A stretch of DNA of 64,000 bases. Source: a virus. This document shows, piece after piece, positions 1-64,000 of this stretch (its first letter is position 1; each line of letters opens with the position of its first letter). Both the position numbers and the translations under genes were made by a program. The notes below the pieces were generated by a model. That model was not told the DNA's origin and did not search any database. It saw only the letters and a program-made list of their open reading frames with translations. The stretch covers positions 1-64,000 of IMG/VR virus record IMGVR_UViG_3300042503_000983. One strand, given 5' to 3'.

Positions 1-2
1 TT

Positions 3-2222
3 GCAAAAAAGAGATACGTTTTTGGACAAGGAGTTCAAGAGCAAGATAACATAGTTTCATCATCAAACGGAAATCTTTCTTATGTAGACTTCCCATTTTC
101 TGGCTACAGCTCTACAATAAGGTATCCTGATAGAACAAAGTGGGAAGATGGATTTTACAATAATATAGTTGCAAATTCAAAAGGAATATCTTTGCCTGAA
201 TATAGTCTTCCACAGGTTTTATTTACTAACACTGGAATTGGTTCAGAATATCAAAAGTCACTGGCTAGTATAAATTTCTATGAAGATAATTATGAACTTC
301 AAGATGAAAATTATCCTTTTATCTGCATGGCTCCAAGCTATGAATACTTATTTAATGAATCTTTTGGAACAGTATATTTTTCAAAGCTAAATCAGACAAA
401 CTATCAAACAAGATCGCTATATTCAGTTTTAAAAACATCAGAGGATGTTACAAGTAGACAGTCTATATTATATATATCAAATAATACTAGCTCAGATGTT
501 TTTGAAGTTTTCATTGATTCTGCAAGTGTTCAATATTCTTATAACGAAACTGTATTAAAATCAGAAACAATTTCTCAAAATTCTTTTTTTGCAGTGGGAA
601 TTGATTTTAATAAAATAGAACAGGCTTATAACTCTGTAGTTGGATCATTCTTTTCAAGACCAGATACCTTGTCTTTAAATTTTGCAGGAAAAGATGAAGA
701 TGTGTTTTTAGGAAAAATATTTTCTTTAACAATAAATAGCGACTTCTTTACAGATAAAGATGGGTCAGAAATGTTTGACTCTTACGGTTTTGCTATCAAA
801 AACTTTAATTCAAAATTTTATGACTATATTGGATCCTATACACTTCTTCCTAAAGCTACCAATACCTCAATGGTTTTAGACATAGGAGTATCTGGTTACT
901 GGGAAAATTCCATCCCCCTTTCCTACTTTGGAAGATATATAACTCAAAATAATGGAGATTTAAAGTATGACTTAGATATGCTACAGTTTAATATAGATAC
1001 ACCATCTTCAACATTTTCAAAACATAGTGAACTGTCTTCTTTGTATCAAGAATCATTATCTACAAAAGTTTTTGTAACCTTGCAGGATGTTTCTAAAATA
1101 GGAAAAACCACATATACACAGTTTGCTAATACAGAGATTATTGGAATTGATAAAATTTTAGATTTAGGAAAAATTACTTCTCCAAATAACACAAAGTATA
1201 AAATTAATGATAAAACAGTTATGTATGTTCCAAAAAATATTGCAGGATTTTCAAATTATTATGTCACAATTCATATTGAAATTTCCTCTAAAGGTATAAA
1301 AACAGAAAATGTTAATGTTAAAAATATGGGGATTGCAGGTCTATCGTTTGATGAAGGACAATTTTATTCAATAAATACTCCTACTGCAGGTAAGTTTTAT
1401 CCAATAGTTAAAAATGAAAATCAGTATGTTTACAAAAGAAATGTTCCAGTAGTGATTGACACAGAATCATCTCCATATTTGTATCTAGCAGGAGACTCTG
1501 GAATACAGGTATTGCCAGAAGTTGACGAAAATTTAATAAAAGGGTTGTCAATTCCAGTTAACCAAACTTTAAAGGTTAATCAAGAAATGGTAGGAATTCA
1601 AATGTTTTTAATGTATGATGAGGCAAGCTCTTTTACTGAAAGAAAAAAGATTGGAAAGATATTTAGCTCAAACAACTCTTACGACATAATTCTAATTCCT
1701 GAAGAAGATGGAAAAAGAGCATTCTTTTCAATAGTTGATTCTGTTACTGGAGATCAGTTTTTAGATGCAAAATCATTTTTAAATGGAAAGCTTGTAAATG
1801 ATATAGTAATTGAGCCACTTACCTGGAACTATATAGCAATAGCTTTGCAGGAAAACTCTATACCTTTAAATGGAATTCTTGCTCAGATTGAAATATATTC
1901 TGGAGTTAAAGTTGACAATGTTGCAAGCTTTATGGAACTAAATCCTATTAAACAAAACTTAATTGTTTTTGACGAATGGGATCTTGTTGACAATAGAACT
2001 TGGGAATACTGGTCTGGATCTGGGTCTACATCTTTCAATTGGCAACAGATATTAAATGAAGAATCTCTTGAAGTTACTGTTTTGTCTTTAGATGGAAAAG
2101 AAATTTTTAACACATATGCAGGTCTTTCTTCTGGAGTTGGAGACGATAATAGCGTAATTAGTGTCAGTTTTGATTCTGTTGTAATATTAAATGACATATC
2201 TTGGGACACCTATTTGGTTTAA
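3..2222 (+). CDS. Large virion structural protein (beta-rich, lectin/LamG-like), 5'-truncated by the window edge
   Basis: The frame of ORF 192..2222 is open back to position 3; composition is S/N/Y/F-rich; lies just upstream of the head module. Confidence 0.55.
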   Translation, partial: AKKRYVFGQGVQEQDNIVSSSNGNLSYVDFPFSGYSSTIRYPDRTKWEDGFYNNIVANSKGISLPEYSLPQVLFTNTGIGSEYQKSLASINFYEDNYELQDENYPFICMAPSYEYLFNESFGTVYFSKLNQTNYQTRSLYSVLKTSEDVTSRQSILYISNNTSSDVFEVFIDSASVQYSYNETVLKSETISQNSFFAVGIDFNKIEQAYNSVVGSFFSRPDTLSLNFAGKDEDVFLGKIFSLTINSDFFTDKDGSEMFDSYGFAIKNFNSKFYDYIGSYTLLPKATNTSMVLDIGVSGYWENSIPLSYFGRYITQNNGDLKYDLDMLQFNIDTPSSTFSKHSELSSLYQESLSTKVFVTLQDVSKIGKTTYTQFANTEIIGIDKILDLGKITSPNNTKYKINDKTVMYVPKNIAGFSNYYVTIHIEISSKGIKTENVNVKNMGIAGLSFDEGQFYSINTPTAGKFYPIVKNENQYVYKRNVPVVIDTESSPYLYLAGDSGIQVLPEVDENLIKGLSIPVNQTLKVNQEMVGIQMFLMYDEASSFTERKKIGKIFSSNNSYDIILIPEEDGKRAFFSIVDSVTGDQFLDAKSFLNGKLVNDIVIEPLTWNYIAIALQENSIPLNGILAQIEIYSGVKVDNVASFMELNPIKQNLIVFDEWDLVDNRTWEYWSGSGSTSFNWQQILNEESLEVTVLSLDGKEIFNTYAGLSSGVGDDNSVISVSFDSVVILNDISWDTYLV

Positions 2223-2248
2223 CCGTCAAATTATGGTACAATGATGTC

Positions 2249-2620
2249 ATGGAATATATTGATGGATTACAAAAACTGCCAAACAAGCCAAAAGTAAAGG
2301 TCGTAGAGAACAATGCTGACTACGGACTGTATGTTTGGAAACTAGAAACTGGAAAAATATTTGGTGATGACGATGGAAATTTTATGAACATCCCAGCCAG
2401 AAAATATGACTTAACTGCAATTAACAGGCTTACACAGGCTGCAGCACATTATGGTGCTGGAGAAGGTAAGGCAGTTTTTATGCCAGGAGTTACAAGAATT
2501 ACAGACGAAGAGCATTCTGTACAGATTGATAGAATGAAACAGGGATATATTCCTAGTGAATTTGATACTGATGCTTTTGCAGATGCAGCAAAGGGGCTTA
2601 ATAAGCATGGAGATGACTGA
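2249..2620 (+). CDS. Hypothetical protein upstream of portal, probably leaderless
   Basis: TG-G-TACAAT at 2234-2242 lies 6 nt before the in-frame ATG 2249; the end overlaps the portal start. Confidence 0.7.
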   Translation: MEYIDGLQKLPNKPKVKVVENNADYGLYVWKLETGKIFGDDDGNFMNIPARKYDLTAINRLTQAAAHYGAGEGKAVFMPGVTRITDEEHSVQIDRMKQGYIPSEFDTDAFADAAKGLNKHGDD

Positions 2621-4163
2621 AACAATTGCCAGACTGGACAATCTAGACAAAAATAAACCATCAGCAAACAAGTCTGATGATTTTATGAATGAGGCAGACG
2701 TAGTAAAAGCTTTTGATGGTATTGATGCAAATTTTAAAAGAAGAATAACTAGAATGAGCAAGGCTTACACTGGTCAAGATGGTGCAAAGTCAAAGCAGCT
2801 ATTTCCAGAACAAGATATCACTACAGCTTACGGTCTTTTTGATGTGGTTTTGCCACCATACAATCTTGATGAATTGGCTTTTTTCTTTGACAACTCTTTT
2901 GCAAACCACGCTGCAATTAATGCAAAGGTTGCTAATACCGTTGGTCTTGGTTACAACTTTATAATGTCTGATATTGTTAAGGCAAGAATTGAAGAAATTG
3001 AAGATGTTAATCAAAGAGTTAGAGCACAAAGAAAAGTTGAAAGAGCAAAGTCTGAATTAACTAATTGGCTTGAAGAACTAAATGATGAAGATACTTTTAC
3101 TCATGTTCTTGAAAAAGCAATGACAGACTATGAAGCAACTGGTAACGGATATATTGAAATTGGAAGAAAAAATACTGGAGAAATTGGCTACATTGGTCAC
3201 ATTCCTGCCACAACAGTTCGTGTAAGACGTATGCGTGATGGATATATTCAGATTGTAAATCAAAGAGTAGTATACTTTAGAAACTTTCAAGATAGTTCAA
3301 CAGCAAACCCTGTTACTTCAGATCAAAGACCTAATGAATTAATACATATTAAAAAGTATAGCCCAAAGAATACTTACTATGGTGTTCCAGATGTAGTTTC
3401 TGCTGCAACATCAGTTGTTGGAGATCAGCTTGCTGCAAGGTATAACATTGATTATTTTGAAAACAAAGCTGTTCCAAGATATATTGTTACACTAAAGGGT
3501 GCAAAACTTTCTGCAGATGCAGAAGACAAGTTGTTTAGATTCCTACAGTCTGGTCTTCGTGGACAAAATCATAGAACTCTTTATATCCCACTCCCTGGAG
3601 ATGCAGCAGATAATAAAGTTGAATTTAAAATGGAGCCAGTTGAAAATGGAATTCAAGAAGGATCTTTTGATAAGTACAGAACTTCCAACGTTCATGATAT
3701 TTTGATGGCACATCAAGTTCCTATTTCTAAAGTTGGGTCAGACCCTGGAAGTTCAATTGCCTCTGCTTTAGTTTCAGACAGAACTTTTAAAGAGCAGGTT
3801 GCTAGACCATCTCAAAAGAATTTAGAGAAAACAATAAACAAGCTTATTAAAGAAAAGACAGACATCCTTTTACTAAAGTTTAATGAACTAACTTTGACTG
3901 ATGAAAATACTCAAAGTCAAATTGATGAAAGATATCTAAGGGCACAAGTTGTTGTTCCAAATGATATCAGACCTAGACTTGGACTCCCAGTAGTTCCACA
4001 AGGAGATATTCCAGTAGTTATGACCCCTCAACAACGTGCAGAACAGAATGCTCAAATGTCTGGAACAAGGCAAAGAGATCAGCAAAGAACTGATCAGGCA
4101 TCTGACTCTACTTCAACTACAACAGGAAGAAATCCTGGTGGTGAAGGAAGATCTGTAGTATAA
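2607..4163 (+). CDS. Portal protein
   Basis: About 520 aa; portal-like segments (YEATGNGYIEI, NELIHIK, YYGVP, YFENKAVP); precedes protease and capsid; start is ATG 2607 or 2613. Confidence 0.9.
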   Translation: MEMTETIARLDNLDKNKPSANKSDDFMNEADVVKAFDGIDANFKRRITRMSKAYTGQDGAKSKQLFPEQDITTAYGLFDVVLPPYNLDELAFFFDNSFANHAAINAKVANTVGLGYNFIMSDIVKARIEEIEDVNQRVRAQRKVERAKSELTNWLEELNDEDTFTHVLEKAMTDYEATGNGYIEIGRKNTGEIGYIGHIPATTVRVRRMRDGYIQIVNQRVVYFRNFQDSSTANPVTSDQRPNELIHIKKYSPKNTYYGVPDVVSAATSVVGDQLAARYNIDYFENKAVPRYIVTLKGAKLSADAEDKLFRFLQSGLRGQNHRTLYIPLPGDAADNKVEFKMEPVENGIQEGSFDKYRTSNVHDILMAHQVPISKVGSDPGSSIASALVSDRTFKEQVARPSQKNLEKTINKLIKEKTDILLLKFNELTLTDENTQSQIDERYLRAQVVVPNDIRPRLGLPVVPQGDIPVVMTPQQRAEQNAQMSGTRQRDQQRTDQASDSTSTTTGRNPGGEGRSVV

Positions 4164-4213
4164 TATAACAATATTATAAATATATAAAAAATACATATAT
4201 AATAGGAAGTAAC

Positions 4214-5611
4214 ATGACTGCTTTAAACAAGGCTTACTGGACTTCGGATAACGATGATATAAAGTTATCTATGCCAATAGCCAAGATAGATGAAGAGCGT
4301 AGACTCGTCTCTGGATTTGCTACGCTTGATAATATTGATAAGCAGTCTGACATTGTTCCAACAAATGTAAGTATAAAAGCCTTTGAAACATTCCGTGGTA
4401 ATTTGAGAGAAATGCATCAGGCAATTGCAGTTGGAAAAGTAATTAATTTTAGACAAGAAAAGTTTTTTGACAAGTCTACAGAAAAACTATATAATGGTGT
4501 ATATGTAGATGCTTACATTTCTAAGGGTGCTCAAGATACTTGGGAAAAGGTTCTTGATGGTACTCTTTCAGGATTTTCAATTGGCGGAGTAATTAAAGAT
4601 GCAGAAAATTCTTGGGATGAAAACATTGATAAGACAGTAAGAATTGTAAAAGATTATGAACTTCATGAGCTATCCTTGGTAGACAATCCTGCAAATCAGT
4701 TTGCAAATGTTGTGTCTATTCAGAAGATTAATAAGGATGAACAAAATGATGGTATAATTGCAAAAGCAGATCTTGAAAATGTCTACTGGTGTGAGAATGA
4801 CGGTCTCGTCAGACTTTCAGAGGTTGAAGATTCAAGCTGTCCTTCATGTGAAGTTAGCATGAAAAATATTGGTTTTGTAGAGACGAAGGATGCAGAGAAA
4901 GCTATGACAGTTAAGTCACTCTTAAATAAGTTTATTGGTGTAACAGACCTAGTAAAATCTGATGAAGTTTCCGAAACCCCACAATCTTCAGGCGAAACGT
5001 CTGAAACAGCGATTGACAATAATGCGTCAATTGCGGAAAACAATATAAAGGAGGAGAACAACGTGTCAGAAGAAAATACAGTAGTAGAAGACACCGTTGA
5101 AGAAGTTGCAGCTGAAGAAGCTGTTGCTGAAGCTCCTGCCGAAGAAACCGTAGAAAAGTCAGTTGACGCAGTTGACGCTGTTGAGGAAACAGTAGCTAAG
5201 TCTGCTGATCCAGAAGAAGCATCTGCAGAAGAAGTTGCAGAAGAAGTTGCTTCTGATGACGTTGAAGTTGAAAAGTCTGTTATTGCAGAAGATACAACCG
5301 ATTCTGAGCTTGTAAAAGCTGTTGACGAAATTAAGGTTTCAGTAACAGAGGCAGTGAGTGAACTTGTTTCAACAATTAAATCACTAAACGAAGAAATTGC
5401 AGGTATCAAAAAGTCAGTTGATACAACCAATGAAGAAATTTCTGCGGTAAAAGGCAATCTTGAAGAGTTTGGAAAGCGTGTAGACGGTCTAGAAGACGAT
5501 ACAGCTGTCCGTAAGTCTGGCGATCTTGGCGGGGTCGTTCAGGGCAATACAATAAGAAAAGGGTCTATGTGGGGTGGACGTTTCCTAAATTCCGCTGACC
5601 TATATCATTAA
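4214..5611 (+). CDS. Prohead (maturation) protease fused to acidic scaffold
   Basis: HK97-type protease motifs (VSGFAT, REMH, GFSIGG, ELSLVDNPAN), a Cys pair, then an E/A/V-rich region and coiled coil. Confidence 0.9.
   Translation: MTALNKAYWTSDNDDIKLSMPIAKIDEERRLVSGFATLDNIDKQSDIVPTNVSIKAFETFRGNLREMHQAIAVGKVINFRQEKFFDKSTEKLYNGVYVDAYISKGAQDTWEKVLDGTLSGFSIGGVIKDAENSWDENIDKTVRIVKDYELHELSLVDNPANQFANVVSIQKINKDEQNDGIIAKADLENVYWCENDGLVRLSEVEDSSCPSCEVSMKNIGFVETKDAEKAMTVKSLLNKFIGVTDLVKSDEVSETPQSSGETSETAIDNNASIAENNIKEENNVSEENTVVEDTVEEVAAEEAVAEAPAEETVEKSVDAVDAVEETVAKSADPEEASAEEVAEEVASDDVEVEKSVIAEDTTDSELVKAVDEIKVSVTEAVSELVSTIKSLNEEIAGIKKSVDTTNEEISAVKGNLEEFGKRVDGLEDDTAVRKSGDLGGVVQGNTIRKGSMWGGRFLNSADLYH
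5063..5611 (+). CDS. Putative nested scaffold protein from an internal in-frame start
   Basis: AAGGAGG at 5048-5054, 8 nt before in-frame GTG 5063, at the start of the acidic region. Confidence 0.55.
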   Translation: MSEENTVVEDTVEEVAAEEAVAEAPAEETVEKSVDAVDAVEETVAKSADPEEASAEEVAEEVASDDVEVEKSVIAEDTTDSELVKAVDEIKVSVTEAVSELVSTIKSLNEEIAGIKKSVDTTNEEISAVKGNLEEFGKRVDGLEDDTAVRKSGDLGGVVQGNTIRKGSMWGGRFLNSADLYH

Positions 5612-5635
5612 GAGAAACTGGAGGTGAAATAAAAA

Positions 5636-6631
5636 ATGACAGAAAACAATGAAATTTTAGAAAAGTCGGCTGCAGCAGGTTCTATCGTATCTGGTGGAAT
5701 TGGTGGTGTAGATACACCAGTAGCTGGAATTCTTGACAATACGAACCCAGTTGGTGATCTAGTGTCTGATGGCGGTATTTTGCAGCCTGAACAGTCACGT
5801 CAGTTTATTGAGTATATCTTTGAACAGCAGGTACTAGCACAAGATGGTCGTAGAGTTACTATGAGAGCTAATACAACCGAACTTGAAAAGATGAATGTTG
5901 GAGAGCGTGTAATCCGTGCAGCAGCCCAGGCTGATGCAACCTACACAAATGCTGATGTTCAATTTACTAAGGTACAACTTACCACTAAGAAGATTCGTCT
6001 TGATTGGGAAGTTTCGACTGAAGCTCTTGAAGATAATATCGAAGGTTCAGGTCTTGAGGATCACTTGGTCCGTACAATGACCCGTGCATTCGCAAACGAT
6101 CTTGAAGATCTAGCAATCAATGGTACAGGAACTGGTACAAACAACTTCCTTAACATCCTTGAAGGCTTCGTATCAATCGAATCTGATGGTAATTCAGCAA
6201 CATATGGTACAACTATCGAAGACTTGCAGGGTCTAATCCTTGCAATGCCTCGTAAGTACCGTGGTTCACGTTCGAACATGAAGTTCTATGCAGACACCGA
6301 AACCGTTGCTTCAATTATCAACGGTCTTGGATCTTCTGGTAACTTGAATTCCGAGCGTATTATTGAACGTGTTATTGATGGCTCTGCTCCGCAGACCCTT
6401 GGTGCACCAATTCAGTATCGTGTTCTAGGTCTTCCATTAGTTGAAGTTCCTTTGATGCCAGCTGGTTATGTATCACTTACATTCCCAGAAAACCGCATTT
6501 GGGGCTTCCAGAGAGACGTAACAGTACACCGTGAATTCAAGCCGAAGAAGGACACTGTAGAATATACAGTATTCCTACGCTTTGGTATTGCTATCGAAGA
6601 AACCGATGCAGTAGCATTCATGCAAGACTAA
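5636..6631 (+). CDS. Major capsid protein (HK97 fold)
   Basis: RBS GGAGGTG; motifs GGILQPEQSRQFI, EALEDNIEG, LAINGTG; position after protease; followed by a hairpin. Confidence 0.93.
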   Translation: MTENNEILEKSAAAGSIVSGGIGGVDTPVAGILDNTNPVGDLVSDGGILQPEQSRQFIEYIFEQQVLAQDGRRVTMRANTTELEKMNVGERVIRAAAQADATYTNADVQFTKVQLTTKKIRLDWEVSTEALEDNIEGSGLEDHLVRTMTRAFANDLEDLAINGTGTGTNNFLNILEGFVSIESDGNSATYGTTIEDLQGLILAMPRKYRGSRSNMKFYADTETVASIINGLGSSGNLNSERIIERVIDGSAPQTLGAPIQYRVLGLPLVEVPLMPAGYVSLTFPENRIWGFQRDVTVHREFKPKKDTVEYTVFLRFGIAIEETDAVAFMQD

Positions 6632-6645
6632 TTATAGTCAAAATT

Positions 6646-6675
6646 GGAGGGGAGGCATTAACTTGTCTCCCCTTC
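6646..6675 (+). terminator. Hairpin after capsid gene, probable intrinsic terminator
   Basis: GGAGGGGAGGCA/TGTCTCCCCTTC 12-bp stem with G-U pairs; U-tract is weak. Confidence 0.65.
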
Positions 6676-6711
6676 ATCTATTTATAAATGATATAATAAG
6701 ATAGATATATT

Positions 6712-6903
6712 ATGGAAAAAGTTAAAGATGAACTAGTATGCTTATTTATTAAAGGTGCAGGTGCATACAATAAAGAGCTTGGCAGACTTAACAGAGGTTA
6801 TAATATAGTAAGCAAGAAAGATGCTGATGTATGGGTTAGCAAGTTCTCACAAATTAAGATAGCATCTCCAGAGGAGGTAGCCGAAGCATTCGGTGTTAAA
6901 TAA
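6712..6903 (+). CDS. Small hypothetical head-associated protein
   Basis: 63-aa ORF after TGATATAAT (6689-6697); TAATG overlap with the next gene. Confidence 0.65.
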   Translation: MEKVKDELVCLFIKGAGAYNKELGRLNRGYNIVSKKDADVWVSKFSQIKIASPEEVAEAFGVK

Positions 6904-7775
6904 TGGAAGCTTTAAGAATTAATGGTCAAAGACCATACATAACATTCTCTGGACTACTACCTAGTTCAGAATATACTTTAGTTTATACAGATTTAAATAC
7001 AGAGCAAGATTACACAGTTTTGCAAGAATCTGATGGTAATGGGTCAGTAACCTTTTTACTAAATGAATCATACATAGGATATGATGCAACACTAGAAGCA
7101 AACGTTTATGACTATCTAGAAGAAGTTGTTATTTCTACAAATATTGACGTTGTTAGACCATACACAGACATATCTAGTCTTGCCACTTATTTAAACAAGA
7201 CTTCTACTCAAGTAACAGAGATGGAAAGAATTGCAAGGTACATTATTGATTCAGAAGTTTCTGAAGGATTTGGATATACTAGAAAAGAAAAAGAGATTGT
7301 TGGAAATGGCTCTGACTACCTAGTGGTTAATGAAAAGATTAATAAGCTTTACAAGGTATATGAAAATGGAACTTTACTTTATGACTCAGAATCAGAAAAC
7401 AATGAAACAAATTTTGCAATTAGCAAAGATAAAACTTCAATAGTTCCAGTATATGGACAAGATAATAAAACAGAATATCCAGAAGTATGGAGAGATAGAT
7501 ATCTTTCTAGAGCATTCGCTGACGGATATGATTATGTAATTGATGCAGACTTTGGATATAAAGTAGTTCCACAAGATATTCAAGAGGCAACAAAACTTCT
7601 TTGCTCAGATATATCTAGTGACAATATGAAATACTTAAACAAGTACATTGAATCATTTGATAATGCTGATTTTAAAATTAAGTTTGCAAAGAACTTTAAT
7701 GCATCAACTGGAAATCTTGTAGTTGATAGAATCCTAACAAAGTACAAGAATAGCATCCGTGTTGGGGTGTTATAA
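6903..7775 (+). CDS. Head-tail adaptor with N-terminal beta domain
   Basis: C-terminal FGY..VPQDIQEATKLL resembles adaptor proteins; synteny. Confidence 0.7.
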   Translation: MEALRINGQRPYITFSGLLPSSEYTLVYTDLNTEQDYTVLQESDGNGSVTFLLNESYIGYDATLEANVYDYLEEVVISTNIDVVRPYTDISSLATYLNKTSTQVTEMERIARYIIDSEVSEGFGYTRKEKEIVGNGSDYLVVNEKINKLYKVYENGTLLYDSESENNETNFAISKDKTSIVPVYGQDNKTEYPEVWRDRYLSRAFADGYDYVIDADFGYKVVPQDIQEATKLLCSDISSDNMKYLNKYIESFDNADFKIKFAKNFNASTGNLVVDRILTKYKNSIRVGVL

Positions 7776-8252
7776 ATGCTTTTCAATTCAACACTTGATG
7801 ACATACTTTTTCCTATGACTGCAGATATTTATTATGCAGAAGAAATTCAATCATCTTATGGAAACATGGTCAGAAGATGGGCACTTGACAGAACTGTAAA
7901 ATGTTCTGCAATTAGTGAACTAGTTGATGCCATGATTGCTCCAGAATTAAAGGTAAGAAATAAATCTTTTGATTATAGCTCTGGAGTTGCATTTAGAACA
8001 CAAGAAGATGTAAGAAAATCCTCTTCTGGAAAGTATTTTCCAATAACTGCAATAGCTATTACAAACATAAAAGATCCATCAGGAGAACCAGTATGGATTA
8101 ATGGAGACAATCTTAAGTATGAACAAGGTGCTACAAAAACAAAATATGAAGTTAAGACAATAGTTCCAAGCTTTGATATGTTTCATAATGTTGGAATGTA
8201 TAGAATGTTTATTTCAAGATCTGCAAACCAAAAGTGGGAAGATGAGTTATGA
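7776..8252 (+). CDS. Putative head-closure (stopper) protein
   Basis: Synteny and size after the adaptor. Confidence 0.55.
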   Translation: MLFNSTLDDILFPMTADIYYAEEIQSSYGNMVRRWALDRTVKCSAISELVDAMIAPELKVRNKSFDYSSGVAFRTQEDVRKSSSGKYFPITAIAITNIKDPSGEPVWINGDNLKYEQGATKTKYEVKTIVPSFDMFHNVGMYRMFISRSANQKWEDEL

Positions 8253-8932
8253 TAAGATCGAGAATAAAAGCAGATGATTTAATTAAAAAGTTAAATAATA
8301 CAGTAAGATATTCTAATGGATTTGTTACTGAATTAAATAAAAACAAGTCTTTGTTAAATCAAAAAGTAGGTATGACATCTATTTCAGCATTTTATGACTA
8401 TCTAGATGGTCTGGCAAGATCTCATCCAGGAATGCTTCATCATGTGTATGAGTGGGGAAGCATTGGAGATCCAATGGAAAGATTGTATGACTTAAGTCTT
8501 GAAGTTAATAATACTTCAGCAGTAATTGATGCAGAATTTTTACAATCAAATATTCCTTCAGAAGATGGACAAGAGCCTTTTTACAATAAAGCCATTATTA
8601 TGGAAGAAGGAATCCCTGTAACTATTAATGAAAAAAATGCACAAGCCCTAGCCTTTACAATTGATGGACAGGAATACTTTAGAGTTGGTCCAATTACAAT
8701 TGCAAATCCTGGTGGAGAAGCAACTAGAGGATCTTTTGTAGAAGCGTTTAATGAATTTTATGGATCTTACTTTACAAATGTTTATCTACAAGCAATAAAG
8801 TTTTATGACTATTTTTCAAATGCTAAGGCATACGAGAATGGTTTTGCTTCAGGCGTAAATGGTGGGGGCTATCCTCTAGGAAAAGCAGCAGCACTTTCTT
8901 GGATTTCTAGAGCCCCAGGAGAAGTGATTTAA
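8249..8932 (+). CDS. Putative neck/tail-completion protein
   Basis: Synteny; ATGA overlap with the upstream gene. Confidence 0.5.
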   Translation: MIRSRIKADDLIKKLNNTVRYSNGFVTELNKNKSLLNQKVGMTSISAFYDYLDGLARSHPGMLHHVYEWGSIGDPMERLYDLSLEVNNTSAVIDAEFLQSNIPSEDGQEPFYNKAIIMEEGIPVTINEKNAQALAFTIDGQEYFRVGPITIANPGGEATRGSFVEAFNEFYGSYFTNVYLQAIKFYDYFSNAKAYENGFASGVNGGGYPLGKAAALSWISRAPGEVI

Positions 8933-9531
8933 TGGTAGTGTATAGACCAGAACAAATTATAAACCTTTATGTGTGGGAGCAGTTTAAAACTTATGCTCCA
9001 GAATTTCACAGAATGTATGCCCCTGTAGTTGGAAATCAAAATCTTGCAATAGTTCCTTTCTTTCCATCTCCTGCATCAAATCTTCCAACTCCAGTTCTTG
9101 AAAATGATTTGCCATATATTGTATTTGATAAGTTTAGTAGAGTCCGTGGAGGCTATAAATATTTCTACCCTATAAAGACTGACCAGATGAGGTATACGAT
9201 CCATGGTGGCTCTCTGTGGGGCATTAACAAGTTCGAACAGGACAGGTTTGAGACTACATACAATCTAACTTCTTTAATACAAAATATCTTAGATAGAGAA
9301 GACGATGCTGGAAGAGATATTAATGAATTTGCTAAGACTTTGCCAGGATATGCAGAGTCTAAAAATGGCAAAGACTTAAATCAATACTATTTTCATTGTG
9401 TAAATGTATATCAATCTGGATTTACAGATAATCAGCAAGATGTGGCTGACTTTATGGAATATAATCCCACAAGAGATCTAATTATTAAGTATGATTACCA
9501 TTCTCCACAATTTGGAGAAAGGTCAGTTTAA
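8932..9531 (+). CDS. Putative tail terminator
   Basis: Directly before the tail tube gene; PYIVF motif typical of terminators. Confidence 0.55.
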   Translation: MVVYRPEQIINLYVWEQFKTYAPEFHRMYAPVVGNQNLAIVPFFPSPASNLPTPVLENDLPYIVFDKFSRVRGGYKYFYPIKTDQMRYTIHGGSLWGINKFEQDRFETTYNLTSLIQNILDREDDAGRDINEFAKTLPGYAESKNGKDLNQYYFHCVNVYQSGFTDNQQDVADFMEYNPTRDLIIKYDYHSPQFGERSV

Positions 9532-9614
9532 TAACTTTCATAAACATAGTATATAATTAAGTTAGGAAACGCCAATGCCCTACAAATTTAAGACTAAAAT
9601 TGAGGTGAAAAAAT

Positions 9615-10295
9615 ATGGCTAATCGTGGAAATTCCAATCAAATTATCGTTGGTGCAGCACAGTTGTTCGTTTCAACACAAGGTCCTCTAGAATGGGACAG
9701 TGCTGAAGAATACTATGCATTTAACGGAAGTGCCTCAGCAGGTGTTCTTGACTTTGTTCCAGGACAGAAGTTTGCAGACACTCTTGAGTTGAATGACTCA
9801 GCAAGATGGAGAAACGTAGGCTACACCATGAACGGTCTGGAAGTACAATTCCAGCCAGATTTTGGTGAGGTACAGGTTGATCAGCTTCTTGACGTTGCTA
9901 AGCTTTACAAGCAAGGTATGCAGGTTAACATGGTAACAGCATTTGCTGAAGCTACTCTTGAAAACCTTGTTGTTGCAGTTGCAACTTCAGATGCTAACTA
10001 CAATGATGATGACGCAGACGAGCTAACTCTAAATCTATCTGCAGGTGATATCGGTGAGGTTCCTTTGGAACGTGCACTTATCGCTGTAGGTCCAGGTTCT
10101 GGTGATCCAAACGCAACTGGTGAAGATGCAGTAGAGCGTGTATACGTTGCTAACCGTGCTCTATCTATTGATAGCGTAACAGTTTCAGCAAAGCGTGATA
10201 CTCCTTCTATGTACGAAGTATCGTTCCGTTTGCTTCCAGCTGGTAATGGCTCATACGGCAAGATCGTTGATCGTGTTGTAGGAACTACAGTATAA
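9615..10295 (+). CDS. Major tail (tube) protein
   Basis: RBS GAGGTG; IIVGAAQLF, VGYTMNGL, VQVDQL motifs; position before chaperone and TMP. Confidence 0.88.
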   Translation: MANRGNSNQIIVGAAQLFVSTQGPLEWDSAEEYYAFNGSASAGVLDFVPGQKFADTLELNDSARWRNVGYTMNGLEVQFQPDFGEVQVDQLLDVAKLYKQGMQVNMVTAFAEATLENLVVAVATSDANYNDDDADELTLNLSAGDIGEVPLERALIAVGPGSGDPNATGEDAVERVYVANRALSIDSVTVSAKRDTPSMYEVSFRLLPAGNGSYGKIVDRVVGTTV

Positions 10296-10312
10296 TAACT
10301 GAATAATAGATC

Positions 10313-10352
10313 TTGCCCACTCTCATTAATTTGAGGGTGGGTAATTTCTTTT
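10313..10352 (+). terminator. Intrinsic terminator after tail tube gene
   Basis: TTGCCCACTCTCA/TGAGGGTGGGTAA stem followed by TTTCTTTT. Confidence 0.8.
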
Positions 10353-10399
10353 AACAAGGCTTCTATGATATAATTGAGTATATTCTATAGGAGGAATAA

Positions 10400-10735
10400 A
10401 TGGCAACTAGCGTATATGAAGTTGTAGAAGTAGAACTATTAGATGGTTCTGCTATTTCTATGAAACCCCTAAAAATCTCTTTACTTAGAGATTTTATGAA
10501 AGAGTTTCAAAAAATTAGTGATCCAAAAATTGCAGAAGACAATGTAAAGTCTATGGATCTTTTATTAAACTGTGCTGTAATTGCTATGAAGCAATACAAC
10601 CCAGAACTGGCAACCAAAGAGCAGCTAGAAGAGCTCATTGACTTGCCAACAGTGTACAAGGTTATTGAAGTGGCTGCAGGAATTAAGCTGAATGACCCAA
10701 ACGCACTGGCAGCGGCTCTAGTTGGGACGAACTAG
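10400..10735 (+). CDS. Tail assembly chaperone (G-like)
   Basis: RBS GGAGG; lies between tail tube and TMP; contains a slippery heptamer. Confidence 0.85.
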   Translation: MATSVYEVVEVELLDGSAISMKPLKISLLRDFMKEFQKISDPKIAEDNVKSMDLLLNCAVIAMKQYNPELATKEQLEELIDLPTVYKVIEVAAGIKLNDPNALAAALVGTN

Positions 10736-11067
10736 ATCTTGCTGAGATAGAATCAAGAGTATTTCTTCTGGGATTCTGGAAGAACTATTCTGAACTGGAG
10801 GACTCTATATCAATGCCCGAACTGGTAGCAATACTAGAAGCTAAAAATAGTCAAGAATATGAAAGTAGAAAATTCATGGCAGCTTTACAGGGCGTTGATT
10901 TAGATAGTTCAGATACGTCTAAGAATAAATGGGAAGAGATAAAGGCTAGAGCTTTTAGCAAAGGTGCTACATCGAATCCTAGAGACATTCTTGCCCTTCA
11001 AGGCAAAGCTGCACAACGTGCTGGCTTTGGAATTGGAAATGGCTTGGATTATGAGGTGGTTAATTAA
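10696..11067 (+). CDS. Tail assembly chaperone -1 frameshift extension (GT-like)
   Basis: C-CCA-AAC at 10696-10702 is in correct phase; the -1 frame opens right after TGA 10693-10695 and runs to 11067. Confidence 0.8.
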   Translation, partial: PKRTGSGSSWDELDLAEIESRVFLLGFWKNYSELEDSISMPELVAILEAKNSQEYESRKFMAALQGVDLDSSDTSKNKWEEIKARAFSKGATSNPRDILALQGKAAQRAGFGIGNGLDYEVVN

Positions 11068-14000
11068 TGGCTGGAGTAGCTAAAGGCATTATTGATATCC
11101 AGATAAACACTGGGTCTGCTGCTGCTGAGCTAAAAAAGCTCCAACTACAAATTAACTCCTTTAATTCAGCCCTTTCCAAGGGAAATCTAGCCCAAGCTAA
11201 ATTTGCTACTGACTATACAAGAGATCTTTCAAAAGCAATAAATTCAACTGGAGTTTTTACTTCAGAGTTTGTAAAGTTAAACTCCGCTGCTGCAAATCTT
11301 GACAACACTTTAAAAAGAGGAAGAGGAACTTTAGGTCAATTTTTTAGTTCTGCATTTAATAGAAATAGTGCAGCGTTTGCAGAAACAATGTCTCTTGCAG
11401 CTAGAAGAGCTTCTACCTTGCAAACACAATTTATTTCAACTGGTGCTTCTGCACAAGGTATGGGTGAAGCTCTTGCAATTAGACCTCTAGATGCCTATGC
11501 CTCTAAAGCAGCAATTGCAGCAGAAAGACAAGCCCTTCTAAATACAATGTTTAGACAGGGAACAACCCACATGATTAACTTTGGTAAAAATGTTCAGTGG
11601 GCTGGTCGTCAGCTTATGGTTGGCTTTACCGTACCTTTAACTGTTTTAGGAACAGTCGCAGGTAAAACCTTTATGGATATTGAAAAAGAATTAGTTAATC
11701 TTAAAAAGGTTTATGGAGATGCTTTTACAACTCCAGAAGAAGTAAATCAAAATATTGCACAAGTTAGACAACTTGCTGAAGAATATACAAAATATGGAAT
11801 TGCAGTAAAAGATACTATTGGAATGGCTGCAAATGCAGCAGCTTCTGGTGCAAGAAATGCAGACTTAATAGATGCAACAAGACAAGCAACAAGACTAGCA
11901 ACTCTTGGTCAGATGGAGCAGCAAGAAGCTTTAAAGACTACAATAGCCCTGCAATCTGCTTTTAGACTTTCTGGAGAAGACCTTGCAGATACAATTAACT
12001 TTTTAAATATGGTTGAAAATCAAACAGTAGTTTCTTTGCAAGACTTGTCTGCAGCAATTCCAAGAGTTGCCCCAGTTATTAAAGGTCTTGGTGGAGATGT
12101 ACGAGACATGTCAGTATTCCTTGCAGCAATGCAAGAAGGTGGTGTTAGTGCAGAACAGGGTGCTAACGCACTAAAGTCTGGTCTTGCATCTTTAATTAAT
12201 CCAACAAAAGCAGCAACAGAAACTTTGGGAAGTTTTGGAATTAATCTAGATAAGATAATTTCTACAAATCGTGGAGATTTGATGGGAACAGTATTTGCTT
12301 TTGGTGAGGCACTTAAAGGCTTGGATGATTTTTCAAAGCAACAGGCATTAGAAAAAGTTTTTGGAAAGTATCAGTATGCAAGACTTGGAGCTTTGTTTGA
12401 AAATATTGTTAGAGATGGATCTCAAGCAAGTCAAGTTTTACAATTAATGGAGTATGATGTTGCAGCATTAAAAACTACAGCAGAAAAAGAACTTAGTGCT
12501 GTAGAAAATGCTTTAGGAACACAGCTTATTGGAGCAGTAGAAAGATTAAAGCTATCTCTTGAACCAATTGGAGAGATATTTGTTAAACTTGCTATTCCTT
12601 TTGTAAATTTTCTTACAACTATTGTTGAAAAATTTAATGGGCTATCTGATGGTCAAAAGAAATTTGCAGCAATAGCAGCAGTCCTTGTTGGTGTCGTAAT
12701 TCCTGCTGGAACAATGTTTCTTGGTCTTTTAATTAACTTGCTTGGAACACTTGGAAAAATTAGTCATGGAATTGCAATTTTCGTAAAGTCACTTATTAAG
12801 GGTGGTCCAATAGCAGCAATAAGAACACTTACGCAATCTACCAAATATTTATCAATTGAAGAACTAGAAGCAGCAACTGCTGCAAAGCAATTGTCATCTG
12901 CTACACATATTGCTAAAGCAGCAATGCTAGAACAGGCTACTTCTACAGATATTGCAAGAATAGCTGTGGCAAAGCTTACTGCAGAGTACAGAACTCTTAT
13001 ATCAGCACAGGCACAGGCAGCAGCATTTAATCCAGCATTTAAAACTGCAGGTATGGCAGGAGCTGCAGCAGGTGCAGGTAAAACTGGTTCTGTTACAGTT
13101 AGAGCCCTTAGAAGAAATGCTGGTGGACCAATATTTGTATCTGGAGAAACACAGGTTCCAGGAGTTGGAAATACTGACACCGTTCCAGCAATGCTTACTC
13201 CAGGAGAGTTTGTTGTAAACAAAGAGGCAACTGCAAAAAATTATGCACTTCTTGATGCAATCAATAGTGGAAATAAATTTAATAAGGGCGGAATGATTCC
13301 TGGATACAATCTTGGATCAATGGTTTTAAGAAATAGTCAAGCAAGAAATCAGGCTATTAAGGAAAGATATCTTAGAATGTTTGGACCTGAAGCTCAGGCT
13401 AAAGGGATAAGTCTTGAAGAAAGATTTGGAAATCTTTCACTGCTATCAAGACAAGATCGTATTAAAAACCAAAGAGCTTTAAAACCAAAAAATGTGACAG
13501 CAAGACGAACATCGCCCAACCAACAAAGAGCTCAACAAGATGTACAGGAAGGACCTATTCGAAATGTTCAAAGCGTTGGTAACGCACCACAGAGTGTTAT
13601 AGATGAACTAACGGCAGACTTGGTAGCACTAGGAGCTCCAGCTAATGTTATGGGTGAAAAGGCAAGACTTATCACTCCAACACCAAGATATAAAAGAGAG
13701 GGTCCAGCACTTGAGGGTGATACCAGCTATGGAAAAGAGTTTGACTTTAATAATAGTCTGAGGCGTGGAGTGAGCAACCCTAATCTTGGCGTTGCTAGAA
13801 AAGAAATGGAAGATCTTTTTGCACTAAATCCTCAACTTCATGGAACCTCAACTCCAGTCTCTCCATTTAAACACATATTAGATGAAGCTAACCTTGATCC
13901 TGCTCATTATTCAAGAATTGACTCAGCACTAAGATCTAAGGCTATAGAAATTGTTAAAAGGTCTCCAGAATCTCATAAATTTTCAGATCCTGAATACGGA

Positions 14001-17000
14001 AGAATTATTGTTGACTCATTAAGGGCAGCAAATCTTTCAACTATTCTTCAAGAAAGATTGTTGTCTACAGCAAGAATAATGAATACAGAAATTGGTTCAA
14101 GATCAATGAAAAGGTTTGAACCATACATTAAGGATTCTATTAGATTTAGTGATACTGGTGGCATACATCCAAAGTTTGAACCTGTTCCAAATGCTCCTAG
14201 AGGTGGTACATACATATATACTGCAAGTGATGGAACACGAGTTGAAATAAATGCAGGACAGTCACGACCTATACCTGGAAGATTATCGTATTCAAATCAA
14301 AGATATAATGCAGGTCGCACATATAACAATGCACATGCAGAAGTTCAAGATTTTAATGCTGGTGGAGCTGTTGGAGGTATGCAATATTTTGGCAGAATGA
14401 TGCCAAATCGTGTTGTTGCAAAAAACCAATTTGAAAAGTTCTCTGGAACAAAGATTGCAGAGTCAGAAGGACATAGTAGTAGGTTTAGAAGCCTAGCTGG
14501 AGTTTATGAGGTTAATGGCAGAAAAATGTTTGTTAAGCCATTTCAAACTCTTCAAGAAGCTCAGGCAGAATTAATTGGAAATGCGGCAAGAAGAGCAATT
14601 GCAGGAACTGCAACCCCTGGATCAAGAATTGTAAGAATGGACGGTCCTGAAGGAGAAATATTTGCAACAACTGCTCCAATGATTCCAGGAATGAAATCAG
14701 GATCAACTCTTTCTACTAAAGAACTTGTCAAGCAAATTCCTGCCTCATCAATGCTTGGAGATATGGATGCAACAGCTGGAAATATTATTTCAACTCGTGG
14801 AGGAAGACTTGCAACAATTGATCCTGGTGCTGCAGGTGTTAAGCTAATTAGAAATTCAAAAGGTGTATTTAGAAGAGCTACTGGATCTGAAATTAGTTTT
14901 GGAAATGAAGCAACAAATACTGGAGCATATACAGCAAAAGCAATTACACAGGTTATTGAAAAAACAGGGGCATCAAAAGACTTTGTTAAAATGCTTGGAG
15001 ATTCTATTGCTCGTGAAAAATTAACTAAAGCACAATTTACAAAAATGTATGATGATGCTGTTGAGTCAGCTATTGCAAGAGTGTCTTCCTTTAAACTACC
15101 TTCTAGAATTGGAGATAGATCAAAATTAGATGAGTTAGCAAGAGCATCTGGATATAAAAATGCAGATGAAGCATACTCTGCAATTATGCTTAGAGACCTT
15201 ACTTCAATTAGAGGTTTAAGTGGAGAGATATATACAAGTGCTTCAAGATTCCAAGGAGTGCTAAAGGCAAATAGTGGAACTCTTGTTCCAGGTGTAGGAA
15301 ATACTGATACAGTTCCTGCAATGCTAACTCCTGGAGAGTTTGTAATTAATAAAGATGCTACTGCAAAAAATCTTCCTTTGCTACAGGCAATTAATAACGG
15401 AGAAACAAGAAGGTATGGTCTTGGAGACTATGTTAACCCTCTTGGTTCATTGACAAATGCTCAAAGAATAAAAGGAATTAGACCTTCAGCATCATACCAG
15501 CAATCAAGATCCGCCACTGGATACAATGTCTTTAGTGGAATGGGTTCTGCTGAAAAAATTGCACCAGTCCAGGCAGCATTAAAAACAGGTCCAAAATATA
15601 TATTAGACGCATATAAAGAATCTGGAAAAGCAATTTCAGATGCAGCCAAACCAATGTTAACTTCTTTTAAAGATACAAGTAAGTCTGTTGCAAATGGAGC
15701 AAATAATTTAAAAAATTCTATTAAAGATTATGGAAAATGGAATGTTGTTCCAAGAATGCAAGATGCAAAACAGGCTGTGGCAAACACAAGGGCAGCTATG
15801 GGAACTCCTGAAGCAAAGGCTCTTAGAGCAGAAAGAATGCAAAAAGCTGGTCAAGGAATGATGATGGCTTCAATGATTCCAATGATGGCTTCAGGTTTTG
15901 TAGAAGATCCAAAGCAACAGCAAATGATGATGGCTGCTGGAGGTGCTATGGCTATTCTTCCAATGCTTCAACAGTTTGGTCCAATTTTAGGAGGACTAAC
16001 CCTAGCAGTAGGAGCTGCTGCTGCAGGATTCTTAATGTTTAAAAAGGATATGGATAATACTGCTAAATCAGCTGCAGAATTTGGGTCAAACCTTGGTGGG
16101 GCAGCAAATAGAATGGAAACAATTAGTGCTGCAACTGGTTATGGATTTGCGTCAACAAGATCTTCAGTACAAGACTTTAGATTTACAGAAGAGCAGTCAC
16201 AAGGTGCTGCTGAAATGATGCCTTTCTTTGATACTGATGAGGGTAAAAAGCTTGTAGAAGACTTAAAGGGTGCTTCTTCTGAAGAAAGGTATGAGAAAGT
16301 TGCATCAATGCTAACATTTGCAATAGCAGATGGAATGGATCCTAAAAAAGCAGAGTCTTTTGGATCTGCAATAGCTTTTGCATTAGACGATTCATTATTA
16401 AAATCAAAAACAGTAGCTCTTATTAGATCTGGAAGGCTTCAAAGTGGATCTCAAGCAATGATTAGTGAAATTTCTAAAAGACAGGCAGCTGCAGACTCTT
16501 CAACGGTTTCAGATTTTGAAAAAGCAAAAGCTGAAGAGGCAAAAAGAAATAATACTGCTGGAACTAGTTCCAATGTAAAGTATGGAGGAATTGGGTTAGC
16601 TGCAGGTTTAGGTGCAGGAGTTGCAATCGCTGCATCAACTGCAAAGCTAGCAGCAATGGGTGGTGCAATAGGATCAGTAGTTCCAGTTGTTGGAACTGCT
16701 GTTGGTGCTGTAGCTGGTGCTGTAGTTGGATTAGTGGCTGGTATAGCAGTTTACAATCTAGCAATAAAAAATCAACAAAAACAGGTTGCAGAGTCATCCA
16801 AATCATTTGGAGCAACTATTCAAACATTAAAAGAATTAAACAATGCCGAATCTTTATTAAATGAAGAAAGGTCTAAAGGATTAATAACAGATACTCAGTT
16901 CGAATCTTCTTTAAAACAAATTAATGAAATGAGACAAGTTGAGTATGAAAGAGTTAAGAAGGCTATAGACATTGGAGCAAGTGCAGATGCACAGGCACAA

Positions 17001-20000
17001 GGAATTAAAGACCAGTTAGTGCTTTCTGGATTTAAGGGAGATACTGCTCAGGCAGTTGCATCTAATGTAACAACTGATAGTATTTCAAATAAGCTGTTCC
17101 AAAAAGATATGGACAAGCTAGATCAAGCTCAAAAAGATGTAGTAACTGGAATTATGGCAAGCACTTTGGATGGAATAACTGAAGAAAATGCTGGAGCAAA
17201 AATTGGAGACATAACAGACATCTATGCAAAAATAGCAGATGAACTAGTTACAGCAGCAGCAGATGGCTTAACCTCAGAAGAAATTAGGGCTGAAGCAGAA
17301 AAGGAACAAATTAGAAAGTTTGCTGAATCTGCAGCATCTAATCTTGTGAACCTAACTCCTGAACAACAGGCTGCAAGAGCAAATACTATGGCAAGCAATG
17401 TTAGTGCTGCACTTCCTAATGTAAATAAGATGGGTGTCACTACTTCTCAACTAGTAAGTGGAATTTCAGGGGTAAGTGCAGAAGATCAAGCAAAGATAAC
17501 AGAGTCAACTGCTAATGTTGAAAAATTTGCACAGCTTTTAAATAGTCTTCCAGAAGGATATGACCTATCTCTAGCAATGGAATATTTCTCTGGAGATAAT
17601 AAAGAACAAGATGTAGATGCATTCTATAAAACACAAAAAGATGCTATTGATAAAATTGCAGAACTTATGCCAAAGGGAGCAGATGCTCAGGCAATCTATA
17701 CCGCACTCAAAGGACCTGGAAAAGATCCAGTTAAAGAGTTAGAGGCTGCAAATAAAAAAGCTCAAGAAATGTTTGATTCTCTAGGTGGAGATGAAGCTAA
17801 AGTAAAGAGCGTTGTATTTGAAAGTACTGGGTACGACATGACACAGGCAGAAGTAGATGCCTTTGGTGCACTTCCTGCAAGTGAGCAAAAATCATATTTA
17901 GCATCATTTACCATTGCAACTATGTCAGTTGGAAATGCACCAACTATTCCTCAGTCAGGAGCTCCTGCAGAAATGTCAGCCTACTACAAGAGACTAGAGG
18001 TTTGGAAAAAAGCTGTAGCAGATCAACAAAAAGCTATCCAGTCAGTAATTCCTCAGACAGTTGTTAATACTGATGACAACGGTAGTAGCTCTGGCGGAAC
18101 AAAGCCTCCTAGCAAAAAGGCTCAAGCAAAAACTTTCTTAAAAGATGCTACTACGAATAACAAAGTTCTTAAAAATTACACAAACCTAGTTAAAGGTGCT
18201 GCAACAGCTAACAATATAGAAGCCCTTAGCATGATTCCTCAAGATGTATACATGAATCTTTCTACTGAAAATAGAAAGAAATTGATTAAAGAAATGCAAA
18301 AGCAAATTGCGTATCAACAAAGATTAAATGCAGTAACAGTTTTAGCAGAAACTCAAAAAGCTACAGCAGATATGAAAAAATATTCAAAAGCACTTAACTC
18401 TTTGGGTGTTGTAATAACTTCAGATATCGAAGGAATGATTGACCAGAAAGCATTCCTTGCTATGACTACTGAAGAAAGAAAGGCATACATTGCAGAGCTG
18501 AATAAACAATCAGTAGCACAAGCTAAGCTAGCAGCAACTATGGCACTTGCAGATGCCAAAAAACAAACTAGCGATATGCAAAAATATTCTGCTGCACTAG
18601 GTGGACTAGGTGTTGCAATAAGCTCAGACATTGAAGGAATGATTGATCAAAAAGCATTCCTTGCTATGAACACTGCTCAAAGAAAAGCATATATTGCAGA
18701 GCTAAATAAGCAGACTTTGGCACAGGCTAAGCTAGCAGCTGCAATGGAAATTACAGACATGCAACAACAAACTCAAGAAATGCAAAATTACTTTAATGCA
18801 ATTTCTCCAATCGCTGCTGCTGCTGGGGCAGAAGTTTTGGGAATGATAGATACAGAAAAGTATCTTGCAATGACTACTACACAAAGGGAGGAATATGTAA
18901 AACAGCTAACTTCTCAGCTAAATGTTCAAAGAGCACTTGATTATTTAACACAGACTTCTCAAGAAAGAACAATGGATGCAATAGATGCAGAATCTTCAGC
19001 AATAAATATTAAGAATTCTGCATTACAAAACTCCCTTTCTGGAATGGAAAGAGAAAATGAGTTAATACAACGTCAAATAAGTTTAAGAAACCATGCTCTT
19101 GATTTGTTAGCAAAAGAAGAAGAAAAGATTAATACAACTTATGATGATAGAGTAAAGGCTCTTGATAAGGTTGCTAATGCAAATGATAGAATTGCTCAAA
19201 AAGATCGTTCAAGATTAGACCTAGCTTCAGCACTTGCATCTGGAGATATTTCTGCTGCAGCAGGTGCAGCAAGTGCAATGCAACAAGAAGAGGCACAGTT
19301 TAGAATTGAGGACGCAAGGGCAGCACTTGAAGCAAAAAGACAAAAAGAACTTGAATCGTTAACAGTTTCTGTAAATGGTGTAATGATGACAAGAAAGCAA
19401 ATTACAGAACAAATATCTCAGTTTGGTGAGACTATTTACAAAAATGAACAAGACATGATTTTAATTCAAGACCAACTTTATGCTAACTCTCTTGCACAAA
19501 AAGTACTAGATGATCAAAGAATGAAGTTAGAACAGCAAGTTTTGTTAATAAAAATGAGACAAAATATTGAAGCCTTAAGAGCACAGGGGTTAACTGGTCA
19601 AGCTTTAATAGATTTTCAAAATTATATTGATGCCTATAATACCCTTCAGGCAGCAGCTGCAGCAGCTGACATTGGAAATCCTGGAGCTGCTGCAAATACA
19701 ACATTGGGTGCTGGTGGCGGAGGAGGAGCTGCTGCAGTAATTGCTGCTCCAACTCCTGTAGCTGCTGTAACTCCAGTAACTCCACCACCACCGCCTCCTC
19801 CACCACCGCCTCCTCCACCACCTCCACCGCCACCACCTCCACCGCCACCACCGCCACCACCACCTGTTTATAGCTATTATACAAAAGCTCAATTCAATGC
19901 TGGAATAAAAGACTCAAAAGTTTCTTATGGAAATGGAAGTGAGCAGCATTACATAGCCAGAAAGTTGGGCTATTCGAATCCAACTGCTAGAACAGTAAAA

Positions 20001-20474
20001 GCAGACGAGATGGACAATGTTTATTGGGCTCTTTCAGAAGCAAGAAGGCAAGAGATTACAGAGTTAGTAAAAGAAGCAAGAGCCTCTACATCAAAAGCAT
20101 TTTCTGGATATAACAGTGGAGGTCTTGTTGCAGGACCTGGAAATACTGACAGTATATCTGCAATGCTCACCCCTGGAGAATTTGTAGTAAGAAGATCTAT
20201 GGTGGATAAATATGGAATGTCACTGCTTGAAGCAATAAATATGGGTGCTTTTAAAATGCCAAACATGCAGGAGCCTAAGTTTAGCTTTAGTGATTCTGGA
20301 AGATATGATACTGGAATTAGTGATGCAAGAGTTACTGAAACAATGTATAATAATGTATATAACTTAAATGTTAATGTTGCTGGAACAGATGCCTCACCAG
20401 ACGATATTGCAAATGTAGTTATGGCAAAGCTTTCACAGCAAAATAGAGGAAATTTAAGGAGCAATAGATACTAA
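11067..20474 (+). CDS. Tape measure protein, 3135 aa, with internal cargo domains
   Basis: N-terminal TP901-like TMP region, hydrophobic segments, coiled coils, three TD(T/S)xxAMLTPGEFV motifs. Confidence 0.95.
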   Translation: MAGVAKGIIDIQINTGSAAAELKKLQLQINSFNSALSKGNLAQAKFATDYTRDLSKAINSTGVFTSEFVKLNSAAANLDNTLKRGRGTLGQFFSSAFNRNSAAFAETMSLAARRASTLQTQFISTGASAQGMGEALAIRPLDAYASKAAIAAERQALLNTMFRQGTTHMINFGKNVQWAGRQLMVGFTVPLTVLGTVAGKTFMDIEKELVNLKKVYGDAFTTPEEVNQNIAQVRQLAEEYTKYGIAVKDTIGMAANAAASGARNADLIDATRQATRLATLGQMEQQEALKTTIALQSAFRLSGEDLADTINFLNMVENQTVVSLQDLSAAIPRVAPVIKGLGGDVRDMSVFLAAMQEGGVSAEQGANALKSGLASLINPTKAATETLGSFGINLDKIISTNRGDLMGTVFAFGEALKGLDDFSKQQALEKVFGKYQYARLGALFENIVRDGSQASQVLQLMEYDVAALKTTAEKELSAVENALGTQLIGAVERLKLSLEPIGEIFVKLAIPFVNFLTTIVEKFNGLSDGQKKFAAIAAVLVGVVIPAGTMFLGLLINLLGTLGKISHGIAIFVKSLIKGGPIAAIRTLTQSTKYLSIEELEAATAAKQLSSATHIAKAAMLEQATSTDIARIAVAKLTAEYRTLISAQAQAAAFNPAFKTAGMAGAAAGAGKTGSVTVRALRRNAGGPIFVSGETQVPGVGNTDTVPAMLTPGEFVVNKEATAKNYALLDAINSGNKFNKGGMIPGYNLGSMVLRNSQARNQAIKERYLRMFGPEAQAKGISLEERFGNLSLLSRQDRIKNQRALKPKNVTARRTSPNQQRAQQDVQEGPIRNVQSVGNAPQSVIDELTADLVALGAPANVMGEKARLITPTPRYKREGPALEGDTSYGKEFDFNNSLRRGVSNPNLGVARKEMEDLFALNPQLHGTSTPVSPFKHILDEANLDPAHYSRIDSALRSKAIEIVKRSPESHKFSDPEYGRIIVDSLRAANLSTILQERLLSTARIMNTEIGSRSMKRFEPYIKDSIRFSDTGGIHPKFEPVPNAPRGGTYIYTASDGTRVEINAGQSRPIPGRLSYSNQRYNAGRTYNNAHAEVQDFNAGGAVGGMQYFGRMMPNRVVAKNQFEKFSGTKIAESEGHSSRFRSLAGVYEVNGRKMFVKPFQTLQEAQAELIGNAARRAIAGTATPGSRIVRMDGPEGEIFATTAPMIPGMKSGSTLSTKELVKQIPASSMLGDMDATAGNIISTRGGRLATIDPGAAGVKLIRNSKGVFRRATGSEISFGNEATNTGAYTAKAITQVIEKTGASKDFVKMLGDSIAREKLTKAQFTKMYDDAVESAIARVSSFKLPSRIGDRSKLDELARASGYKNADEAYSAIMLRDLTSIRGLSGEIYTSASRFQGVLKANSGTLVPGVGNTDTVPAMLTPGEFVINKDATAKNLPLLQAINNGETRRYGLGDYVNPLGSLTNAQRIKGIRPSASYQQSRSATGYNVFSGMGSAEKIAPVQAALKTGPKYILDAYKESGKAISDAAKPMLTSFKDTSKSVANGANNLKNSIKDYGKWNVVPRMQDAKQAVANTRAAMGTPEAKALRAERMQKAGQGMMMASMIPMMASGFVEDPKQQQMMMAAGGAMAILPMLQQFGPILGGLTLAVGAAAAGFLMFKKDMDNTAKSAAEFGSNLGGAANRMETISAATGYGFASTRSSVQDFRFTEEQSQGAAEMMPFFDTDEGKKLVEDLKGASSEERYEKVASMLTFAIADGMDPKKAESFGSAIAFALDDSLLKSKTVALIRSGRLQSGSQAMISEISKRQAAADSSTVSDFEKAKAEEAKRNNTAGTSSNVKYGGIGLAAGLGAGVAIAASTAKLAAMGGAIGSVVPVVGTAVGAVAGAVVGLVAGIAVYNLAIKNQQKQVAESSKSFGATIQTLKELNNAESLLNEERSKGLITDTQFESSLKQINEMRQVEYERVKKAIDIGASADAQAQGIKDQLVLSGFKGDTAQAVASNVTTDSISNKLFQKDMDKLDQAQKDVVTGIMASTLDGITEENAGAKIGDITDIYAKIADELVTAAADGLTSEEIRAEAEKEQIRKFAESAASNLVNLTPEQQAARANTMASNVSAALPNVNKMGVTTSQLVSGISGVSAEDQAKITESTANVEKFAQLLNSLPEGYDLSLAMEYFSGDNKEQDVDAFYKTQKDAIDKIAELMPKGADAQAIYTALKGPGKDPVKELEAANKKAQEMFDSLGGDEAKVKSVVFESTGYDMTQAEVDAFGALPASEQKSYLASFTIATMSVGNAPTIPQSGAPAEMSAYYKRLEVWKKAVADQQKAIQSVIPQTVVNTDDNGSSSGGTKPPSKKAQAKTFLKDATTNNKVLKNYTNLVKGAATANNIEALSMIPQDVYMNLSTENRKKLIKEMQKQIAYQQRLNAVTVLAETQKATADMKKYSKALNSLGVVITSDIEGMIDQKAFLAMTTEERKAYIAELNKQSVAQAKLAATMALADAKKQTSDMQKYSAALGGLGVAISSDIEGMIDQKAFLAMNTAQRKAYIAELNKQTLAQAKLAAAMEITDMQQQTQEMQNYFNAISPIAAAAGAEVLGMIDTEKYLAMTTTQREEYVKQLTSQLNVQRALDYLTQTSQERTMDAIDAESSAINIKNSALQNSLSGMERENELIQRQISLRNHALDLLAKEEEKINTTYDDRVKALDKVANANDRIAQKDRSRLDLASALASGDISAAAGAASAMQQEEAQFRIEDARAALEAKRQKELESLTVSVNGVMMTRKQITEQISQFGETIYKNEQDMILIQDQLYANSLAQKVLDDQRMKLEQQVLLIKMRQNIEALRAQGLTGQALIDFQNYIDAYNTLQAAAAAADIGNPGAAANTTLGAGGGGGAAAVIAAPTPVAAVTPVTPPPPPPPPPPPPPPPPPPPPPPPPPPPPVYSYYTKAQFNAGIKDSKVSYGNGSEQHYIARKLGYSNPTARTVKADEMDNVYWALSEARRQEITELVKEARASTSKAFSGYNSGGLVAGPGNTDSISAMLTPGEFVVRRSMVDKYGMSLLEAINMGAFKMPNMQEPKFSFSDSGRYDTGISDARVTETMYNNVYNLNVNVAGTDASPDDIANVVMAKLSQQNRGNLRSNRY
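19782..19865 (+). repeat. Poly-proline run (28 Pro) in TMP
   Basis: Uninterrupted CCA/CCG/CCT codons. Confidence 0.95.
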
Positions 20475-21112
20475 TGGTTAGTAGTGCATATTTAAATTCT
20501 AGAAAAAAGTGGGAAAGACCACAAGCAATTATTTTTTCAAATAACTCTGGAGGAATTTTAAATGGTGTTCCACAAATTTCTGGAGTTGAAGGACAAGACT
20601 TCTTAATACTTTCTGACCATAATAGAAGTGACATTTCTTTTAATGCTAATAGAATTGAAAGTAAAAAAAGAATGGTAAATGGTCATATGCGTTCTTATCA
20701 TATTGCAGATAAGATGGAGATATCTTTTTCTTATGACATGCTTCCTTCAAGATCTTACAGCAAAGATCCAGAGTTTGATGAAAATGGAATTCAAACATCA
20801 GACTCTTTGGTTCCAGATACTCCAAAAAATCCAAGACTATTTCCAGCAGAGCACACCTTGATAGAATATACAGCAGATGGCGGTGCTGGAGGATCAGAGC
20901 TATTAGAATGGTACAAAACAAATCCAGGATCATTTTATGCATTTTTATCTTACGACAAGCCTCAAAGTTTTACTGTTGGAAAATATACTAGTTTAAATAA
21001 GTATTCAGAAGTGTTAGAAGTATTTTTCTCAGACTTTAGTTACAACGTTGTCAAAAGAGGTGGGTCTAATCACGATCTATGGGACATATCTATTTCTATT
21101 GAGGAGGTATAA
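20474..21112 (+). CDS. Putative distal tail protein
   Basis: Immediately after TMP; RMVNG.MR and C-terminal WDISISIEEV pattern. Confidence 0.6.
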   Translation: MVSSAYLNSRKKWERPQAIIFSNNSGGILNGVPQISGVEGQDFLILSDHNRSDISFNANRIESKKRMVNGHMRSYHIADKMEISFSYDMLPSRSYSKDPEFDENGIQTSDSLVPDTPKNPRLFPAEHTLIEYTADGGAGGSELLEWYKTNPGSFYAFLSYDKPQSFTVGKYTSLNKYSEVLEVFFSDFSYNVVKRGGSNHDLWDISISIEEV

Positions 21113-24100
21113 TGTTTTCAGATAATGATTTAATTAACCATCTTAAAACAAAGAATAGTGTATCCATAGATTCCTTGGTTATTGCAGAGTGGAATCAAAA
21201 TGATTTTACTAACCTTGAAAACTATGGTAACTATAGGTTTAGACCAGATGGATCAGATGTAGTATATAGAAATATTTATCCAGAATATGATCCACAAGAT
21301 GTTGTAAATTCTTATACCAATGCCTTGGATTCAAACTACATTTCTGAATATAAAACAGAAGACCCAGATGAGCCAGTTACTTTTATTACAAAAGAAAGTG
21401 ATAGAGAATCTTACTACTCTTTAAAGGATTGCATTAAGCCTTTTAGACCTAGATCTGGAATCAACAAGATGTTGTATTTTGGAGAGTCTAATATTAATAA
21501 TACCAAGTTTGTTGACAGCTTTAGATCTGGAAGAAGACCAAGGTATTATTTTTCTTCAAGGTTTGACAACTTTAAATACTGGAACTCTTATAGAAAAGAA
21601 TCTGGTCAAGAGTTTGGAATATCTAGTCAGGTTGCTACATTTTTTACCACTGATAATCCTTCTTACAAAATAAAAGACTGTGCCCCATTTGTTACTTACA
21701 AAAACAAGGTAGCTACAAATAGAATAGTCGTAAAGATGCAAACTAATCTAGCTGATCCAGCAGCAGTTGGTGTTAATGGAGACTCTCTAGTTCCTGAAGA
21801 AATTAGAAGAAACAATTCTTTAATAGCAGATCCAATGAAAGATATATCAAAATCTTCTGTTCCAAAAAAATGGAAAATACAATACCTTGATGAAAACAAT
21901 AACTGGGCTGACGCAATACAGTTTGATGAAACGTCTACTAGAAGAGATGGGTCAAGAATTGTTCCTTGGGATGGATATGTAGAAGTATATTATGGAATAA
22001 AAATTCCAGAAAGATTTAGAACAAACTTTAACCTATATAGCTATTTAGATTCTTTTGATCAATTACCAGACACTAGTTTGTACAATTTTTCTAACAATAC
22101 AAGAGATGGAGATGCATATATAGTTGGAGCCTCATCAACTAATGCAGGAACTCTTTATGTTTGGAGCCAGGAAGATGAAGAGTGGGCAGACTATGATGTA
22201 GAATATGGATTTTCACTATTAGAAGATGACGATACAAAAAGGCTTGGACTAGTTAAAAAAATATTAAATCCAGAATACTTTAACATTGAAGGTACTGACA
22301 TCTATAGAGAATTTGCCTTTGTTAAGGGAATTAGGCTAGTTGTTGAAACTATGTATGCTCCAAATAAAACTTTTGATTTAATTGAAATATCTCCAAGACT
22401 AAAGGTTAACATAACTGATTATGTTTTAGATTATGAAATTACTAAAAACATTATGGCAACAGACTATGGTCTTCCCGTTGGAGGTCTTGTTGCTTCAACT
22501 GGAAACGTATCCTTGTCAAACCATGACGGATCTTTTACAGAGTTAAATGTTTTTGACGAAGAGGATAAAACTGGGAGCATTATTGCAAACAATCTTAAGC
22601 CACAAATTAAATTTGACTTTTATGAAGCAGTTCTTAATGTTAATGGATATGATAAATTTATTCCACTAAAAACATTTTACTCAGAAAATGCAGCTATTGC
22701 AACCAGTGGCATGGAAGATATATCTTTAGACTTAAGAGATGCATATTTTATTCTAGAATCAAATAAAGCTGCACCAATATTTTTACAAAATTGTACCCTA
22801 ACCATGGCAGCAGCACTTCTTCTTGATAACATAGGTTTTAGTAACTATGTCTTTAAAAATATAACCTCTGTAAACGATCCTGTAATACCTTTTTTCTTTG
22901 TTGAACCAGACACTTCAGTTTCAGAAATTTTACAAAGACTAGCACAGTCTACTCAAACTGCAATGTTTTTTGACGAGTACAATAACTTTGTTATCATGCC
23001 AAAAGAATATTTGATGCCAGACATCTCTATTAGAGATAATAATTTAGCAATATCAGAAAGACTCACAAACTTATATGGTCAAAAAACTGATAACTTTGTT
23101 CCAAATATTGAGGCTATTGCAGGATTTGAAACAAACATTTTAAACGATGGTCAAATTAACTACACTACTAGATATATTCAAAGAGAAGTTTCAAGACTAG
23201 AGCAAGCAAGTCTTAGCCTAAGTGAAAGAACCTATGGATATAAGAGCTCTATCCTTTGGGAGCTTGGAGATCAAAAAGAATTAAGAACTATAAATCAGCC
23301 AACCGCTAATACAGGGTATGCACTTGGAGCTGTAACTTTAAATACAAGCTTACCAGACTTTGCTCCGTATGTAAGAAATCATCAAATTGTAAACAACACA
23401 ATTGATGTTGGAGAAAGTGCGTTTTGGCTACCAAGGTTTCAAGGATACTTGTATGCAAATGGAGAAATTATAAGATATGATGCTCAACAGTATCACGTTG
23501 ATGCCCCGTCTGCTTCTGCTACAAATGGTCTTGTTTGGATAACAAGTAATAATGAGTATCAAAAGTATTTTTCAAACTTGGTATTTAATGGAAAAATGAC
23601 TCTTACAGGGCTGCTTAGAATCTATACAGAACCTTACTACGAGAATGCTTCTGGATCAAATTTTGAGAACCTTGAAGAAAATGTTAGATATAAAAACGGA
23701 GATGTTAGGTCTCATGGTAGAGGTCAGTTTGGTACTGGAATAGTAAATCACTTTGCAGGACTAAATCCTTACTGGGAAGATCCAGACAATAGAAGGTCTT
23801 TTAGAATGGACTCAGGAAATATTTATAGCACTATTCCTGCAAAATTTTTTCCCAACTTGGAACTTGAAGTGCCAATTACAACTATAATACCTTATGAATT
23901 TTATACAGACAGTGAGTTTGTTCAAGGTATTTTAAATCCTAGACTATCCTATGGAAGAGGAAGTGAGCAGCACTATATTGCCAAAGCAATGGGATACACT
24001 GATCCATTAGCATACAGCGTAAGGGCTGCAGAAATGGTAGGGGTATATAGAAATTTAAGCCCTTATAGAAAAAATGTAATTACTGGAATGATAATAAGGG

Positions 24101-25968
24101 CTAATTCTAGTACACAAAATGTTTTTGGATACATGTCAGGATTTAATATGACTCAAATTTCTGATGAGCCACCAAGGTACAACTACGCCATGCCACTTGG
24201 AGATGATCCAATTTCTAAAAGCCAATCCCTAGTTCATGGAAAAATTGCAAACTTTATGAAACAATCAACAAGAACAGAAGGATTTTCTAGCTATAGTCAG
24301 CAAGACACTGCTGGAATTCAGTCCTCAGCTTTAGTTTTTTCAGGACCATATCCAGTACCATCTTTAGCAAACCCAGTATTTAACAGAACAGAACTATCTG
24401 CTACTACTGAAACAGATTTAGTAAACTATGTTTATAAAAGTTTAGATACAGATTATACTCATGTTGGAACTAGAATGAGAATTATTGGAAAACAAAAAGA
24501 TGACGATACTCAGTCTGCTTTAAATTCTATAAAACTATTTGATATTGATCAAAATAGTTCCACAGGAGGATTAAATGTAAAAGAGCTTTCTGGTGGAGCT
24601 GGAGGAATTGGATACATGCTAGATCCAATAACAAACTCTGGATACTACCTTGAAATTGCATCCCTTTCTTCAGATGTTTTAAAAGAGTTTACTAATAGTG
24701 GCTCAGTATCTTCTGGCTCAGTATCTTCTGGCTCAGTATCTTCTGGCTCAGTATCATATGAACCAGTTATTGAAAACATAATTTTTTATAAAGTTGAAAA
24801 TAGACCATACCTTAGACAGAAAACTGGAAAAACAAATATTGCAGTTCCTAAAAAGCTTTGGGGGTCTCTTGCAAGAATTCTTGTAGATGAAGGAAAGTTT
24901 ATAGGATCTGACAGGGCAACTTCTCAAGAAATTCCAGTGTACGATCTATCTTTGGATGTACAAATTTCTAGAAATGGATCAAGAATATCAAGAATAGATT
25001 TTTCCATATACTTAAACAATGTATTAATTGGAATAGTAAGTGACGAAACTCCATTACAAATGCCAGTTGATGGATTAAAAACTGGACTATTTACTAGAGG
25101 TTCAAGCAGATGTATGTTTGAAAATATTTATGCCCTAAAGAATATAAAAGAAAACGACACCCCTTTGCTTGAAAAAATTGAAGGAGCATTTTCTGCAGAA
25201 TCTCTGAGAAAGTATTCCCTTCCAGCAGCAATTCAAAGAACATACATGTCTTCCATTGGAACAGAGACAAGACCAACTGTAGATTTTTATTTTGAAGAGT
25301 TTGGCACAATTTTAAGAGAATGTGCATATTTTAATATTAAGTATGACCAAGCTTATCCAGCATTAATTGCAAAAATAGTTCCCCCATTTACTGTTGAAAA
25401 ATCATATGAAATTTCTGGATTTTTGCCAGGATCATATGGAGCAGAGTTTTTATTATTCAATACAACAGACAAGGCAATAGACTTGAGTGAAAATTCTACC
25501 AATAGAATTATGATTCAAGGAATAACTTTTACTCAAAATATATCAAATGTCCTTACTGTAGACGATTACTTTAAGGAACTATCGAACTTCTCTGATCCAG
25601 TTATTACAGAAAATAATTTAATAATTTCTCCAGAAAGGTCAGAAAAAATTTATGATAACATTAAGAACAGTAGGGCTATTTATGGAAACAAATCATTTTC
25701 TTTAGATTCTGTTTATATTCAAAATGAAGACTCTGCAAAAGATGTTATGAAGTGGATTCTAGATAAAACTATTAAACCAAGAAAGGTTTTTGAAATAGAT
25801 ACTTTTGGAACTTCTCATATACAACTTGGAGATATCGTTAAGATAGATTTTGACTTACCAGAAGGAGTTAAGCTAGTGGATGAGAACAAGAAGTTTGTAG
25901 TAATATCTGCTACATACAACAGATCTTCTTCGGATGTTCAAAGTCAATTAAGGTTGATGGAGGTTTAA
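21112..25968 (+). CDS. Large tail-tip/baseplate hub protein, 1618 aa
   Basis: Synteny; hub-like segments AMFFDEYNNF and IQLGDIV. Confidence 0.75.
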   Translation: MFSDNDLINHLKTKNSVSIDSLVIAEWNQNDFTNLENYGNYRFRPDGSDVVYRNIYPEYDPQDVVNSYTNALDSNYISEYKTEDPDEPVTFITKESDRESYYSLKDCIKPFRPRSGINKMLYFGESNINNTKFVDSFRSGRRPRYYFSSRFDNFKYWNSYRKESGQEFGISSQVATFFTTDNPSYKIKDCAPFVTYKNKVATNRIVVKMQTNLADPAAVGVNGDSLVPEEIRRNNSLIADPMKDISKSSVPKKWKIQYLDENNNWADAIQFDETSTRRDGSRIVPWDGYVEVYYGIKIPERFRTNFNLYSYLDSFDQLPDTSLYNFSNNTRDGDAYIVGASSTNAGTLYVWSQEDEEWADYDVEYGFSLLEDDDTKRLGLVKKILNPEYFNIEGTDIYREFAFVKGIRLVVETMYAPNKTFDLIEISPRLKVNITDYVLDYEITKNIMATDYGLPVGGLVASTGNVSLSNHDGSFTELNVFDEEDKTGSIIANNLKPQIKFDFYEAVLNVNGYDKFIPLKTFYSENAAIATSGMEDISLDLRDAYFILESNKAAPIFLQNCTLTMAAALLLDNIGFSNYVFKNITSVNDPVIPFFFVEPDTSVSEILQRLAQSTQTAMFFDEYNNFVIMPKEYLMPDISIRDNNLAISERLTNLYGQKTDNFVPNIEAIAGFETNILNDGQINYTTRYIQREVSRLEQASLSLSERTYGYKSSILWELGDQKELRTINQPTANTGYALGAVTLNTSLPDFAPYVRNHQIVNNTIDVGESAFWLPRFQGYLYANGEIIRYDAQQYHVDAPSASATNGLVWITSNNEYQKYFSNLVFNGKMTLTGLLRIYTEPYYENASGSNFENLEENVRYKNGDVRSHGRGQFGTGIVNHFAGLNPYWEDPDNRRSFRMDSGNIYSTIPAKFFPNLELEVPITTIIPYEFYTDSEFVQGILNPRLSYGRGSEQHYIAKAMGYTDPLAYSVRAAEMVGVYRNLSPYRKNVITGMIIRANSSTQNVFGYMSGFNMTQISDEPPRYNYAMPLGDDPISKSQSLVHGKIANFMKQSTRTEGFSSYSQQDTAGIQSSALVFSGPYPVPSLANPVFNRTELSATTETDLVNYVYKSLDTDYTHVGTRMRIIGKQKDDDTQSALNSIKLFDIDQNSSTGGLNVKELSGGAGGIGYMLDPITNSGYYLEIASLSSDVLKEFTNSGSVSSGSVSSGSVSSGSVSYEPVIENIIFYKVENRPYLRQKTGKTNIAVPKKLWGSLARILVDEGKFIGSDRATSQEIPVYDLSLDVQISRNGSRISRIDFSIYLNNVLIGIVSDETPLQMPVDGLKTGLFTRGSSRCMFENIYALKNIKENDTPLLEKIEGAFSAESLRKYSLPAAIQRTYMSSIGTETRPTVDFYFEEFGTILRECAYFNIKYDQAYPALIAKIVPPFTVEKSYEISGFLPGSYGAEFLLFNTTDKAIDLSENSTNRIMIQGITFTQNISNVLTVDDYFKELSNFSDPVITENNLIISPERSEKIYDNIKNSRAIYGNKSFSLDSVYIQNEDSAKDVMKWILDKTIKPRKVFEIDTFGTSHIQLGDIVKIDFDLPEGVKLVDENKKFVVISATYNRSSSDVQSQLRLMEV
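24699..24755 (+). repeat. Perfect 15-bp tandem repeat x3.8 encoding (SGSVS)n
   Basis: TGGCTCAGTATCTTC repeated without mismatch. Confidence 0.95.
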
Positions 25969-25970
25969 AC

Positions 25971-26537
25971 ATGTCAACTTCTGTAAACTCTGCATCCCCT
26001 ATGTCAGCCAACCCTTCGCCAACAACTACAAGCTCAACATCTGGTCAAAATGCTGTAAAAACTCCAACTAGAAATATTACTGACATAGCTTCCTTAGTTC
26101 CACAATATGATGCAGAATATATACAACAAGTACTTTTTGAAAATCTTTCAGCTATAGAATTGTCAAGAGTTGAAAGACACGACACTATTGAAGGAATTAA
26201 TCAAAGATATTCAATTATTTCTAATCTATCTGAAATAAGAAAAAAGTACGAAGCAACAAAGCAGCTTACCATCATGGATAAGTTTCAGCCATTGACAGGA
26301 ATTTATACAATAAATATTCAAGATAAAATTCCTCAAGAAGATTATATAATTTTGCAAGATCTTAATGCAGAGTATCAATATTTAGACGAGAATAACCTAG
26401 TTGTTTCTCGTGAAAAAGGATACTATTACTTTGATAGGAATGGAGATCTTGTTATAGACCTTATAAATCTAGAAAAAAATCAACAGGTAGAAATTTTAAT
26501 AGACACAAATGGTACAATATATAGGGTGGAATCATGA
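25971..26537 (+). CDS. Minor tail protein
   Basis: Synteny; RBS GGAGG. Confidence 0.55.
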   Translation: MSTSVNSASPMSANPSPTTTSSTSGQNAVKTPTRNITDIASLVPQYDAEYIQQVLFENLSAIELSRVERHDTIEGINQRYSIISNLSEIRKKYEATKQLTIMDKFQPLTGIYTINIQDKIPQEDYIILQDLNAEYQYLDENNLVVSREKGYYYFDRNGDLVIDLINLEKNQQVEILIDTNGTIYRVES

Positions 26538-27700
26538 TTACAACAGATGGAAAAAATATTGTAGCTAAATATCTTTTAAACCAGGCTCCAGAATTTGCAA
26601 GTCACATTGCGATAGGAGTTGGTGGAAATGCTATTGCTACATCAGATACAGAGACTACTTTCTCTCCAACTGCAGAGTCTTTAGAATTTGAGGTTGCAAG
26701 AGTTCCAATTTTGTCAAAAGGTCTCTTAAGAGAAGATGGACAAGAAAAAATTGTTTTTAAAGCAGAGCTTCCTATTGAGCAAAGATATCAAATTACTGAA
26801 ATTGGATTATATCCAGCAGCTAAAAATGCTGTGGCAGGAAATTTTGACAGTAGAATTATTTCAACTTTTAACAACACTGAGCCATGGACATACTCTAATA
26901 GTGTTAATGACTCTGGAACTATTCTTTACATTGGACCAGTTCCCATTGATCCAGTAAATATTGGAGACATAAATGTTTCTAATGAGTCCTGGGATGACTT
27001 TGTTTTTATAAATAGCAACTCTTCAATATTTGAATACTCAGATAGAATTAATAGAGGAGAGCAGCCAAGATATCTGAATAGAAGTATGATGGTTTCTGGA
27101 GACACCTCTACTGTTACAGGAACTTCAGGATCAGCTTCTTTAATAAACGTTTCTAGCAGTACTTCTTATTATATTGAAAACAATTCCATTAACTTAAACT
27201 TGGGAAAAAATCTTCCTACTGATAAAATAAAATTAGCATTTTCAGTAGTAAGCATTGCAAGAGAAGAGGTAGAAGCTCTTCCTCCAAGCAATGTTAAAAT
27301 TAGATTAGAATTTTTAAATAACTTAGGACCTTCTATAGCAAAGTCTTATGTAAATATTGTGCTAACAGATGAAGATTTAAAAGCTCTTGATGAAGATAGA
27401 GAAATGAGATATCAAGTTGTTACAAAAAATCTTTCCGAATTTACTACTACTGAAAATTTCTCATGGTCATCAATAACTGGTATAAGAATATATACATGTA
27501 TTCATGATGATGAAAATATTGAAACTGGAGAACACTACGTTTTATATGACGGTATAAGATTTGAAAATACTTCTAGTTACAACCCCCTTTACTCCTTGGT
27601 AGCTGCTGAATATATCAAAACATTGGATCAAAATCCAGTTTTAAAGAAAGAAAACTCTATAAGTTATATAGAGTATAGGTTTGGCATAGGAGTTTCCTAG
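26534..27700 (+). CDS. Minor tail/baseplate protein
   Basis: MITTDGK..HIAIGVG..LEFEVAR..ITEIGLY resembles the N-termini of tail-fibre anchoring proteins. Confidence 0.65.
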   Translation: MITTDGKNIVAKYLLNQAPEFASHIAIGVGGNAIATSDTETTFSPTAESLEFEVARVPILSKGLLREDGQEKIVFKAELPIEQRYQITEIGLYPAAKNAVAGNFDSRIISTFNNTEPWTYSNSVNDSGTILYIGPVPIDPVNIGDINVSNESWDDFVFINSNSSIFEYSDRINRGEQPRYLNRSMMVSGDTSTVTGTSGSASLINVSSSTSYYIENNSINLNLGKNLPTDKIKLAFSVVSIAREEVEALPPSNVKIRLEFLNNLGPSIAKSYVNIVLTDEDLKALDEDREMRYQVVTKNLSEFTTTENFSWSSITGIRIYTCIHDDENIETGEHYVLYDGIRFENTSSYNPLYSLVAAEYIKTLDQNPVLKKENSISYIEYRFGIGVS

Positions 27701-28314
27701 TGGCAGAAATAAGAATTCCTGTAGAAAAATTGCCTCCTCCAGATAAGAATGGAGACCATGCAATTCAATTTAGAGTAATATCTGTAGATAAAAACCAGTG
27801 GTCAGCTTGGTCTCAACTTTATATTCTTAAAAGTATTGGGCAATATAGACCTTTAGAGTCAGATATTGTTGCAATTATTTCTGATGATGAAGTTACTTTA
27901 ACTTGGGATACTCCAACTATATATAATTACGATGGAACTTCAGATGCAGTTGTAATACAGGAAGACGAAAGCGTTCTTGTAAATTCTGCATCAGTTGTTG
28001 TTCACAATCATTCTCAAAACTATAAACAGCACGATACAGATGTTTTTGTTCAGTGGGGAGGATCAGCAATGGGTAATTTTCAATATCACGACAGAGTTTC
28101 TGCTGATACTACTAGCATTGTTATTCCAAACGAGTCTGCTTCTGTAAGAGTTTTTGGCGTAGTTGCTTTAAAAGATATACCTCAGCCATACACCTTTGAA
28201 GCATCTGCTAGTTATCAAGAAAGACTTGACGAGTATCTTGGAATATCTGGATCAACTCAAGGAGTCTATGATTTGTTTAAAGTTTTTGATACAGGAGTTC
28301 AGTCACTAAGCTGA
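27700..28314 (+). CDS. Minor tail protein, FN3/Ig-like
   Basis: FRVISVD...SAWS and VTLTWD motifs. Confidence 0.55.
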   Translation: MAEIRIPVEKLPPPDKNGDHAIQFRVISVDKNQWSAWSQLYILKSIGQYRPLESDIVAIISDDEVTLTWDTPTIYNYDGTSDAVVIQEDESVLVNSASVVVHNHSQNYKQHDTDVFVQWGGSAMGNFQYHDRVSADTTSIVIPNESASVRVFGVVALKDIPQPYTFEASASYQERLDEYLGISGSTQGVYDLFKVFDTGVQSLS

Positions 28315-28336
28315 TATAATTAAGTAGGAGAAAAAA

Positions 28337-28771
28337 ATGGCACAAATTGAAACACCAGATAGAGGTCAACCACTTGACATATCTTATCTATATAGAATAG
28401 TTAATGAAATAAACAATGTTTCTTCATTAATTGGCAGAACTATTTCAAAAATTAAGTACAGAGATACGGCTACTCCATCTCTCGTACCAACATCAAGCTT
28501 AACTTTTTATGCAGAAACACAAAAAATTATTGATGCTAACCTGTCTGTTCAGCCAAATGCTCCAGCCTCATTTGACTACTCTGGAATATTTAGAACCACT
28601 CCAATCGTTATTTGTTCAGTAACCTCTGTACTTGGTGTTTCCAATCTTTATGCAGTTTTGAGTGGAGTTACACAAAACTCTTGCCAGGTAAATGTTTTCT
28701 CATCTTCAACAAGTGGTGCTTTTTCTGCAGATGTTTCCATCTTGGTAATTGGTGAAAGAATTAGTTCTTAG
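28337..28771 (+). CDS. Minor tail/fibre protein
   Basis: C-terminal FRTTPIVICSV beta domain; TGATATAAT upstream; RBS AGGAG. Confidence 0.55.
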   Translation: MAQIETPDRGQPLDISYLYRIVNEINNVSSLIGRTISKIKYRDTATPSLVPTSSLTFYAETQKIIDANLSVQPNAPASFDYSGIFRTTPIVICSVTSVLGVSNLYAVLSGVTQNSCQVNVFSSSTSGAFSADVSILVIGERISS

Positions 28772-28780
28772 GCAGATAAA

Positions 28781-29293
28781 ATGTCACAGCCACAGGATAA
28801 AATAAATCCTTGTAAAAAAATATTCTTTTTAAATGGGGATCTAATAAAAGTATTTCATATTAATAAAAGTAGCAATATTGTAAACTTTTTTAATGTAACT
28901 CAGGATAAGGAACAAAGTATGCTATATTCTGATTTTAAGAAACATAGAAAAAGGGCTTACACGATAGCAAATACTGCAAGACTTTTAAATAGATCAAGAG
29001 TTCAGTTTCAAAGAATTATTGCTAATGGCTTGATTCCTGAACCTATAGGTGATAGTATTGGTGGAGAAAGAGGTTTTCAAATTAATGCTTATTATTCTGA
29101 AGACCATGTGTTTGAAATTAGAGAAATTATGACAACAGTTCATGGTGGTAGACCTAGAAAAGATGGTAGGATTACCCCTAGAAACGTACTAACAGAGCAA
29201 GACTTGCGTTCCAGAATGGGAGATGCTATAATGCTTTATACGAAGACATCGGATGGGCGTTTCATTCCGACTTGGCAAGAAGAGACATGGTAG
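28781..29293 (+). CDS. DNA-binding protein, MerR-like HTH
   Basis: YTIANTARLLNRSR...GLIP.P...YYSEDHV pattern. Confidence 0.65.
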   Translation: MSQPQDKINPCKKIFFLNGDLIKVFHINKSSNIVNFFNVTQDKEQSMLYSDFKKHRKRAYTIANTARLLNRSRVQFQRIIANGLIPEPIGDSIGGERGFQINAYYSEDHVFEIREIMTTVHGGRPRKDGRITPRNVLTEQDLRSRMGDAIMLYTKTSDGRFIPTWQEETW

Positions 29294-29302
29294 GAGACCA
29301 AA

Positions 29303-29506
29303 ATGTCAGAAACAACAAATGTTTCAGTAACACTAGGATATACACTTAATCTTGGAAATTTTCAAAGTCTAAGAATTGATATTGGAATTACAGATTTTGT
29401 TCGTAGTGGAGAAAATACAGATCAGGCTCTTGATAGAGTATATGAGTTTGTAGAAAATAAAGTAATTCAAAAGGTTGAAGAAGCTAAGAAAGAACTAGAG
29501 GACTAG
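29303..29506 (+). CDS. Hypothetical protein
   Basis: RBS AGGAG; coupled to the next gene. Confidence 0.7.
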   Translation: MSETTNVSVTLGYTLNLGNFQSLRIDIGITDFVRSGENTDQALDRVYEFVENKVIQKVEEAKKELED

Positions 29507-29814
29507 TGGCGGATAAGAAAGATCGCTTTGCACTAATATCTAGATATAAGAAATTACTTAAAGAAAAAAACTTAAACGAAGAAAACATCAACATTCACAT
29601 CCAGCAGTGGGCTGCAGACTCGTTGATCGAATCATACGGTATAGAGCAAAGTTATGATCTGATTGAATACTATGTCAGTGTGTCTGCATCCCCAACTTGG
29701 AAATGGTTAGTAAATAATGCTGATAAAGTTTATGATGCAAAAAGAATTAAAGAAGAGGATCTTGCAACAAGAAAGTTGTTAAGAGAACAAGCAAAGGAAT
29801 GGCTAAATAGGTAA
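29506..29814 (+). CDS. Hypothetical protein directly upstream of the helicase
   Basis: Stop/start overlaps on both sides. Confidence 0.65.
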   Translation: MADKKDRFALISRYKKLLKEKNLNEENINIHIQQWAADSLIESYGIEQSYDLIEYYVSVSASPTWKWLVNNADKVYDAKRIKEEDLATRKLLREQAKEWLNR

Positions 29815-31028
29815 TGTCTGATTTAGAAGCAAAGGTACTATCTGCAGTTTTAAATGATAAGCAAATTCATGTGCTGTTTCAGGCAAACCCAGATACTTTG
29901 TTTAGAACTCATAAAGACGTATGGGACTTTATAAAAAATTATTATGAGCAAAACTCTACAGTTCCAACACAGTCCCTTTTGGTAGAAAAGTTTAGAGACT
30001 TTCATCCTGTAGGAGAAATTGGCACAACAAAGCATCACCTAGAAGAGTTAAGAACTCAATTTTTAGAAGACCATTTAAGAAATGCACTAATGACCAGTGC
30101 AAAGCAATTGAATGAGCATCAGCCAATCGAAGCTCTTAATTCAATAATTTCAAAAACATCAGACCTTAAAAGAATCAGCTCTGATGTAAGAGATATTGAT
30201 GCAACAGATGTAGAAGATGCTTCTGCACACTTTATACACATTAAGGAGTTAAGTGAAAAAGGCATACATGGTGTTAGAACAAATCTTGCAGGTTTTGATA
30301 ACTACTTACCTGGTGGTATTGCTCCTGGTCAGTTTGGTATTCTCCTTGCTTATCCTGCCATTGGTAAGTCTTGGCTCGCTATTTTTATGGCTGTACAGGC
30401 GTGGAAGGCTGGGAAAAAGCCACTAATAGTTTCTCTTGAAATGACAGAAAAAGAAGTAAGAAATCGTGTCTATACAATTATGGCTGAAGGATATTTTTCA
30501 CACAGAAAATTAAGTGCAGGTATGATTGATATTGAAGGATTTGAAAATTGGGCTAAGCAAAATTTAAAAGACAAGCCACCATTCTATATTATTTCTAATG
30601 ATGGTCTTGCAGACGTTTCTCCCTCTGTTATTAGAGGAAAGATAGATCAGTATTCCCCAGATGTAGTATTTGTTGATTACATTCAGCTAATGAATTCAAA
30701 TCAAGGAAATGATAATGAGGTTGTAAAGATTAAGAATATCTCTAGAGAGTTAAAGGTTCTTGCAATTTCTTCTCAAGTTCCAATTGTTGCAATTGCCTCT
30801 GCTACACCTGACGATGCAACTGACATGAATAGCGTTCCCTCACTTGGTCAAGTTGCCTGGTCAAAGCAGTTAGCATATGATGCTGACTGGGTTTTGGCAC
30901 TTGGTCGTGCTACTGGAAGCACAATTCTAGAATGCATCTTTAGAAAAAATCGCCATGGATTCTGTGGAGAATTTATGGTAGATATTGACTTTGACTCAGG
31001 TCGCTTTATTTACAAGGATTTTGAATAA
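29814..31028 (+). CDS. dnaB: Replicative DnaB-like helicase
   Basis: Walker A AYPAIGKS; SLEM, VDYIQLM, SRELK, YDAD, KNRHG. Confidence 0.95.
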   Translation: MSDLEAKVLSAVLNDKQIHVLFQANPDTLFRTHKDVWDFIKNYYEQNSTVPTQSLLVEKFRDFHPVGEIGTTKHHLEELRTQFLEDHLRNALMTSAKQLNEHQPIEALNSIISKTSDLKRISSDVRDIDATDVEDASAHFIHIKELSEKGIHGVRTNLAGFDNYLPGGIAPGQFGILLAYPAIGKSWLAIFMAVQAWKAGKKPLIVSLEMTEKEVRNRVYTIMAEGYFSHRKLSAGMIDIEGFENWAKQNLKDKPPFYIISNDGLADVSPSVIRGKIDQYSPDVVFVDYIQLMNSNQGNDNEVVKIKNISRELKVLAISSQVPIVAIASATPDDATDMNSVPSLGQVAWSKQLAYDADWVLALGRATGSTILECIFRKNRHGFCGEFMVDIDFDSGRFIYKDFE

Positions 31029-31060
31029 AAGTAGTTAATTTCATTGATATAATTGATAGT

Positions 31061-31372
31061 ATGTACGCTCATAAGTCAATAAAAAGATTTAGCCTTGATG
31101 GTGAAATTTATGATGATTCCCATATTGTAAGGCTAAAAGAGCAGTACTACAACATGATTGTTGCTGGAATGAAATCTGATGGATATGTTCCAAGATATGA
31201 CATTGACACAGACTTTACAATTAGTTATAATGGTAAGACGTTTAATTTTGAGATATCAATATATGGCGTATATGTAGGAAAGAGAACAGCAGAGTGTATA
31301 TCAGGGATAGACAAAAACAAGCCAGTGATGGCTTCCTCTACTCAGAGGATCAAGTCAGAAGAAGTCTGCTAG
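31061..31372 (+). CDS. Hypothetical protein, leaderless
   Basis: TGATATAAT 31045-31053, 7 nt before ATG. Confidence 0.7.
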   Translation: MYAHKSIKRFSLDGEIYDDSHIVRLKEQYYNMIVAGMKSDGYVPRYDIDTDFTISYNGKTFNFEISIYGVYVGKRTAECISGIDKNKPVMASSTQRIKSEEVC

Positions 31373-32247
31373 CTGCAGGTATTGATGTAGTCTATGAAGT
31401 AGAATCTGACTTCATAATCTTTTGTCCCTATCATAATAATTATAGATCTCCTGCTGCAGAAATTTCAAAAGAAAGCGGATTGTTTTATTGCTTTGGATGT
31501 CAAGAATCTCATTCTTTAATTGAAGTAGTTATGCATGTAACTAAAAGATCATATTTTGAATCTGCAAGAATGATTGATTCTAAATCAGAAAATGTTAATT
31601 TTATTGAAAGCATAGAAGCAAAGCTTAATAAGAAACCAGACTTTGTTGAATTTGATATTGAATTAGTTAAGAGGCTAAACACATCTGCACTTAATTCACA
31701 AAGAGCTGCAAGCTACTATCTTGGTAGGGGAATTACGAAAGATAGTGTTGAAAAGTATCTGCTTGGATACTCTGAGTCTCAGGATATGGTTACTATTCCA
31801 GTACACTCTCCAGATGGAATGTGTCTGGGATTTGTTGGCAGGTCTATAGAAGGAAAAGAGTTTAAGAATACTCCAGGACTTCCAAAAGCTAAAACAATGT
31901 TTAATTTATTTAGAGCAAAAAGATTTGATAAGGTTTTTGTTGTAGAGTCATCCTTTGATGCAATACGCCTAGAACAGGCAGGAGCACACGCTGTAGCCAC
32001 TTTGGGAGCTTCTGTGTCAGGTAAACAGAGGGAACTTTTAAAGCAGTATTTTAATAATGTAATTATTTTAGGAGATAACGATGATGCTGGAAGAGAGATG
32101 GCTAAAAAACTATCAAACATTTTGGGATCAAGTGCAATTAATGCAAGTCTTCCAGAGTCAGTAAAAGATGTATCAGATTTATCAGATGAAGATCTAAAAA
32201 AGTTTGTGTCACAATTTGACGATCTAGTAGCAAATGTGTTACAATAG
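31294..32247 (+). CDS. dnaG: DNA primase (CHC2 zinc finger plus TOPRIM)
   Basis: CPYH...YCFGC; VVESSFDA; DNDDAG; start is uncertain. Confidence 0.93.
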   Translation: MYIRDRQKQASDGFLYSEDQVRRSLLAAGIDVVYEVESDFIIFCPYHNNYRSPAAEISKESGLFYCFGCQESHSLIEVVMHVTKRSYFESARMIDSKSENVNFIESIEAKLNKKPDFVEFDIELVKRLNTSALNSQRAASYYLGRGITKDSVEKYLLGYSESQDMVTIPVHSPDGMCLGFVGRSIEGKEFKNTPGLPKAKTMFNLFRAKRFDKVFVVESSFDAIRLEQAGAHAVATLGASVSGKQRELLKQYFNNVIILGDNDDAGREMAKKLSNILGSSAINASLPESVKDVSDLSDEDLKKFVSQFDDLVANVLQ

Positions 32248-32289
32248 TAAAACTGTCCATGTATAGGACAAAATATTAGGAGAAATAGT

Positions 32290-32940
32290 ATGGCAATTGT
32301 AAAAGGGCTAAAGAATATCGAAGCAATGCTAGATAAGCCAAAATTTGAAAATAACGGTCCACGAGTAACGTGGCTAAAACTAGAAGATAATCAGAGTGTA
32401 TCCGTTCGTTTTGTTAACGAACTTGATGCAGACTCCCCAAGCTATGACGAAAAGAATGGTCTTGCCATTGTCGTTTCTGAGCACACAAATCCAAAGGACT
32501 ATAAGCGTAAGGCAGCTTGTTCTGCTGAAAGTGAAGGTCGTTGCTTTGGTTGCGAAATGCACAGAAAAGACATGAAGGCTGGCTGGAGAGCACGTCTACG
32601 ATTCTACATTAATGTTTTAGTTGATGATGGAGTTAACGATCCTTACATCGCTGTATGGAGCATGGGTGTGGCAAAGTCTGCAACTTTTGATACAATTCGT
32701 GAATACGTTCAAGACTCGCAAAGTCTTTCAAGCATGACATGGAAGCTAAAGCGAAATGGTAAGGGAACTGAAACAACCTATATTCTAATTCCAATTAAGC
32801 AGGATGAAGAAAAGTTTGATTGGTCTAAGCAAGAAATCCCAGACCTTGAGGCAGTAGTAAGAGAAGTTCCTTACGCTGAGCAAGAGTCTTTCTATCTTGG
32901 CTTTGACAATCCATCCGTATCTACTTCTGTAGATTGGTAA
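32290..32940 (+). CDS. Phage ssDNA-binding protein (gp32-like)
   Basis: Between primase and polymerase; His/Cys cluster; RNGKGTETTY; ends STSVDW. Confidence 0.7.
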   Translation: MAIVKGLKNIEAMLDKPKFENNGPRVTWLKLEDNQSVSVRFVNELDADSPSYDEKNGLAIVVSEHTNPKDYKRKAACSAESEGRCFGCEMHRKDMKAGWRARLRFYINVLVDDGVNDPYIAVWSMGVAKSATFDTIREYVQDSQSLSSMTWKLKRNGKGTETTYILIPIKQDEEKFDWSKQEIPDLEAVVREVPYAEQESFYLGFDNPSVSTSVDW

Positions 32941-32944
32941 TTGT

Positions 32945-32973
32945 GGTGGGGGAGAAGTACTCCCCCACCCTTT
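32945..32973 (+). terminator. Hairpin between SSB and dnaE
   Basis: GGTGGGGGAG/CTCCCCCACC 10-bp stem followed by CTTT. Confidence 0.7.
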
Positions 32974-32990
32974 ATAACTGAAAGGTTAAA

Positions 32991-35900
32991 ATGACTTACG
33001 TTCCACTACACGTTCACACACACTACTCTCTAATGGATGGTGTTGCAACTCCAGAAGAGTATGCAAAACGTGCTTCTGAAATTGGGCTATCAGCAATAGC
33101 AATAACTGACCATGGCGTTCTGTCTGGTCATAGACCTATGTACAGGGCTGCAAAAGCAAATGGCATTAAACCAATTTTAGGAATTGAAGGATACATAACT
33201 GCAGACAGATTTGATAACAGAGATAAGTCTGAAAGAACAGATCCCCTAGACATGGTATATAACCATATTGTTCTTCTTGCAAAAAATGACAAGGGTTTAG
33301 AAAATTTAAATAAACTTAATGAACTTGCTTGGACTGAAGGATATTATAGAAAGCCAAGAATTGACTTTGAAATCCTATCAAAGTATAAAGAGGGAATTAT
33401 AGTTTTATCAGCATGTATGAGTGGACTTCTTGCAAAAGCAATTGAGCATAAAGAATATGCTGCTGCTAAAAAACACATGACCTGGTTTAAAGAAACTTTT
33501 GGTGAAGATTTTTATGTAGAAGTTATGCCACATAACTCTGCAGAATTAAATAAAGAACTTCTTGAAATGGCTGATATCTATGATGTAAAGCCAGTAGTAA
33601 CTCCTGACTGCCACCACTCTGATAAAAGCCAAAAGGTCATTCAAGAAATGATGCTACTTTTAAATACACACGCAAAGATTAATAAAGAATCTACTTTTGA
33701 TAAGGCTTCAAAGATTGAAGACCCAATGAAAAGACTTGACTATTTGTACGGTGAAGATAGAATAATGTCTTTTAGAAGTTTTGACATTCACTTACTTTCT
33801 TATGAAGAGATTAAATCAGCAATGCAACAACAAGGTATTAAGCGTGAAGACATTTATGAAAATACTGTTGAGATTTCAAATAAGGTAGAAGAGTATACTA
33901 TTAAGAGTGGCTTAGACCTGCTTCCAATAAACGTTGAAGATCCAGATAACGAGCTGCTCGCACTTGCATCTAGAGGACTAGTCTTAAAAGGTTTGTCTGA
34001 AAACAAGGAGTACTTAGATAGATTAAATCTAGAACTTGATGTTATCAAGAGTAAAAACTTTTCACCATACTTTTTAGTTGTTCATAATATGCTTAACTGG
34101 GCAAAAGATCAGGGTATCATGGTGGGTCCAGGTCGTGGTTCAGCAGCAGGTTCTTTGGTTTGTTATGCGTTGGGAATTACAGAAATTGATCCAATTGAAT
34201 ACGGTCTTTTGTTTTTCCGTTTTATTAATCCAGATAGAGATGACTTCCCTGATATTGATTCTGATATTGCAGATGATAGAAGAGATGAAGTAAAAGCATA
34301 TCTTGAACGTGAATATAAAAACGTTGCATCCATTGCTACATTCCTTGCATTTAAAGATAAAGGTGTTGTTAGAGATGTTGCTAGAGCTTTCAACATTCCC
34401 CTTAATGATGTTAACAAGGTTCTTAAGGGTGTAGACAGTTGGGATGATTTTACAAGGTCAACCAATGCTCAATGGTTTAGAATGAAGTATCCTGAAATTG
34501 TTAAGTATGGAGAGCAACTGCGTGGAAGAATTCGTGGAACTGGAATTCATGCTGCAGGTGTGGTTACTGCAAAAGATTCAATCTTTAAATATGCCCCACT
34601 TGAAACAAGAATTGCACCAGGAAGCAAGGAAAGAATCCCTGTTGTTGCAGTTGATATGGAAGAGGCTGCAGAGATTGGACTAATTAAGCTTGATGTTTTG
34701 GGTCTCAAAACCCTAACTGTAATTGACCAAACTATTAAAACAATTAAAGAACGTCACGGAATTGATATTGACTTAAAGAAAATACCCCTGAATGACAAGA
34801 AAGTCTTTGAGATGCTCTCTGAGGGTCGTACAAAGGGTGTCTTTCAATGTGAAGCAACTCCTTACACAAATCTATTAGTTAAAATGAGAGTTAATAATTT
34901 TGACGAACTAGTTGCATCAAATGCACTGGTTAGACCAGGTGCTATGAATACAATTGGAAAATCATATATTGCTCGTAAGCATGGCAGAGAGATGGTTGAA
35001 TACATTCATCCCTCTATGAATGATTATCTAAAAGATACTTATGGATGTGTTTTGTATCAAGAGCAAGTTATGCAAGCCTGTGTAGTTCTTGGTGAAATGA
35101 CAATGGTTGAAGCTGACAAAGTTAGAAAAATTATTGGTAAGAAAAAAGATGCTAAAGAGTTTGACATATTTAAAGATAAGTTTGTTAAGAATGCAGAAAA
35201 GCATATTGGAATTAGAGCAAGTGATCTTTGGCACGACTTTGAAGCACACGCTGGGTATTCTTTTAATAAGTCTCACGCTGTTGCCTATTCCACACTTTCT
35301 TATTGGACTGCTTGGCTGAAGTATCATTACCCTATTGAGTTTATGTTTTCATTGTTAAAGAGTGAAAAAGATAGTGACACCCGTACTGAATATTTAATTG
35401 AATCTAAACGCATGGGGCTATCTTTAAAACTTCCTCACATTAATGAGTCTGACTCAGATTTTAAAATTGAAGGTAAGGGTATTAGATTTGGACTTGCTGC
35501 AATTAAGTGGCTTTCTGAAGGAGTAGCAACTAAGATTATTTCAGGCAGACCCTTTGAATCTAAAGAGCAGTTTAAAAAATTTGCAATGCAAAAAGGTAGT
35601 GGAATTAATTCAAGAGCAGTAGAGGCACTAGATCTTATTGGTGCTTTAACATTTGAAGATAACCCTAGAAATGAAGTTAAGGTAAGAGAAAATCTTTATG
35701 AATATCTAAATCTTCCAGAACTAAATACAAGTGTTCCACAACATTATTATGCATACATAGATCTTGTAGAAGACTTTGATGAGCAAGGTGTTTTTGTTTT
35801 GCTTGGTATTGCAAAGAACATTAAGCGTGGCAAGGGTTGGTCAAGAGTAGAGATCATGGACTCTACTGGTGTAATTGGAATATTTGATGATGAAGAGACT

Positions 35901-36260
35901 AAGATTGAGCCAGGAAGAACTTATCTAATCCTTGCAGGTGCAAATAGAATTTCTGAAGCTATTCCAATTGATGAATTAAAAGACCATAAGGAAAGTCCTC
36001 TTATAAAGTTTTTAAACTATAAGCAGATTCCATTTGCAAACGATGAGCACTTTGTGCTATCATTTACTCCTAGAGTTACTAAGGCTGGAAAAAGAATGGC
36101 TAACATGATTGTTGCTGACAGTTCAAGAGAGATGACTGCTGCAATGGTGTTCCCAACAATGTTCTCTACTGGATATATGAAGTGTCAGCCTGGAAAAGTA
36201 GCAAAGATTAATTTTGGTGAAACAAAAGAAGGAACTATTACATTGAAGGAAGTATTATAA
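32991..36260 (+). CDS. dnaE: DNA polymerase III alpha subunit
   Basis: PHP domain HVHTHYSLMDG and ITDHG; GRGSAAGS; PDIDSD; KLDVLGL; FNKSH; no intein-sized insert. Confidence 0.97.
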   Translation: MTYVPLHVHTHYSLMDGVATPEEYAKRASEIGLSAIAITDHGVLSGHRPMYRAAKANGIKPILGIEGYITADRFDNRDKSERTDPLDMVYNHIVLLAKNDKGLENLNKLNELAWTEGYYRKPRIDFEILSKYKEGIIVLSACMSGLLAKAIEHKEYAAAKKHMTWFKETFGEDFYVEVMPHNSAELNKELLEMADIYDVKPVVTPDCHHSDKSQKVIQEMMLLLNTHAKINKESTFDKASKIEDPMKRLDYLYGEDRIMSFRSFDIHLLSYEEIKSAMQQQGIKREDIYENTVEISNKVEEYTIKSGLDLLPINVEDPDNELLALASRGLVLKGLSENKEYLDRLNLELDVIKSKNFSPYFLVVHNMLNWAKDQGIMVGPGRGSAAGSLVCYALGITEIDPIEYGLLFFRFINPDRDDFPDIDSDIADDRRDEVKAYLEREYKNVASIATFLAFKDKGVVRDVARAFNIPLNDVNKVLKGVDSWDDFTRSTNAQWFRMKYPEIVKYGEQLRGRIRGTGIHAAGVVTAKDSIFKYAPLETRIAPGSKERIPVVAVDMEEAAEIGLIKLDVLGLKTLTVIDQTIKTIKERHGIDIDLKKIPLNDKKVFEMLSEGRTKGVFQCEATPYTNLLVKMRVNNFDELVASNALVRPGAMNTIGKSYIARKHGREMVEYIHPSMNDYLKDTYGCVLYQEQVMQACVVLGEMTMVEADKVRKIIGKKKDAKEFDIFKDKFVKNAEKHIGIRASDLWHDFEAHAGYSFNKSHAVAYSTLSYWTAWLKYHYPIEFMFSLLKSEKDSDTRTEYLIESKRMGLSLKLPHINESDSDFKIEGKGIRFGLAAIKWLSEGVATKIISGRPFESKEQFKKFAMQKGSGINSRAVEALDLIGALTFEDNPRNEVKVRENLYEYLNLPELNTSVPQHYYAYIDLVEDFDEQGVFVLLGIAKNIKRGKGWSRVEIMDSTGVIGIFDDEETKIEPGRTYLILAGANRISEAIPIDELKDHKESPLIKFLNYKQIPFANDEHFVLSFTPRVTKAGKRMANMIVADSSREMTAAMVFPTMFSTGYMKCQPGKVAKINFGETKEGTITLKEVL

Positions 36261-36587
36261 ATGGCTATCGTAATTGATGAATTTGCAGCAGTACTACATG
36301 CAAATGCAAGGGACAAGGGTTTTTGGGATGATAACAATGGAACTATATTTTATCTAAAGCAACTTGCAATGGTGCACTCAGAAGTGTCTGAGGTGCTTGA
36401 GGCAATACGCAAGGAGAAGGGTGATGATCAAGTGGTAGAAGAACTAGCTGACATCATTATTAGAGTCTTAGACTTGTATGCTGGTTTAGTTAGAGACGGA
36501 TATACAGAATTGTCTCTCGAAGAGTCTTTAAAGAATAAGGCTAAAATAAATACAGAACGCCCAAAGATGCACGGTGTGCTAGCATGA
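36261..36587 (+). CDS. MazG-like nucleotide pyrophosphohydrolase
   Basis: SEVSEVLEA...EELADIIIR. Confidence 0.85.
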   Translation: MAIVIDEFAAVLHANARDKGFWDDNNGTIFYLKQLAMVHSEVSEVLEAIRKEKGDDQVVEELADIIIRVLDLYAGLVRDGYTELSLEESLKNKAKINTERPKMHGVLA

Positions 36588-37597
36588 GTAAAATAGACCT
36601 AGATGATTTCTTATCTCAATTAGATCCAAAGTTGCGTAAAAAAATTACAAGTGGTAACACCATTGAAATAACTAAACAAAAGACCCCCAGTATTAGTTTA
36701 AACAATGCCCTTAAAGGTGGCTTTGGATATGGTCGTCAGGTTCTTATTTGGGGAAATAAGTCTGCAGGTAAATCTTCGTTCTGTTTGCAAATGATTGCTG
36801 ATGCACAAAAGGATGGAAAGGTATGTGCCTGGATTGATGCAGAAGCATCCTTTGATCCAGAGTGGGCAAGAAAACTTGGAGTAGATGTTGACCAACTTAT
36901 TTATTCAAATGCTAGAAGTATGAATGAAATGGTAGATGTTGGAGTCCAGTTAATGAAAGCTGGGGTAGACATTTTAATTGTTGATTCTATTTCTGCACTT
37001 CTTCCTGCTATATATTTTGAAAAAGATTCAGAAGAATTGAAACAGTTAGAAAACACTAAGCAAATTGGTGCAGAGGCAAGAGACATGACGAATGCAGTAA
37101 AGATGCTAAACTATGCTAATAACAATGATAAGCCCACTCTTCTTGTTTTAATTTCTCAACAAAGAAATAACATTGGTGCAATGTTTGCATCACACCAGCC
37201 AACTGGAGGTCATGCCGTTAAATTCTTTAGTAGCACAATTGTTAAATTGTGGTCAAGTGAGTCTGACAATCAAGCGATCAAGGGAAAGATAGTTTCAGGA
37301 GATAAGGTTATCGAATCTAAGATTGGTCGTGTAGTTAACTGGCATGTTGATTTTAACAAAACTGGTCCAGCATTTGTTGCAGGTTCTTATGACTTCTATT
37401 TTGATGGAGAAGGTTCTATGGGGGTTGATAAGGTTGCAGACCTTGTTGATACTGCAGAGCTTGTGGGTGCAATTCAAAAGGGTGGTGCTTGGTATACTGT
37501 TGGAGAAGAAAGACTTCAGGGTAGGGCAAAAGTTATTGAATGGCTAAAAGAAGATCCCCAAAGAGTTTTAGACTTAGAAGCAAAACTAAATGTATAA
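36584..37597 (+). CDS. recA: RecA/UvsX-like recombinase
   Basis: GNKSAGKS, WIDAE, IVDSISAL, TGGHAVKFFSS, GAWY. Confidence 0.95.
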   Translation: MSKIDLDDFLSQLDPKLRKKITSGNTIEITKQKTPSISLNNALKGGFGYGRQVLIWGNKSAGKSSFCLQMIADAQKDGKVCAWIDAEASFDPEWARKLGVDVDQLIYSNARSMNEMVDVGVQLMKAGVDILIVDSISALLPAIYFEKDSEELKQLENTKQIGAEARDMTNAVKMLNYANNNDKPTLLVLISQQRNNIGAMFASHQPTGGHAVKFFSSTIVKLWSSESDNQAIKGKIVSGDKVIESKIGRVVNWHVDFNKTGPAFVAGSYDFYFDGEGSMGVDKVADLVDTAELVGAIQKGGAWYTVGEERLQGRAKVIEWLKEDPQRVLDLEAKLNV

Positions 37598-37745
37598 AAA
37601 CTTTTCTGAATACAGGGGAAAATTCTCTTGCCACTCATGCAAACAATTAGTGCTGATTGCAAGATTTTATAGCGAAGATATGAAGCTAACTTGGCTTTGT
37701 TCAAATAGACACATGTCTGAAGTTATTTTAACAAGGGGGGCATAG
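37590..37745 (+). CDS. Small zinc-binding protein (51 aa, not in ORF track)
   Basis: MYKNFSEYRGKFSCHSCKQ...WLCSNRH; overlaps both neighbours. Confidence 0.65.
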   Translation: MYKNFSEYRGKFSCHSCKQLVLIARFYSEDMKLTWLCSNRHMSEVILTRGA

Positions 37746-38044
37746 TGAGTGAACGTGCTGAGCTTAAAAGAGCAGGGCTAAAAGCTCACAAGAATTCTGG
37801 TAGAGGTGCTGTCAAAGCTGACGGTAGTGATGATGAATTTGTTGTAGATGTAAAAGAGTATAGTAAATCATTTTCTATTAGCCAAGATAACTGGGCTAAG
37901 ATTGTTACTGATACTTTAAAAGTAGATAGATCAAAAAATCCAGCACTAATGTTAGTAATTGGTGAAGGTAATAAAAAAGTTAGACTTGCTGTTATTGAAT
38001 GGGAAGTGTTTGAAGAATTGAGGAATAATGGAAACAACAGTTGA
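37745..38044 (+). CDS. Putative Holliday-junction resolvase, PD-(D/E)xK (Hjc-like)
   Basis: NSGRG..KADG...VVDVKE. Confidence 0.7.
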   Translation: MSERAELKRAGLKAHKNSGRGAVKADGSDDEFVVDVKEYSKSFSISQDNWAKIVTDTLKVDRSKNPALMLVIGEGNKKVRLAVIEWEVFEELRNNGNNS

Positions 38045-38345
38045 ATTATTAAATCAGGTAAATGGATTTAATGAAATATCTGAGCATATGCAAGATGAGG
38101 AATTAACTCAGACTCTTGCTCTTGTTGCAAAGCTTATTTCCAAGCCAGATGTTCCAGCATCAATTGGAGTAGAACTAATTGTAAAACTGCAAGCATACTC
38201 TGCTAAATTTGCAATGCTCGCTTCCTGGTATACTAATGTTAAGAAAGATGAAAGAGCAAAAAAGAATATATACTATTCAGCTAAAGAAGCAACGGATAGA
38301 CTAGTGGATGCATTAAAATATGCAGTTAGGATTAACAATGGCTAA
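38028..38345 (+). CDS. Hypothetical helical protein
   Basis: RBS GAGG; coupled within the recombination cluster. Confidence 0.65.
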   Translation: METTVELLNQVNGFNEISEHMQDEELTQTLALVAKLISKPDVPASIGVELIVKLQAYSAKFAMLASWYTNVKKDERAKKNIYYSAKEATDRLVDALKYAVRINNG

Positions 38346-39117
38346 AAGCCTTATTAACAAGTTGGTTGAAAAACCAAAGAAGAGTGAAGAGAATTTAATT
38401 GATAGTCAAGCAATTGTTGACAAGATTAAAGAAGGATATGCTTTACAAAGAAAGTCATCTTTTAAAAAGAGAGATAGCTTTACCCCATCAACGCTTACTT
38501 ATGGTGCAGGTAAGTGTCCTAGATTTTGGTATTTATGGTTTGAAGGAAATGAATCTGATGTAAAGACAGACTGGTACTCAGTTGCAAACATGGACAGTGG
38601 TACGGATCGTCATGGTCGTATTGAAAAAGCCATGGAGTCTGCAGGTATCTTGGTAACAAATGAAGAGCGTTTGACTTATCAAGATCCTCCAATTTCTGGT
38701 AGAACAGATGCAATTATTAAGTGGAATGACATGGACATTCTTACTGAAATTAAAACACTTAACGAAGATTCTTTTCATTATCTAAATGTAAAGGGGGAGG
38801 CAAGAAAGTATCACGTTGAACAGCTTCTTATCTATATGAAGATTTTAAAGAAGAGCTTTGCTTTCCTTGTTTATGAATCAAAGAATAGCCATGAGCTTTC
38901 CATGTTCCCTGTTAAACTAAGTGAGCATTACAAAAACTTTATAAACTACTTCTTTGATTGGATGAGAGAAGTTAAGAAAGCTTCTGACGATGGTCTTCTT
39001 CCTGAAAATCCTTATCGTTCTAACTCCAAGGTGTGCAAGGGTTGTGATTTTGAAACAGTTTGTCGCACAAAGCCAAAGGGTGATATTAAGATAGCTCCAA
39101 GGAAAGACCTTGAATAA
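38338..39117 (+). CDS. Cas4/RecB-like PD-(D/E)xK exonuclease
   Basis: CPR; GTDRH; GRTD; EIKT; QLLIY; C-terminal CxxC..C. Confidence 0.85.
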   Translation: MAKSLINKLVEKPKKSEENLIDSQAIVDKIKEGYALQRKSSFKKRDSFTPSTLTYGAGKCPRFWYLWFEGNESDVKTDWYSVANMDSGTDRHGRIEKAMESAGILVTNEERLTYQDPPISGRTDAIIKWNDMDILTEIKTLNEDSFHYLNVKGEARKYHVEQLLIYMKILKKSFAFLVYESKNSHELSMFPVKLSEHYKNFINYFFDWMREVKKASDDGLLPENPYRSNSKVCKGCDFETVCRTKPKGDIKIAPRKDLE

Positions 39118-39403
39118 ATTTTGTAAACTATGCGATAAACAATTTGAAACAAATAATAAGAATCAAATATATTGCTGCTCTGATTGTAGATCTAATGCTA
39201 CTAAGGAAAAAATTTTACAAAGGTATAAGGTTTCTAAAGTAAAGTCTCGTGCAAACAAATCAAGGAAATGTGCTGGTGGATGCGGTATTGATATTAGCAT
39301 TTACAATGATGTTGGTTTTTGCAACATCTGCATGATGAGTAAGAAAAAACTTGATCAAGCTTTAAAAGATATAAAAGGACTTTTTGATTATGAGCAAAAG
39401 TAG
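39110..39403 (+). CDS. Cys-rich zinc-finger protein
   Basis: CKLC..YCCSDC..CAGGC..CNIC; TTG start. Confidence 0.7.
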   Translation: MNKFCKLCDKQFETNNKNQIYCCSDCRSNATKEKILQRYKVSKVKSRANKSRKCAGGCGIDISIYNDVGFCNICMMSKKKLDQALKDIKGLFDYEQK

Positions 39404-39977
39404 TTGGAAAGATATTGGTAAGCCAAAAAGATTTATGTCAATAGACGCTTCCTCTACTTCTGCTGCCTTTGCAATATTTGAAAACAGTGAATTGGTAAAG
39501 TTTGGAAAGATTAATTTTACTGGAAACGATCATTATAAAAAAGCTGGAGATGCTTGTAAAAAGCTAACTCCATTGTTTAAAACATTTGATGTTGAGGCAG
39601 TTGTAATAGAAAATACTATTTTTGCAAACTCTCCAAAGACATCTATGCAATTAGCACTTGCACAGGGTGCTATTGTTAGTGCAGCATACATTAATGGGGT
39701 GAAGGAAATATATCCATGCGTACCAGTTGCTTGGCAAAACTGGATTGGAAACAAGGTTCTAACAAAAGAAGAAAAGTTTGAACTAAGAAAGAAGACTCCT
39801 GGAAAATCAGAATCTTGGTACAAAGGCAAGGAAAGAGAGTTCAGAAAGAATAGGACTATTAGACTTGTTAATATAGAATTTATGACTGATGTAGATGACA
39901 ACGATGTTGCTGATGCAATTGCAATTGGATGGTACTCTACAAACAACTGGAATAAAATAACTAAACTTGACTCATAA
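39390..39977 (+). CDS. RuvC-like resolvase/nuclease
   Basis: SIDASST, VVIE, DNDVADAIAIG acidic residues. Confidence 0.8.
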   Translation: MSKSSWKDIGKPKRFMSIDASSTSAAFAIFENSELVKFGKINFTGNDHYKKAGDACKKLTPLFKTFDVEAVVIENTIFANSPKTSMQLALAQGAIVSAAYINGVKEIYPCVPVAWQNWIGNKVLTKEEKFELRKKTPGKSESWYKGKEREFRKNRTIRLVNIEFMTDVDDNDVADAIAIGWYSTNNWNKITKLDS

Positions 39978-39993
39978 AGGATATAATGATATT

Positions 39994-40146
39994 ATGAAAA
40001 TGTACACTAATGAAAATTGGCTTAGAAAAAGATTCTTAATGGATAAAAAAACTCCAGAAGAGATTGCAAAAGAATGTGGAGTTTCACTTGAAACTATATA
40101 TGTTTATCTTGGTAAGTTTGGATTGAGAAAGAGTAGAAGGAAGTAA
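39994..40146 (+). CDS. Small HTH protein (50 aa, not in ORF track)
   Basis: KTPEEIAKECGVSLETIYVYL; upstream TTGACT-17-TATTAT. Confidence 0.75.
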   Translation: MKMYTNENWLRKRFLMDKKTPEEIAKECGVSLETIYVYLGKFGLRKSRRK

Positions 40147-40481
40147 TGGCTGAATACCCATCAGAAGCATTCTTTGTAAATAAGAATGAAGAAAAGATTA
40201 AAAAGATTTTTGAACTTTCTAAAACTGCACCAGCTGGATACAGTATCCTTGCTGCCTGTTTAGATATTACAGAAATGTTGCTAGAAAAGAATGTAGCATA
40301 CGGAAACTCTGCTCTTAATCCTATTCGCATCTTTAGCAACGCAGACGATATGGAGCAGTTAAATGTTCGTATTGATGATAAGTTAAATAGAATTAAAAAT
40401 AAAAAGCTGTATGCAGGTGACAATGACGAAGATGATTTAATTGGATACCTATTGCTAAAGAAGGCTAAAAAGCGTGGCTAA
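40146..40481 (+). CDS. Nucleotide-modification-associated domain protein (DUF1599-like)
   Basis: KNVAYGNS...RIDDKLNRI...DLIGY. Confidence 0.7.
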   Translation: MAEYPSEAFFVNKNEEKIKKIFELSKTAPAGYSILAACLDITEMLLEKNVAYGNSALNPIRIFSNADDMEQLNVRIDDKLNRIKNKKLYAGDNDEDDLIGYLLLKKAKKRG

Positions 40482-40761
40482 AAGAAAAATTACTTACATA
40501 GATCGTTTTGAAAGAAAGTTTTCTATGGTAACTGAAACTGGTCACGAAGTAAACAAGGGTGACTTAATAAAGATTGTTGGGGAACATGGAGCTACTTTTA
40601 AGTTTCAATGCCTAGTCAAAAATCCTGAAAATGGTGTAGAATGGATAGACTGCTTTCAAATGCTAAAGGATATGTCTGGACCAACTAGGTCTTTTTATCC
40701 TGACAGAGTTAAGGCAGTAAAGAAGAGAGGTAAACGTGTCAAGCGAAGCAGCACTAGTTGA
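40474..40761 (+). CDS. Hypothetical protein, SH3-like
   Basis: KGDLIKI...EWIDC...RSFYPDRV. Confidence 0.6.
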   Translation: MAKRKITYIDRFERKFSMVTETGHEVNKGDLIKIVGEHGATFKFQCLVKNPENGVEWIDCFQMLKDMSGPTRSFYPDRVKAVKKRGKRVKRSSTS

Positions 40762-41260
40762 TCATTTAGATCTTGTTAATAAGGTTGCATCAGAATACCT
40801 AAAAGGTTCAGATGCTTCAGAGATTGCAAAAACTTTAAGTCTTCCAAGAGCAAAGGTAACAGAGTTACTTACTGACTGGAGAGTAATGGCTGCAAACAAT
40901 CAAGCTATTCATGCTCGTGCAAAAGAGGCTCTTGCAGGTGCAGACCAGCACTACTCTTCGCTAATTAAAAAGGCTTATGAAGTTATTGACTCTGCAGATC
41001 AAACTGCAAATCTAACAGCCAAAACAACATCTATTAAACTTATTGCTGACATTGAAAGCAAAAGGCTTGAGATGCTACAAAAGGCAGGTCTGTTAGATAA
41101 CCAAGAGTTGGCAGATGAACTTTTAGAAACAGAAAGAAAGCAAGAAATTCTTATATCTATTCTAAAAGAAGTAACATCTTCTTGCGAAACCTGTAGACCA
41201 AAGGTTCTTAAAAAGCTTTCTCAGGTTAATGAGGGTGGAGTTGTTATAATTGACAATTGA
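40736..41260 (+). CDS. Putative terminase small subunit
   Basis: N-terminal HTH (ASEIAKTLSL) plus coiled coil; overlaps the large subunit. Confidence 0.65.
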   Translation: MSSEAALVDHLDLVNKVASEYLKGSDASEIAKTLSLPRAKVTELLTDWRVMAANNQAIHARAKEALAGADQHYSSLIKKAYEVIDSADQTANLTAKTTSIKLIADIESKRLEMLQKAGLLDNQELADELLETERKQEILISILKEVTSSCETCRPKVLKKLSQVNEGGVVIIDN

Positions 41261-43034
41261 TATTAGTGACTTTATGGAGGCTCTTGATGAGTCACCTTTT
41301 GCAGAAACTCCTGTTGATGTTGTAACTTTTGTTACTGGAGAAAAGTTTTTAAATCAGCCAGACCTATCTGAGTATCAATACACCCTTGTTGAATGTATGA
41401 GTCAAATTTTTGAAGAAAAAGATTTGATTAGATTTATGGGAGAAGAGGCTGGTAAAGAACATTATAAAAAATATACCAAGAGCGAGATTATCATGCAGCT
41501 TGGAAAAGGTAGCGGAAAAGACTACACCTCTACAGTAGGATGTTCTTATTTAGTTTATAAGCTACTATGCTTAAAAGATCCATCAAGATATTTTGGCAAA
41601 CCATCTAATGATGCTATTGATATTATGAATGTTGCTATCAATGCTCAACAGGCTAAGAATGTTTTCTTCAAAGGATTTAGAAGTAAGATAGAAGGATCTC
41701 CGTGGTTTGCGGGAAAGTTTTCTGCTCCAAAAATTGATAGTATTGAGTTTGACAAAGCAATTACCGTTTACTCTGGTCACTCTGAAAGAGAGTCTGCTGA
41801 AGGTTTGAACTTAATGCTTGCAATCCTTGATGAGATTTCTGGCTTTGCAATGGAGTCTGCAAGTGGAAACGATCATGCTAAGACGGCTGATAATATTTAT
41901 AAAGCATTTCGTGGATCTGTTGACTCACGTTTTCCAGACTTTGGAAAAGTTGTTCTATTGTCATTCCCTCGTTTTAAAGGTGACTTTATTTCAACAAGGT
42001 ATGAAGATGTTATTGCAGAAAAAGAAACTGTGGTTAGGTCACATGAATTTATTTTAAACCCTGCCCTATCAGAAGATGATCCTCAAAATAAGTTTACTGT
42101 AGAGTGGGACGAGGATCATATCAACTCATACAAGCTCCCTGGAGTTTTTGCACTTAAGAGACCAACTTGGGAAATTAATCCAACAAGAAAAATTGAAGAT
42201 TTTAAGTTAGCATTTTTTACAGATATGGCTGATGCACTAATGCGTTTTGCCTGTATGCCAACTACATCATCTGATGCATTTTTTAAGAACAGGGAAAAGC
42301 TAGGGATGGCTTTTAAAAAGAATAATCCAATTGATAGTGCAAAAAGAATAGAAGAATCTTTTGTTCCAGATGCAGAGACAACATACTATGTTCATGCTGA
42401 CCTTGCTCAAAAACATGATAAGTGTGCTGTAGCAATATCCCATGTTGACAAGTGGGTAAGCGTACAGTCTTTTAATGGATATGAACAAGTAGTTCCATTC
42501 GTTGTTGTTGATGCGATAGTTTATTGGGAGCCAAGGAAAGAAGGTCCAGTAGATTTATCAGAAGTAAAAAACTGGATCATTAATCTTAGAAGACTTGGAT
42601 TTAATTTAGGAATGGTTACTTTTGACCGTTGGAATTCTTTTGACATTCAAAGAGACTTGACAAGTGTTGGAATTAAAACAGAAACTCTTTCGGTAGCTAA
42701 AAAGCACTACGAAGATCTTTCTATGCTGGTTTATGAAGAAAGAGTTGTTCTTCCTCAAATAGATTTATTACTTGAAGAAATGCAGGAACTTAGAATTATG
42801 AATAATAATAGAGTAGATCACCCTAGAAAGAAGTCTAAGGACCTTGCAGATGCTATGTGTGGCTCAGTATATAATGCAATTAGTCATACAAGAAGAGAAA
42901 AAATTCAGGAAGTAGAAGTTCATACTTATAAGTCTCGTCCAAAGGTTGACAAGGACGATGAAAAAATGGTACAATCGAAACCTGAAATGACAGAAGATAT
43001 TAAAGAATATCTTATGAACTTTAATTTAATTTAG
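41250..43034 (+). CDS. terL: Terminase large subunit
   Basis: GKGSGKD, ILDE, LLSFP; nuclease HADLA...FDRW...KDLADA. Confidence 0.93.
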   Translation: MTIDISDFMEALDESPFAETPVDVVTFVTGEKFLNQPDLSEYQYTLVECMSQIFEEKDLIRFMGEEAGKEHYKKYTKSEIIMQLGKGSGKDYTSTVGCSYLVYKLLCLKDPSRYFGKPSNDAIDIMNVAINAQQAKNVFFKGFRSKIEGSPWFAGKFSAPKIDSIEFDKAITVYSGHSERESAEGLNLMLAILDEISGFAMESASGNDHAKTADNIYKAFRGSVDSRFPDFGKVVLLSFPRFKGDFISTRYEDVIAEKETVVRSHEFILNPALSEDDPQNKFTVEWDEDHINSYKLPGVFALKRPTWEINPTRKIEDFKLAFFTDMADALMRFACMPTTSSDAFFKNREKLGMAFKKNNPIDSAKRIEESFVPDAETTYYVHADLAQKHDKCAVAISHVDKWVSVQSFNGYEQVVPFVVVDAIVYWEPRKEGPVDLSEVKNWIINLRRLGFNLGMVTFDRWNSFDIQRDLTSVGIKTETLSVAKKHYEDLSMLVYEERVVLPQIDLLLEEMQELRIMNNNRVDHPRKKSKDLADAMCGSVYNAISHTRREKIQEVEVHTYKSRPKVDKDDEKMVQSKPEMTEDIKEYLMNFNLI

Positions 43035-43049
43035 TAGAAATGGAAAATA

Positions 43050-44063
43050 ATGAGTAAGAGAGTTCTTTTAACTGGTGCTAGTGGTTTTGTTGGAAGCCAT
43101 GTATTGAGACACCTATTGGTTAACACAGATTGGTTTATTGTTTGTCCAACTACATTTACACACAAAGGTTTGACAGATAGAATTAACGTTGCTTGTGACG
43201 ATTTTCCAGATGCTTACAAACGTATCAAGGTAATTAAGACAGACTTAACAGCTCCAATTTCTCCAGTAACTTATCATGCATTTGGAGAAATTGATTATGT
43301 TATAAATGTTGCTAGTGAAAGTCATGTTGATAGAAGTATTGAAGAGCCTACTCCTTTTATCTTAAACAATGTTTCTTTAATATGTAATCTGCTTGATTGG
43401 GCAAGAGTTTCAAAACCAGAAAAGTTTTTGCATATATCAACTGATGAAGTTTATGGTCCAGCTCCAAAGGGACACGCTCACAAAGAATGGGTAGATCAAT
43501 ACTTCCCAAGCAATCCATACTCTGCTTCTAAAGCAGCACAAGAAAGCATTGCGTTTTCATACTGGAGAACATACGGTGTTCCAGTTGCAATTACAAACAC
43601 AATGAATATTATTGGAGAAACTCAGGATACCGAAAAGTTTATGCCAATGGTAATTAAAAAGGTTCTTAATGGCGATACAATGAAGATACATGCATCTCCA
43701 GAGGGAGAAGTTGGAAGTCGCTTTTATCTACATGCTAGAAATCAAGCAGATGGTCTTTTGCACGTTCTTAAGCAGCACTTCCCAGCCTACGGAGAATCTG
43801 ATGTTCCAGCAAAGTTTCACATTGTTGGTGAAAGAGAAGTTGACAATTTAGAAATGGCTCAGTTAATTGCTTCAGCAGTAGGAAAGCCTTTACGCTATGA
43901 GTTAGAAGACTTTCATTCATCACGTCCAGGACACGATCTAAGGTACGCCTTGGATGGAAAAAAGATAGCTGACACAGGATGGGTATCACCAATGCCACTA
44001 GAAGAATCTATTAGAAAGACAGTTGAGTGGACTCTTAAGCATCCAGAATGGCTTAATTTGTGA
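43050..44063 (+). CDS. rmlB: dTDP-glucose 4,6-dehydratase-like NDP-sugar enzyme
   Basis: TGASGFVG, ESHVDRSI, STDEVYG, YSASK, RPGHDLRY; upstream TTGACA-18-TACAAT. Confidence 0.9.
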   Translation: MSKRVLLTGASGFVGSHVLRHLLVNTDWFIVCPTTFTHKGLTDRINVACDDFPDAYKRIKVIKTDLTAPISPVTYHAFGEIDYVINVASESHVDRSIEEPTPFILNNVSLICNLLDWARVSKPEKFLHISTDEVYGPAPKGHAHKEWVDQYFPSNPYSASKAAQESIAFSYWRTYGVPVAITNTMNIIGETQDTEKFMPMVIKKVLNGDTMKIHASPEGEVGSRFYLHARNQADGLLHVLKQHFPAYGESDVPAKFHIVGEREVDNLEMAQLIASAVGKPLRYELEDFHSSRPGHDLRYALDGKKIADTGWVSPMPLEESIRKTVEWTLKHPEWLNL

Positions 44064-45091
44064 AAGAGTACTTAGTTAACAACGACATTTGTTTTGATGA
44101 TATCTTAATGGTTCCACAGTACTCAGAGGTAATAAGTAGATCTTTGGTGGACTTAAAAATGCATACTGGTGGATACACATGGTTAGACCTACCAGTAATT
44201 GCTTCTCCTATGGATACTGTTTGTGAAAAAGATATGGCAATTGCAATTGCTGAATCTGGTGGTATTGGAATTATTCATAGATTTATGTCAGTAAAAAATC
44301 AGATAAAAATGGTTGAACAGGTTTTTAGCCATAAGAATCTTGGACTTCCTGTTGGTGCAGCTTTGTCAACTAACTTTATTGAAGAGCATGTTGATAAGTT
44401 AATTAAAGCAGGAGCTTCAATGCTTTTAATTGATACTGCTAATGGTCATAGTAAAGTAGCAATTGATGCAGTTGCTAGGCTTAAAAACCTTGTTGAAGAT
44501 TCTGTTCATATTATGGCTGGAAATGTTGCTACCGTTGAAGGTTATATTGCATTAGATTCTGCAGGTGCTGATTCTATTAGAGTTGGCATTGGTGGAGGTA
44601 GCATGTGCACAACAAGGATTGTATCTGGTCATGGTATTCCAACACTATCTTCAATTATAAACGTGCGAGAGGCAAAAGATAAGTTTGGCTTAAATGCTGC
44701 TATTGTAGCAGATGGTGGCATTAGAAATACTGGAGACATGGTTAAAGCATTTGCAGCAGGAGCAGACTCCGTGATGCTTGGCTCAATGTTGGCTGGTACT
44801 GATGAATCTCCAGGATCTTTACATTTTAAAGGTGATAAAAAATTTAAAGTATTTAGGGGAATGGCTAGTAAAGAAGCTAATAAAGATAAAGACATTGCAG
44901 TTGCAGAAGGAATCTCTACAATGATTCCATACAAAGGATCTGTAAAAGATATTTTTAAAGATATTAAGGGTGGCATTGGAAGTGGATGCTCCTATAGTGG
45001 AGTAGACTATCTTTGCAATTTATATCAAGAATCTATGTATGTTAGGGTATCGCCACTAACTGTAAAGGAGTCAATGCCACATGGAAAATAA
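44060..45091 (+). CDS. guaB: IMP dehydrogenase/GMP reductase family, no CBS domain
   Basis: [35 protein letters not shown]. Confidence 0.9.
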
Positions 45092-45440
45092 TGAAGAAAT
45101 AAATGAGCAAGAACTTTCAGAAATGATTGAGTACCTTATTGAACTAGGTGCTATGGAAATTATGGGGTACGACTCTGTATCAGATAATTTTACATACAGA
45201 ATTACTTCAAAGTGTAAAGAGATATATCCAGAACTATATTACTCACACTATGAGGCTGTTGGAGAGCTAGCACAAAGCCTTTGGATGCAAGATATTATTG
45301 ACATAGTATTTACTGAGGGTGAAACAATTGTTGGCGTTACTCAAGAACAGATAGATTTTATAAAAGAAACCATGCACACTTTTACTGATGATGAAAGATT
45401 TTTTCTTGAAACAATTTTATCCCACTACGATCAAAAATAA
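45081..45440 (+). CDS. Acidic hypothetical protein
   Basis: RBS AAGGAG; overlaps the guaB stop. Confidence 0.65.
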   Translation: MENNEEINEQELSEMIEYLIELGAMEIMGYDSVSDNFTYRITSKCKEIYPELYYSHYEAVGELAQSLWMQDIIDIVFTEGETIVGVTQEQIDFIKETMHTFTDDERFFLETILSHYDQK

Positions 45441-45454
45441 GATATAATGTAGTT

Positions 45455-46660
45455 ATGAGTATTATCAAGGCTGATGAGTGGGAGGGTGAACCCCTTTACA
45501 ATATGCTTTCAGAAGATGAAAAGGCTTTTGCAGACTCATTACTAAAATTAACAGAAGACGTTGGACCACTAGATCAATCAGAGGGTATCTGGATTGGATA
45601 TGAAGATGGTGCTAATAATGAAAATCTTTCAATTGGTGTTAAGTGTGGAAACTGTGCTCTTCACAAATCTGCTATTGCTTGTGCAATAATTTCACAACAG
45701 ATTGAAGAAAATGGTATTTGTAGACTTGCAGTAATTCCAGACGGATATGTAAATTCTGATATGAAAAATTCTGGAGAAGAGTTTGAAGAAATGAATCCTG
45801 AAATGTATAAGTCTGATAATGAAGATGAAGATAAGTGGGACAACCTAGAAAAGAAATGCTGGGTTGGATACAGACAAGATGGAATGAAAGAAAAGAATGG
45901 AAGAATGGTTCCAAACTGTGTACCAGTTAAAAAATCAGAAGATGGCGTTCTTGGAAATGATGACACTCCAAATAAAAATCCTCACAGCATGGAAGATTGT
46001 ACAGATAAAAATTGTCCAGAGCATCATATGGGAAAGAAAGATTACTCTGATAAAGAAAGACAGATGCTAGCTCGTAGAGACATGGCTTTACCTGATGGAT
46101 CTTTTCCAATTGTTACGGTGGCAGATTTAAGTAATGCAATTCAAGCAGTTGGACGTGCCTCAAATTACTCAAGGGCTCGTAATCATATCATTAGAAGAGC
46201 CAAAGCCCTTAACAGAGAAGACTTACTTCCAGAAGATTGGAAGCCAAAGTCTGCAAGAAAGTCTTTTGAAATTGAAAAAAGAGATGTATCAGATATTGAT
46301 TTAAAGCCAACTGAAACAATGGCTAACAATGCAAAAAGAGGTCTTGAGCTTAGAGCTAAGTTTGGTAGAGGTGGAACTGCAGTTGGAGTTGCTCGTGCTC
46401 GTGATCTAAGTAACCGTACAAATCTAAGCCCAGAAACTGTTGCAAGAATGTATTCTTTTTTCTCAAGACATGAGGTAGATAAAAAGGGTAAAGATTGGGA
46501 CAATGCAGAGCGTCCATCAAATGGTAAGATAGCCTGGCTACTCTGGGGTGGAGATGCTGGATATGCTTGGTCAACACAAAAATGGAAAGCTATTCAAAAT
46601 GCAAGAGCATCTAAATCAGATGACACTTGGAAAGACTCACCATTTTCTTTTTATAAATAA
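45455..46660 (+). CDS. Multi-domain protein (HiPIP-like Cys4, CWxGY..VPNC, LPDGSFPI and WLLWGG modules), possibly a capsid-internal polyprotein
   Basis: Leaderless start; modules separated by xxK[SAKR] linkers. Confidence 0.7.
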   Translation: MSIIKADEWEGEPLYNMLSEDEKAFADSLLKLTEDVGPLDQSEGIWIGYEDGANNENLSIGVKCGNCALHKSAIACAIISQQIEENGICRLAVIPDGYVNSDMKNSGEEFEEMNPEMYKSDNEDEDKWDNLEKKCWVGYRQDGMKEKNGRMVPNCVPVKKSEDGVLGNDDTPNKNPHSMEDCTDKNCPEHHMGKKDYSDKERQMLARRDMALPDGSFPIVTVADLSNAIQAVGRASNYSRARNHIIRRAKALNREDLLPEDWKPKSARKSFEIEKRDVSDIDLKPTETMANNAKRGLELRAKFGRGGTAVGVARARDLSNRTNLSPETVARMYSFFSRHEVDKKGKDWDNAERPSNGKIAWLLWGGDAGYAWSTQKWKAIQNARASKSDDTWKDSPFSFYK

Positions 46661-46672
46661 TTGGAGGCAGTT

Positions 46673-47035
46673 ATGAAAAAAATATCCCCCTTTAGAACTT
46701 TTTCAGGATGCCTAGTTGCCATAAACTTTTTTGCAGTAAATGTATTTGTTCTAATAGAATCTTTTTATAGAAAAGATGAGTTAGAAATATTCTTCACCAA
46801 ATCCTTGCCAAACTCTACAAAGAGCCAGCTAGACAAGGTTCTAGATGAAGAGACTGTAAGGGTAGCCATTCAAGATAATAGTGCCTATTGGGTGGTAGAC
46901 AACATACTTTACAAGTGTGACATAAATGAAGAAGGAAGAATTGATAATGAAAATGCTGAAAAGGTTGACGTTTTTAACTTATCAGAAAAAGAAATAAGTA
47001 ATTTAATTTCTATAATAGATAGCATAAATAGCTAA
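46673..47035 (+). CDS. Hypothetical protein with N-terminal hydrophobic segment
   Basis: RBS GGAGG before ATG 46673. Confidence 0.65.
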   Translation: MKKISPFRTFSGCLVAINFFAVNVFVLIESFYRKDELEIFFTKSLPNSTKSQLDKVLDEETVRVAIQDNSAYWVVDNILYKCDINEEGRIDNENAEKVDVFNLSEKEISNLISIIDSINS

Positions 47036-47041
47036 ATAAAG

Positions 47042-47070
47042 TTGACAAAGGTCAAATAAAAATGTATAAT
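47042..47070 (+). promoter_or_regulatory. Consensus sigma70-type promoter
   Basis: TTGACA-17-TATAAT; the -35 is part of the palindrome TTGAC-AAAG-GTCAA. Confidence 0.85.
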
Positions 47071-47096
47071 AGTGTTTTAAGAGAAAAGGTATAGCC

Positions 47097-47447
47097 ATGG
47101 TTATTGTAGTTGAGGGAACAAAAGCGTTCTCTGATTATGAAATATTTATGAGAGCAATGACAGTAGCTTTGTCAACTCCAAATGATAACAATCAAATTCA
47201 GGTATGGAGTCTTGGACCTCATAAGATTAATAATTTTACTGCATCTTTTTGTAACTCTTCAGAAAATTATTTAAAGCAAAAAGGTTTTAAGGTTTCTTTT
47301 TCCAAGGTTGCTGAACAATGGGTTAGACAAAATATTGAGCATATAACATATTATGCATATTTTAGTTTGCCAAAAGAACCGTTGTCAAAATTTGCAACAC
47401 ACATGGAACATCAAGAAGATATTGAGATGGGAATATTTAGATACTAA
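47097..47447 (+). CDS. SLOG/YspA-like protein (divergent)
   Basis: IVVEGTKAFSDYE N-terminus. Confidence 0.5.
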   Translation: MVIVVEGTKAFSDYEIFMRAMTVALSTPNDNNQIQVWSLGPHKINNFTASFCNSSENYLKQKGFKVSFSKVAEQWVRQNIEHITYYAYFSLPKEPLSKFATHMEHQEDIEMGIFRY

Positions 47448-47710
47448 TGAGTCTTTCAACCTGGTCACTAATAGTTTTTACAGCACACTGTTTATTTTAT
47501 TCTTCAATGTTTATTGCAGTTACATTTAAAGCAAGTGTAACTAAAATATCTTTGATGATTATTTTTTGGATTATAAATCAAGTAGTAATTCTTTGGTATG
47601 GCATTGCAACAAATCAAATAGGGTTCATTTTAATATTTATATTGCAATTTATTGTCACCCTATTAACATTAATCATTACTACAGAAAGATCTATTAGTGA
47701 AAATATCTGA
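47447..47710 (+). CDS. Small three-helix membrane protein
   Basis: Three hydrophobic segments; LWYGIATNQIGF. Confidence 0.65.
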   Translation: MSLSTWSLIVFTAHCLFYSSMFIAVTFKASVTKISLMIIFWIINQVVILWYGIATNQIGFILIFILQFIVTLLTLIITTERSISENI

Positions 47711-47924
47711 TCTAAATAAAATGGAATCAATAGTAGGTAACAACCCTTCTTTAAAATGGGAAGGTTGGAGCGTAGTATTTATTGAAGAGGATGGAGATGC
47801 TAACTTGAAAAAGAATGCAGCCTTCATTGACTCTAAGTGGCACAAGAAGATTGTGTTTGAAAATATTGATGGGGTATGGGATATTCCAGACTCTATATTA
47901 AGGAAGGGCGATGTACAAGTTTGA
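47697..47924 (+). CDS. Hypothetical protein
   Basis: Overlapping operon gene; WEGW...GVWDIP. Confidence 0.65.
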   Translation: MKISDLNKMESIVGNNPSLKWEGWSVVFIEEDGDANLKKNAAFIDSKWHKKIVFENIDGVWDIPDSILRKGDVQV

Positions 47925-48192
47925 TGAAAAAGCTTTATGCCTTAATATGGATACAAATCTTTTCTTTGATCAATATGAAGAAAATCCAGAAGTTTCAAAA
48001 AAAGTAGATCTTTTATGTATAAAATGTCCAGCACAAAGACAGTGCCTAGCTTATGGAGTCAGTAATTCTGAGTGGGGTGTTTGGGGCGGTGTTTACCTAG
48101 AAGGTGGAAAGATATCTAAAGAGTTTAACAGTCATAAAGAAAAGACTGACTGGTTTAATGTTTGGTCTGGAATAACTTTGGAAAATAGCTAA
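47911..48192 (+). CDS. whiB: WhiB-family Fe-S transcription factor
   Basis: C...LFF...CxxCP...C...GVWGG. Confidence 0.92.
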   Translation: MYKFDEKALCLNMDTNLFFDQYEENPEVSKKVDLLCIKCPAQRQCLAYGVSNSEWGVWGGVYLEGGKISKEFNSHKEKTDWFNVWSGITLENS

Positions 48193-48440
48193 TGTACACA
48201 GCACAAATGAAAAAGGCTGTACACTCAGTAAAGCCTCCAAATGATTTTCACATGGACATAGTTGACTACAAACACTTCCTTGCTATACAATTTTATGAGA
48301 GTCATTGGAGACATATGAACGACTCAGAAAGACTTCGTTGTATAAAGTATATGACGAAAATAAAAACAATGCTGGAGAGTCTTGGAGCACAGGTAGCCCT
48401 GGATCCAATTCTTGACATAACACACCCAGGTAAGGGTTAA
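48192..48440 (+). CDS. Hypothetical protein
   Basis: TAATG-coupled to whiB. Confidence 0.65.
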   Translation: MYTAQMKKAVHSVKPPNDFHMDIVDYKHFLAIQFYESHWRHMNDSERLRCIKYMTKIKTMLESLGAQVALDPILDITHPGKG

Positions 48441-48450
48441 GGAGAAAAAA

Positions 48451-48861
48451 ATGGCTACACTAATTACAGTAGTTGGAAATCTAGTAAAAGATCCAGAAAT
48501 TAAGGATCTTGGCTCTGGAAAAGTTCTTGCAAAGCTTAGAGTTGCAAGTACTGAAAGGTTTCAAGATTCTGATGGATCTTGGAAAGATGGGGACACAGCA
48601 TTCTATGATGTTGTATGTTGGAGAACGTTAGCAGAAAATGTCTCATCAAATCTTTCAAAGGGCAATAAGGTAATTGTTCATGGTAAATTAAAGTATCGTG
48701 AATTTGATCGCAAAGATGGAACAAGAGGAAATGCTTTTGAAATTGATGCCACAGATGTTGGTGCATCTTTATCAATCAAGTCTGGAACATTTAATAAAAC
48801 TAGTAATGTTTCAAACTCAACAGTTTCAGTTGGAGCAGAAGAGCCTGATCCCTGGGCTTAG
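48451..48861 (+). CDS. ssb: Bacterial-type ssDNA-binding protein
   Basis: VGNLVKDPE, VVCWRTLAENV, KGNKVIVHG; acidic tail EEPDPWA. Confidence 0.92.
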   Translation: MATLITVVGNLVKDPEIKDLGSGKVLAKLRVASTERFQDSDGSWKDGDTAFYDVVCWRTLAENVSSNLSKGNKVIVHGKLKYREFDRKDGTRGNAFEIDATDVGASLSIKSGTFNKTSNVSNSTVSVGAEEPDPWA

Positions 48862-48870
48862 TTTAATTGG

Positions 48871-48906
48871 TACTCCCTCATTATAAACATGGGGGAGTAT
48901 CTTTTA
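48871..48906 (+). terminator. Hairpin/terminator after ssb
   Basis: TACTCCCTCAT/ATGGGGGAGTA followed by TCTTTT. Confidence 0.7.
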
Positions 48907-48924
48907 TAAAAGAATGAGAGTATT

Positions 48925-49434
48925 GTGAATAAAGTTTGTTATAAATGTAAAGAAGAAAAGTCTATAGATCTTTTTTATAAGAAAAGCTCTACTAAAGATG
49001 GACTTACGTCTCATTGTAAAAAATGTATAAATTTATATAACTCTGAAAAGAAAGAACAAAAAAGAGAGTATGACTATTACTATCGTATAAGAAATAGAAA
49101 ACGAATTAAAAAAGTTAAAGACCTTTATTATTTAAATAATCATGAGTTGTATAGAGATAAAGCTCATGGTCGCAGAGCTAAAGTAAATCAAAATGGAGTT
49201 TTTAAAATACTTAGAAAAGAACTAAAAAGGTTGTATAGCTCACCATGTTTTTATTGTGGATCATTAAATAAAATTACTATAGATCATGTTATTCCAATCA
49301 GCCGTGGTGGAACTCATGGAATAGGAAATTTGGTTGCAGCCTGTGCTTTTTGCAACAGAAGTAAAAATAAAAAGTTTTTAATTGAATGGAAGAGAGATTT
49401 GACATTTTTAAAGAATTCTGGTAAAGTAGATTAA
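48925..49434 (+). CDS. Free-standing HNH endonuclease with N-terminal zinc finger
   Basis: CYKC..CKKC; CFYCG..DHVIP..GG...NLV..C..CN..K. Confidence 0.9.
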   Translation: MNKVCYKCKEEKSIDLFYKKSSTKDGLTSHCKKCINLYNSEKKEQKREYDYYYRIRNRKRIKKVKDLYYLNNHELYRDKAHGRRAKVNQNGVFKILRKELKRLYSSPCFYCGSLNKITIDHVIPISRGGTHGIGNLVAACAFCNRSKNKKFLIEWKRDLTFLKNSGKVD

Positions 49435-49607
49435 TGCCAGTATATTTATATGCATGTGAAAAATGCGAGGATAACAAAGAGTTGGTAAAGGGTATGAATG
49501 ACCCTGATCCAATAATTTGTCCAGATTGTAGTAGTAACATTAAAAGAATTTTTGGTGTAGGTGGAATTCAATTTAAAGGAAAAGGCTTTTATAGCACAGG
49601 AGGATAG
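49434..49607 (+). CDS. FmdB-family zinc-ribbon protein (57 aa, not in ORF track)
   Basis: MPVYLYACEKC...CPDC...FKGKGFYST. Confidence 0.88.
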   Translation: MPVYLYACEKCEDNKELVKGMNDPDPIICPDCSSNIKRIFGVGGIQFKGKGFYSTGG

Positions 49608-49608
49608 T

Positions 49609-49767
49609 ATGTTAAAGAATAGAGGATTTCAATACGACTTCTTTGCAGAAGAGTGGTCATTTGATTGTAGTGCATGTGGAGAAAAACTTTATGCTCCAAC
49701 CAAAAAACACATGGAAGGTAATTTCTGGATTCATACTCACTCAGATGATTGTTTAGGTGGATGGTAA
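49609..49767 (+). CDS. Small zinc-binding protein
   Basis: RBS GGAGG; CSAC...HTH...C. Confidence 0.65.
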   Translation: MLKNRGFQYDFFAEEWSFDCSACGEKLYAPTKKHMEGNFWIHTHSDDCLGGW

Positions 49768-50033
49768 TGAATAAAGAAGAACTTGAAGAAGCACTTTCAT
49801 ATATAGATGAAGAAGTTATGGTAATGGATGGTTTTGAAGAAGCATTTATAGGACTATCCTTAAGATGTGGTCAGCCAACTCTTGCAACATACTCGTGGCA
49901 AAAAATGGTAGATGTTTTAATGGACAGAGATGACATGGAATATGAAGAGGCAGTAGAATACATTTCTTACAACTGCCTTGGTGCTTGGATGGGAGAACTT
50001 ACCCCAGTTGTAGTTCTACCTTTGGAGTTTTAA
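49767..50033 (+). CDS. Phage hypothetical protein
   Basis: DGFEEAFIG...EEAVEYISYN..GAWMGE.TP. Confidence 0.75.
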   Translation: MNKEELEEALSYIDEEVMVMDGFEEAFIGLSLRCGQPTLATYSWQKMVDVLMDRDDMEYEEAVEYISYNCLGAWMGELTPVVVLPLEF

Positions 50034-50152
50034 TGTCTGATAAAAAAGAAGTATTTAATCAATGCTATATGTGTGAAGAAATGTTTATAGACATACTAGA
50101 TTTAATCAATCACATTAAGACAGTACACAAAAATGAAACAGGAGTTTTTTAA
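50033..50152 (+). CDS. 39-aa classical C2H2 zinc-finger protein (not in ORF track)
   Basis: CYMCEEMFIDILDLINHIKTVH fits C-x2-C-x3-F-x5-L-x2-H-x4-H; TAATG-coupled at both ends. Confidence 0.75.
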   Translation: MSDKKEVFNQCYMCEEMFIDILDLINHIKTVHKNETGVF

Positions 50153-50331
50153 TGTCATTAGTTGCAAAAATTAAACAAATGTTGAAAGAGTACCAAGAAG
50201 AAAATGGAACTCTTGATGATAAAGAATATGAAAAGTTATTTGTGCATTTTTATTTACAGCATGAAGATGAGTACTTAAAGAAAAGAATTAGCTCTATTAG
50301 ATCAGATGGAAAAAGTAGGAACTTTAGATGA
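50152..50331 (+). CDS. Hypothetical protein (59 aa)
   Basis: Coupled overlaps on both sides. Confidence 0.6.
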   Translation: MSLVAKIKQMLKEYQEENGTLDDKEYEKLFVHFYLQHEDEYLKKRISSIRSDGKSRNFR

Positions 50332-50609
50332 AAGTTAGAATAAGCAAGAGAGAGTATTCAGACTATATCGAAAACGATACAGACATTGCCCTTGCAGCAG
50401 AGATGGCTGTTATAGTTGCAAAGTCAAACCCGATGGTTATTGGAGAGCCTGTTGCTGAAATTAGTCCAGGATGTCCTATGGGATATGCCAGACCAAAAGT
50501 AATTCTGAACTATGATATTATTAACCCTAGTGCCTTTGATAAATTAAAAATGATTTTAACAGGAAAATCTTTAAATGATATTGTCAAAGAAATCAAGGGA
50601 GAAGTTTAA
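50328..50609 (+). CDS. Hypothetical protein
   Basis: ATGA overlap. Confidence 0.6.
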   Translation: MKVRISKREYSDYIENDTDIALAAEMAVIVAKSNPMVIGEPVAEISPGCPMGYARPKVILNYDIINPSAFDKLKMILTGKSLNDIVKEIKGEV

Positions 50610-50852
50610 ATGGATTTTGAATTACATCATGAAAAAGATGCTGGACCAATAGTTCGTTGGTTTGCAAATAAAATGTTAATCCTGTTGCATAAGGTTGAAA
50701 AGCCTTTGTATGACTATGCAGATATGTATACAGCAGTATGGGATGACTATGAAGAAGATGTGGATCTTTATACTCCTCATAATCAAATGGCATTCTTTGA
50801 TAACCTTGAACCACTGCCTCAGTTTGAGCACTTAACAGATGACCTACTATAA
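50610..50852 (+). CDS. Hypothetical protein
   Basis: RBS GGGAG; tightly packed. Confidence 0.6.
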   Translation: MDFELHHEKDAGPIVRWFANKMLILLHKVEKPLYDYADMYTAVWDDYEEDVDLYTPHNQMAFFDNLEPLPQFEHLTDDLL

Positions 50853-51049
50853 TGTGCGATGAAGTTTATTATTATAAAGATCAGGTAAGAGAGCTTCAAG
50901 CTATTAATGGTTTTGTTAAAAGAAACACCTTGCTTTCTGTGCAAAGTAGAATAGAATATGTTAGAGACGAACGAGTCAAATTAGGATTACCAGTTCATGG
51001 TGTCGCTATGGCTCTTGAAATAGTTAGGACAATGTTGAATGAAAAATAA
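50852..51049 (+). CDS. Hypothetical protein
   Basis: TAATG coupling. Confidence 0.6.
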   Translation: MCDEVYYYKDQVRELQAINGFVKRNTLLSVQSRIEYVRDERVKLGLPVHGVAMALEIVRTMLNEK

Positions 51050-51260
51050 AAAAGAAGTAAAAGATGCAAGAACAATAATTTATGAAAACAATTTATACAC
51101 AGTAGATGAGTTTGTTAATAAATATTCTCAAGCTTTAAAGTCATATTTACTTACAAGACAACTTGGAGATAAGAGCAAGAAGTCTCACATAGTTGATCTT
51201 GCGGTAGAAAATGCATCCTTTGCAGAATCTCTTTATATTTCAGTGGATAGTTTTAGATAA
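51039..51260 (+). CDS. Hypothetical protein
   Basis: Overlapping operon gene. Confidence 0.55.
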   Translation: MKNKKEVKDARTIIYENNLYTVDEFVNKYSQALKSYLLTRQLGDKSKKSHIVDLAVENASFAESLYISVDSFR

Positions 51261-51403
51261 TGTTTCTTACAAAGATGATTAGGTTTGCAGAAAAAATTGG
51301 CATGGACGTAGACGAACTTATGGAAATGACAGTCCTTGATGCCATAATGAAAATAGAAGATACAAGAACAATGTGGGCAGAATTAAAAAAGGATATTGGT
51401 TAA
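51260..51403 (+). CDS. Hypothetical protein (47 aa)
   Basis: TAATG coupling; fills the gap before the ftsZ promoter. Confidence 0.55.
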   Translation: MFLTKMIRFAEKIGMDVDELMEMTVLDAIMKIEDTRTMWAELKKDIG

Positions 51404-51417
51404 GGTATAATACTTAT

Positions 51418-52356
51418 ATGAATAAAATAATTGACATAAAGGTAATAGGATGCGGTGGCGGTGGAGTAAATGCCGTTAATAGCATGATCACTTCTGGTCT
51501 GTCTGGAGTAGAGTTTATTGGAATAAATACAGATGCTCAAGCACTTCTACCAAGCTTAGCAGATGTAAAAATTGATATTGGAAAAGATAGAACTCGTGGT
51601 CTTGGTGCAGGTGCAGATCCAAACATTGGTAGGCTTTCTGCAAAAGACAGTGTAAATGAAATATCCGAAGTTGTTCATGGTGCAGACGTTGTTTTTGTAA
51701 CTGCTGGAATGGGTGGTGGAACTGGAACTGGTTCTGCTCCAATAGTTGCTAACTGTGCTAAAAAGGCTGGTGCATTAACTGTAGGCGTTGTAACTACCCC
51801 ATTTGCATTTGAGGGAAAGAAAAGAATGAACAATGCCTTAGAAGGAATTAATAGTTTTAGTAAGGAAGTTGACACCCTTATAGTTATTCCAAATGAAAAT
51901 TTAATTCAGATGCTTGATCCAAATATTTCTATGGAAGATGCATTTAAAGAGGCTGATGACGTTCTTCTTAAAGCAGTAGCAGGTATTTCAGATCTAATTA
52001 CTACACCTGGTCAAATTAATATTGACTTTGCAGATATAAAAAGGGTAATGAAAGATGCTGGTTCTGCTTTTATGGGAATTGGATACGCAGAGGGAGAGGA
52101 TCGTGCTGAAGTTGCAGGTAATAAAGCAATTACTAGCCCTATTCTTAATGTTGATTTGCATGGTGCTACTGGTGTCCTAATTTCAATCGCATCCTCTGGT
52201 CAAATAAAGATGCAAGAAGTAAATAAAATTGCATCCCTTGTAGGAGATAAGGCACACGAAGATGCTGATATTATTTTTGGAACAGTTTTAGATGAAGATT
52301 TAGAAGACGGAATTTTAGTAACGGTAGTAGCTACAGGATTTGTTGGCAGTGAATAA
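51418..52356 (+). CDS. ftsZ: FtsZ homologue lacking the C-terminal linker and peptide
   Basis: GGGGVNAV, NTDAQAL, GLGAGA, AGMGGGTGTG, PFAFEG, NIDFAD, VVATG then stop; TATAAT 6 nt before ATG 51418. Confidence 0.95.
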   Translation: MNKIIDIKVIGCGGGGVNAVNSMITSGLSGVEFIGINTDAQALLPSLADVKIDIGKDRTRGLGAGADPNIGRLSAKDSVNEISEVVHGADVVFVTAGMGGGTGTGSAPIVANCAKKAGALTVGVVTTPFAFEGKKRMNNALEGINSFSKEVDTLIVIPNENLIQMLDPNISMEDAFKEADDVLLKAVAGISDLITTPGQINIDFADIKRVMKDAGSAFMGIGYAEGEDRAEVAGNKAITSPILNVDLHGATGVLISIASSGQIKMQEVNKIASLVGDKAHEDADIIFGTVLDEDLEDGILVTVVATGFVGSE

Positions 52357-53086
52357 TTTAGTAGAAAAAAATACTCAATACGGATACATGTCTTATTTTA
52401 AAAATGATATGGCATTTGCAGATAGCCTAAATGCTGGACAAGTTTATGAACAAGACTTTGTAATGGAATTTTTGCAGGACGTAGTTAAGTCTAGTAAAAC
52501 TATTTTAGATATAGGATCCCACGCTGGATCTCATACAGTATTATATAAGCATATAAATCCAGATTGTAAAATATACTGCTTTGAACCTCAGTCAGAAATG
52601 TTCAAACTACTTGAGCATAATATTTCTAAAAACTCTTTTAAAGATGTTATTGCTCATAACAAAGGGGTAGCCAATGTAGCAATTAAATCAAGCATGAGCA
52701 AGTCCGTTCTTGATGGTGATAATGTTGGAAAAGCTATTGAGTATGGGACTGGTAAAAGATTTAATTTAGGTGGGCTACAGGTAGGAAATGGTGGAGAAGA
52801 AATTGAAACCCTTACTGTTGATAGTTTAAATCTTACTGAGTGTGACTATATTAAAATTGACGTTGAAGGCTTTGAACCACTTGTTTTGATGGGGGCAGAA
52901 CAAACAATAAAAAAGTTTAAGCCAACTATATTGTTTGAGTCTAATCACAAGGTTATTTCAAAAGAAATGGCTGAAAGTTTTGGACTTTCTTATCCAGTAG
53001 CAAGTTCATTTGACATCTTAAAATCGTATGGGTATAAAGACATAGTTTTAATTGACGGTCTTTGGAATTATTTAGCTAGGTATTAG
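52349..53086 (+). CDS. FkbM-family methyltransferase
   Basis: LDIGSHAG, CFEP, IKIDVEGFE..VL.GA; overlaps the ftsZ stop. Confidence 0.9.
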   Translation: MNNLVEKNTQYGYMSYFKNDMAFADSLNAGQVYEQDFVMEFLQDVVKSSKTILDIGSHAGSHTVLYKHINPDCKIYCFEPQSEMFKLLEHNISKNSFKDVIAHNKGVANVAIKSSMSKSVLDGDNVGKAIEYGTGKRFNLGGLQVGNGGEEIETLTVDSLNLTECDYIKIDVEGFEPLVLMGAEQTIKKFKPTILFESNHKVISKEMAESFGLSYPVASSFDILKSYGYKDIVLIDGLWNYLARY

Positions 53087-53094
53087 GTTAATAT

Positions 53095-53997
53095 ATGCTA
53101 TTTGATAATACAGGAAAAAATGTTGTAAACAATTTAAATGAAAACTATATTAGAAAAACCCTTGTTCCGTTAAAACACCACTTTAATTTTTCTGAAACCA
53201 AACTATTGTACGATGAAAAAGATTTATATTTTAACATGAGCTTAATCTCTTTTGAAAATGAACTTCACTATGCTGTTAGAGGAGGTCACAAACATATTGG
53301 AAAAATGTATTTACATCCAGAGTTTACTAGCACTGTTCATGTTGGAGTAGTTGACGAAGCTATAAAAAATAGAAGGCAGATAAATGTTACATTCCCTAAA
53401 GTAAAAAATGGAACACTTGGAATGGAAGACCCTAGAATATTTGAATGGAAAAACAAACTATTCTTTTCTGGAGACATTCCTTTTAACTTAAGAGGCAGAA
53501 GTCAAAAAAATGCTTTTGTAAATATTGAAACTAATGAGTGTGAAGTTTTTGTAGACCCACTCAATAGAAAGATGAGTAAAAATTGGATGCCATATGTAAA
53601 TGAAGATAATCTTTATTTTGTTATTGATGTTTTACCAACAAGAATTTTAGACACAAAAACAAGGAAGGCTCAGGCTTATAATGATAAGGTTGTTACAAAC
53701 ACACCAGTCTATGGTGGTCCAAGAATTATAAACATAGATGGGATTAAAACTTCAATCGTTCATGGAAGAGCTAACAATGCTTACTGGCACTCTATAGCTC
53801 AGTGGGATGATAATTGGAATTTAAAAATTTCTGATCCTTTTTATTTTACCAAGCCTGGAGTTGAATTTTGCACAGGATACGAAGTTCATAATGGAAAACT
53901 ATATTTTACATATTCAGAGTATGATGATGGAGTTGTGTTGTGCAGCATAGATCTTGATTCATTTTTAAATAGTGCTATTTGGAGCAGAAATGTTTAA
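53095..53997 (+). CDS. Beta-propeller glycoside hydrolase/phosphorylase-like protein (GH130/GH43-like)
   Basis: GMEDPRIF, KNWMPY, VEFCTG. Confidence 0.65.
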   Translation: MLFDNTGKNVVNNLNENYIRKTLVPLKHHFNFSETKLLYDEKDLYFNMSLISFENELHYAVRGGHKHIGKMYLHPEFTSTVHVGVVDEAIKNRRQINVTFPKVKNGTLGMEDPRIFEWKNKLFFSGDIPFNLRGRSQKNAFVNIETNECEVFVDPLNRKMSKNWMPYVNEDNLYFVIDVLPTRILDTKTRKAQAYNDKVVTNTPVYGGPRIINIDGIKTSIVHGRANNAYWHSIAQWDDNWNLKISDPFYFTKPGVEFCTGYEVHNGKLYFTYSEYDDGVVLCSIDLDSFLNSAIWSRNV

Positions 53998-54754
53998 AGA
54001 AATAGATTATAACAAGCACTTTGTTATTGGTACACCGCTCGTTGGATGGAAAGTTGACAGAAAAGAACACCTTGCCTGGATTCAAGATAGTAAAGAAATA
54101 TTGGAAAGGTTTCCAAATGCAAAATTTTTTGCTGCTCTTGAGTTAGACTCTAGAGGAGAACAAGTTTTTTATGAAATTATAGATAGACTAAAAGATATAG
54201 ATGGAGAGTATTGGACGTACTCAATAAATGATAAGGAAAGTATAGTTACCTCTTATAATAGATGGATAAGAATTGAAACTGGTAGAAATCTTATTAGAGA
54301 GTTTGCACAAAGACATAGAAAAATGTCAGGACATCATTGGGGAGAAAATTCTTCAAAAGAAAATAAGGGTGCAATAAACTATGATGCAATTTTATATGTT
54401 GATTCAGATACAATAGTTAATGTAGAAATTATTGAAAAAATGATGGAAATAGATCATCCAGTTGTAAGCGTAAACGTACCAGCTTATGGTTTAAAAGGTA
54501 AAGTTATAAATGAAAATCCAAGAATAGAAGAGCATTGGAATACTGCTGGAATGTTATTAGTAAATTCTCCAGCTTTTTATGACCTTTCTTGGGGGTATAA
54601 TGCTATAGAAAATTTGAGTGACGATCCAACTTTTCAAAACCATGCAGAAAGACTTGGATATGGGCAAACTTGGGTTAGGAAAGACATCAATGCAAAGCAT
54701 ATTGGAAAATTACTTCCAGTAGAAAATAGAAGAATTCCTCCTAGAGATCTATAG
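53990..54754 (+). CDS. GT-A fold glycosyltransferase-like protein
   Basis: GRNLIR, ILYVDSD (DxD), TAGMLL, SDD, late His. Confidence 0.7.
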   Translation: MFKEIDYNKHFVIGTPLVGWKVDRKEHLAWIQDSKEILERFPNAKFFAALELDSRGEQVFYEIIDRLKDIDGEYWTYSINDKESIVTSYNRWIRIETGRNLIREFAQRHRKMSGHHWGENSSKENKGAINYDAILYVDSDTIVNVEIIEKMMEIDHPVVSVNVPAYGLKGKVINENPRIEEHWNTAGMLLVNSPAFYDLSWGYNAIENLSDDPTFQNHAERLGYGQTWVRKDINAKHIGKLLPVENRRIPPRDL

Positions 54755-54772
54755 ATTTCCTTAGGATGGGAA

Positions 54773-54801
54773 ACGACCTAGACAAGTCGTAAAACTGTCT
54801 A
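54773..54801 (+). ncRNA. Compact H-type pseudoknot, copy 1
   Basis: ACGAC-C-TAGACA-A-GTCGT-AAAAC-TGTCTA. Confidence 0.6.
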
Positions 54802-54827
54802 ATTTTTATTTATGATAAACTAGATAG

Positions 54828-55337
54828 ATGCACAAAAAGTTTTTAGCCTTTATATTTTCAATAGTCTTAGTTTTTTCTTATATTCCACCAGCAAATGCTT
54901 CTTCAGATTCTATAAGATACAAGACGGAAAGTAATCAAACAATTAAAAAGGGTAAGTGGACAACTTTAAGATTTGATGGTGGAAAAACAGCAATTCAGGG
55001 TAATGGAAAAAGATCTTTGTTTTGTTATCAAGCTGGTATTGATACAAAGGGAAAGAAAAAGCCTTCATATATTAAGTTAAGAATAACTAGAATAGTTCCA
55101 GGACCAAATGATCCTAGTGCAACAAATACATACTTCTTTACAGATAAGCCAGGAAGTAAGTTTGTTGCATCTAATTGTTGGAACATTGTAACTAAGCATC
55201 CAGTAGTTGTTCAAATAAGAATTGTTGGCGGAAGTAAAACATATAACTCTGACATAAGACAATTTAAAATGTGGACACCTAATGCAGAATATCCATCAGA
55301 CTTTTCTGACTTTATGCCTGAAACAACCATTAATTAG
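54828..55337 (+). CDS. Secreted beta-rich protein
   Basis: Signal peptide MHKKFLAF...PANA; leaderless start. Confidence 0.7.
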   Translation: MHKKFLAFIFSIVLVFSYIPPANASSDSIRYKTESNQTIKKGKWTTLRFDGGKTAIQGNGKRSLFCYQAGIDTKGKKKPSYIKLRITRIVPGPNDPSATNTYFFTDKPGSKFVASNCWNIVTKHPVVVQIRIVGGSKTYNSDIRQFKMWTPNAEYPSDFSDFMPETTIN

Positions 55338-55398
55338 TTTATTAGTAATGATATAATAGATTTGTTAGATACGTCTAACGAGGAGTCTATGCAATAAA

Positions 55399-56961
55399 TT
55401 GAAGAAAATCTTTTCCTACCTACTATTAATTCCAATGATTTTAATTGGTACGATGTTTTTAGCATCTCCAATTACACAAGCAAATACTCCTCTTACTTGT
55501 AATATGTCTACTATTACTGGTGATGACGATGGATCATTTGAAATGCTATTGCCTTTTTCTTTAAAGCTTGGACCAACAGAATATAATAGAATTTATTACA
55601 GTACTAATGCAACTGTAACCTTTGGTCAGCCAGATGGAACTTTTCACGACTACCCTCAGACCCCTTCTGTTTCTGTAGCAGGTAGAGACTGGGTATCTTT
55701 TGGAGAAGGTGCATATACTTCATACGGATATAATCAAAACTCTTTTTGTATAGAATGGTCAGTTCGCCCATTTCCACAATCAAGTGGTCCACTAACTCAA
55801 ATTAGATTGGTTGTAAATAAATTTACTAATGGTAACTGGCATGGTGAAATTACTACAATGACAGACCTTCCAGGAGATGCAAGAAGAGGAATTAGGTACG
55901 AGTATGGTCAGCCAGTTGTAACTATGGAAGCAGCCTTTGACGTTGGCAACGGAGGAATTCCAGTTGAAGTTGAACCTGCACCAACCCCATCAAGTTTTAC
56001 AGAACCACCTGCAATTCCAACTCAATGTTGGGATGGTAGTACGGTTTATTCTCCTACCACTTGCCCTACAGAACCAGCCCCTACTGAATGTTGGGACGGG
56101 TCTTCTGTTACTTGGAGAGATACTTGCCCTCCTACACCACCAGATGTAGTTTGCTGGAACGATGAGGTGGTTCCTTGGAATCAATCCTGTCCACAAGTTC
56201 CACCATTAGTTGAGTGTTGGAATGGAACATCTGTAAACTGGAACGAACAATGTCCAGTTCAGCCAACACCTACGCCCAGCCCTGAGCCACAGCAGTCAGA
56301 ATCACCAGAGCCAACAGTAGAACCGTCACCCCAGCCATCAGAGCCAAGCCCAGAGCCGTCAGAACCTGTTGTGCAACCTTCAGAAACTTCTTCACCTACT
56401 CCAACTCCTTCTTTAAGTCCCTCAGAATCTCCGTTGCAGCCTGTAGCACCTGTTGTAACTCCATCCCCAACTCCTGAGCCAGAGACTTCATCTCCAGAAC
56501 CATCAGTTCCAGACTCAGATGAGAGTCCATCTCCTGATCCAAGTCCTTCATCCACTGATCTTCCATCTAATAATAATATCATAGATGGTCTAACAGCAGA
56601 GGAATCAGCTGCTTTAAATGAACTACTTACAGAGTATGGTCCAATGGATGCAATATCTTTTGAAGACTTTGAAGCATCAGGTCTTGACTATGAAGATTTG
56701 CCACCAGATCAGCCAGTTATGTTAGATAACGGAGTTATTCTTACAGCAGAAGTTGCGGATGCAATTGAGATGTTTGAAAATCCCTCTGAATTACTACTAA
56801 CAGTTTTAACTGATCCAGGTAAGGCATTAAAAGCTTTTGCTAATGTTGGTGCAGACATGACACCAGAACAACGCAAAGAATCGCAAGCTGTAGTTGTTGC
56901 TTCTGTAATTGTTGGACAATTAATAGCATCAACTAATTTAATAACAGGGAGGATAAGATAA
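55399..56961 (+). CDS. Exported surface protein: NIDO-like domain, four Cys repeats, Pro/Ser/Glu/Thr stalk, C-terminal hydrophobic segment
   Basis: Signal peptide; DDGSF...LPF...YYSTN; (CWxG..V....CP) x4. Confidence 0.75.
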   Translation: MKKIFSYLLLIPMILIGTMFLASPITQANTPLTCNMSTITGDDDGSFEMLLPFSLKLGPTEYNRIYYSTNATVTFGQPDGTFHDYPQTPSVSVAGRDWVSFGEGAYTSYGYNQNSFCIEWSVRPFPQSSGPLTQIRLVVNKFTNGNWHGEITTMTDLPGDARRGIRYEYGQPVVTMEAAFDVGNGGIPVEVEPAPTPSSFTEPPAIPTQCWDGSTVYSPTTCPTEPAPTECWDGSSVTWRDTCPPTPPDVVCWNDEVVPWNQSCPQVPPLVECWNGTSVNWNEQCPVQPTPTPSPEPQQSESPEPTVEPSPQPSEPSPEPSEPVVQPSETSSPTPTPSLSPSESPLQPVAPVVTPSPTPEPETSSPEPSVPDSDESPSPDPSPSSTDLPSNNNIIDGLTAEESAALNELLTEYGPMDAISFEDFEASGLDYEDLPPDQPVMLDNGVILTAEVADAIEMFENPSELLLTVLTDPGKALKAFANVGADMTPEQRKESQAVVVASVIVGQLIASTNLITGRIR

Positions 56962-57158
56962 TGAAGAAATGGTTAAAAGATAAGTTTCGTGAAACACTAA
57001 ACCAAACATTTACCCTTCTTGGTATGTTCGTAGCATGGGCAGTCCTTGATGGGTCTGCTAAAACAGTAGTAGGATGGGCAATTGTAGTATGCGTAATCAT
57101 ATGGTTATTTTCAATGAAATTCAGAGAACAAGAGGAGGAAAAAAATGACAAAGAATAA
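56961..57158 (+). CDS. Small two-TM membrane protein
   Basis: Two hydrophobic helices; coupled to the upstream gene. Confidence 0.7.
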   Translation: MKKWLKDKFRETLNQTFTLLGMFVAWAVLDGSAKTVVGWAIVVCVIIWLFSMKFREQEEEKNDKE

Positions 57159-57423
57159 AGAAGAAGTTATTGGATCAACATCAGTAACAAATGTCTGGAA
57201 CATATTTTTTAGAATAGTTGCAGTATTTGCTGCATCTGGACTTTCAATCATTGGTGCAGGTTCTTTAGTTGGAATTGATACACTAACAGCCGTAATTATG
57301 GCTGGAACTCTTGGAGTTGCAACGGTAGTAGAAAAACTTGCTAGAGCTTTTCTAGATGATGGCAAGTTAAGTGCTAAAGAAATTAATTCAGCATTTAGTT
57401 CAGTAGACAAGAAAGCAGAATAG
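57145..57423 (+). CDS. Holin-like membrane protein
   Basis: Two TM segments plus charged tail; directly before the M23 peptidase. Confidence 0.6.
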   Translation: MTKNKEEVIGSTSVTNVWNIFFRIVAVFAASGLSIIGAGSLVGIDTLTAVIMAGTLGVATVVEKLARAFLDDGKLSAKEINSAFSSVDKKAE

Positions 57424-57486
57424 TAAGTAGGCTATAATAGAGTAGGGGAGTCCTCCAAAGGGCTCCCTTATTTTATAAAAAAGGAA

Positions 57487-57885
57487 ATGATTCAAATGGG
57501 TTCACCAATTGTTGGAGGTAAGGTTACAACACCTTACAAGAAGCTTGGAAAAATGTGGAGCAAAGGCTATCACACAGGCGTAGACTATGCTTGCAAAGTT
57601 GGAACAGACATTGTTGCTGTTGCTGATGGCAAGATTGAAAATGCTACCTGGGGAGCCAGCTATGGCACTCAGTTAGTCCAGAAAGTTGAGGGTGGATGGG
57701 TAATCTATGCACACCTTTCAAAGGCTCTAGTTAAGGCTGGAGACACAGTAAAGAAGGGGCAGCATATTGCTGAGTCTGGTAATACAGGCAACTCTTCAGG
57801 TCCTCATCTTCACTTTGAAATGAGAGATAATATTAGATGGAGTGCAGGTAAAGACATTGATCCTGCTAAGATTCTTGCATCTTAA
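57487..57885 (+). CDS. M23 peptidase (putative endolysin)
   Basis: HTGVD, YAHL, SGNTGNSSGPHLHFE. Confidence 0.92.
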   Translation: MIQMGSPIVGGKVTTPYKKLGKMWSKGYHTGVDYACKVGTDIVAVADGKIENATWGASYGTQLVQKVEGGWVIYAHLSKALVKAGDTVKKGQHIAESGNTGNSSGPHLHFEMRDNIRWSAGKDIDPAKILAS

Positions 57886-57903
57886 TATATCAAATTAACA
57901 ATT

Positions 57904-57925
57904 GCCCCTAGAAATAGGGGCTTTT
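57904..57925 (+). terminator. Intrinsic terminator
   Basis: GCCCCTA-GAAA-TAGGGGC-TTTT. Confidence 0.85.
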
Positions 57926-58001
57926 GTATTTAATAAAACTATTTATCATTTTGTTATAATAAAAACTTGATTTTATTAAGTATTAGTGGTATTCTAGAAT
58001 A

Positions 58002-58541
58002 ATGCGTATCAGAACCTTGGTTCCGATTGCCCTTGTTGCGGTTCTTGCAATTGCATCCCTACCAACAAGCCACAGTCAGACCAGTGCTAATGCACCGCAA
58101 AATGTAGCAAGTATAATAAATCAAGATAGAAGTATCAGGATTGCTGAACTTGCAACATATGATAAAGAAAAGAAGAAAGAAAAAACTAGAGGTAATGAAA
58201 AAGCTTCTAGATCCAAGAGAGCTAACTCTCTTGCTGCTAAAGCTAATCAAGCTTTTGCAAAGTCCTATATGGAGTCTAAATACTCTTGGGGCGAAGACCA
58301 GCACTCTTGCCTTGTGAATCTATGGAATCGTGAAAGTGGGTGGAGGCATACTGCTGACAACCCAACTTCAAGTGCCTATGGAATTCCACAAGCCTTGCCT
58401 GGAAAGAAAATGGCAAGTGCAGGGGCAGATTGGAGAACAAATCCAGAAACACAAATCAAATGGGGTCTAAAGTATATTAAGCATAGATACGAGACCCCCT
58501 GTGGAGCATGGGGTGCATTCAAGAAAAAGGGCTGGTATTAA
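58002..58541 (+). CDS. Secreted lytic transglycosylase-like protein
   Basis: Signal peptide; LWNRESGW, SSAYGIPQ, TQIKWGLKYI..RY..PC.AW. Confidence 0.88.
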   Translation: MRIRTLVPIALVAVLAIASLPTSHSQTSANAPQNVASIINQDRSIRIAELATYDKEKKKEKTRGNEKASRSKRANSLAAKANQAFAKSYMESKYSWGEDQHSCLVNLWNRESGWRHTADNPTSSAYGIPQALPGKKMASAGADWRTNPETQIKWGLKYIKHRYETPCGAWGAFKKKGWY

Positions 58542-58558
58542 TTTACTAGTTTAATTAG

Positions 58559-58588
58559 ATGTCCTGAGCAAAGACATTAAACTGCTCA
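58559..58588 (+). ncRNA. Compact H-type pseudoknot, copy 2
   Basis: ATGTC-C-TGAGCA-AA-GACAT-TAAAC-TGCTCA. Confidence 0.6.
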
Positions 58589-58595
58589 TTTAAAC

Positions 58596-58624
58596 TTGAC
58601 AAAGCAAAGGATATGGTGTAAAAT
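58596..58624 (+). promoter_or_regulatory. Sigma70-type promoter
   Basis: TTGACA-17-TAAAAT, with ATG 6 nt downstream. Confidence 0.8.
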
Positions 58625-58630
58625 CTAGGT

Positions 58631-58804
58631 ATGGATAAATTAAAAATTATTATTGAAGAACCAAGTGGGTCAAGACGATCATTTTTTTATAACGTAAAAG
58701 ATGAGGCAGAAGCAAAAGATATTGTAAAAGGTATTAAAAAAGACCTTAAGCCAAACTTTAGCCTAGCCTCTTGGAGCTATAAAGAAGACAAGGATAAGAA
58801 GTGA
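58631..58804 (+). CDS. Hypothetical protein (57 aa, leaderless)
   Basis: GTGA overlap with thioredoxin. Confidence 0.6.
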   Translation: MDKLKIIIEEPSGSRRSFFYNVKDEAEAKDIVKGIKKDLKPNFSLASWSYKEDKDKK

Positions 58805-59067
58805 AGACGGAAGTAATTGACTTTTGGGCTACATGGTGTGGTCCTTGTAAACTTATGAATCCAATTCTTGACGAGGTAGAAAAAGAATATTCTGATTTAA
58901 CCATTACAAGAGTTGATATTGATTCTGACAAAGATATGGTTGAGCAGTATAAAATTCAGTCAGTTCCTACATATGTTATTCTAAAAGATGGCAAAGAAGT
59001 AGATCGTATTATTGGTGCAAAGCCTAAGTTTGCTTTCTTAAAGAGGGTGTTCCCAGAAAATGGCTGA
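58801..59067 (+). CDS. trxA: Thioredoxin
   Basis: DFWATWCGPCK, IQSVPT. Confidence 0.95.
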   Translation: MKTEVIDFWATWCGPCKLMNPILDEVEKEYSDLTITRVDIDSDKDMVEQYKIQSVPTYVILKDGKEVDRIIGAKPKFAFLKRVFPENG

Positions 59068-59191
59068 GATTATTTTATTAGCAATATTGGTAACAAATAT
59101 ATTTATTCTTAATGAGATTAAGGAATATGTATTAGATCAAAAGTCTAAAGAAAAAGAAAAAGATTCTATCCTTAGAAAGGGATTAATGTAA
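59060..59191 (+). CDS. Small membrane-anchored protein
   Basis: MAEIILLAILVTNIFIL; overlaps both neighbours. Confidence 0.5.
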   Translation: MAEIILLAILVTNIFILNEIKEYVLDQKSKEKEKDSILRKGLM

Positions 59192-59388
59192 TGTCAAATA
59201 CACTAGAGATGTTGGTTCAAGAATTGCAAAATCGTATTGGTCAAATTACAAGCCAGTATGAAACCCAGTTAGCACTGCTAAAGGTACAGGCAAATGAAGC
59301 CCTTCAATCAAAAGATGCTGAAATTACTCAACTAAAGCAGTTAAATGAAAGTAAACTTCACGTTGAATCATCAAAGAAAGAAAAGTAA
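59191..59388 (+). CDS. Coiled-coil hypothetical protein
   Basis: TAATG coupling. Confidence 0.65.
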   Translation: MSNTLEMLVQELQNRIGQITSQYETQLALLKVQANEALQSKDAEITQLKQLNESKLHVESSKKEK

Positions 59389-59517
59389 ATGGGAAAACAT
59401 CACGATAAAGTTGCAAAAGCTTTAGAGATTCGTATTAAGAATGTTCCTAATAGAGGTGGGTATAATACTCCTGGATCTATGAACAAGAAAAAAACTGGTT
59501 ACGCCAAGAATCGTTAA
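59389..59517 (+). CDS. Small basic protein (42 aa)
   Basis: MGKHHDKVAKALEIR...GGYNTPGSMNKKK. Confidence 0.55.
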   Translation: MGKHHDKVAKALEIRIKNVPNRGGYNTPGSMNKKKTGYAKNR

Positions 59518-59527
59518 TCCAGTCCAA

Positions 59528-59600
59528 TCCCCAATAGCTCAATCGGCAGAGCGTCAAACTGTTAATTTGAATGTTCCTAGTTCAAGTCTAGGTTGGGGAG
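59528..59600 (+). tRNA. tRNA-Asn(GTT)
   Basis: Acceptor TCCCCAA/TTGGGGA; anticodon arm TCAAA-CTGTTAA-TTTGA; T loop TTCAAGT; no encoded CCA. Confidence 0.93.
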
Positions 59601-59604
59601 CAGC

Positions 59605-59661
59605 AGTATATGTTTGTCAGTTGCATATACTCCCACATGTTAGATGGCATGGCAAACTGAC
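59605..59661 (+). ncRNA. Pseudoknot-like element between two tRNAs
   Basis: AGTATATG/CATATACT stem; loop GTCAGTT can pair with AACTGAC at 59655-59661. Confidence 0.5.
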
Positions 59662-59664
59662 TTC

Positions 59665-59737
59665 CCCCGATTAGCTCAGTGGATAGAGCGATAGGTTTCT
59701 ACCCTACAGGTCAGGAGTTCGAATCTCTTATCGGGGA
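59665..59737 (+). tRNA. tRNA-Arg(TCT)
   Basis: Acceptor CCCCGAT/ATCGGGG; anticodon loop TTTCTAC; GTTCGAATC; no encoded CCA. Confidence 0.92.
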
Positions 59738-59766
59738 CTCAAAAATAGATATATAATAGAATTACT

Positions 59767-60165
59767 ATGTATGAATATCGTGTTAAAAAAGTATTAAAAA
59801 TAGTTGATGGTGATACCATTGATGTTGATATTGATCTTGGTTTTAGTGTATCTTTTACTCAAAGAGTAAGGCTTGCTGGTATTGATACCCCTGAATCTAG
59901 AACAACTGATCTTAAAGAAAAGGCACTTGGTTTAGAAGTAAAAGAATATCTAAAGAATCTATTAGATGGTGCTGAAGACATTGTTATTCAAACAGAGAAG
60001 CCAGATAGTTCTGAAAAATATGGTCGTATTTTAGGATGGCTATTTATTAATGATGAAGATATTTCTCTTAATGAAAAGATGATTTCTGAAGGCTATGCCT
60101 GGGAATATGATGGGGGAACAAAGAAGAAAGACTTTGATTCCCTACTTGCTAAAAGATCCAAATAA
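59767..60165 (+). CDS. Thermonuclease (SNase-like)
   Basis: VDGDTI, VRLAGIDTPE, KYGRILG. Confidence 0.92.
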   Translation: MYEYRVKKVLKIVDGDTIDVDIDLGFSVSFTQRVRLAGIDTPESRTTDLKEKALGLEVKEYLKNLLDGAEDIVIQTEKPDSSEKYGRILGWLFINDEDISLNEKMISEGYAWEYDGGTKKKDFDSLLAKRSK

Positions 60166-60215
60166 TGCTATACTAATTATTCGGAGGCAGACGCTCGTTT
60201 ATAAGAAAGAATACA

Positions 60216-60374
60216 ATGTTTGAAAAACTAATAGAATATAAAGAAATGCGAGAAGCGATCCATCGTGTTCGTGAGTTAGCAAAGAAGTTTGAAAGCGAAT
60301 CAGCAGAAGAAAAGGTTTCCTATAATTTAATTGCTGATCGTATCTATACAGCATTAGGACAGGGAAATAAATGA
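60216..60374 (+). CDS. Hypothetical protein (52 aa)
   Basis: Downstream of TG-C-TATACT; ATGA overlap with the next ORF. Confidence 0.55.
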   Translation: MFEKLIEYKEMREAIHRVRELAKKFESESAEEKVSYNLIADRIYTALGQGNK

Positions 60375-60526
60375 AACTATATAATAAACTAAACAATGCA
60401 TACTACTATGGCTTGGTCCATGCATATAAGCTAATGTCTAAATTTAAGCATACCTGCTCGTTCAGAGTAGGGGATGGCATTGATGGAAAGTGCAAATGTG
60501 GAATATCATTCAGGGAATCAGTTTGA
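60371..60526 (+). CDS. Hypothetical protein (51 aa, HxC...CxC)
   Basis: Coupled to the previous ORF. Confidence 0.45.
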   Translation: MKLYNKLNNAYYYGLVHAYKLMSKFKHTCSFRVGDGIDGKCKCGISFRESV

Positions 60527-60748
60527 AATTCTCACACTCAATAGCTGAAATGCTAATCCTATTCTTTGTGGCATTAAATTGCTATGTAAATGTAAAGAGA
60601 TATTCCTGGGATAAGAAGAAAAAAATTTCCTATATAAATTCTATTGGCAGCGATTACGATAAATAAAACTAATAGATAAGATATAATATAACTAATGCTC
60701 ATTATAATAATGGGTAAATTCAATTAATTAAAATGAGGTATAACAAGT

Positions 60749-61483
60749 ATGAGCAATAAAAGAGTAGATAGGCTAGAGGTTGGTGTAGAATTACCAAAAG
60801 CACCAAACAATGAAGTAGTTTGGATTGATACAGAAGAGAATACAATTAATAGATACAATGAGTCAAATGATTCTTGGGTGTCTGTAGGTGGCTCAGGTGG
60901 GGCAGCAGACACTGGAGATATTACATTTGATGGTGTTAAAATTGTTGGTGCTGGTACAGCATCAGGCGATGGTGCTAACTTGGGAACTATTGAGCTTGTT
61001 CCAGACGGAAGCCTTACCTCAGACCAGTATCTAATTATTGACCCTACTGCACCCAACCACATTCACATTCGTGCTGGTGGAGAACAGGATGCTTCAACTG
61101 CAGATTTAATTATTGGTGCAGAAAACACCAATGTTCTTGTTTCTGACACTGGAGATTATGTAGATATTAGAACTACTTCAGATGATTTAAATACATACAT
61201 ATGGCGTTTTACTTCAGATGGATATCTAAGTGGACCTGCAATGGGTGGACTATTTGTTTCAGGTATCCTAAATGGAGATAATGATCTTTGGCTATCATCA
61301 GGTTCTAATGTTGTTATCAGCAGTGGTGAGGGTATGGGGGTATTCTTAGAAAATCAAGATGTTCCAGATAATCAAATTGCAACTATTGGAGACCTTCCAA
61401 CTGGGGCTACAGGATCATTTACAACTGCTTCACACACAGTGACTGTAACTAATGGAATCATTACAGATATTACAGCACTATAA
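60749..61483 (+). CDS. Fibre/virion-like beta-rich protein outside the structural module
   Basis: WIDT...WVSVGG, DPTAPNHIHIRAGG, C-terminal TVTVTNGIIT. Confidence 0.6.
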   Translation: MSNKRVDRLEVGVELPKAPNNEVVWIDTEENTINRYNESNDSWVSVGGSGGAADTGDITFDGVKIVGAGTASGDGANLGTIELVPDGSLTSDQYLIIDPTAPNHIHIRAGGEQDASTADLIIGAENTNVLVSDTGDYVDIRTTSDDLNTYIWRFTSDGYLSGPAMGGLFVSGILNGDNDLWLSSGSNVVISSGEGMGVFLENQDVPDNQIATIGDLPTGATGSFTTASHTVTVTNGIITDITAL

Positions 61484-61573
61484 AAATCGCAAAAAATAAG
61501 TCGAAAAAATCGGCGGAAATTAGTATACATATGCTCAACATGAGCAACTATATGATATAATAAATAAGTCTTG

Positions 61574-61617
61574 TTCTCCCCCTCTGTGTACGATCTACAC
61601 AAGGGGAGAATTTCTTT
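61574..61617 (+). terminator. Terminator-like hairpin in the leader of the PnuC-like gene
   Basis: TTCTCCCC...GGGGAGAA plus TTTCTTT, 12 nt after TGATATAAT. Confidence 0.65.
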
Positions 61618-61631
61618 GTAAAGGAATAATT

Positions 61632-61847
61632 ATGGAATATTGGTCTTGGATATTGGCTGTCATTGGGGTAGCTGGAATCTATTTTGTTGGTAGAAAAACT
61701 ATCTGGGGATGGTTTGTATTGCTATTTAATGAAACTATTTGGATTGCTTATGCTATTGCAACACAGCAATATGGATTCATTGTTTCAGCTATTGCCTATG
61801 GAGCAGTCTATATAAGATCCTATTTGCATTGGAAAGCAGACGTTTAA
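61632..61847 (+). CDS. PnuC-like three-helix membrane protein
   Basis: GRKTIWGW...WIAYAI..QQYG...Y..WK. Confidence 0.65.
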   Translation: MEYWSWILAVIGVAGIYFVGRKTIWGWFVLLFNETIWIAYAIATQQYGFIVSAIAYGAVYIRSYLHWKADV

Positions 61848-62290
61848 TTTTTGCGGGGGAAGTAAATGATATACCCTTATTACCTATATAACAATAACTA
61901 TATATACAACTAATAGACTATATAAACATAATAAATGATGCTTCGCATATGATTATATAAACCAGAAGAAAGTCTCTTAGAATGGCTTATAGAGCCTTTA
62001 AATAGCATAATATAACTATGTCTGGCTAATCTATATGATATATATTGGATTAAAATGGATAGAAATGGAGTATAGTGGAGATATATGGGTGAGGGGGCAT
62101 ACCACATCTTAATCGTAATGTCAAATTTGTATATATGGTGTGTTTATATTCTGGCAAATTCTATATACATTTTAAAAGATAATCATATATTTTGGGCATT
62201 TTTTAAGCCCTTTCGTAATCTTTTTTAAAGATTCTTATATATAGTTATATAGGTAATATTGATGCCAGGAATATTTATCCCCCGCAAAAA
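61848..62290. repeat. AT-rich non-coding block bounded by a 13-bp perfect inverted repeat
   Basis: TTTTTGCGGGGGA (61848-61860) / TCCCCCGCAAAAA (62278-62290). Confidence 0.8.
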
Positions 62291-62319
62291 CTGGGGGCAT
62301 ATTTAGGGGGTTCGTAATC
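62095..62319. repeat. Three bipartite GGGCAT...TCGTAAT motifs at about 100-bp period
   Basis: GGGCAT at 62095, 62194, 62295; TCGTAAT at 62113, 62213, 62312. Confidence 0.8.
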
Positions 62320-62323
62320 CTTT

Positions 62324-62851
62324 TTAAGAATGTAAAATATCTATTGGATAATCACATTGAGGAGAATTCTTTATAGCACTATCTAAAGCTGTCTTTATTT
62401 TCTTTATAGGATCTTTCCAGGTATATGAAGTATCTAATGATCCTATTGCAAAACTATTACCAGATCCAATAGCTGTATATTTATCATATTCATTTACTTG
62501 CCAGTCATTAGTAGATATATTAAATAATCTTCCATGAATTCCCACCAAAAAATCTGCAGCAGCTTTGTCATCATCTGATATATCAATACCATATGGATCT
62601 ATAGCTTTTTTCAGGGTAAGAATAAAATCTGTTCTCATATATTTATCTACATCCTTTTTAACTACATTAGGAAAATCAATATAATGAGCTACTTGTCCAG
62701 ATCCCCTTGAAGAAGCATAACCAATTAAGAATTGTCCATTCTTTTTTATTTTCGGGGTAATAGGAGAAGATATAGAATATTCATCAGACATACCTCTATC
62801 TGATCCCATATAGACAATACCATTATCTATGAGTCCAATTACTATAGTCAT
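62324..62851 (-). CDS. Ntn-hydrolase, HslV/proteasome-beta-like
   Basis: M-T start, GSD, PKI, AIGSG; leaderless (TATAAT 6 nt upstream). Confidence 0.8.
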   Translation of the reverse strand: MTIVIGLIDNGIVYMGSDRGMSDEYSISSPITPKIKKNGQFLIGYASSRGSGQVAHYIDFPNVVKKDVDKYMRTDFILTLKKAIDPYGIDISDDDKAAADFLVGIHGRLFNISTNDWQVNEYDKYTAIGSGNSFAIGSLDTSYTWKDPIKKIKTALDSAIKNSPQCDYPIDILHS

Positions 62852-62959
62852 AATACTATTATACTCTCTCTTCCTTGATTTTAAAAATATTGAAAAATGG
62901 GCGATTTAAAAGGTCGTTCTTAATCTTATTTGACAAAATTAAATTTGTGTGCGCCCACT

Positions 62960-63036
62960 TGGTGGGGTGGGTCAGGCTCGAACTGACGACTACTGAATTA
63001 TGAGTTCAGGGCTCTAACCAACTGAGCTACCACCCC
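62960..63036 (-). tRNA. tRNA with CAT anticodon, probably Ile2 (lysidine) rather than Met
   Basis: GGGGTGG/CCACCCC-A-CCA; CTGAA-CTCATAA-TTCAG; lacks initiator features. Confidence 0.88.
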
Positions 63037-63042
63037 AACAAT

Positions 63043-63150
63043 TTAAAAAATTGCTGATATCAAAATAAAGAATAATAAGATAGACATAAATCCACCAATT
63101 ATTCCAGTTCCAACATTTGTGTATGGTTCTCTGCTATCCCATTTACTCAT
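63043..63150 (-). CDS. Small single-TM protein (35 aa)
   Basis: MSKWDSREPYTNVGTGIIGGFMSILLFFILISAIF; overlaps the upstream stop. Confidence 0.45.
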   Translation of the reverse strand: MSKWDSREPYTNVGTGIIGGFMSILLFFILISAIF

Positions 63151-63439
63151 CTTCTAAGTCTGCTTGATCTTCAAAAGGAACAGCCATTTCAATTAGTTCA
63201 TCAAGGTCTTGGTAGTCATAGTTTGGGTCAGCATTATTTAGAACCGAACAAAGTTCCAACCAGGTCTCATCAATTACTTGTAGACCCTTGTCTGTTAGAA
63301 TAACTAATTCATTTACAATCATTACTGACATTGGTACGCCTAAATCATTGTATGAAAAGAAATCTTCAAAGGCTTCATCACTTCTATACCCATTGATAAA
63401 CTCAAAAATGATTTCTGCTTTTTCTCTTGTGTCTAACAT
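63143..63439 (-). CDS. Acidic hypothetical protein
   Basis: FFSYNDLGVP; TAATG coupling. Confidence 0.7.
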   Translation of the reverse strand: MLDTREKAEIIFEFINGYRSDEAFEDFFSYNDLGVPMSVMIVNELVILTDKGLQVIDETWLELCSVLNNADPNYDYQDLDELIEMAVPFEDQADLEDE

Positions 63440-63654
63440 TATTTTCCTAACTGTTCTTTGCTTAGCCCGATTTCATTGTCAGCAAGTTGTTCATTTATTC
63501 CGTCTGCCAGATTTTTAGCATTTGCAATAACGTGATAGTTTTGCTGTGTGATGTAAAATGGAATGTAGTGTTGCCAATCTACGATTCCGATTCTACTGTC
63601 TGAAAATAGGGCAATCAACTTATCTGCTATTTTCTCGTTTGGTGTTTTTCCCAT
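63439..63654 (-). CDS. Hypothetical protein
   Basis: Upstream TG-A-TAGAAT on the - strand. Confidence 0.65.
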   Translation of the reverse strand: MGKTPNEKIADKLIALFSDSRIGIVDWQHYIPFYITQQNYHVIANAKNLADGINEQLADNEIGLSKEQLGK

Positions 63655-63684
63655 AGTGTTCCCATTCTATCATTGAGGTCTGAC

Positions 63685-63712
63685 AAAAAGGGGCAAGGAC
63701 CTTCCCTGCCCC
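63685..63712 (-). terminator. Intrinsic terminator
   Basis: GGGGCA...TGCCCC stem followed by TTTTT on the - strand. Confidence 0.7.
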
Positions 63713-63725
63713 CTTCCAGCCAGCC

Positions 63726-63887
63726 TTAACGGGACTTTACTACCTTGTTACGGCGTAGTGATGTTAGATTGACGTTGTGGATAAAATGTCCTAGACCGTC
63801 ACGAATTACTACACGTTCTGTGTCTCCCCACTTTTCAAGTGATGTGAAACGTTGCTTCTTCAGAGTACGCATTTGCTCTCTTGTCAT
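63726..63887 (-). CDS. Small basic protein (53 aa, not in ORF track)
   Basis: RBS AAGGAG; MTREQMRTLKKQRF...VVIRDGLGHF; own promoter and terminator. Confidence 0.75.
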   Translation of the reverse strand: MTREQMRTLKKQRFTSLEKWGDTERVVIRDGLGHFIHNVNLTSLRRNKVVKSR

Positions 63888-63917
63888 TGTTCTCTCCTTA
63901 AGAGTTACCTTGTATTT

Positions 63918-63947
63918 ATCTTACCATTTTTTGACAGGGTTGTCAAA
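63918..63947 (-). promoter_or_regulatory. Sigma70-type promoter with overlapping palindrome
   Basis: TTGACA-17-TAAGAT with extended TG; TTTGACA-ACCC-TGTCAAA. Confidence 0.8.
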
Positions 63948-64000
63948 TCTATTCTTCTAATAAGGCTATTACTTCACCGTCTGGAACAAATAAATCTATT

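Follow-up and report, generated by a model that had tools for sequence, protein, structure and literature searches.

Two compact RNA elements on the plus strand of a lake-water phage contig (72,942 bp, ~73 kb) were analysed in a window of 64,000 nucleotides, namely the whole stretch from position 1 to 64,000 of IMG/VR record IMGVR_UViG_3300042503_000983. The gene upstream of the first element (53972..54754, plus strand, in the list of open reading frames) encodes a protein of 260 aa, which gave no Pfam family and only a weak match to phrog_1574, and ends with the stop codon TAG at 54752-54754. The gene upstream of the second (58002..58541, plus strand) encodes an SLT-domain transglycosylase (Pfam PF01464, E 5e-5; phrog_12661, E 1.3e-38) and ends with TAA at 58539-58541. 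The gap between stop codon and element is 18 nt for the first and 17 nt for the second, as the initial annotation of this DNA had reported.

That annotation described the elements as H-type pseudoknots, and both of its strings were exact: 54773-54801 reads ACGAC-C-TAGACA-A-GTCGT-AAAAC-TGTCTA and 58559-58588 reads ATGTC-C-TGAGCA-AA-GACAT-TAAAC-TGCTCA, with 11 of 11 pairs Watson-Crick in each. On the basis of the sequence and of relatives, copy 1 is assigned to 54774..54801 (plus strand). Its first stem (S1) pairs 54774-54777 with 54786-54789, loop 1 consists of C54778 and U54779, the second stem (S2) pairs 54780-54784 with 54796-54800, to which U54779-A54801 can be added, the junction base is A54785, and loop 3 (54790-54795) is UAAAAC. 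On the same basis, copy 2 is assigned to 58559..58588 (plus strand), with S1 pairing 58559-58563 with 58573-58577, C58564 and U58565 in loop 1, S2 pairing 58566-58570 with 58583-58587 plus U58565-A58588, A58571 and A58572 at the junction, and UAAAC in loop 3 (58578-58582).

A hairpin designated P0 (UUUCCU / GGGAAA with a 6-nt loop, 54756..54773, plus strand) is predicted by nested folding between the stop codon and copy 1. Its sequence is kept in site-1 relatives, with one variant seen by eye (L043), and its pairing is unproven because there is little variation and hence no covariation. Copy 1 is followed by a T-rich spacer with TGATAAACT (54802..54827, plus strand) that reaches the ATG at 54828; TGATAAACT may resemble an extended -10 and the TGATATAAT strings of other gaps. 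The initial annotation placed both elements just before the next promoter. This holds for site 2, where the promoter scan gave a sigma-70-type sequence, TTGACA-17-TAAAAT (58596..58624, plus strand), a putative promoter of the next transcription unit on account of its 11 of 12 consensus matches, but nothing was listed by the scan between copy 1 and the next gene, and members of the family often precede a ribosome-binding site (RBS) or a tRNA gene. The contig has four copies in total, including the window pair, and all four are in gaps that precede putative promoters; in other gaps of the contig, G+C-rich hairpins occupy the post-stop slot.

Conservation and covariation of the pseudoknot

Chance statistics were obtained for the plus strand of the contig. 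A loose H-type geometry gave five matches, compared with 1.3 +/- 1.5 in 60 dinucleotide shuffles, and a geometry exactly as at these sites (L1 = 1, L2 = 1-2, L3 = 5), which was set post hoc with the sites already known, gave two matches, whereas the shuffles averaged 0.15 and not one of the 60 had two or more. The nested part of the fold is weak at the two window sites (-5.0 and -5.5 kcal/mol; z -1.3 and -1.6). The proof that the predicted knots are real is the comparative evidence, rather than these single-contig statistics.

Three scans of the IMG/VR collection were done, each with part of the motif fixed and another part left free, and listed at least 133, 121 and 126 stretches; the true family size exceeds these counts. 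In 98 copies among the matches listed, picked by S2 and loop-3 sequence alone with S1 free, the core positions of S1 are paired in 97, 96 and 96 copies. All four Watson-Crick types occur in S1, with four pair types at two of the three core positions, and the fourth position is paired in 76 of 98, while two flanking control positions pair in 32 and 35. Among 108 listed matches picked without regard to S2, its four free pairs are all formed in 78; with shuffled partners this number averages 32.9 and never exceeds 44. Compensatory change, noted for the two sites in the initial annotation, holds both stems. Loop 3, although left free in the selection, ends with AAAC in 104 of 106 listed copies. 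Single-base junctions were found in 96 of 105 listed copies of the first set (T 48, A 39, C 9). Overall, loop and junction bases are strictly kept and both stems are free to vary.

Relatives of the two window sites gave the same picture. Through the upstream protein of site 1, relatives were found in which S1 has CATC/GATG in place of CGAC/GTCG and S2 has TGGATA/TATCCA in place of TAGACA/TGTCTA; in site-2 relatives, ATGTC, GTGTC (with G-U) and CATC/GATG occur in S1, and TGAGCA, TGAGTA (with G-U) and TGAGTA/TACTCA in S2. Of the geometry first described, the 5-bp S1 of site 2 and the AAAC end of loop 3 stand, but the outer S1 pair of site 1 (A54773-U54790), which is not conserved among its relatives, and the sixth S2 pair do not. 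For the latter, 65 of 98 listed copies have U-A, 8 have U-G and 25 are unpaired; its U was fixed by the search pattern in this set, and is T in 82 of 82 descriptor matches, where the position was free. Since the sixth pair is kept on the U side only, loop 1 is better written C-U. In the consensus, S1 has 3-5 bp and a C-G closing pair, loop 1 is C-U, S2 has 5 bp and an A-U closing pair, the junction is a single base, and loop 3 reads N(1-6)AAAC.

This comparison shows that both elements are copies of a conserved H-type RNA pseudoknot on the sense strand at gene 3' ends, and further covarying homologues in IMG/VR and in GenBank phages bear out the proposal of one structured RNA family. Motif matches also show that many unrelated tailed phages carry the knot. 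Nine GenBank phages, with recorded hosts from four bacterial phyla, have it, and the contexts examined include T4-like, crAss-like and siphovirus genomes and one phage filed in Autographiviridae, Paracoccus phage ParMal1. In Lentibacter phage ICBM1 the knot lies between the genes for ribonucleotide reductase and glutaredoxin, in Arthrobacter phage Amigo it comes after the single-stranded-DNA-binding protein (SSB) gene and about 3 nt before tRNA-Gly, and in three Firmicute phages the knot separates portal/minor-head genes from scaffold and major-capsid genes.

The pseudoknot family is missing from Rfam 15 and from the annotations of the phages examined. Rfam 15 at gathering score gave only three tRNAs in the whole window, and with E up to 10 no family matched either site in the part from 54400 to 58900, as was also the case for the motif at 20 other loci; at one locus (L101) a sub-threshold Hammerhead_3 match adjoins the knot. 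A full-text literature search gave no description of this pseudoknot family.

Placement between upstream and downstream genes

In 607 kb from this phage and its relatives, all 82 descriptor copies are on the sense strand, and shuffles give 0-1. Placement was measured in those copies among the matches listed that have an upstream ORF of at least 30 codons (107 copies). The distance from the stop codon to the C of loop 1 peaks at 9 nt (24 copies), is 9-13 nt in 61 and is below 9 nt in only 5; measured to S1, the mode is 5 nt, with 61 of these 107 listed copies at 5-9 nt. An ORF-free count among the listed matches of the second set gave the same peak. About one third of the copies are farther from the stop codon than 5-9 nt, as are the window copies. 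The stop codon is TAA in 76 of the 107 listed loci.

It is the upstream gene that the knot accompanies; the genes downstream of it differ from one relative to another. Among IMG/VR relatives of the site-1 gene with enough 3' sequence, 26 of 42 have the knot at most 85 nt from the gene end, in three distinct downstream contexts (four crude 20-mer groups, two being one context shifted by one base). The knot follows 36 of 49 site-2 gene relatives with enough sequence, in at least eight downstream contexts (12 crude 20-mer groups). In four knot-less site-2 relatives (L086, L087, L089 and L090) a G+C-rich hairpin lies directly after the stop codon, with a T tract in three and none after that of L089.

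Downstream, the knot precedes an RBS and start codon, a promoter, or a tRNA gene. Among the matches listed, 59 of 130 copies have an RBS with start codon no more than 100 nt away, the interval being 8-38 nt for 41 of the 59. A same-strand tRNA gene follows at 16 of 133 listed loci; 15 of these genes begin 4-13 nt after the knot and the remaining one 33 nt after it. The 9 nt after the knot are G-poor and A/U-rich in the 130 listed copies, with A at position +1 in 72%, and a T tract (at least 6 of 8) is found in 23 copies, compared with 2 of 130 at a control offset. Directly after S2, 105 listed copies of the first set show an excess of A (74), then C (47), then C (36), ACCA being the commonest 4-mer (10 copies); in the listed matches of the second set the top 4-mers are ACTA, CATT and TATT, and ACCA is outside the ten commonest. 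Many site-2 relatives have TGCTCACCA and then a tRNA gene.

Proposed function and its alternatives

The initial annotation had put forward a 3' exonuclease barrier, a non-canonical terminator, a protein-binding site or a small RNA as candidate roles. The reading that we tentatively prefer, while giving it somewhat less than an even chance, is that the knot is a non-terminating 3' stabiliser or punctuation mark placed flush against the terminating ribosome. The knot would fold at once, co-transcriptionally, and its position would be the shortest stop distance (5-9 nt) that spares the terminating ribosome from unwinding it, so that no naked RNA would be left between the translated region and the structure. 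These steps of folding, spacing and absence of naked RNA correspond to the observed placement; protective action is what we infer. The knot would then cap or punctuate the upstream cistron at its 3' side: a new 3' end would be produced by RNase P where a tRNA comes next, through endonucleolytic cleavage of the G-poor, A/U-rich spacer, or through later termination, and in each case 3'-to-5' exonucleases would be halted by the knot. At a tRNA arranged as in Amigo, RNase P cleavage would make the mRNA end at the knot. Since neither stem is a G+C-rich hairpin with a U tract, the knot could act inside an operon without terminating. According to a T4 review, gene 32 and rpsO have RNase E sites just past the stop codon that are shielded by ribosomes; such sites would be a weak point that a flush structure removes. 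The observed location of a structure at the cistron 3' end on the sense strand fits this role, and its sharing of a slot with the hairpins of the four knot-less relatives was counted in its favour. Against it, an ordinary G+C-rich hairpin would serve equally well to protect a 3' end, the strict C-U, AAAC and two closing pairs are left unexplained, and the nested fold is weak. In the Firmicute capsid loci, moreover, the downstream message would be expected to need protection, the window copies lie 17-18 nt from their stops rather than 5-9, and the spacing suits a purely ribosome-directed role equally well.

Such a ribosome-directed signal, in which the knot would touch a ribosome with the stop codon in its A site and alter termination, seems rather unlikely to us. 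Its outcomes could be pausing, recycling, blocked post-termination scanning or shielded stop-proximal RNA. The 5-9 nt spacer with its sharp lower limit matches that of frameshift and read-through pseudoknots, which the short loop 1, single junction base and A-rich loop 3 also resemble, and hosts in four phyla point to a universal partner such as the ribosome. However, a slippery heptamer is present in 3 of the 107 listed loci against 3.25 expected, there is no conserved extension (the next in-frame stop comes at a median of 7 codons), the predominance of TAA stops argues against it, and so does the greater stop distance of the window copies and of roughly one copy in three. Simple compaction would likewise produce a lower limit and a tail that falls off beyond it. 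We consider unlikely the more general version, a universal phage device that would stand at the mRNA entrance during stop reading and affect how the ribosome pauses, how it is recycled or how the stop-proximal RNA is protected, perhaps upon binding of a small ligand to the conserved junction.

The strictly kept loop and junction bases within freely varying stems would also suit an operator for a phage or host RNA-binding protein, which we regard as doubtful. As in gene 32, binding would nucleate at the knot and spread over the A/U-rich spacer to the RBS, thereby controlling the downstream gene. The base composition of this spacer, the RBS and start codon that often follow, and the scaffold and capsid genes after the knot in three Firmicute phages are in line with it, and the T4 gene 32 operator, as a T4 review describes it, likewise combines a compact pseudoknot of coaxial stems with an A+U-rich tract downstream. 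On the other hand, the downstream genes share nothing, being even tRNA genes at the 16 loci mentioned, and it is the upstream gene to which the knot is tied.

The post-stop slot is where the initial annotation expected a terminator. The position on the sense strand after stops was confirmed, but terminator-like T tracts are confined to the minority of listed copies given above. A non-canonical transcription terminator or pause signal is thought very unlikely, although all four contig copies occupy a gap before promoters, T tracts exceed the control offset, and canonical hairpins, three of four with a T tract, replace the knot in relatives. In 107 of 130 listed copies there is no T tract, and position +1 is mostly A; the knot is found inside apparent operons (ribonucleotide reductase/glutaredoxin; portal/scaffold/capsid) and at 4-13 nt from tRNA genes, with no room for a promoter between. 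Phages of Autographiviridae, where the carrier ParMal1 is filed, typically transcribe with their own RNA polymerase, which would also count against this reading. The G+C-rich nested hairpin and U tract of intrinsic terminators were not found in the motif, and a terminator scan listed neither window site.

The tRNA genes directly downstream, some of them after TGCTCACCA, and the A, C, C enrichment of the first set would be expected of a tRNA-like minihelix, in which the stacked stems mimic an acceptor arm and serve as a signal for RNase P or the CCA enzyme that punctuates the transcript. We hold this to be highly improbable. The listed matches of the independent second set show no such CCA, ACCA being outside their ten commonest 4-mers, and five of the ten ACCA cases (L125, L140, L149, L170 and L222) are directly before a tRNA in seemingly related loci. 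The element has no T-loop equivalent and was never called by ARAGORN or by the Rfam tRNA model (RF00005).

Finally, a small ligand-sensing aptamer or self-cleaving RNA acting on many genes at once appears scarcely probable. In preQ1-I-type riboswitches, too, the stems vary around loop and junction bases that are invariant, the size of about 28 nt is near the class of small pseudoknot riboswitches, and the Hammerhead_3 match at L101 adjoins a knot. Against these points, no Rfam riboswitch or ribozyme model matched with E up to 10, the junction base varies among the listed copies, and several copies per genome follow unrelated genes and are bound to the upstream one.

If the family is as described, this 28-nt fold would be among the commonest non-coding elements of tailed phages. 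It may be useful in phage annotation as a mark of gene ends and cassette borders, and, in synthetic operons, as a small natural module that insulates cistrons or stabilises them, while the fixed spacing from the stop codon poses a testable question on the fate of mRNA and ribosome at the end of a phage gene. Should the ribosome-device reading be true, stop codons would be the site of a general and hitherto undescribed level of phage gene control.

Comparison with known systems

The gene 32 operator of T4 and T2 is also a compact phage H-type pseudoknot. Its two stems are coaxial, and an unstructured A+U-rich tract extends from it to the RBS; it has no Rfam model (PMC10690425), and its likeness to the present family is by description. 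That knot belongs to the leader of a single gene, with 67 nt between it and the start, and acts in gp32 autoregulation, whereas the present family is at the stop codons of many unrelated genes, with several copies per genome, in phages far from T4. Its downstream genes are diverse rather than SSB genes, and in Amigo the knot follows the SSB gene.

The frameshift and read-through knots of luteoviruses, MMTV and MuLV are likewise small H-type structures located 5-9 nt past the decoded codon. Such viral knots have a first loop of 1-2 nt, a junction base, an A-rich third loop and a spacing of 5-9 nt. The present family shares this placement, but its decoded codon is an ordinary stop, with no slippery heptamer and no conserved extended frame. 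Hairpins that stabilise 3' ends and intrinsic terminators share the position directly after the stop codon; the family differs from them by weak nested stems, conserved loop bases and the usual lack of a U tract, and by its occurrence inside operons and directly before tRNA genes.

The preQ1-I riboswitch (RF00522) is of similar size and H-type; its first stem varies, and its third loop is A-rich with a terminal C. The present element differs by a longer second stem, a single-base junction, a 3' UTR location and no link to queuosine genes, and its assignment to preQ1-I was rejected, as RF00522 gave no match with E up to 10 and the element follows the stops of unrelated genes. PeSL elements of T4-type phages are short repeated intergenic sequences, composed of a promoter and a stem-loop, that mark gene and cassette borders in variable regions. 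Unlike PeSL, which is a DNA sequence within one group, the present family is an RNA fold that covaries across phage families and host phyla.

Pseudoknot copies in the contig and neighboring features

Two compact H-type pseudoknots reported in the initial annotation, at 54773-54801 (site 1) and 58559-58588 (site 2), were found letter for letter. Its distance of 17-18 nt from a stop codon corresponds to 18 nt after ORF 53972-54754 at site 1 and 17 nt after ORF 58002-58541, which encodes an SLT-domain transglycosylase, at site 2. A promoter had been described after each knot; a near-consensus promoter is present at site 2, and at site 1 there is only a weaker extended -10-like string, read by eye. 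The IMG/VR virus contig (72,942 bp, G+C 35.7%), of which the window makes up the first 64,000 bases and the DNA of which occurs in lake-water metagenome runs, has two further copies beyond the window at contig 67653-67683 and 66210-66239, both on the minus strand and each after a minus-strand gene. The exact geometry of sites 1 and 2, set post hoc from the two sites themselves, occurs twice versus 0.15 expected, and 0 of 60 shuffles reached two. Nested folding of the two sites is unimpressive (-5.0 and -5.5 kcal/mol; z -1.3 and -1.6), and such elements would not be detected by thermodynamics alone. Two other candidates were discarded: an upstream hairpin at site 2, because the apparent inverted repeat is by eye mostly a direct repeat around a palindrome, and an attC-like recombination site, because the order of the core motifs does not agree with the attC consensus.

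Several other features of this phage were registered. A full-length FtsZ/tubulin homologue (Pfam Tubulin E 2e-46, FtsZ_C E 4e-29) is encoded at window 51373-52356 (+) next to a methyltransferase gene, and the structural region contains two very long plus-strand ORFs, at window 11067-20474 (3135 aa) and 21112-25968 (1618 aa). tRNA genes are located at window 59528-59600 (+), 59665-59737 (+), and 62963-63036 (-); in many relatives a tRNA cluster begins right after the site-2 knot, and in this phage it lies 1 kb further on. Ordinary terminators composed of a G+C-rich hairpin and a T tract are present at window 57904-57921, 6650-6690, 10310-10345, 32945-32975, and 48870-48905, and promoters of the TGATATAAT type often come after such terminators. 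In at least eight minus-strand gaps (window 63655-63744 and L351, the contig part 64001-72942), a common string TTGTCAGACCYCT lies directly 5' of a TGnTAnnnT extended -10-like box, and the combination looks like a candidate phage-specific promoter/operator set of the minus-strand gene block. Another string, CTGCGCCC(C), recurs in minus-strand gaps of L351, around contig 66.1, 67.6, 69.8, 70.9, and 72.0 kb, several times beside DnaA-box-like TGTGGATAA or TTTTCCACA strings. Two of these strings sit just 3' of the minus-strand knot copies, and similar strings come after the knot in several IMG/VR loci.

Covariation and consensus of the knot

The IMG/VR DNA surrounding relatives of both upstream proteins was retrieved, and rows were chosen by position, not by structure. 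A knot lies no more than 85 nt from the end of the gene in 26 of the 42 site-1 relatives and in 36 of the 49 site-2 relatives. In these position-chosen relatives both stems change in step, from CGAC/GTCG to CATC/GATG in stem S1 and from TAGACA/TGTCTA to TGGATA/TATCCA in stem S2; the site-2 relatives include the S1 variants GTGTC (G-U) and CATC/GATG and the S2 variant TGAGTA (G-U). When 607 kb of sequence, made up of the complete contig and the relatives' loci, were searched with a descriptor, 82 copies were recovered, every one of them on the gene strand; they comprise 12 S2 types and 21 distinct sequences, and shuffles gave 0-1. In a 30-row alignment, two-sided changes were found at 4/6 S2 pairs and 5/5 S1 pairs, and 94.8% of cells were paired, compared with 21-32% once the partners were shifted by 1-3 columns. 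Since some of these rows were derived from the descriptor, unbiased tests were made on the whole virus collection. The S2 counts of alignment A2, which combines position-found rows with rows from a descriptor demanding pairing, are skewed towards pairing, and the unbiased test of S2 is a scan with S1, C-U, and AAAC fixed and S2 free. Wobble pairs show a modest strand bias (G-U versus A-C, 42 vs 21 in S2 and 8 vs 7 in S1).

Three scans of the virus collection were conducted, each fixing one part of the motif and freeing another, and all counts are lower bounds. Scan a (S2 and AAAC fixed, S1 free) gave at least 145 matches, 140 of them unique; among the matches listed, S1 has three or more contiguous pairs in 131/140 and four or more in 105/140. 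Deduplication on a 34-nt window left 98 unique copies with a 7-nt gap, in which, among the matches listed, S1 pairs at its three core positions in 97, 96, and 96 copies, with all four Watson-Crick types at two of the three; the fourth pair is formed in 76, and two flanking positions are paired in just 32 and 35. Scan b, which freed four S2 pairs and fixed S1 (AGTC/GACT), C-U, and AAAC, gave at least 108 unique copies, with four S2 pairs in 78 and three in 23 among the matches listed; in 200 shuffles of the partners, four pairs formed on average in 32.9 copies and at most in 44. S2 takes more than 15 different sequences, some separated by transversions, and is therefore a helix and not a conserved word. 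In scan c (S1 and S2 fixed, a free loop 3 of 3-10 nt; at least 106 unique copies), loop 3 ends in AAAC in 104 of 106 and is 5-10 nt long with a mode of 6 among the matches listed.

The compensatory change noted at the outset for two copies thus holds for both stems in relatives and in collection-wide scans, and the conclusion that these copies belong to a structured RNA family was right, with further covarying copies found. The consensus is, from the 5' end, N(2-4)C in the S1 5' arm, C-U in loop 1, NNNNA in the S2 5' arm, a junction N that is mostly U or A and almost never G, GN(2-4) in the S1 3' arm, N(1-6)AAAC in loop 3, and UNNNN in the S2 3' arm, frequently followed by A. In bacterial and archaeal genomes (596 Gb) the scan-a pattern has 121 matches, which we read as chance. 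They are mostly intragenic, and only 17 have S1 of four or more pairs; the motif is thus essentially a phage element.

Placement after stop codons and putative function

The knot stays with the upstream gene while the downstream context varies. Relatives sharing the site-1 gene and knot have three distinct downstream contexts (four crude 20-mer groups, two of which are one context shifted by one base), and site-2 relatives have at least eight (12 crude 20-mer groups). The element is an RNA fold that forms part of the upstream cistron's 3' end. Contexts were counted on the 130 of 140 unique scan-a copies passing a looser S1 filter (three S1 pairs, 1-3 junction bases), and 107 of these, among the matches listed, lie just past the end of an ORF of 30 or more codons. 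In these 107 copies the distance from stop to loop-1 C is, among the matches listed, 9 nt in 24, 10 in 10, 11 in 7, 12 in 12, and 13 in 8, and below 9 nt in only 5; the equivalent spacer from stop to a 4-bp S1 is 5-9 nt. A stop-triplet count independent of ORFs, using the 101 of 108 scan-b copies with at least three of four S2 pairs, peaks at the same offsets (28/14/19/14/19 vs about 7 elsewhere). Placement just after stop codons, as initially noticed, is therefore observed in relatives and in scans a and b. The position is where a terminating ribosome just clears the knot, and this tie to stop codons is unusual and open to direct testing. A signal directed at the ribosome itself is nevertheless a doubtful reading: slippery heptamers are not in excess (3/107 vs 3.25 expected), and read-through would lengthen the ORF by a median of 7 codons in the same 107 copies.

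The first 9 nt 3' of the knot are G-poor and A/U-rich in the 130 copies, and a strong T tract follows in 23/130 vs 2/130 at a control offset, among the matches listed. Four knot-less site-2 relatives have a G+C-rich hairpin directly after the stop, with a T tract in three and not in locus L089. That the knot acts as a terminator is considered improbable. An RBS and start codon lie within 100 nt downstream in 59/130, 41 of them at 8-38 nt, among the matches listed. A gene 32-type protein operator is regarded as unlikely. Among the matches listed, 16 of 133 loci have a same-strand tRNA gene after the knot, 4-13 nt away in 15 and 33 nt away in one; 12 of the 16 are tRNA-Asp. A tRNA mimic was suggested by an ACCA tail in site-2 relatives and scan a, but this tail is missing from the independent set of scan b, and we hold the mimic to be very improbable.

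As a putative function we tentatively prefer a non-terminating 3' cap or punctuation mark, which is possible though short of probable. With the knot flush with the ORF, no unprotected RNA would be left between them, and 3' exonucleases would be halted at the knot wherever the transcript ends or is cut. RNase P processing of a tRNA located after the knot and endonuclease cleavage within the A/U-rich spacer are two possible sources of such a cut. A passage of PMC3014915 describes RNase E sites just past the gene 32 and rpsO stops as shielded by ribosomes, which gives a rationale for the flush placement. The cap reading gives no reason for C-U, AAAC, and the closing pairs being so strictly conserved, and in three Firmicute phages the knot precedes scaffold and capsid genes; both count against it.

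Carriers and relation to known RNAs

Short BLAST queries led to nine GenBank phages, in each of which the knot was read: Cyanophage S-RIM4 (Synechococcus; Kyanoviridae), Paracoccus phage ParMal1 (Paracoccus; Autographiviridae), Mycobacterium phage Labelle (M. smegmatis), Lactobacillus phage KC5a (L. gasseri), Staphylococcus phage StB12 (S. hominis), Bacillus phage Page (B. megaterium; a deviant copy), Arthrobacter phage Amigo (Arthrobacter), Lentibacter phage ICBM1 (Lentibacter), and crAss-like phage cr7_1 (host not recorded; two tandem copies). The recorded hosts belong to four phyla. By DnaE, the nearest phages in culture are Streptomyces phages BillNye and Jay2Jay (51% and 50% identity), and neither has a copy of the degenerate pattern. 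Tandem knots without an ORF between them occur in locus L223 (three within about 170 nt) and around 1757-1830 of locus L365 (from cr7_1), where the upstream copy has the S2 variant TTAGCA/TGCTA.

No family in Rfam 15 matches the knot, even at E up to 10, so that the Infernal search proposed in the initial annotation gave no known match. A riboswitch or ribozyme is the least probable of the functions considered here. Directly downstream of a knot copy in locus L101, positions 179-237 match Hammerhead_3 below threshold (32.1 bits against a gathering score of 48.5; E 6e-4). In annotated GenBank records in which the knot was located, no feature is given at the spot (7/7), and no description was found in full-text searches of openly accessible literature. 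The knot could be among the 10,006 candidate RNAs listed by PMC10690425 as an unnamed hairpin. The knot constitutes a new and very widespread family within a known kind of element, the compact cis-acting H-type pseudoknot.
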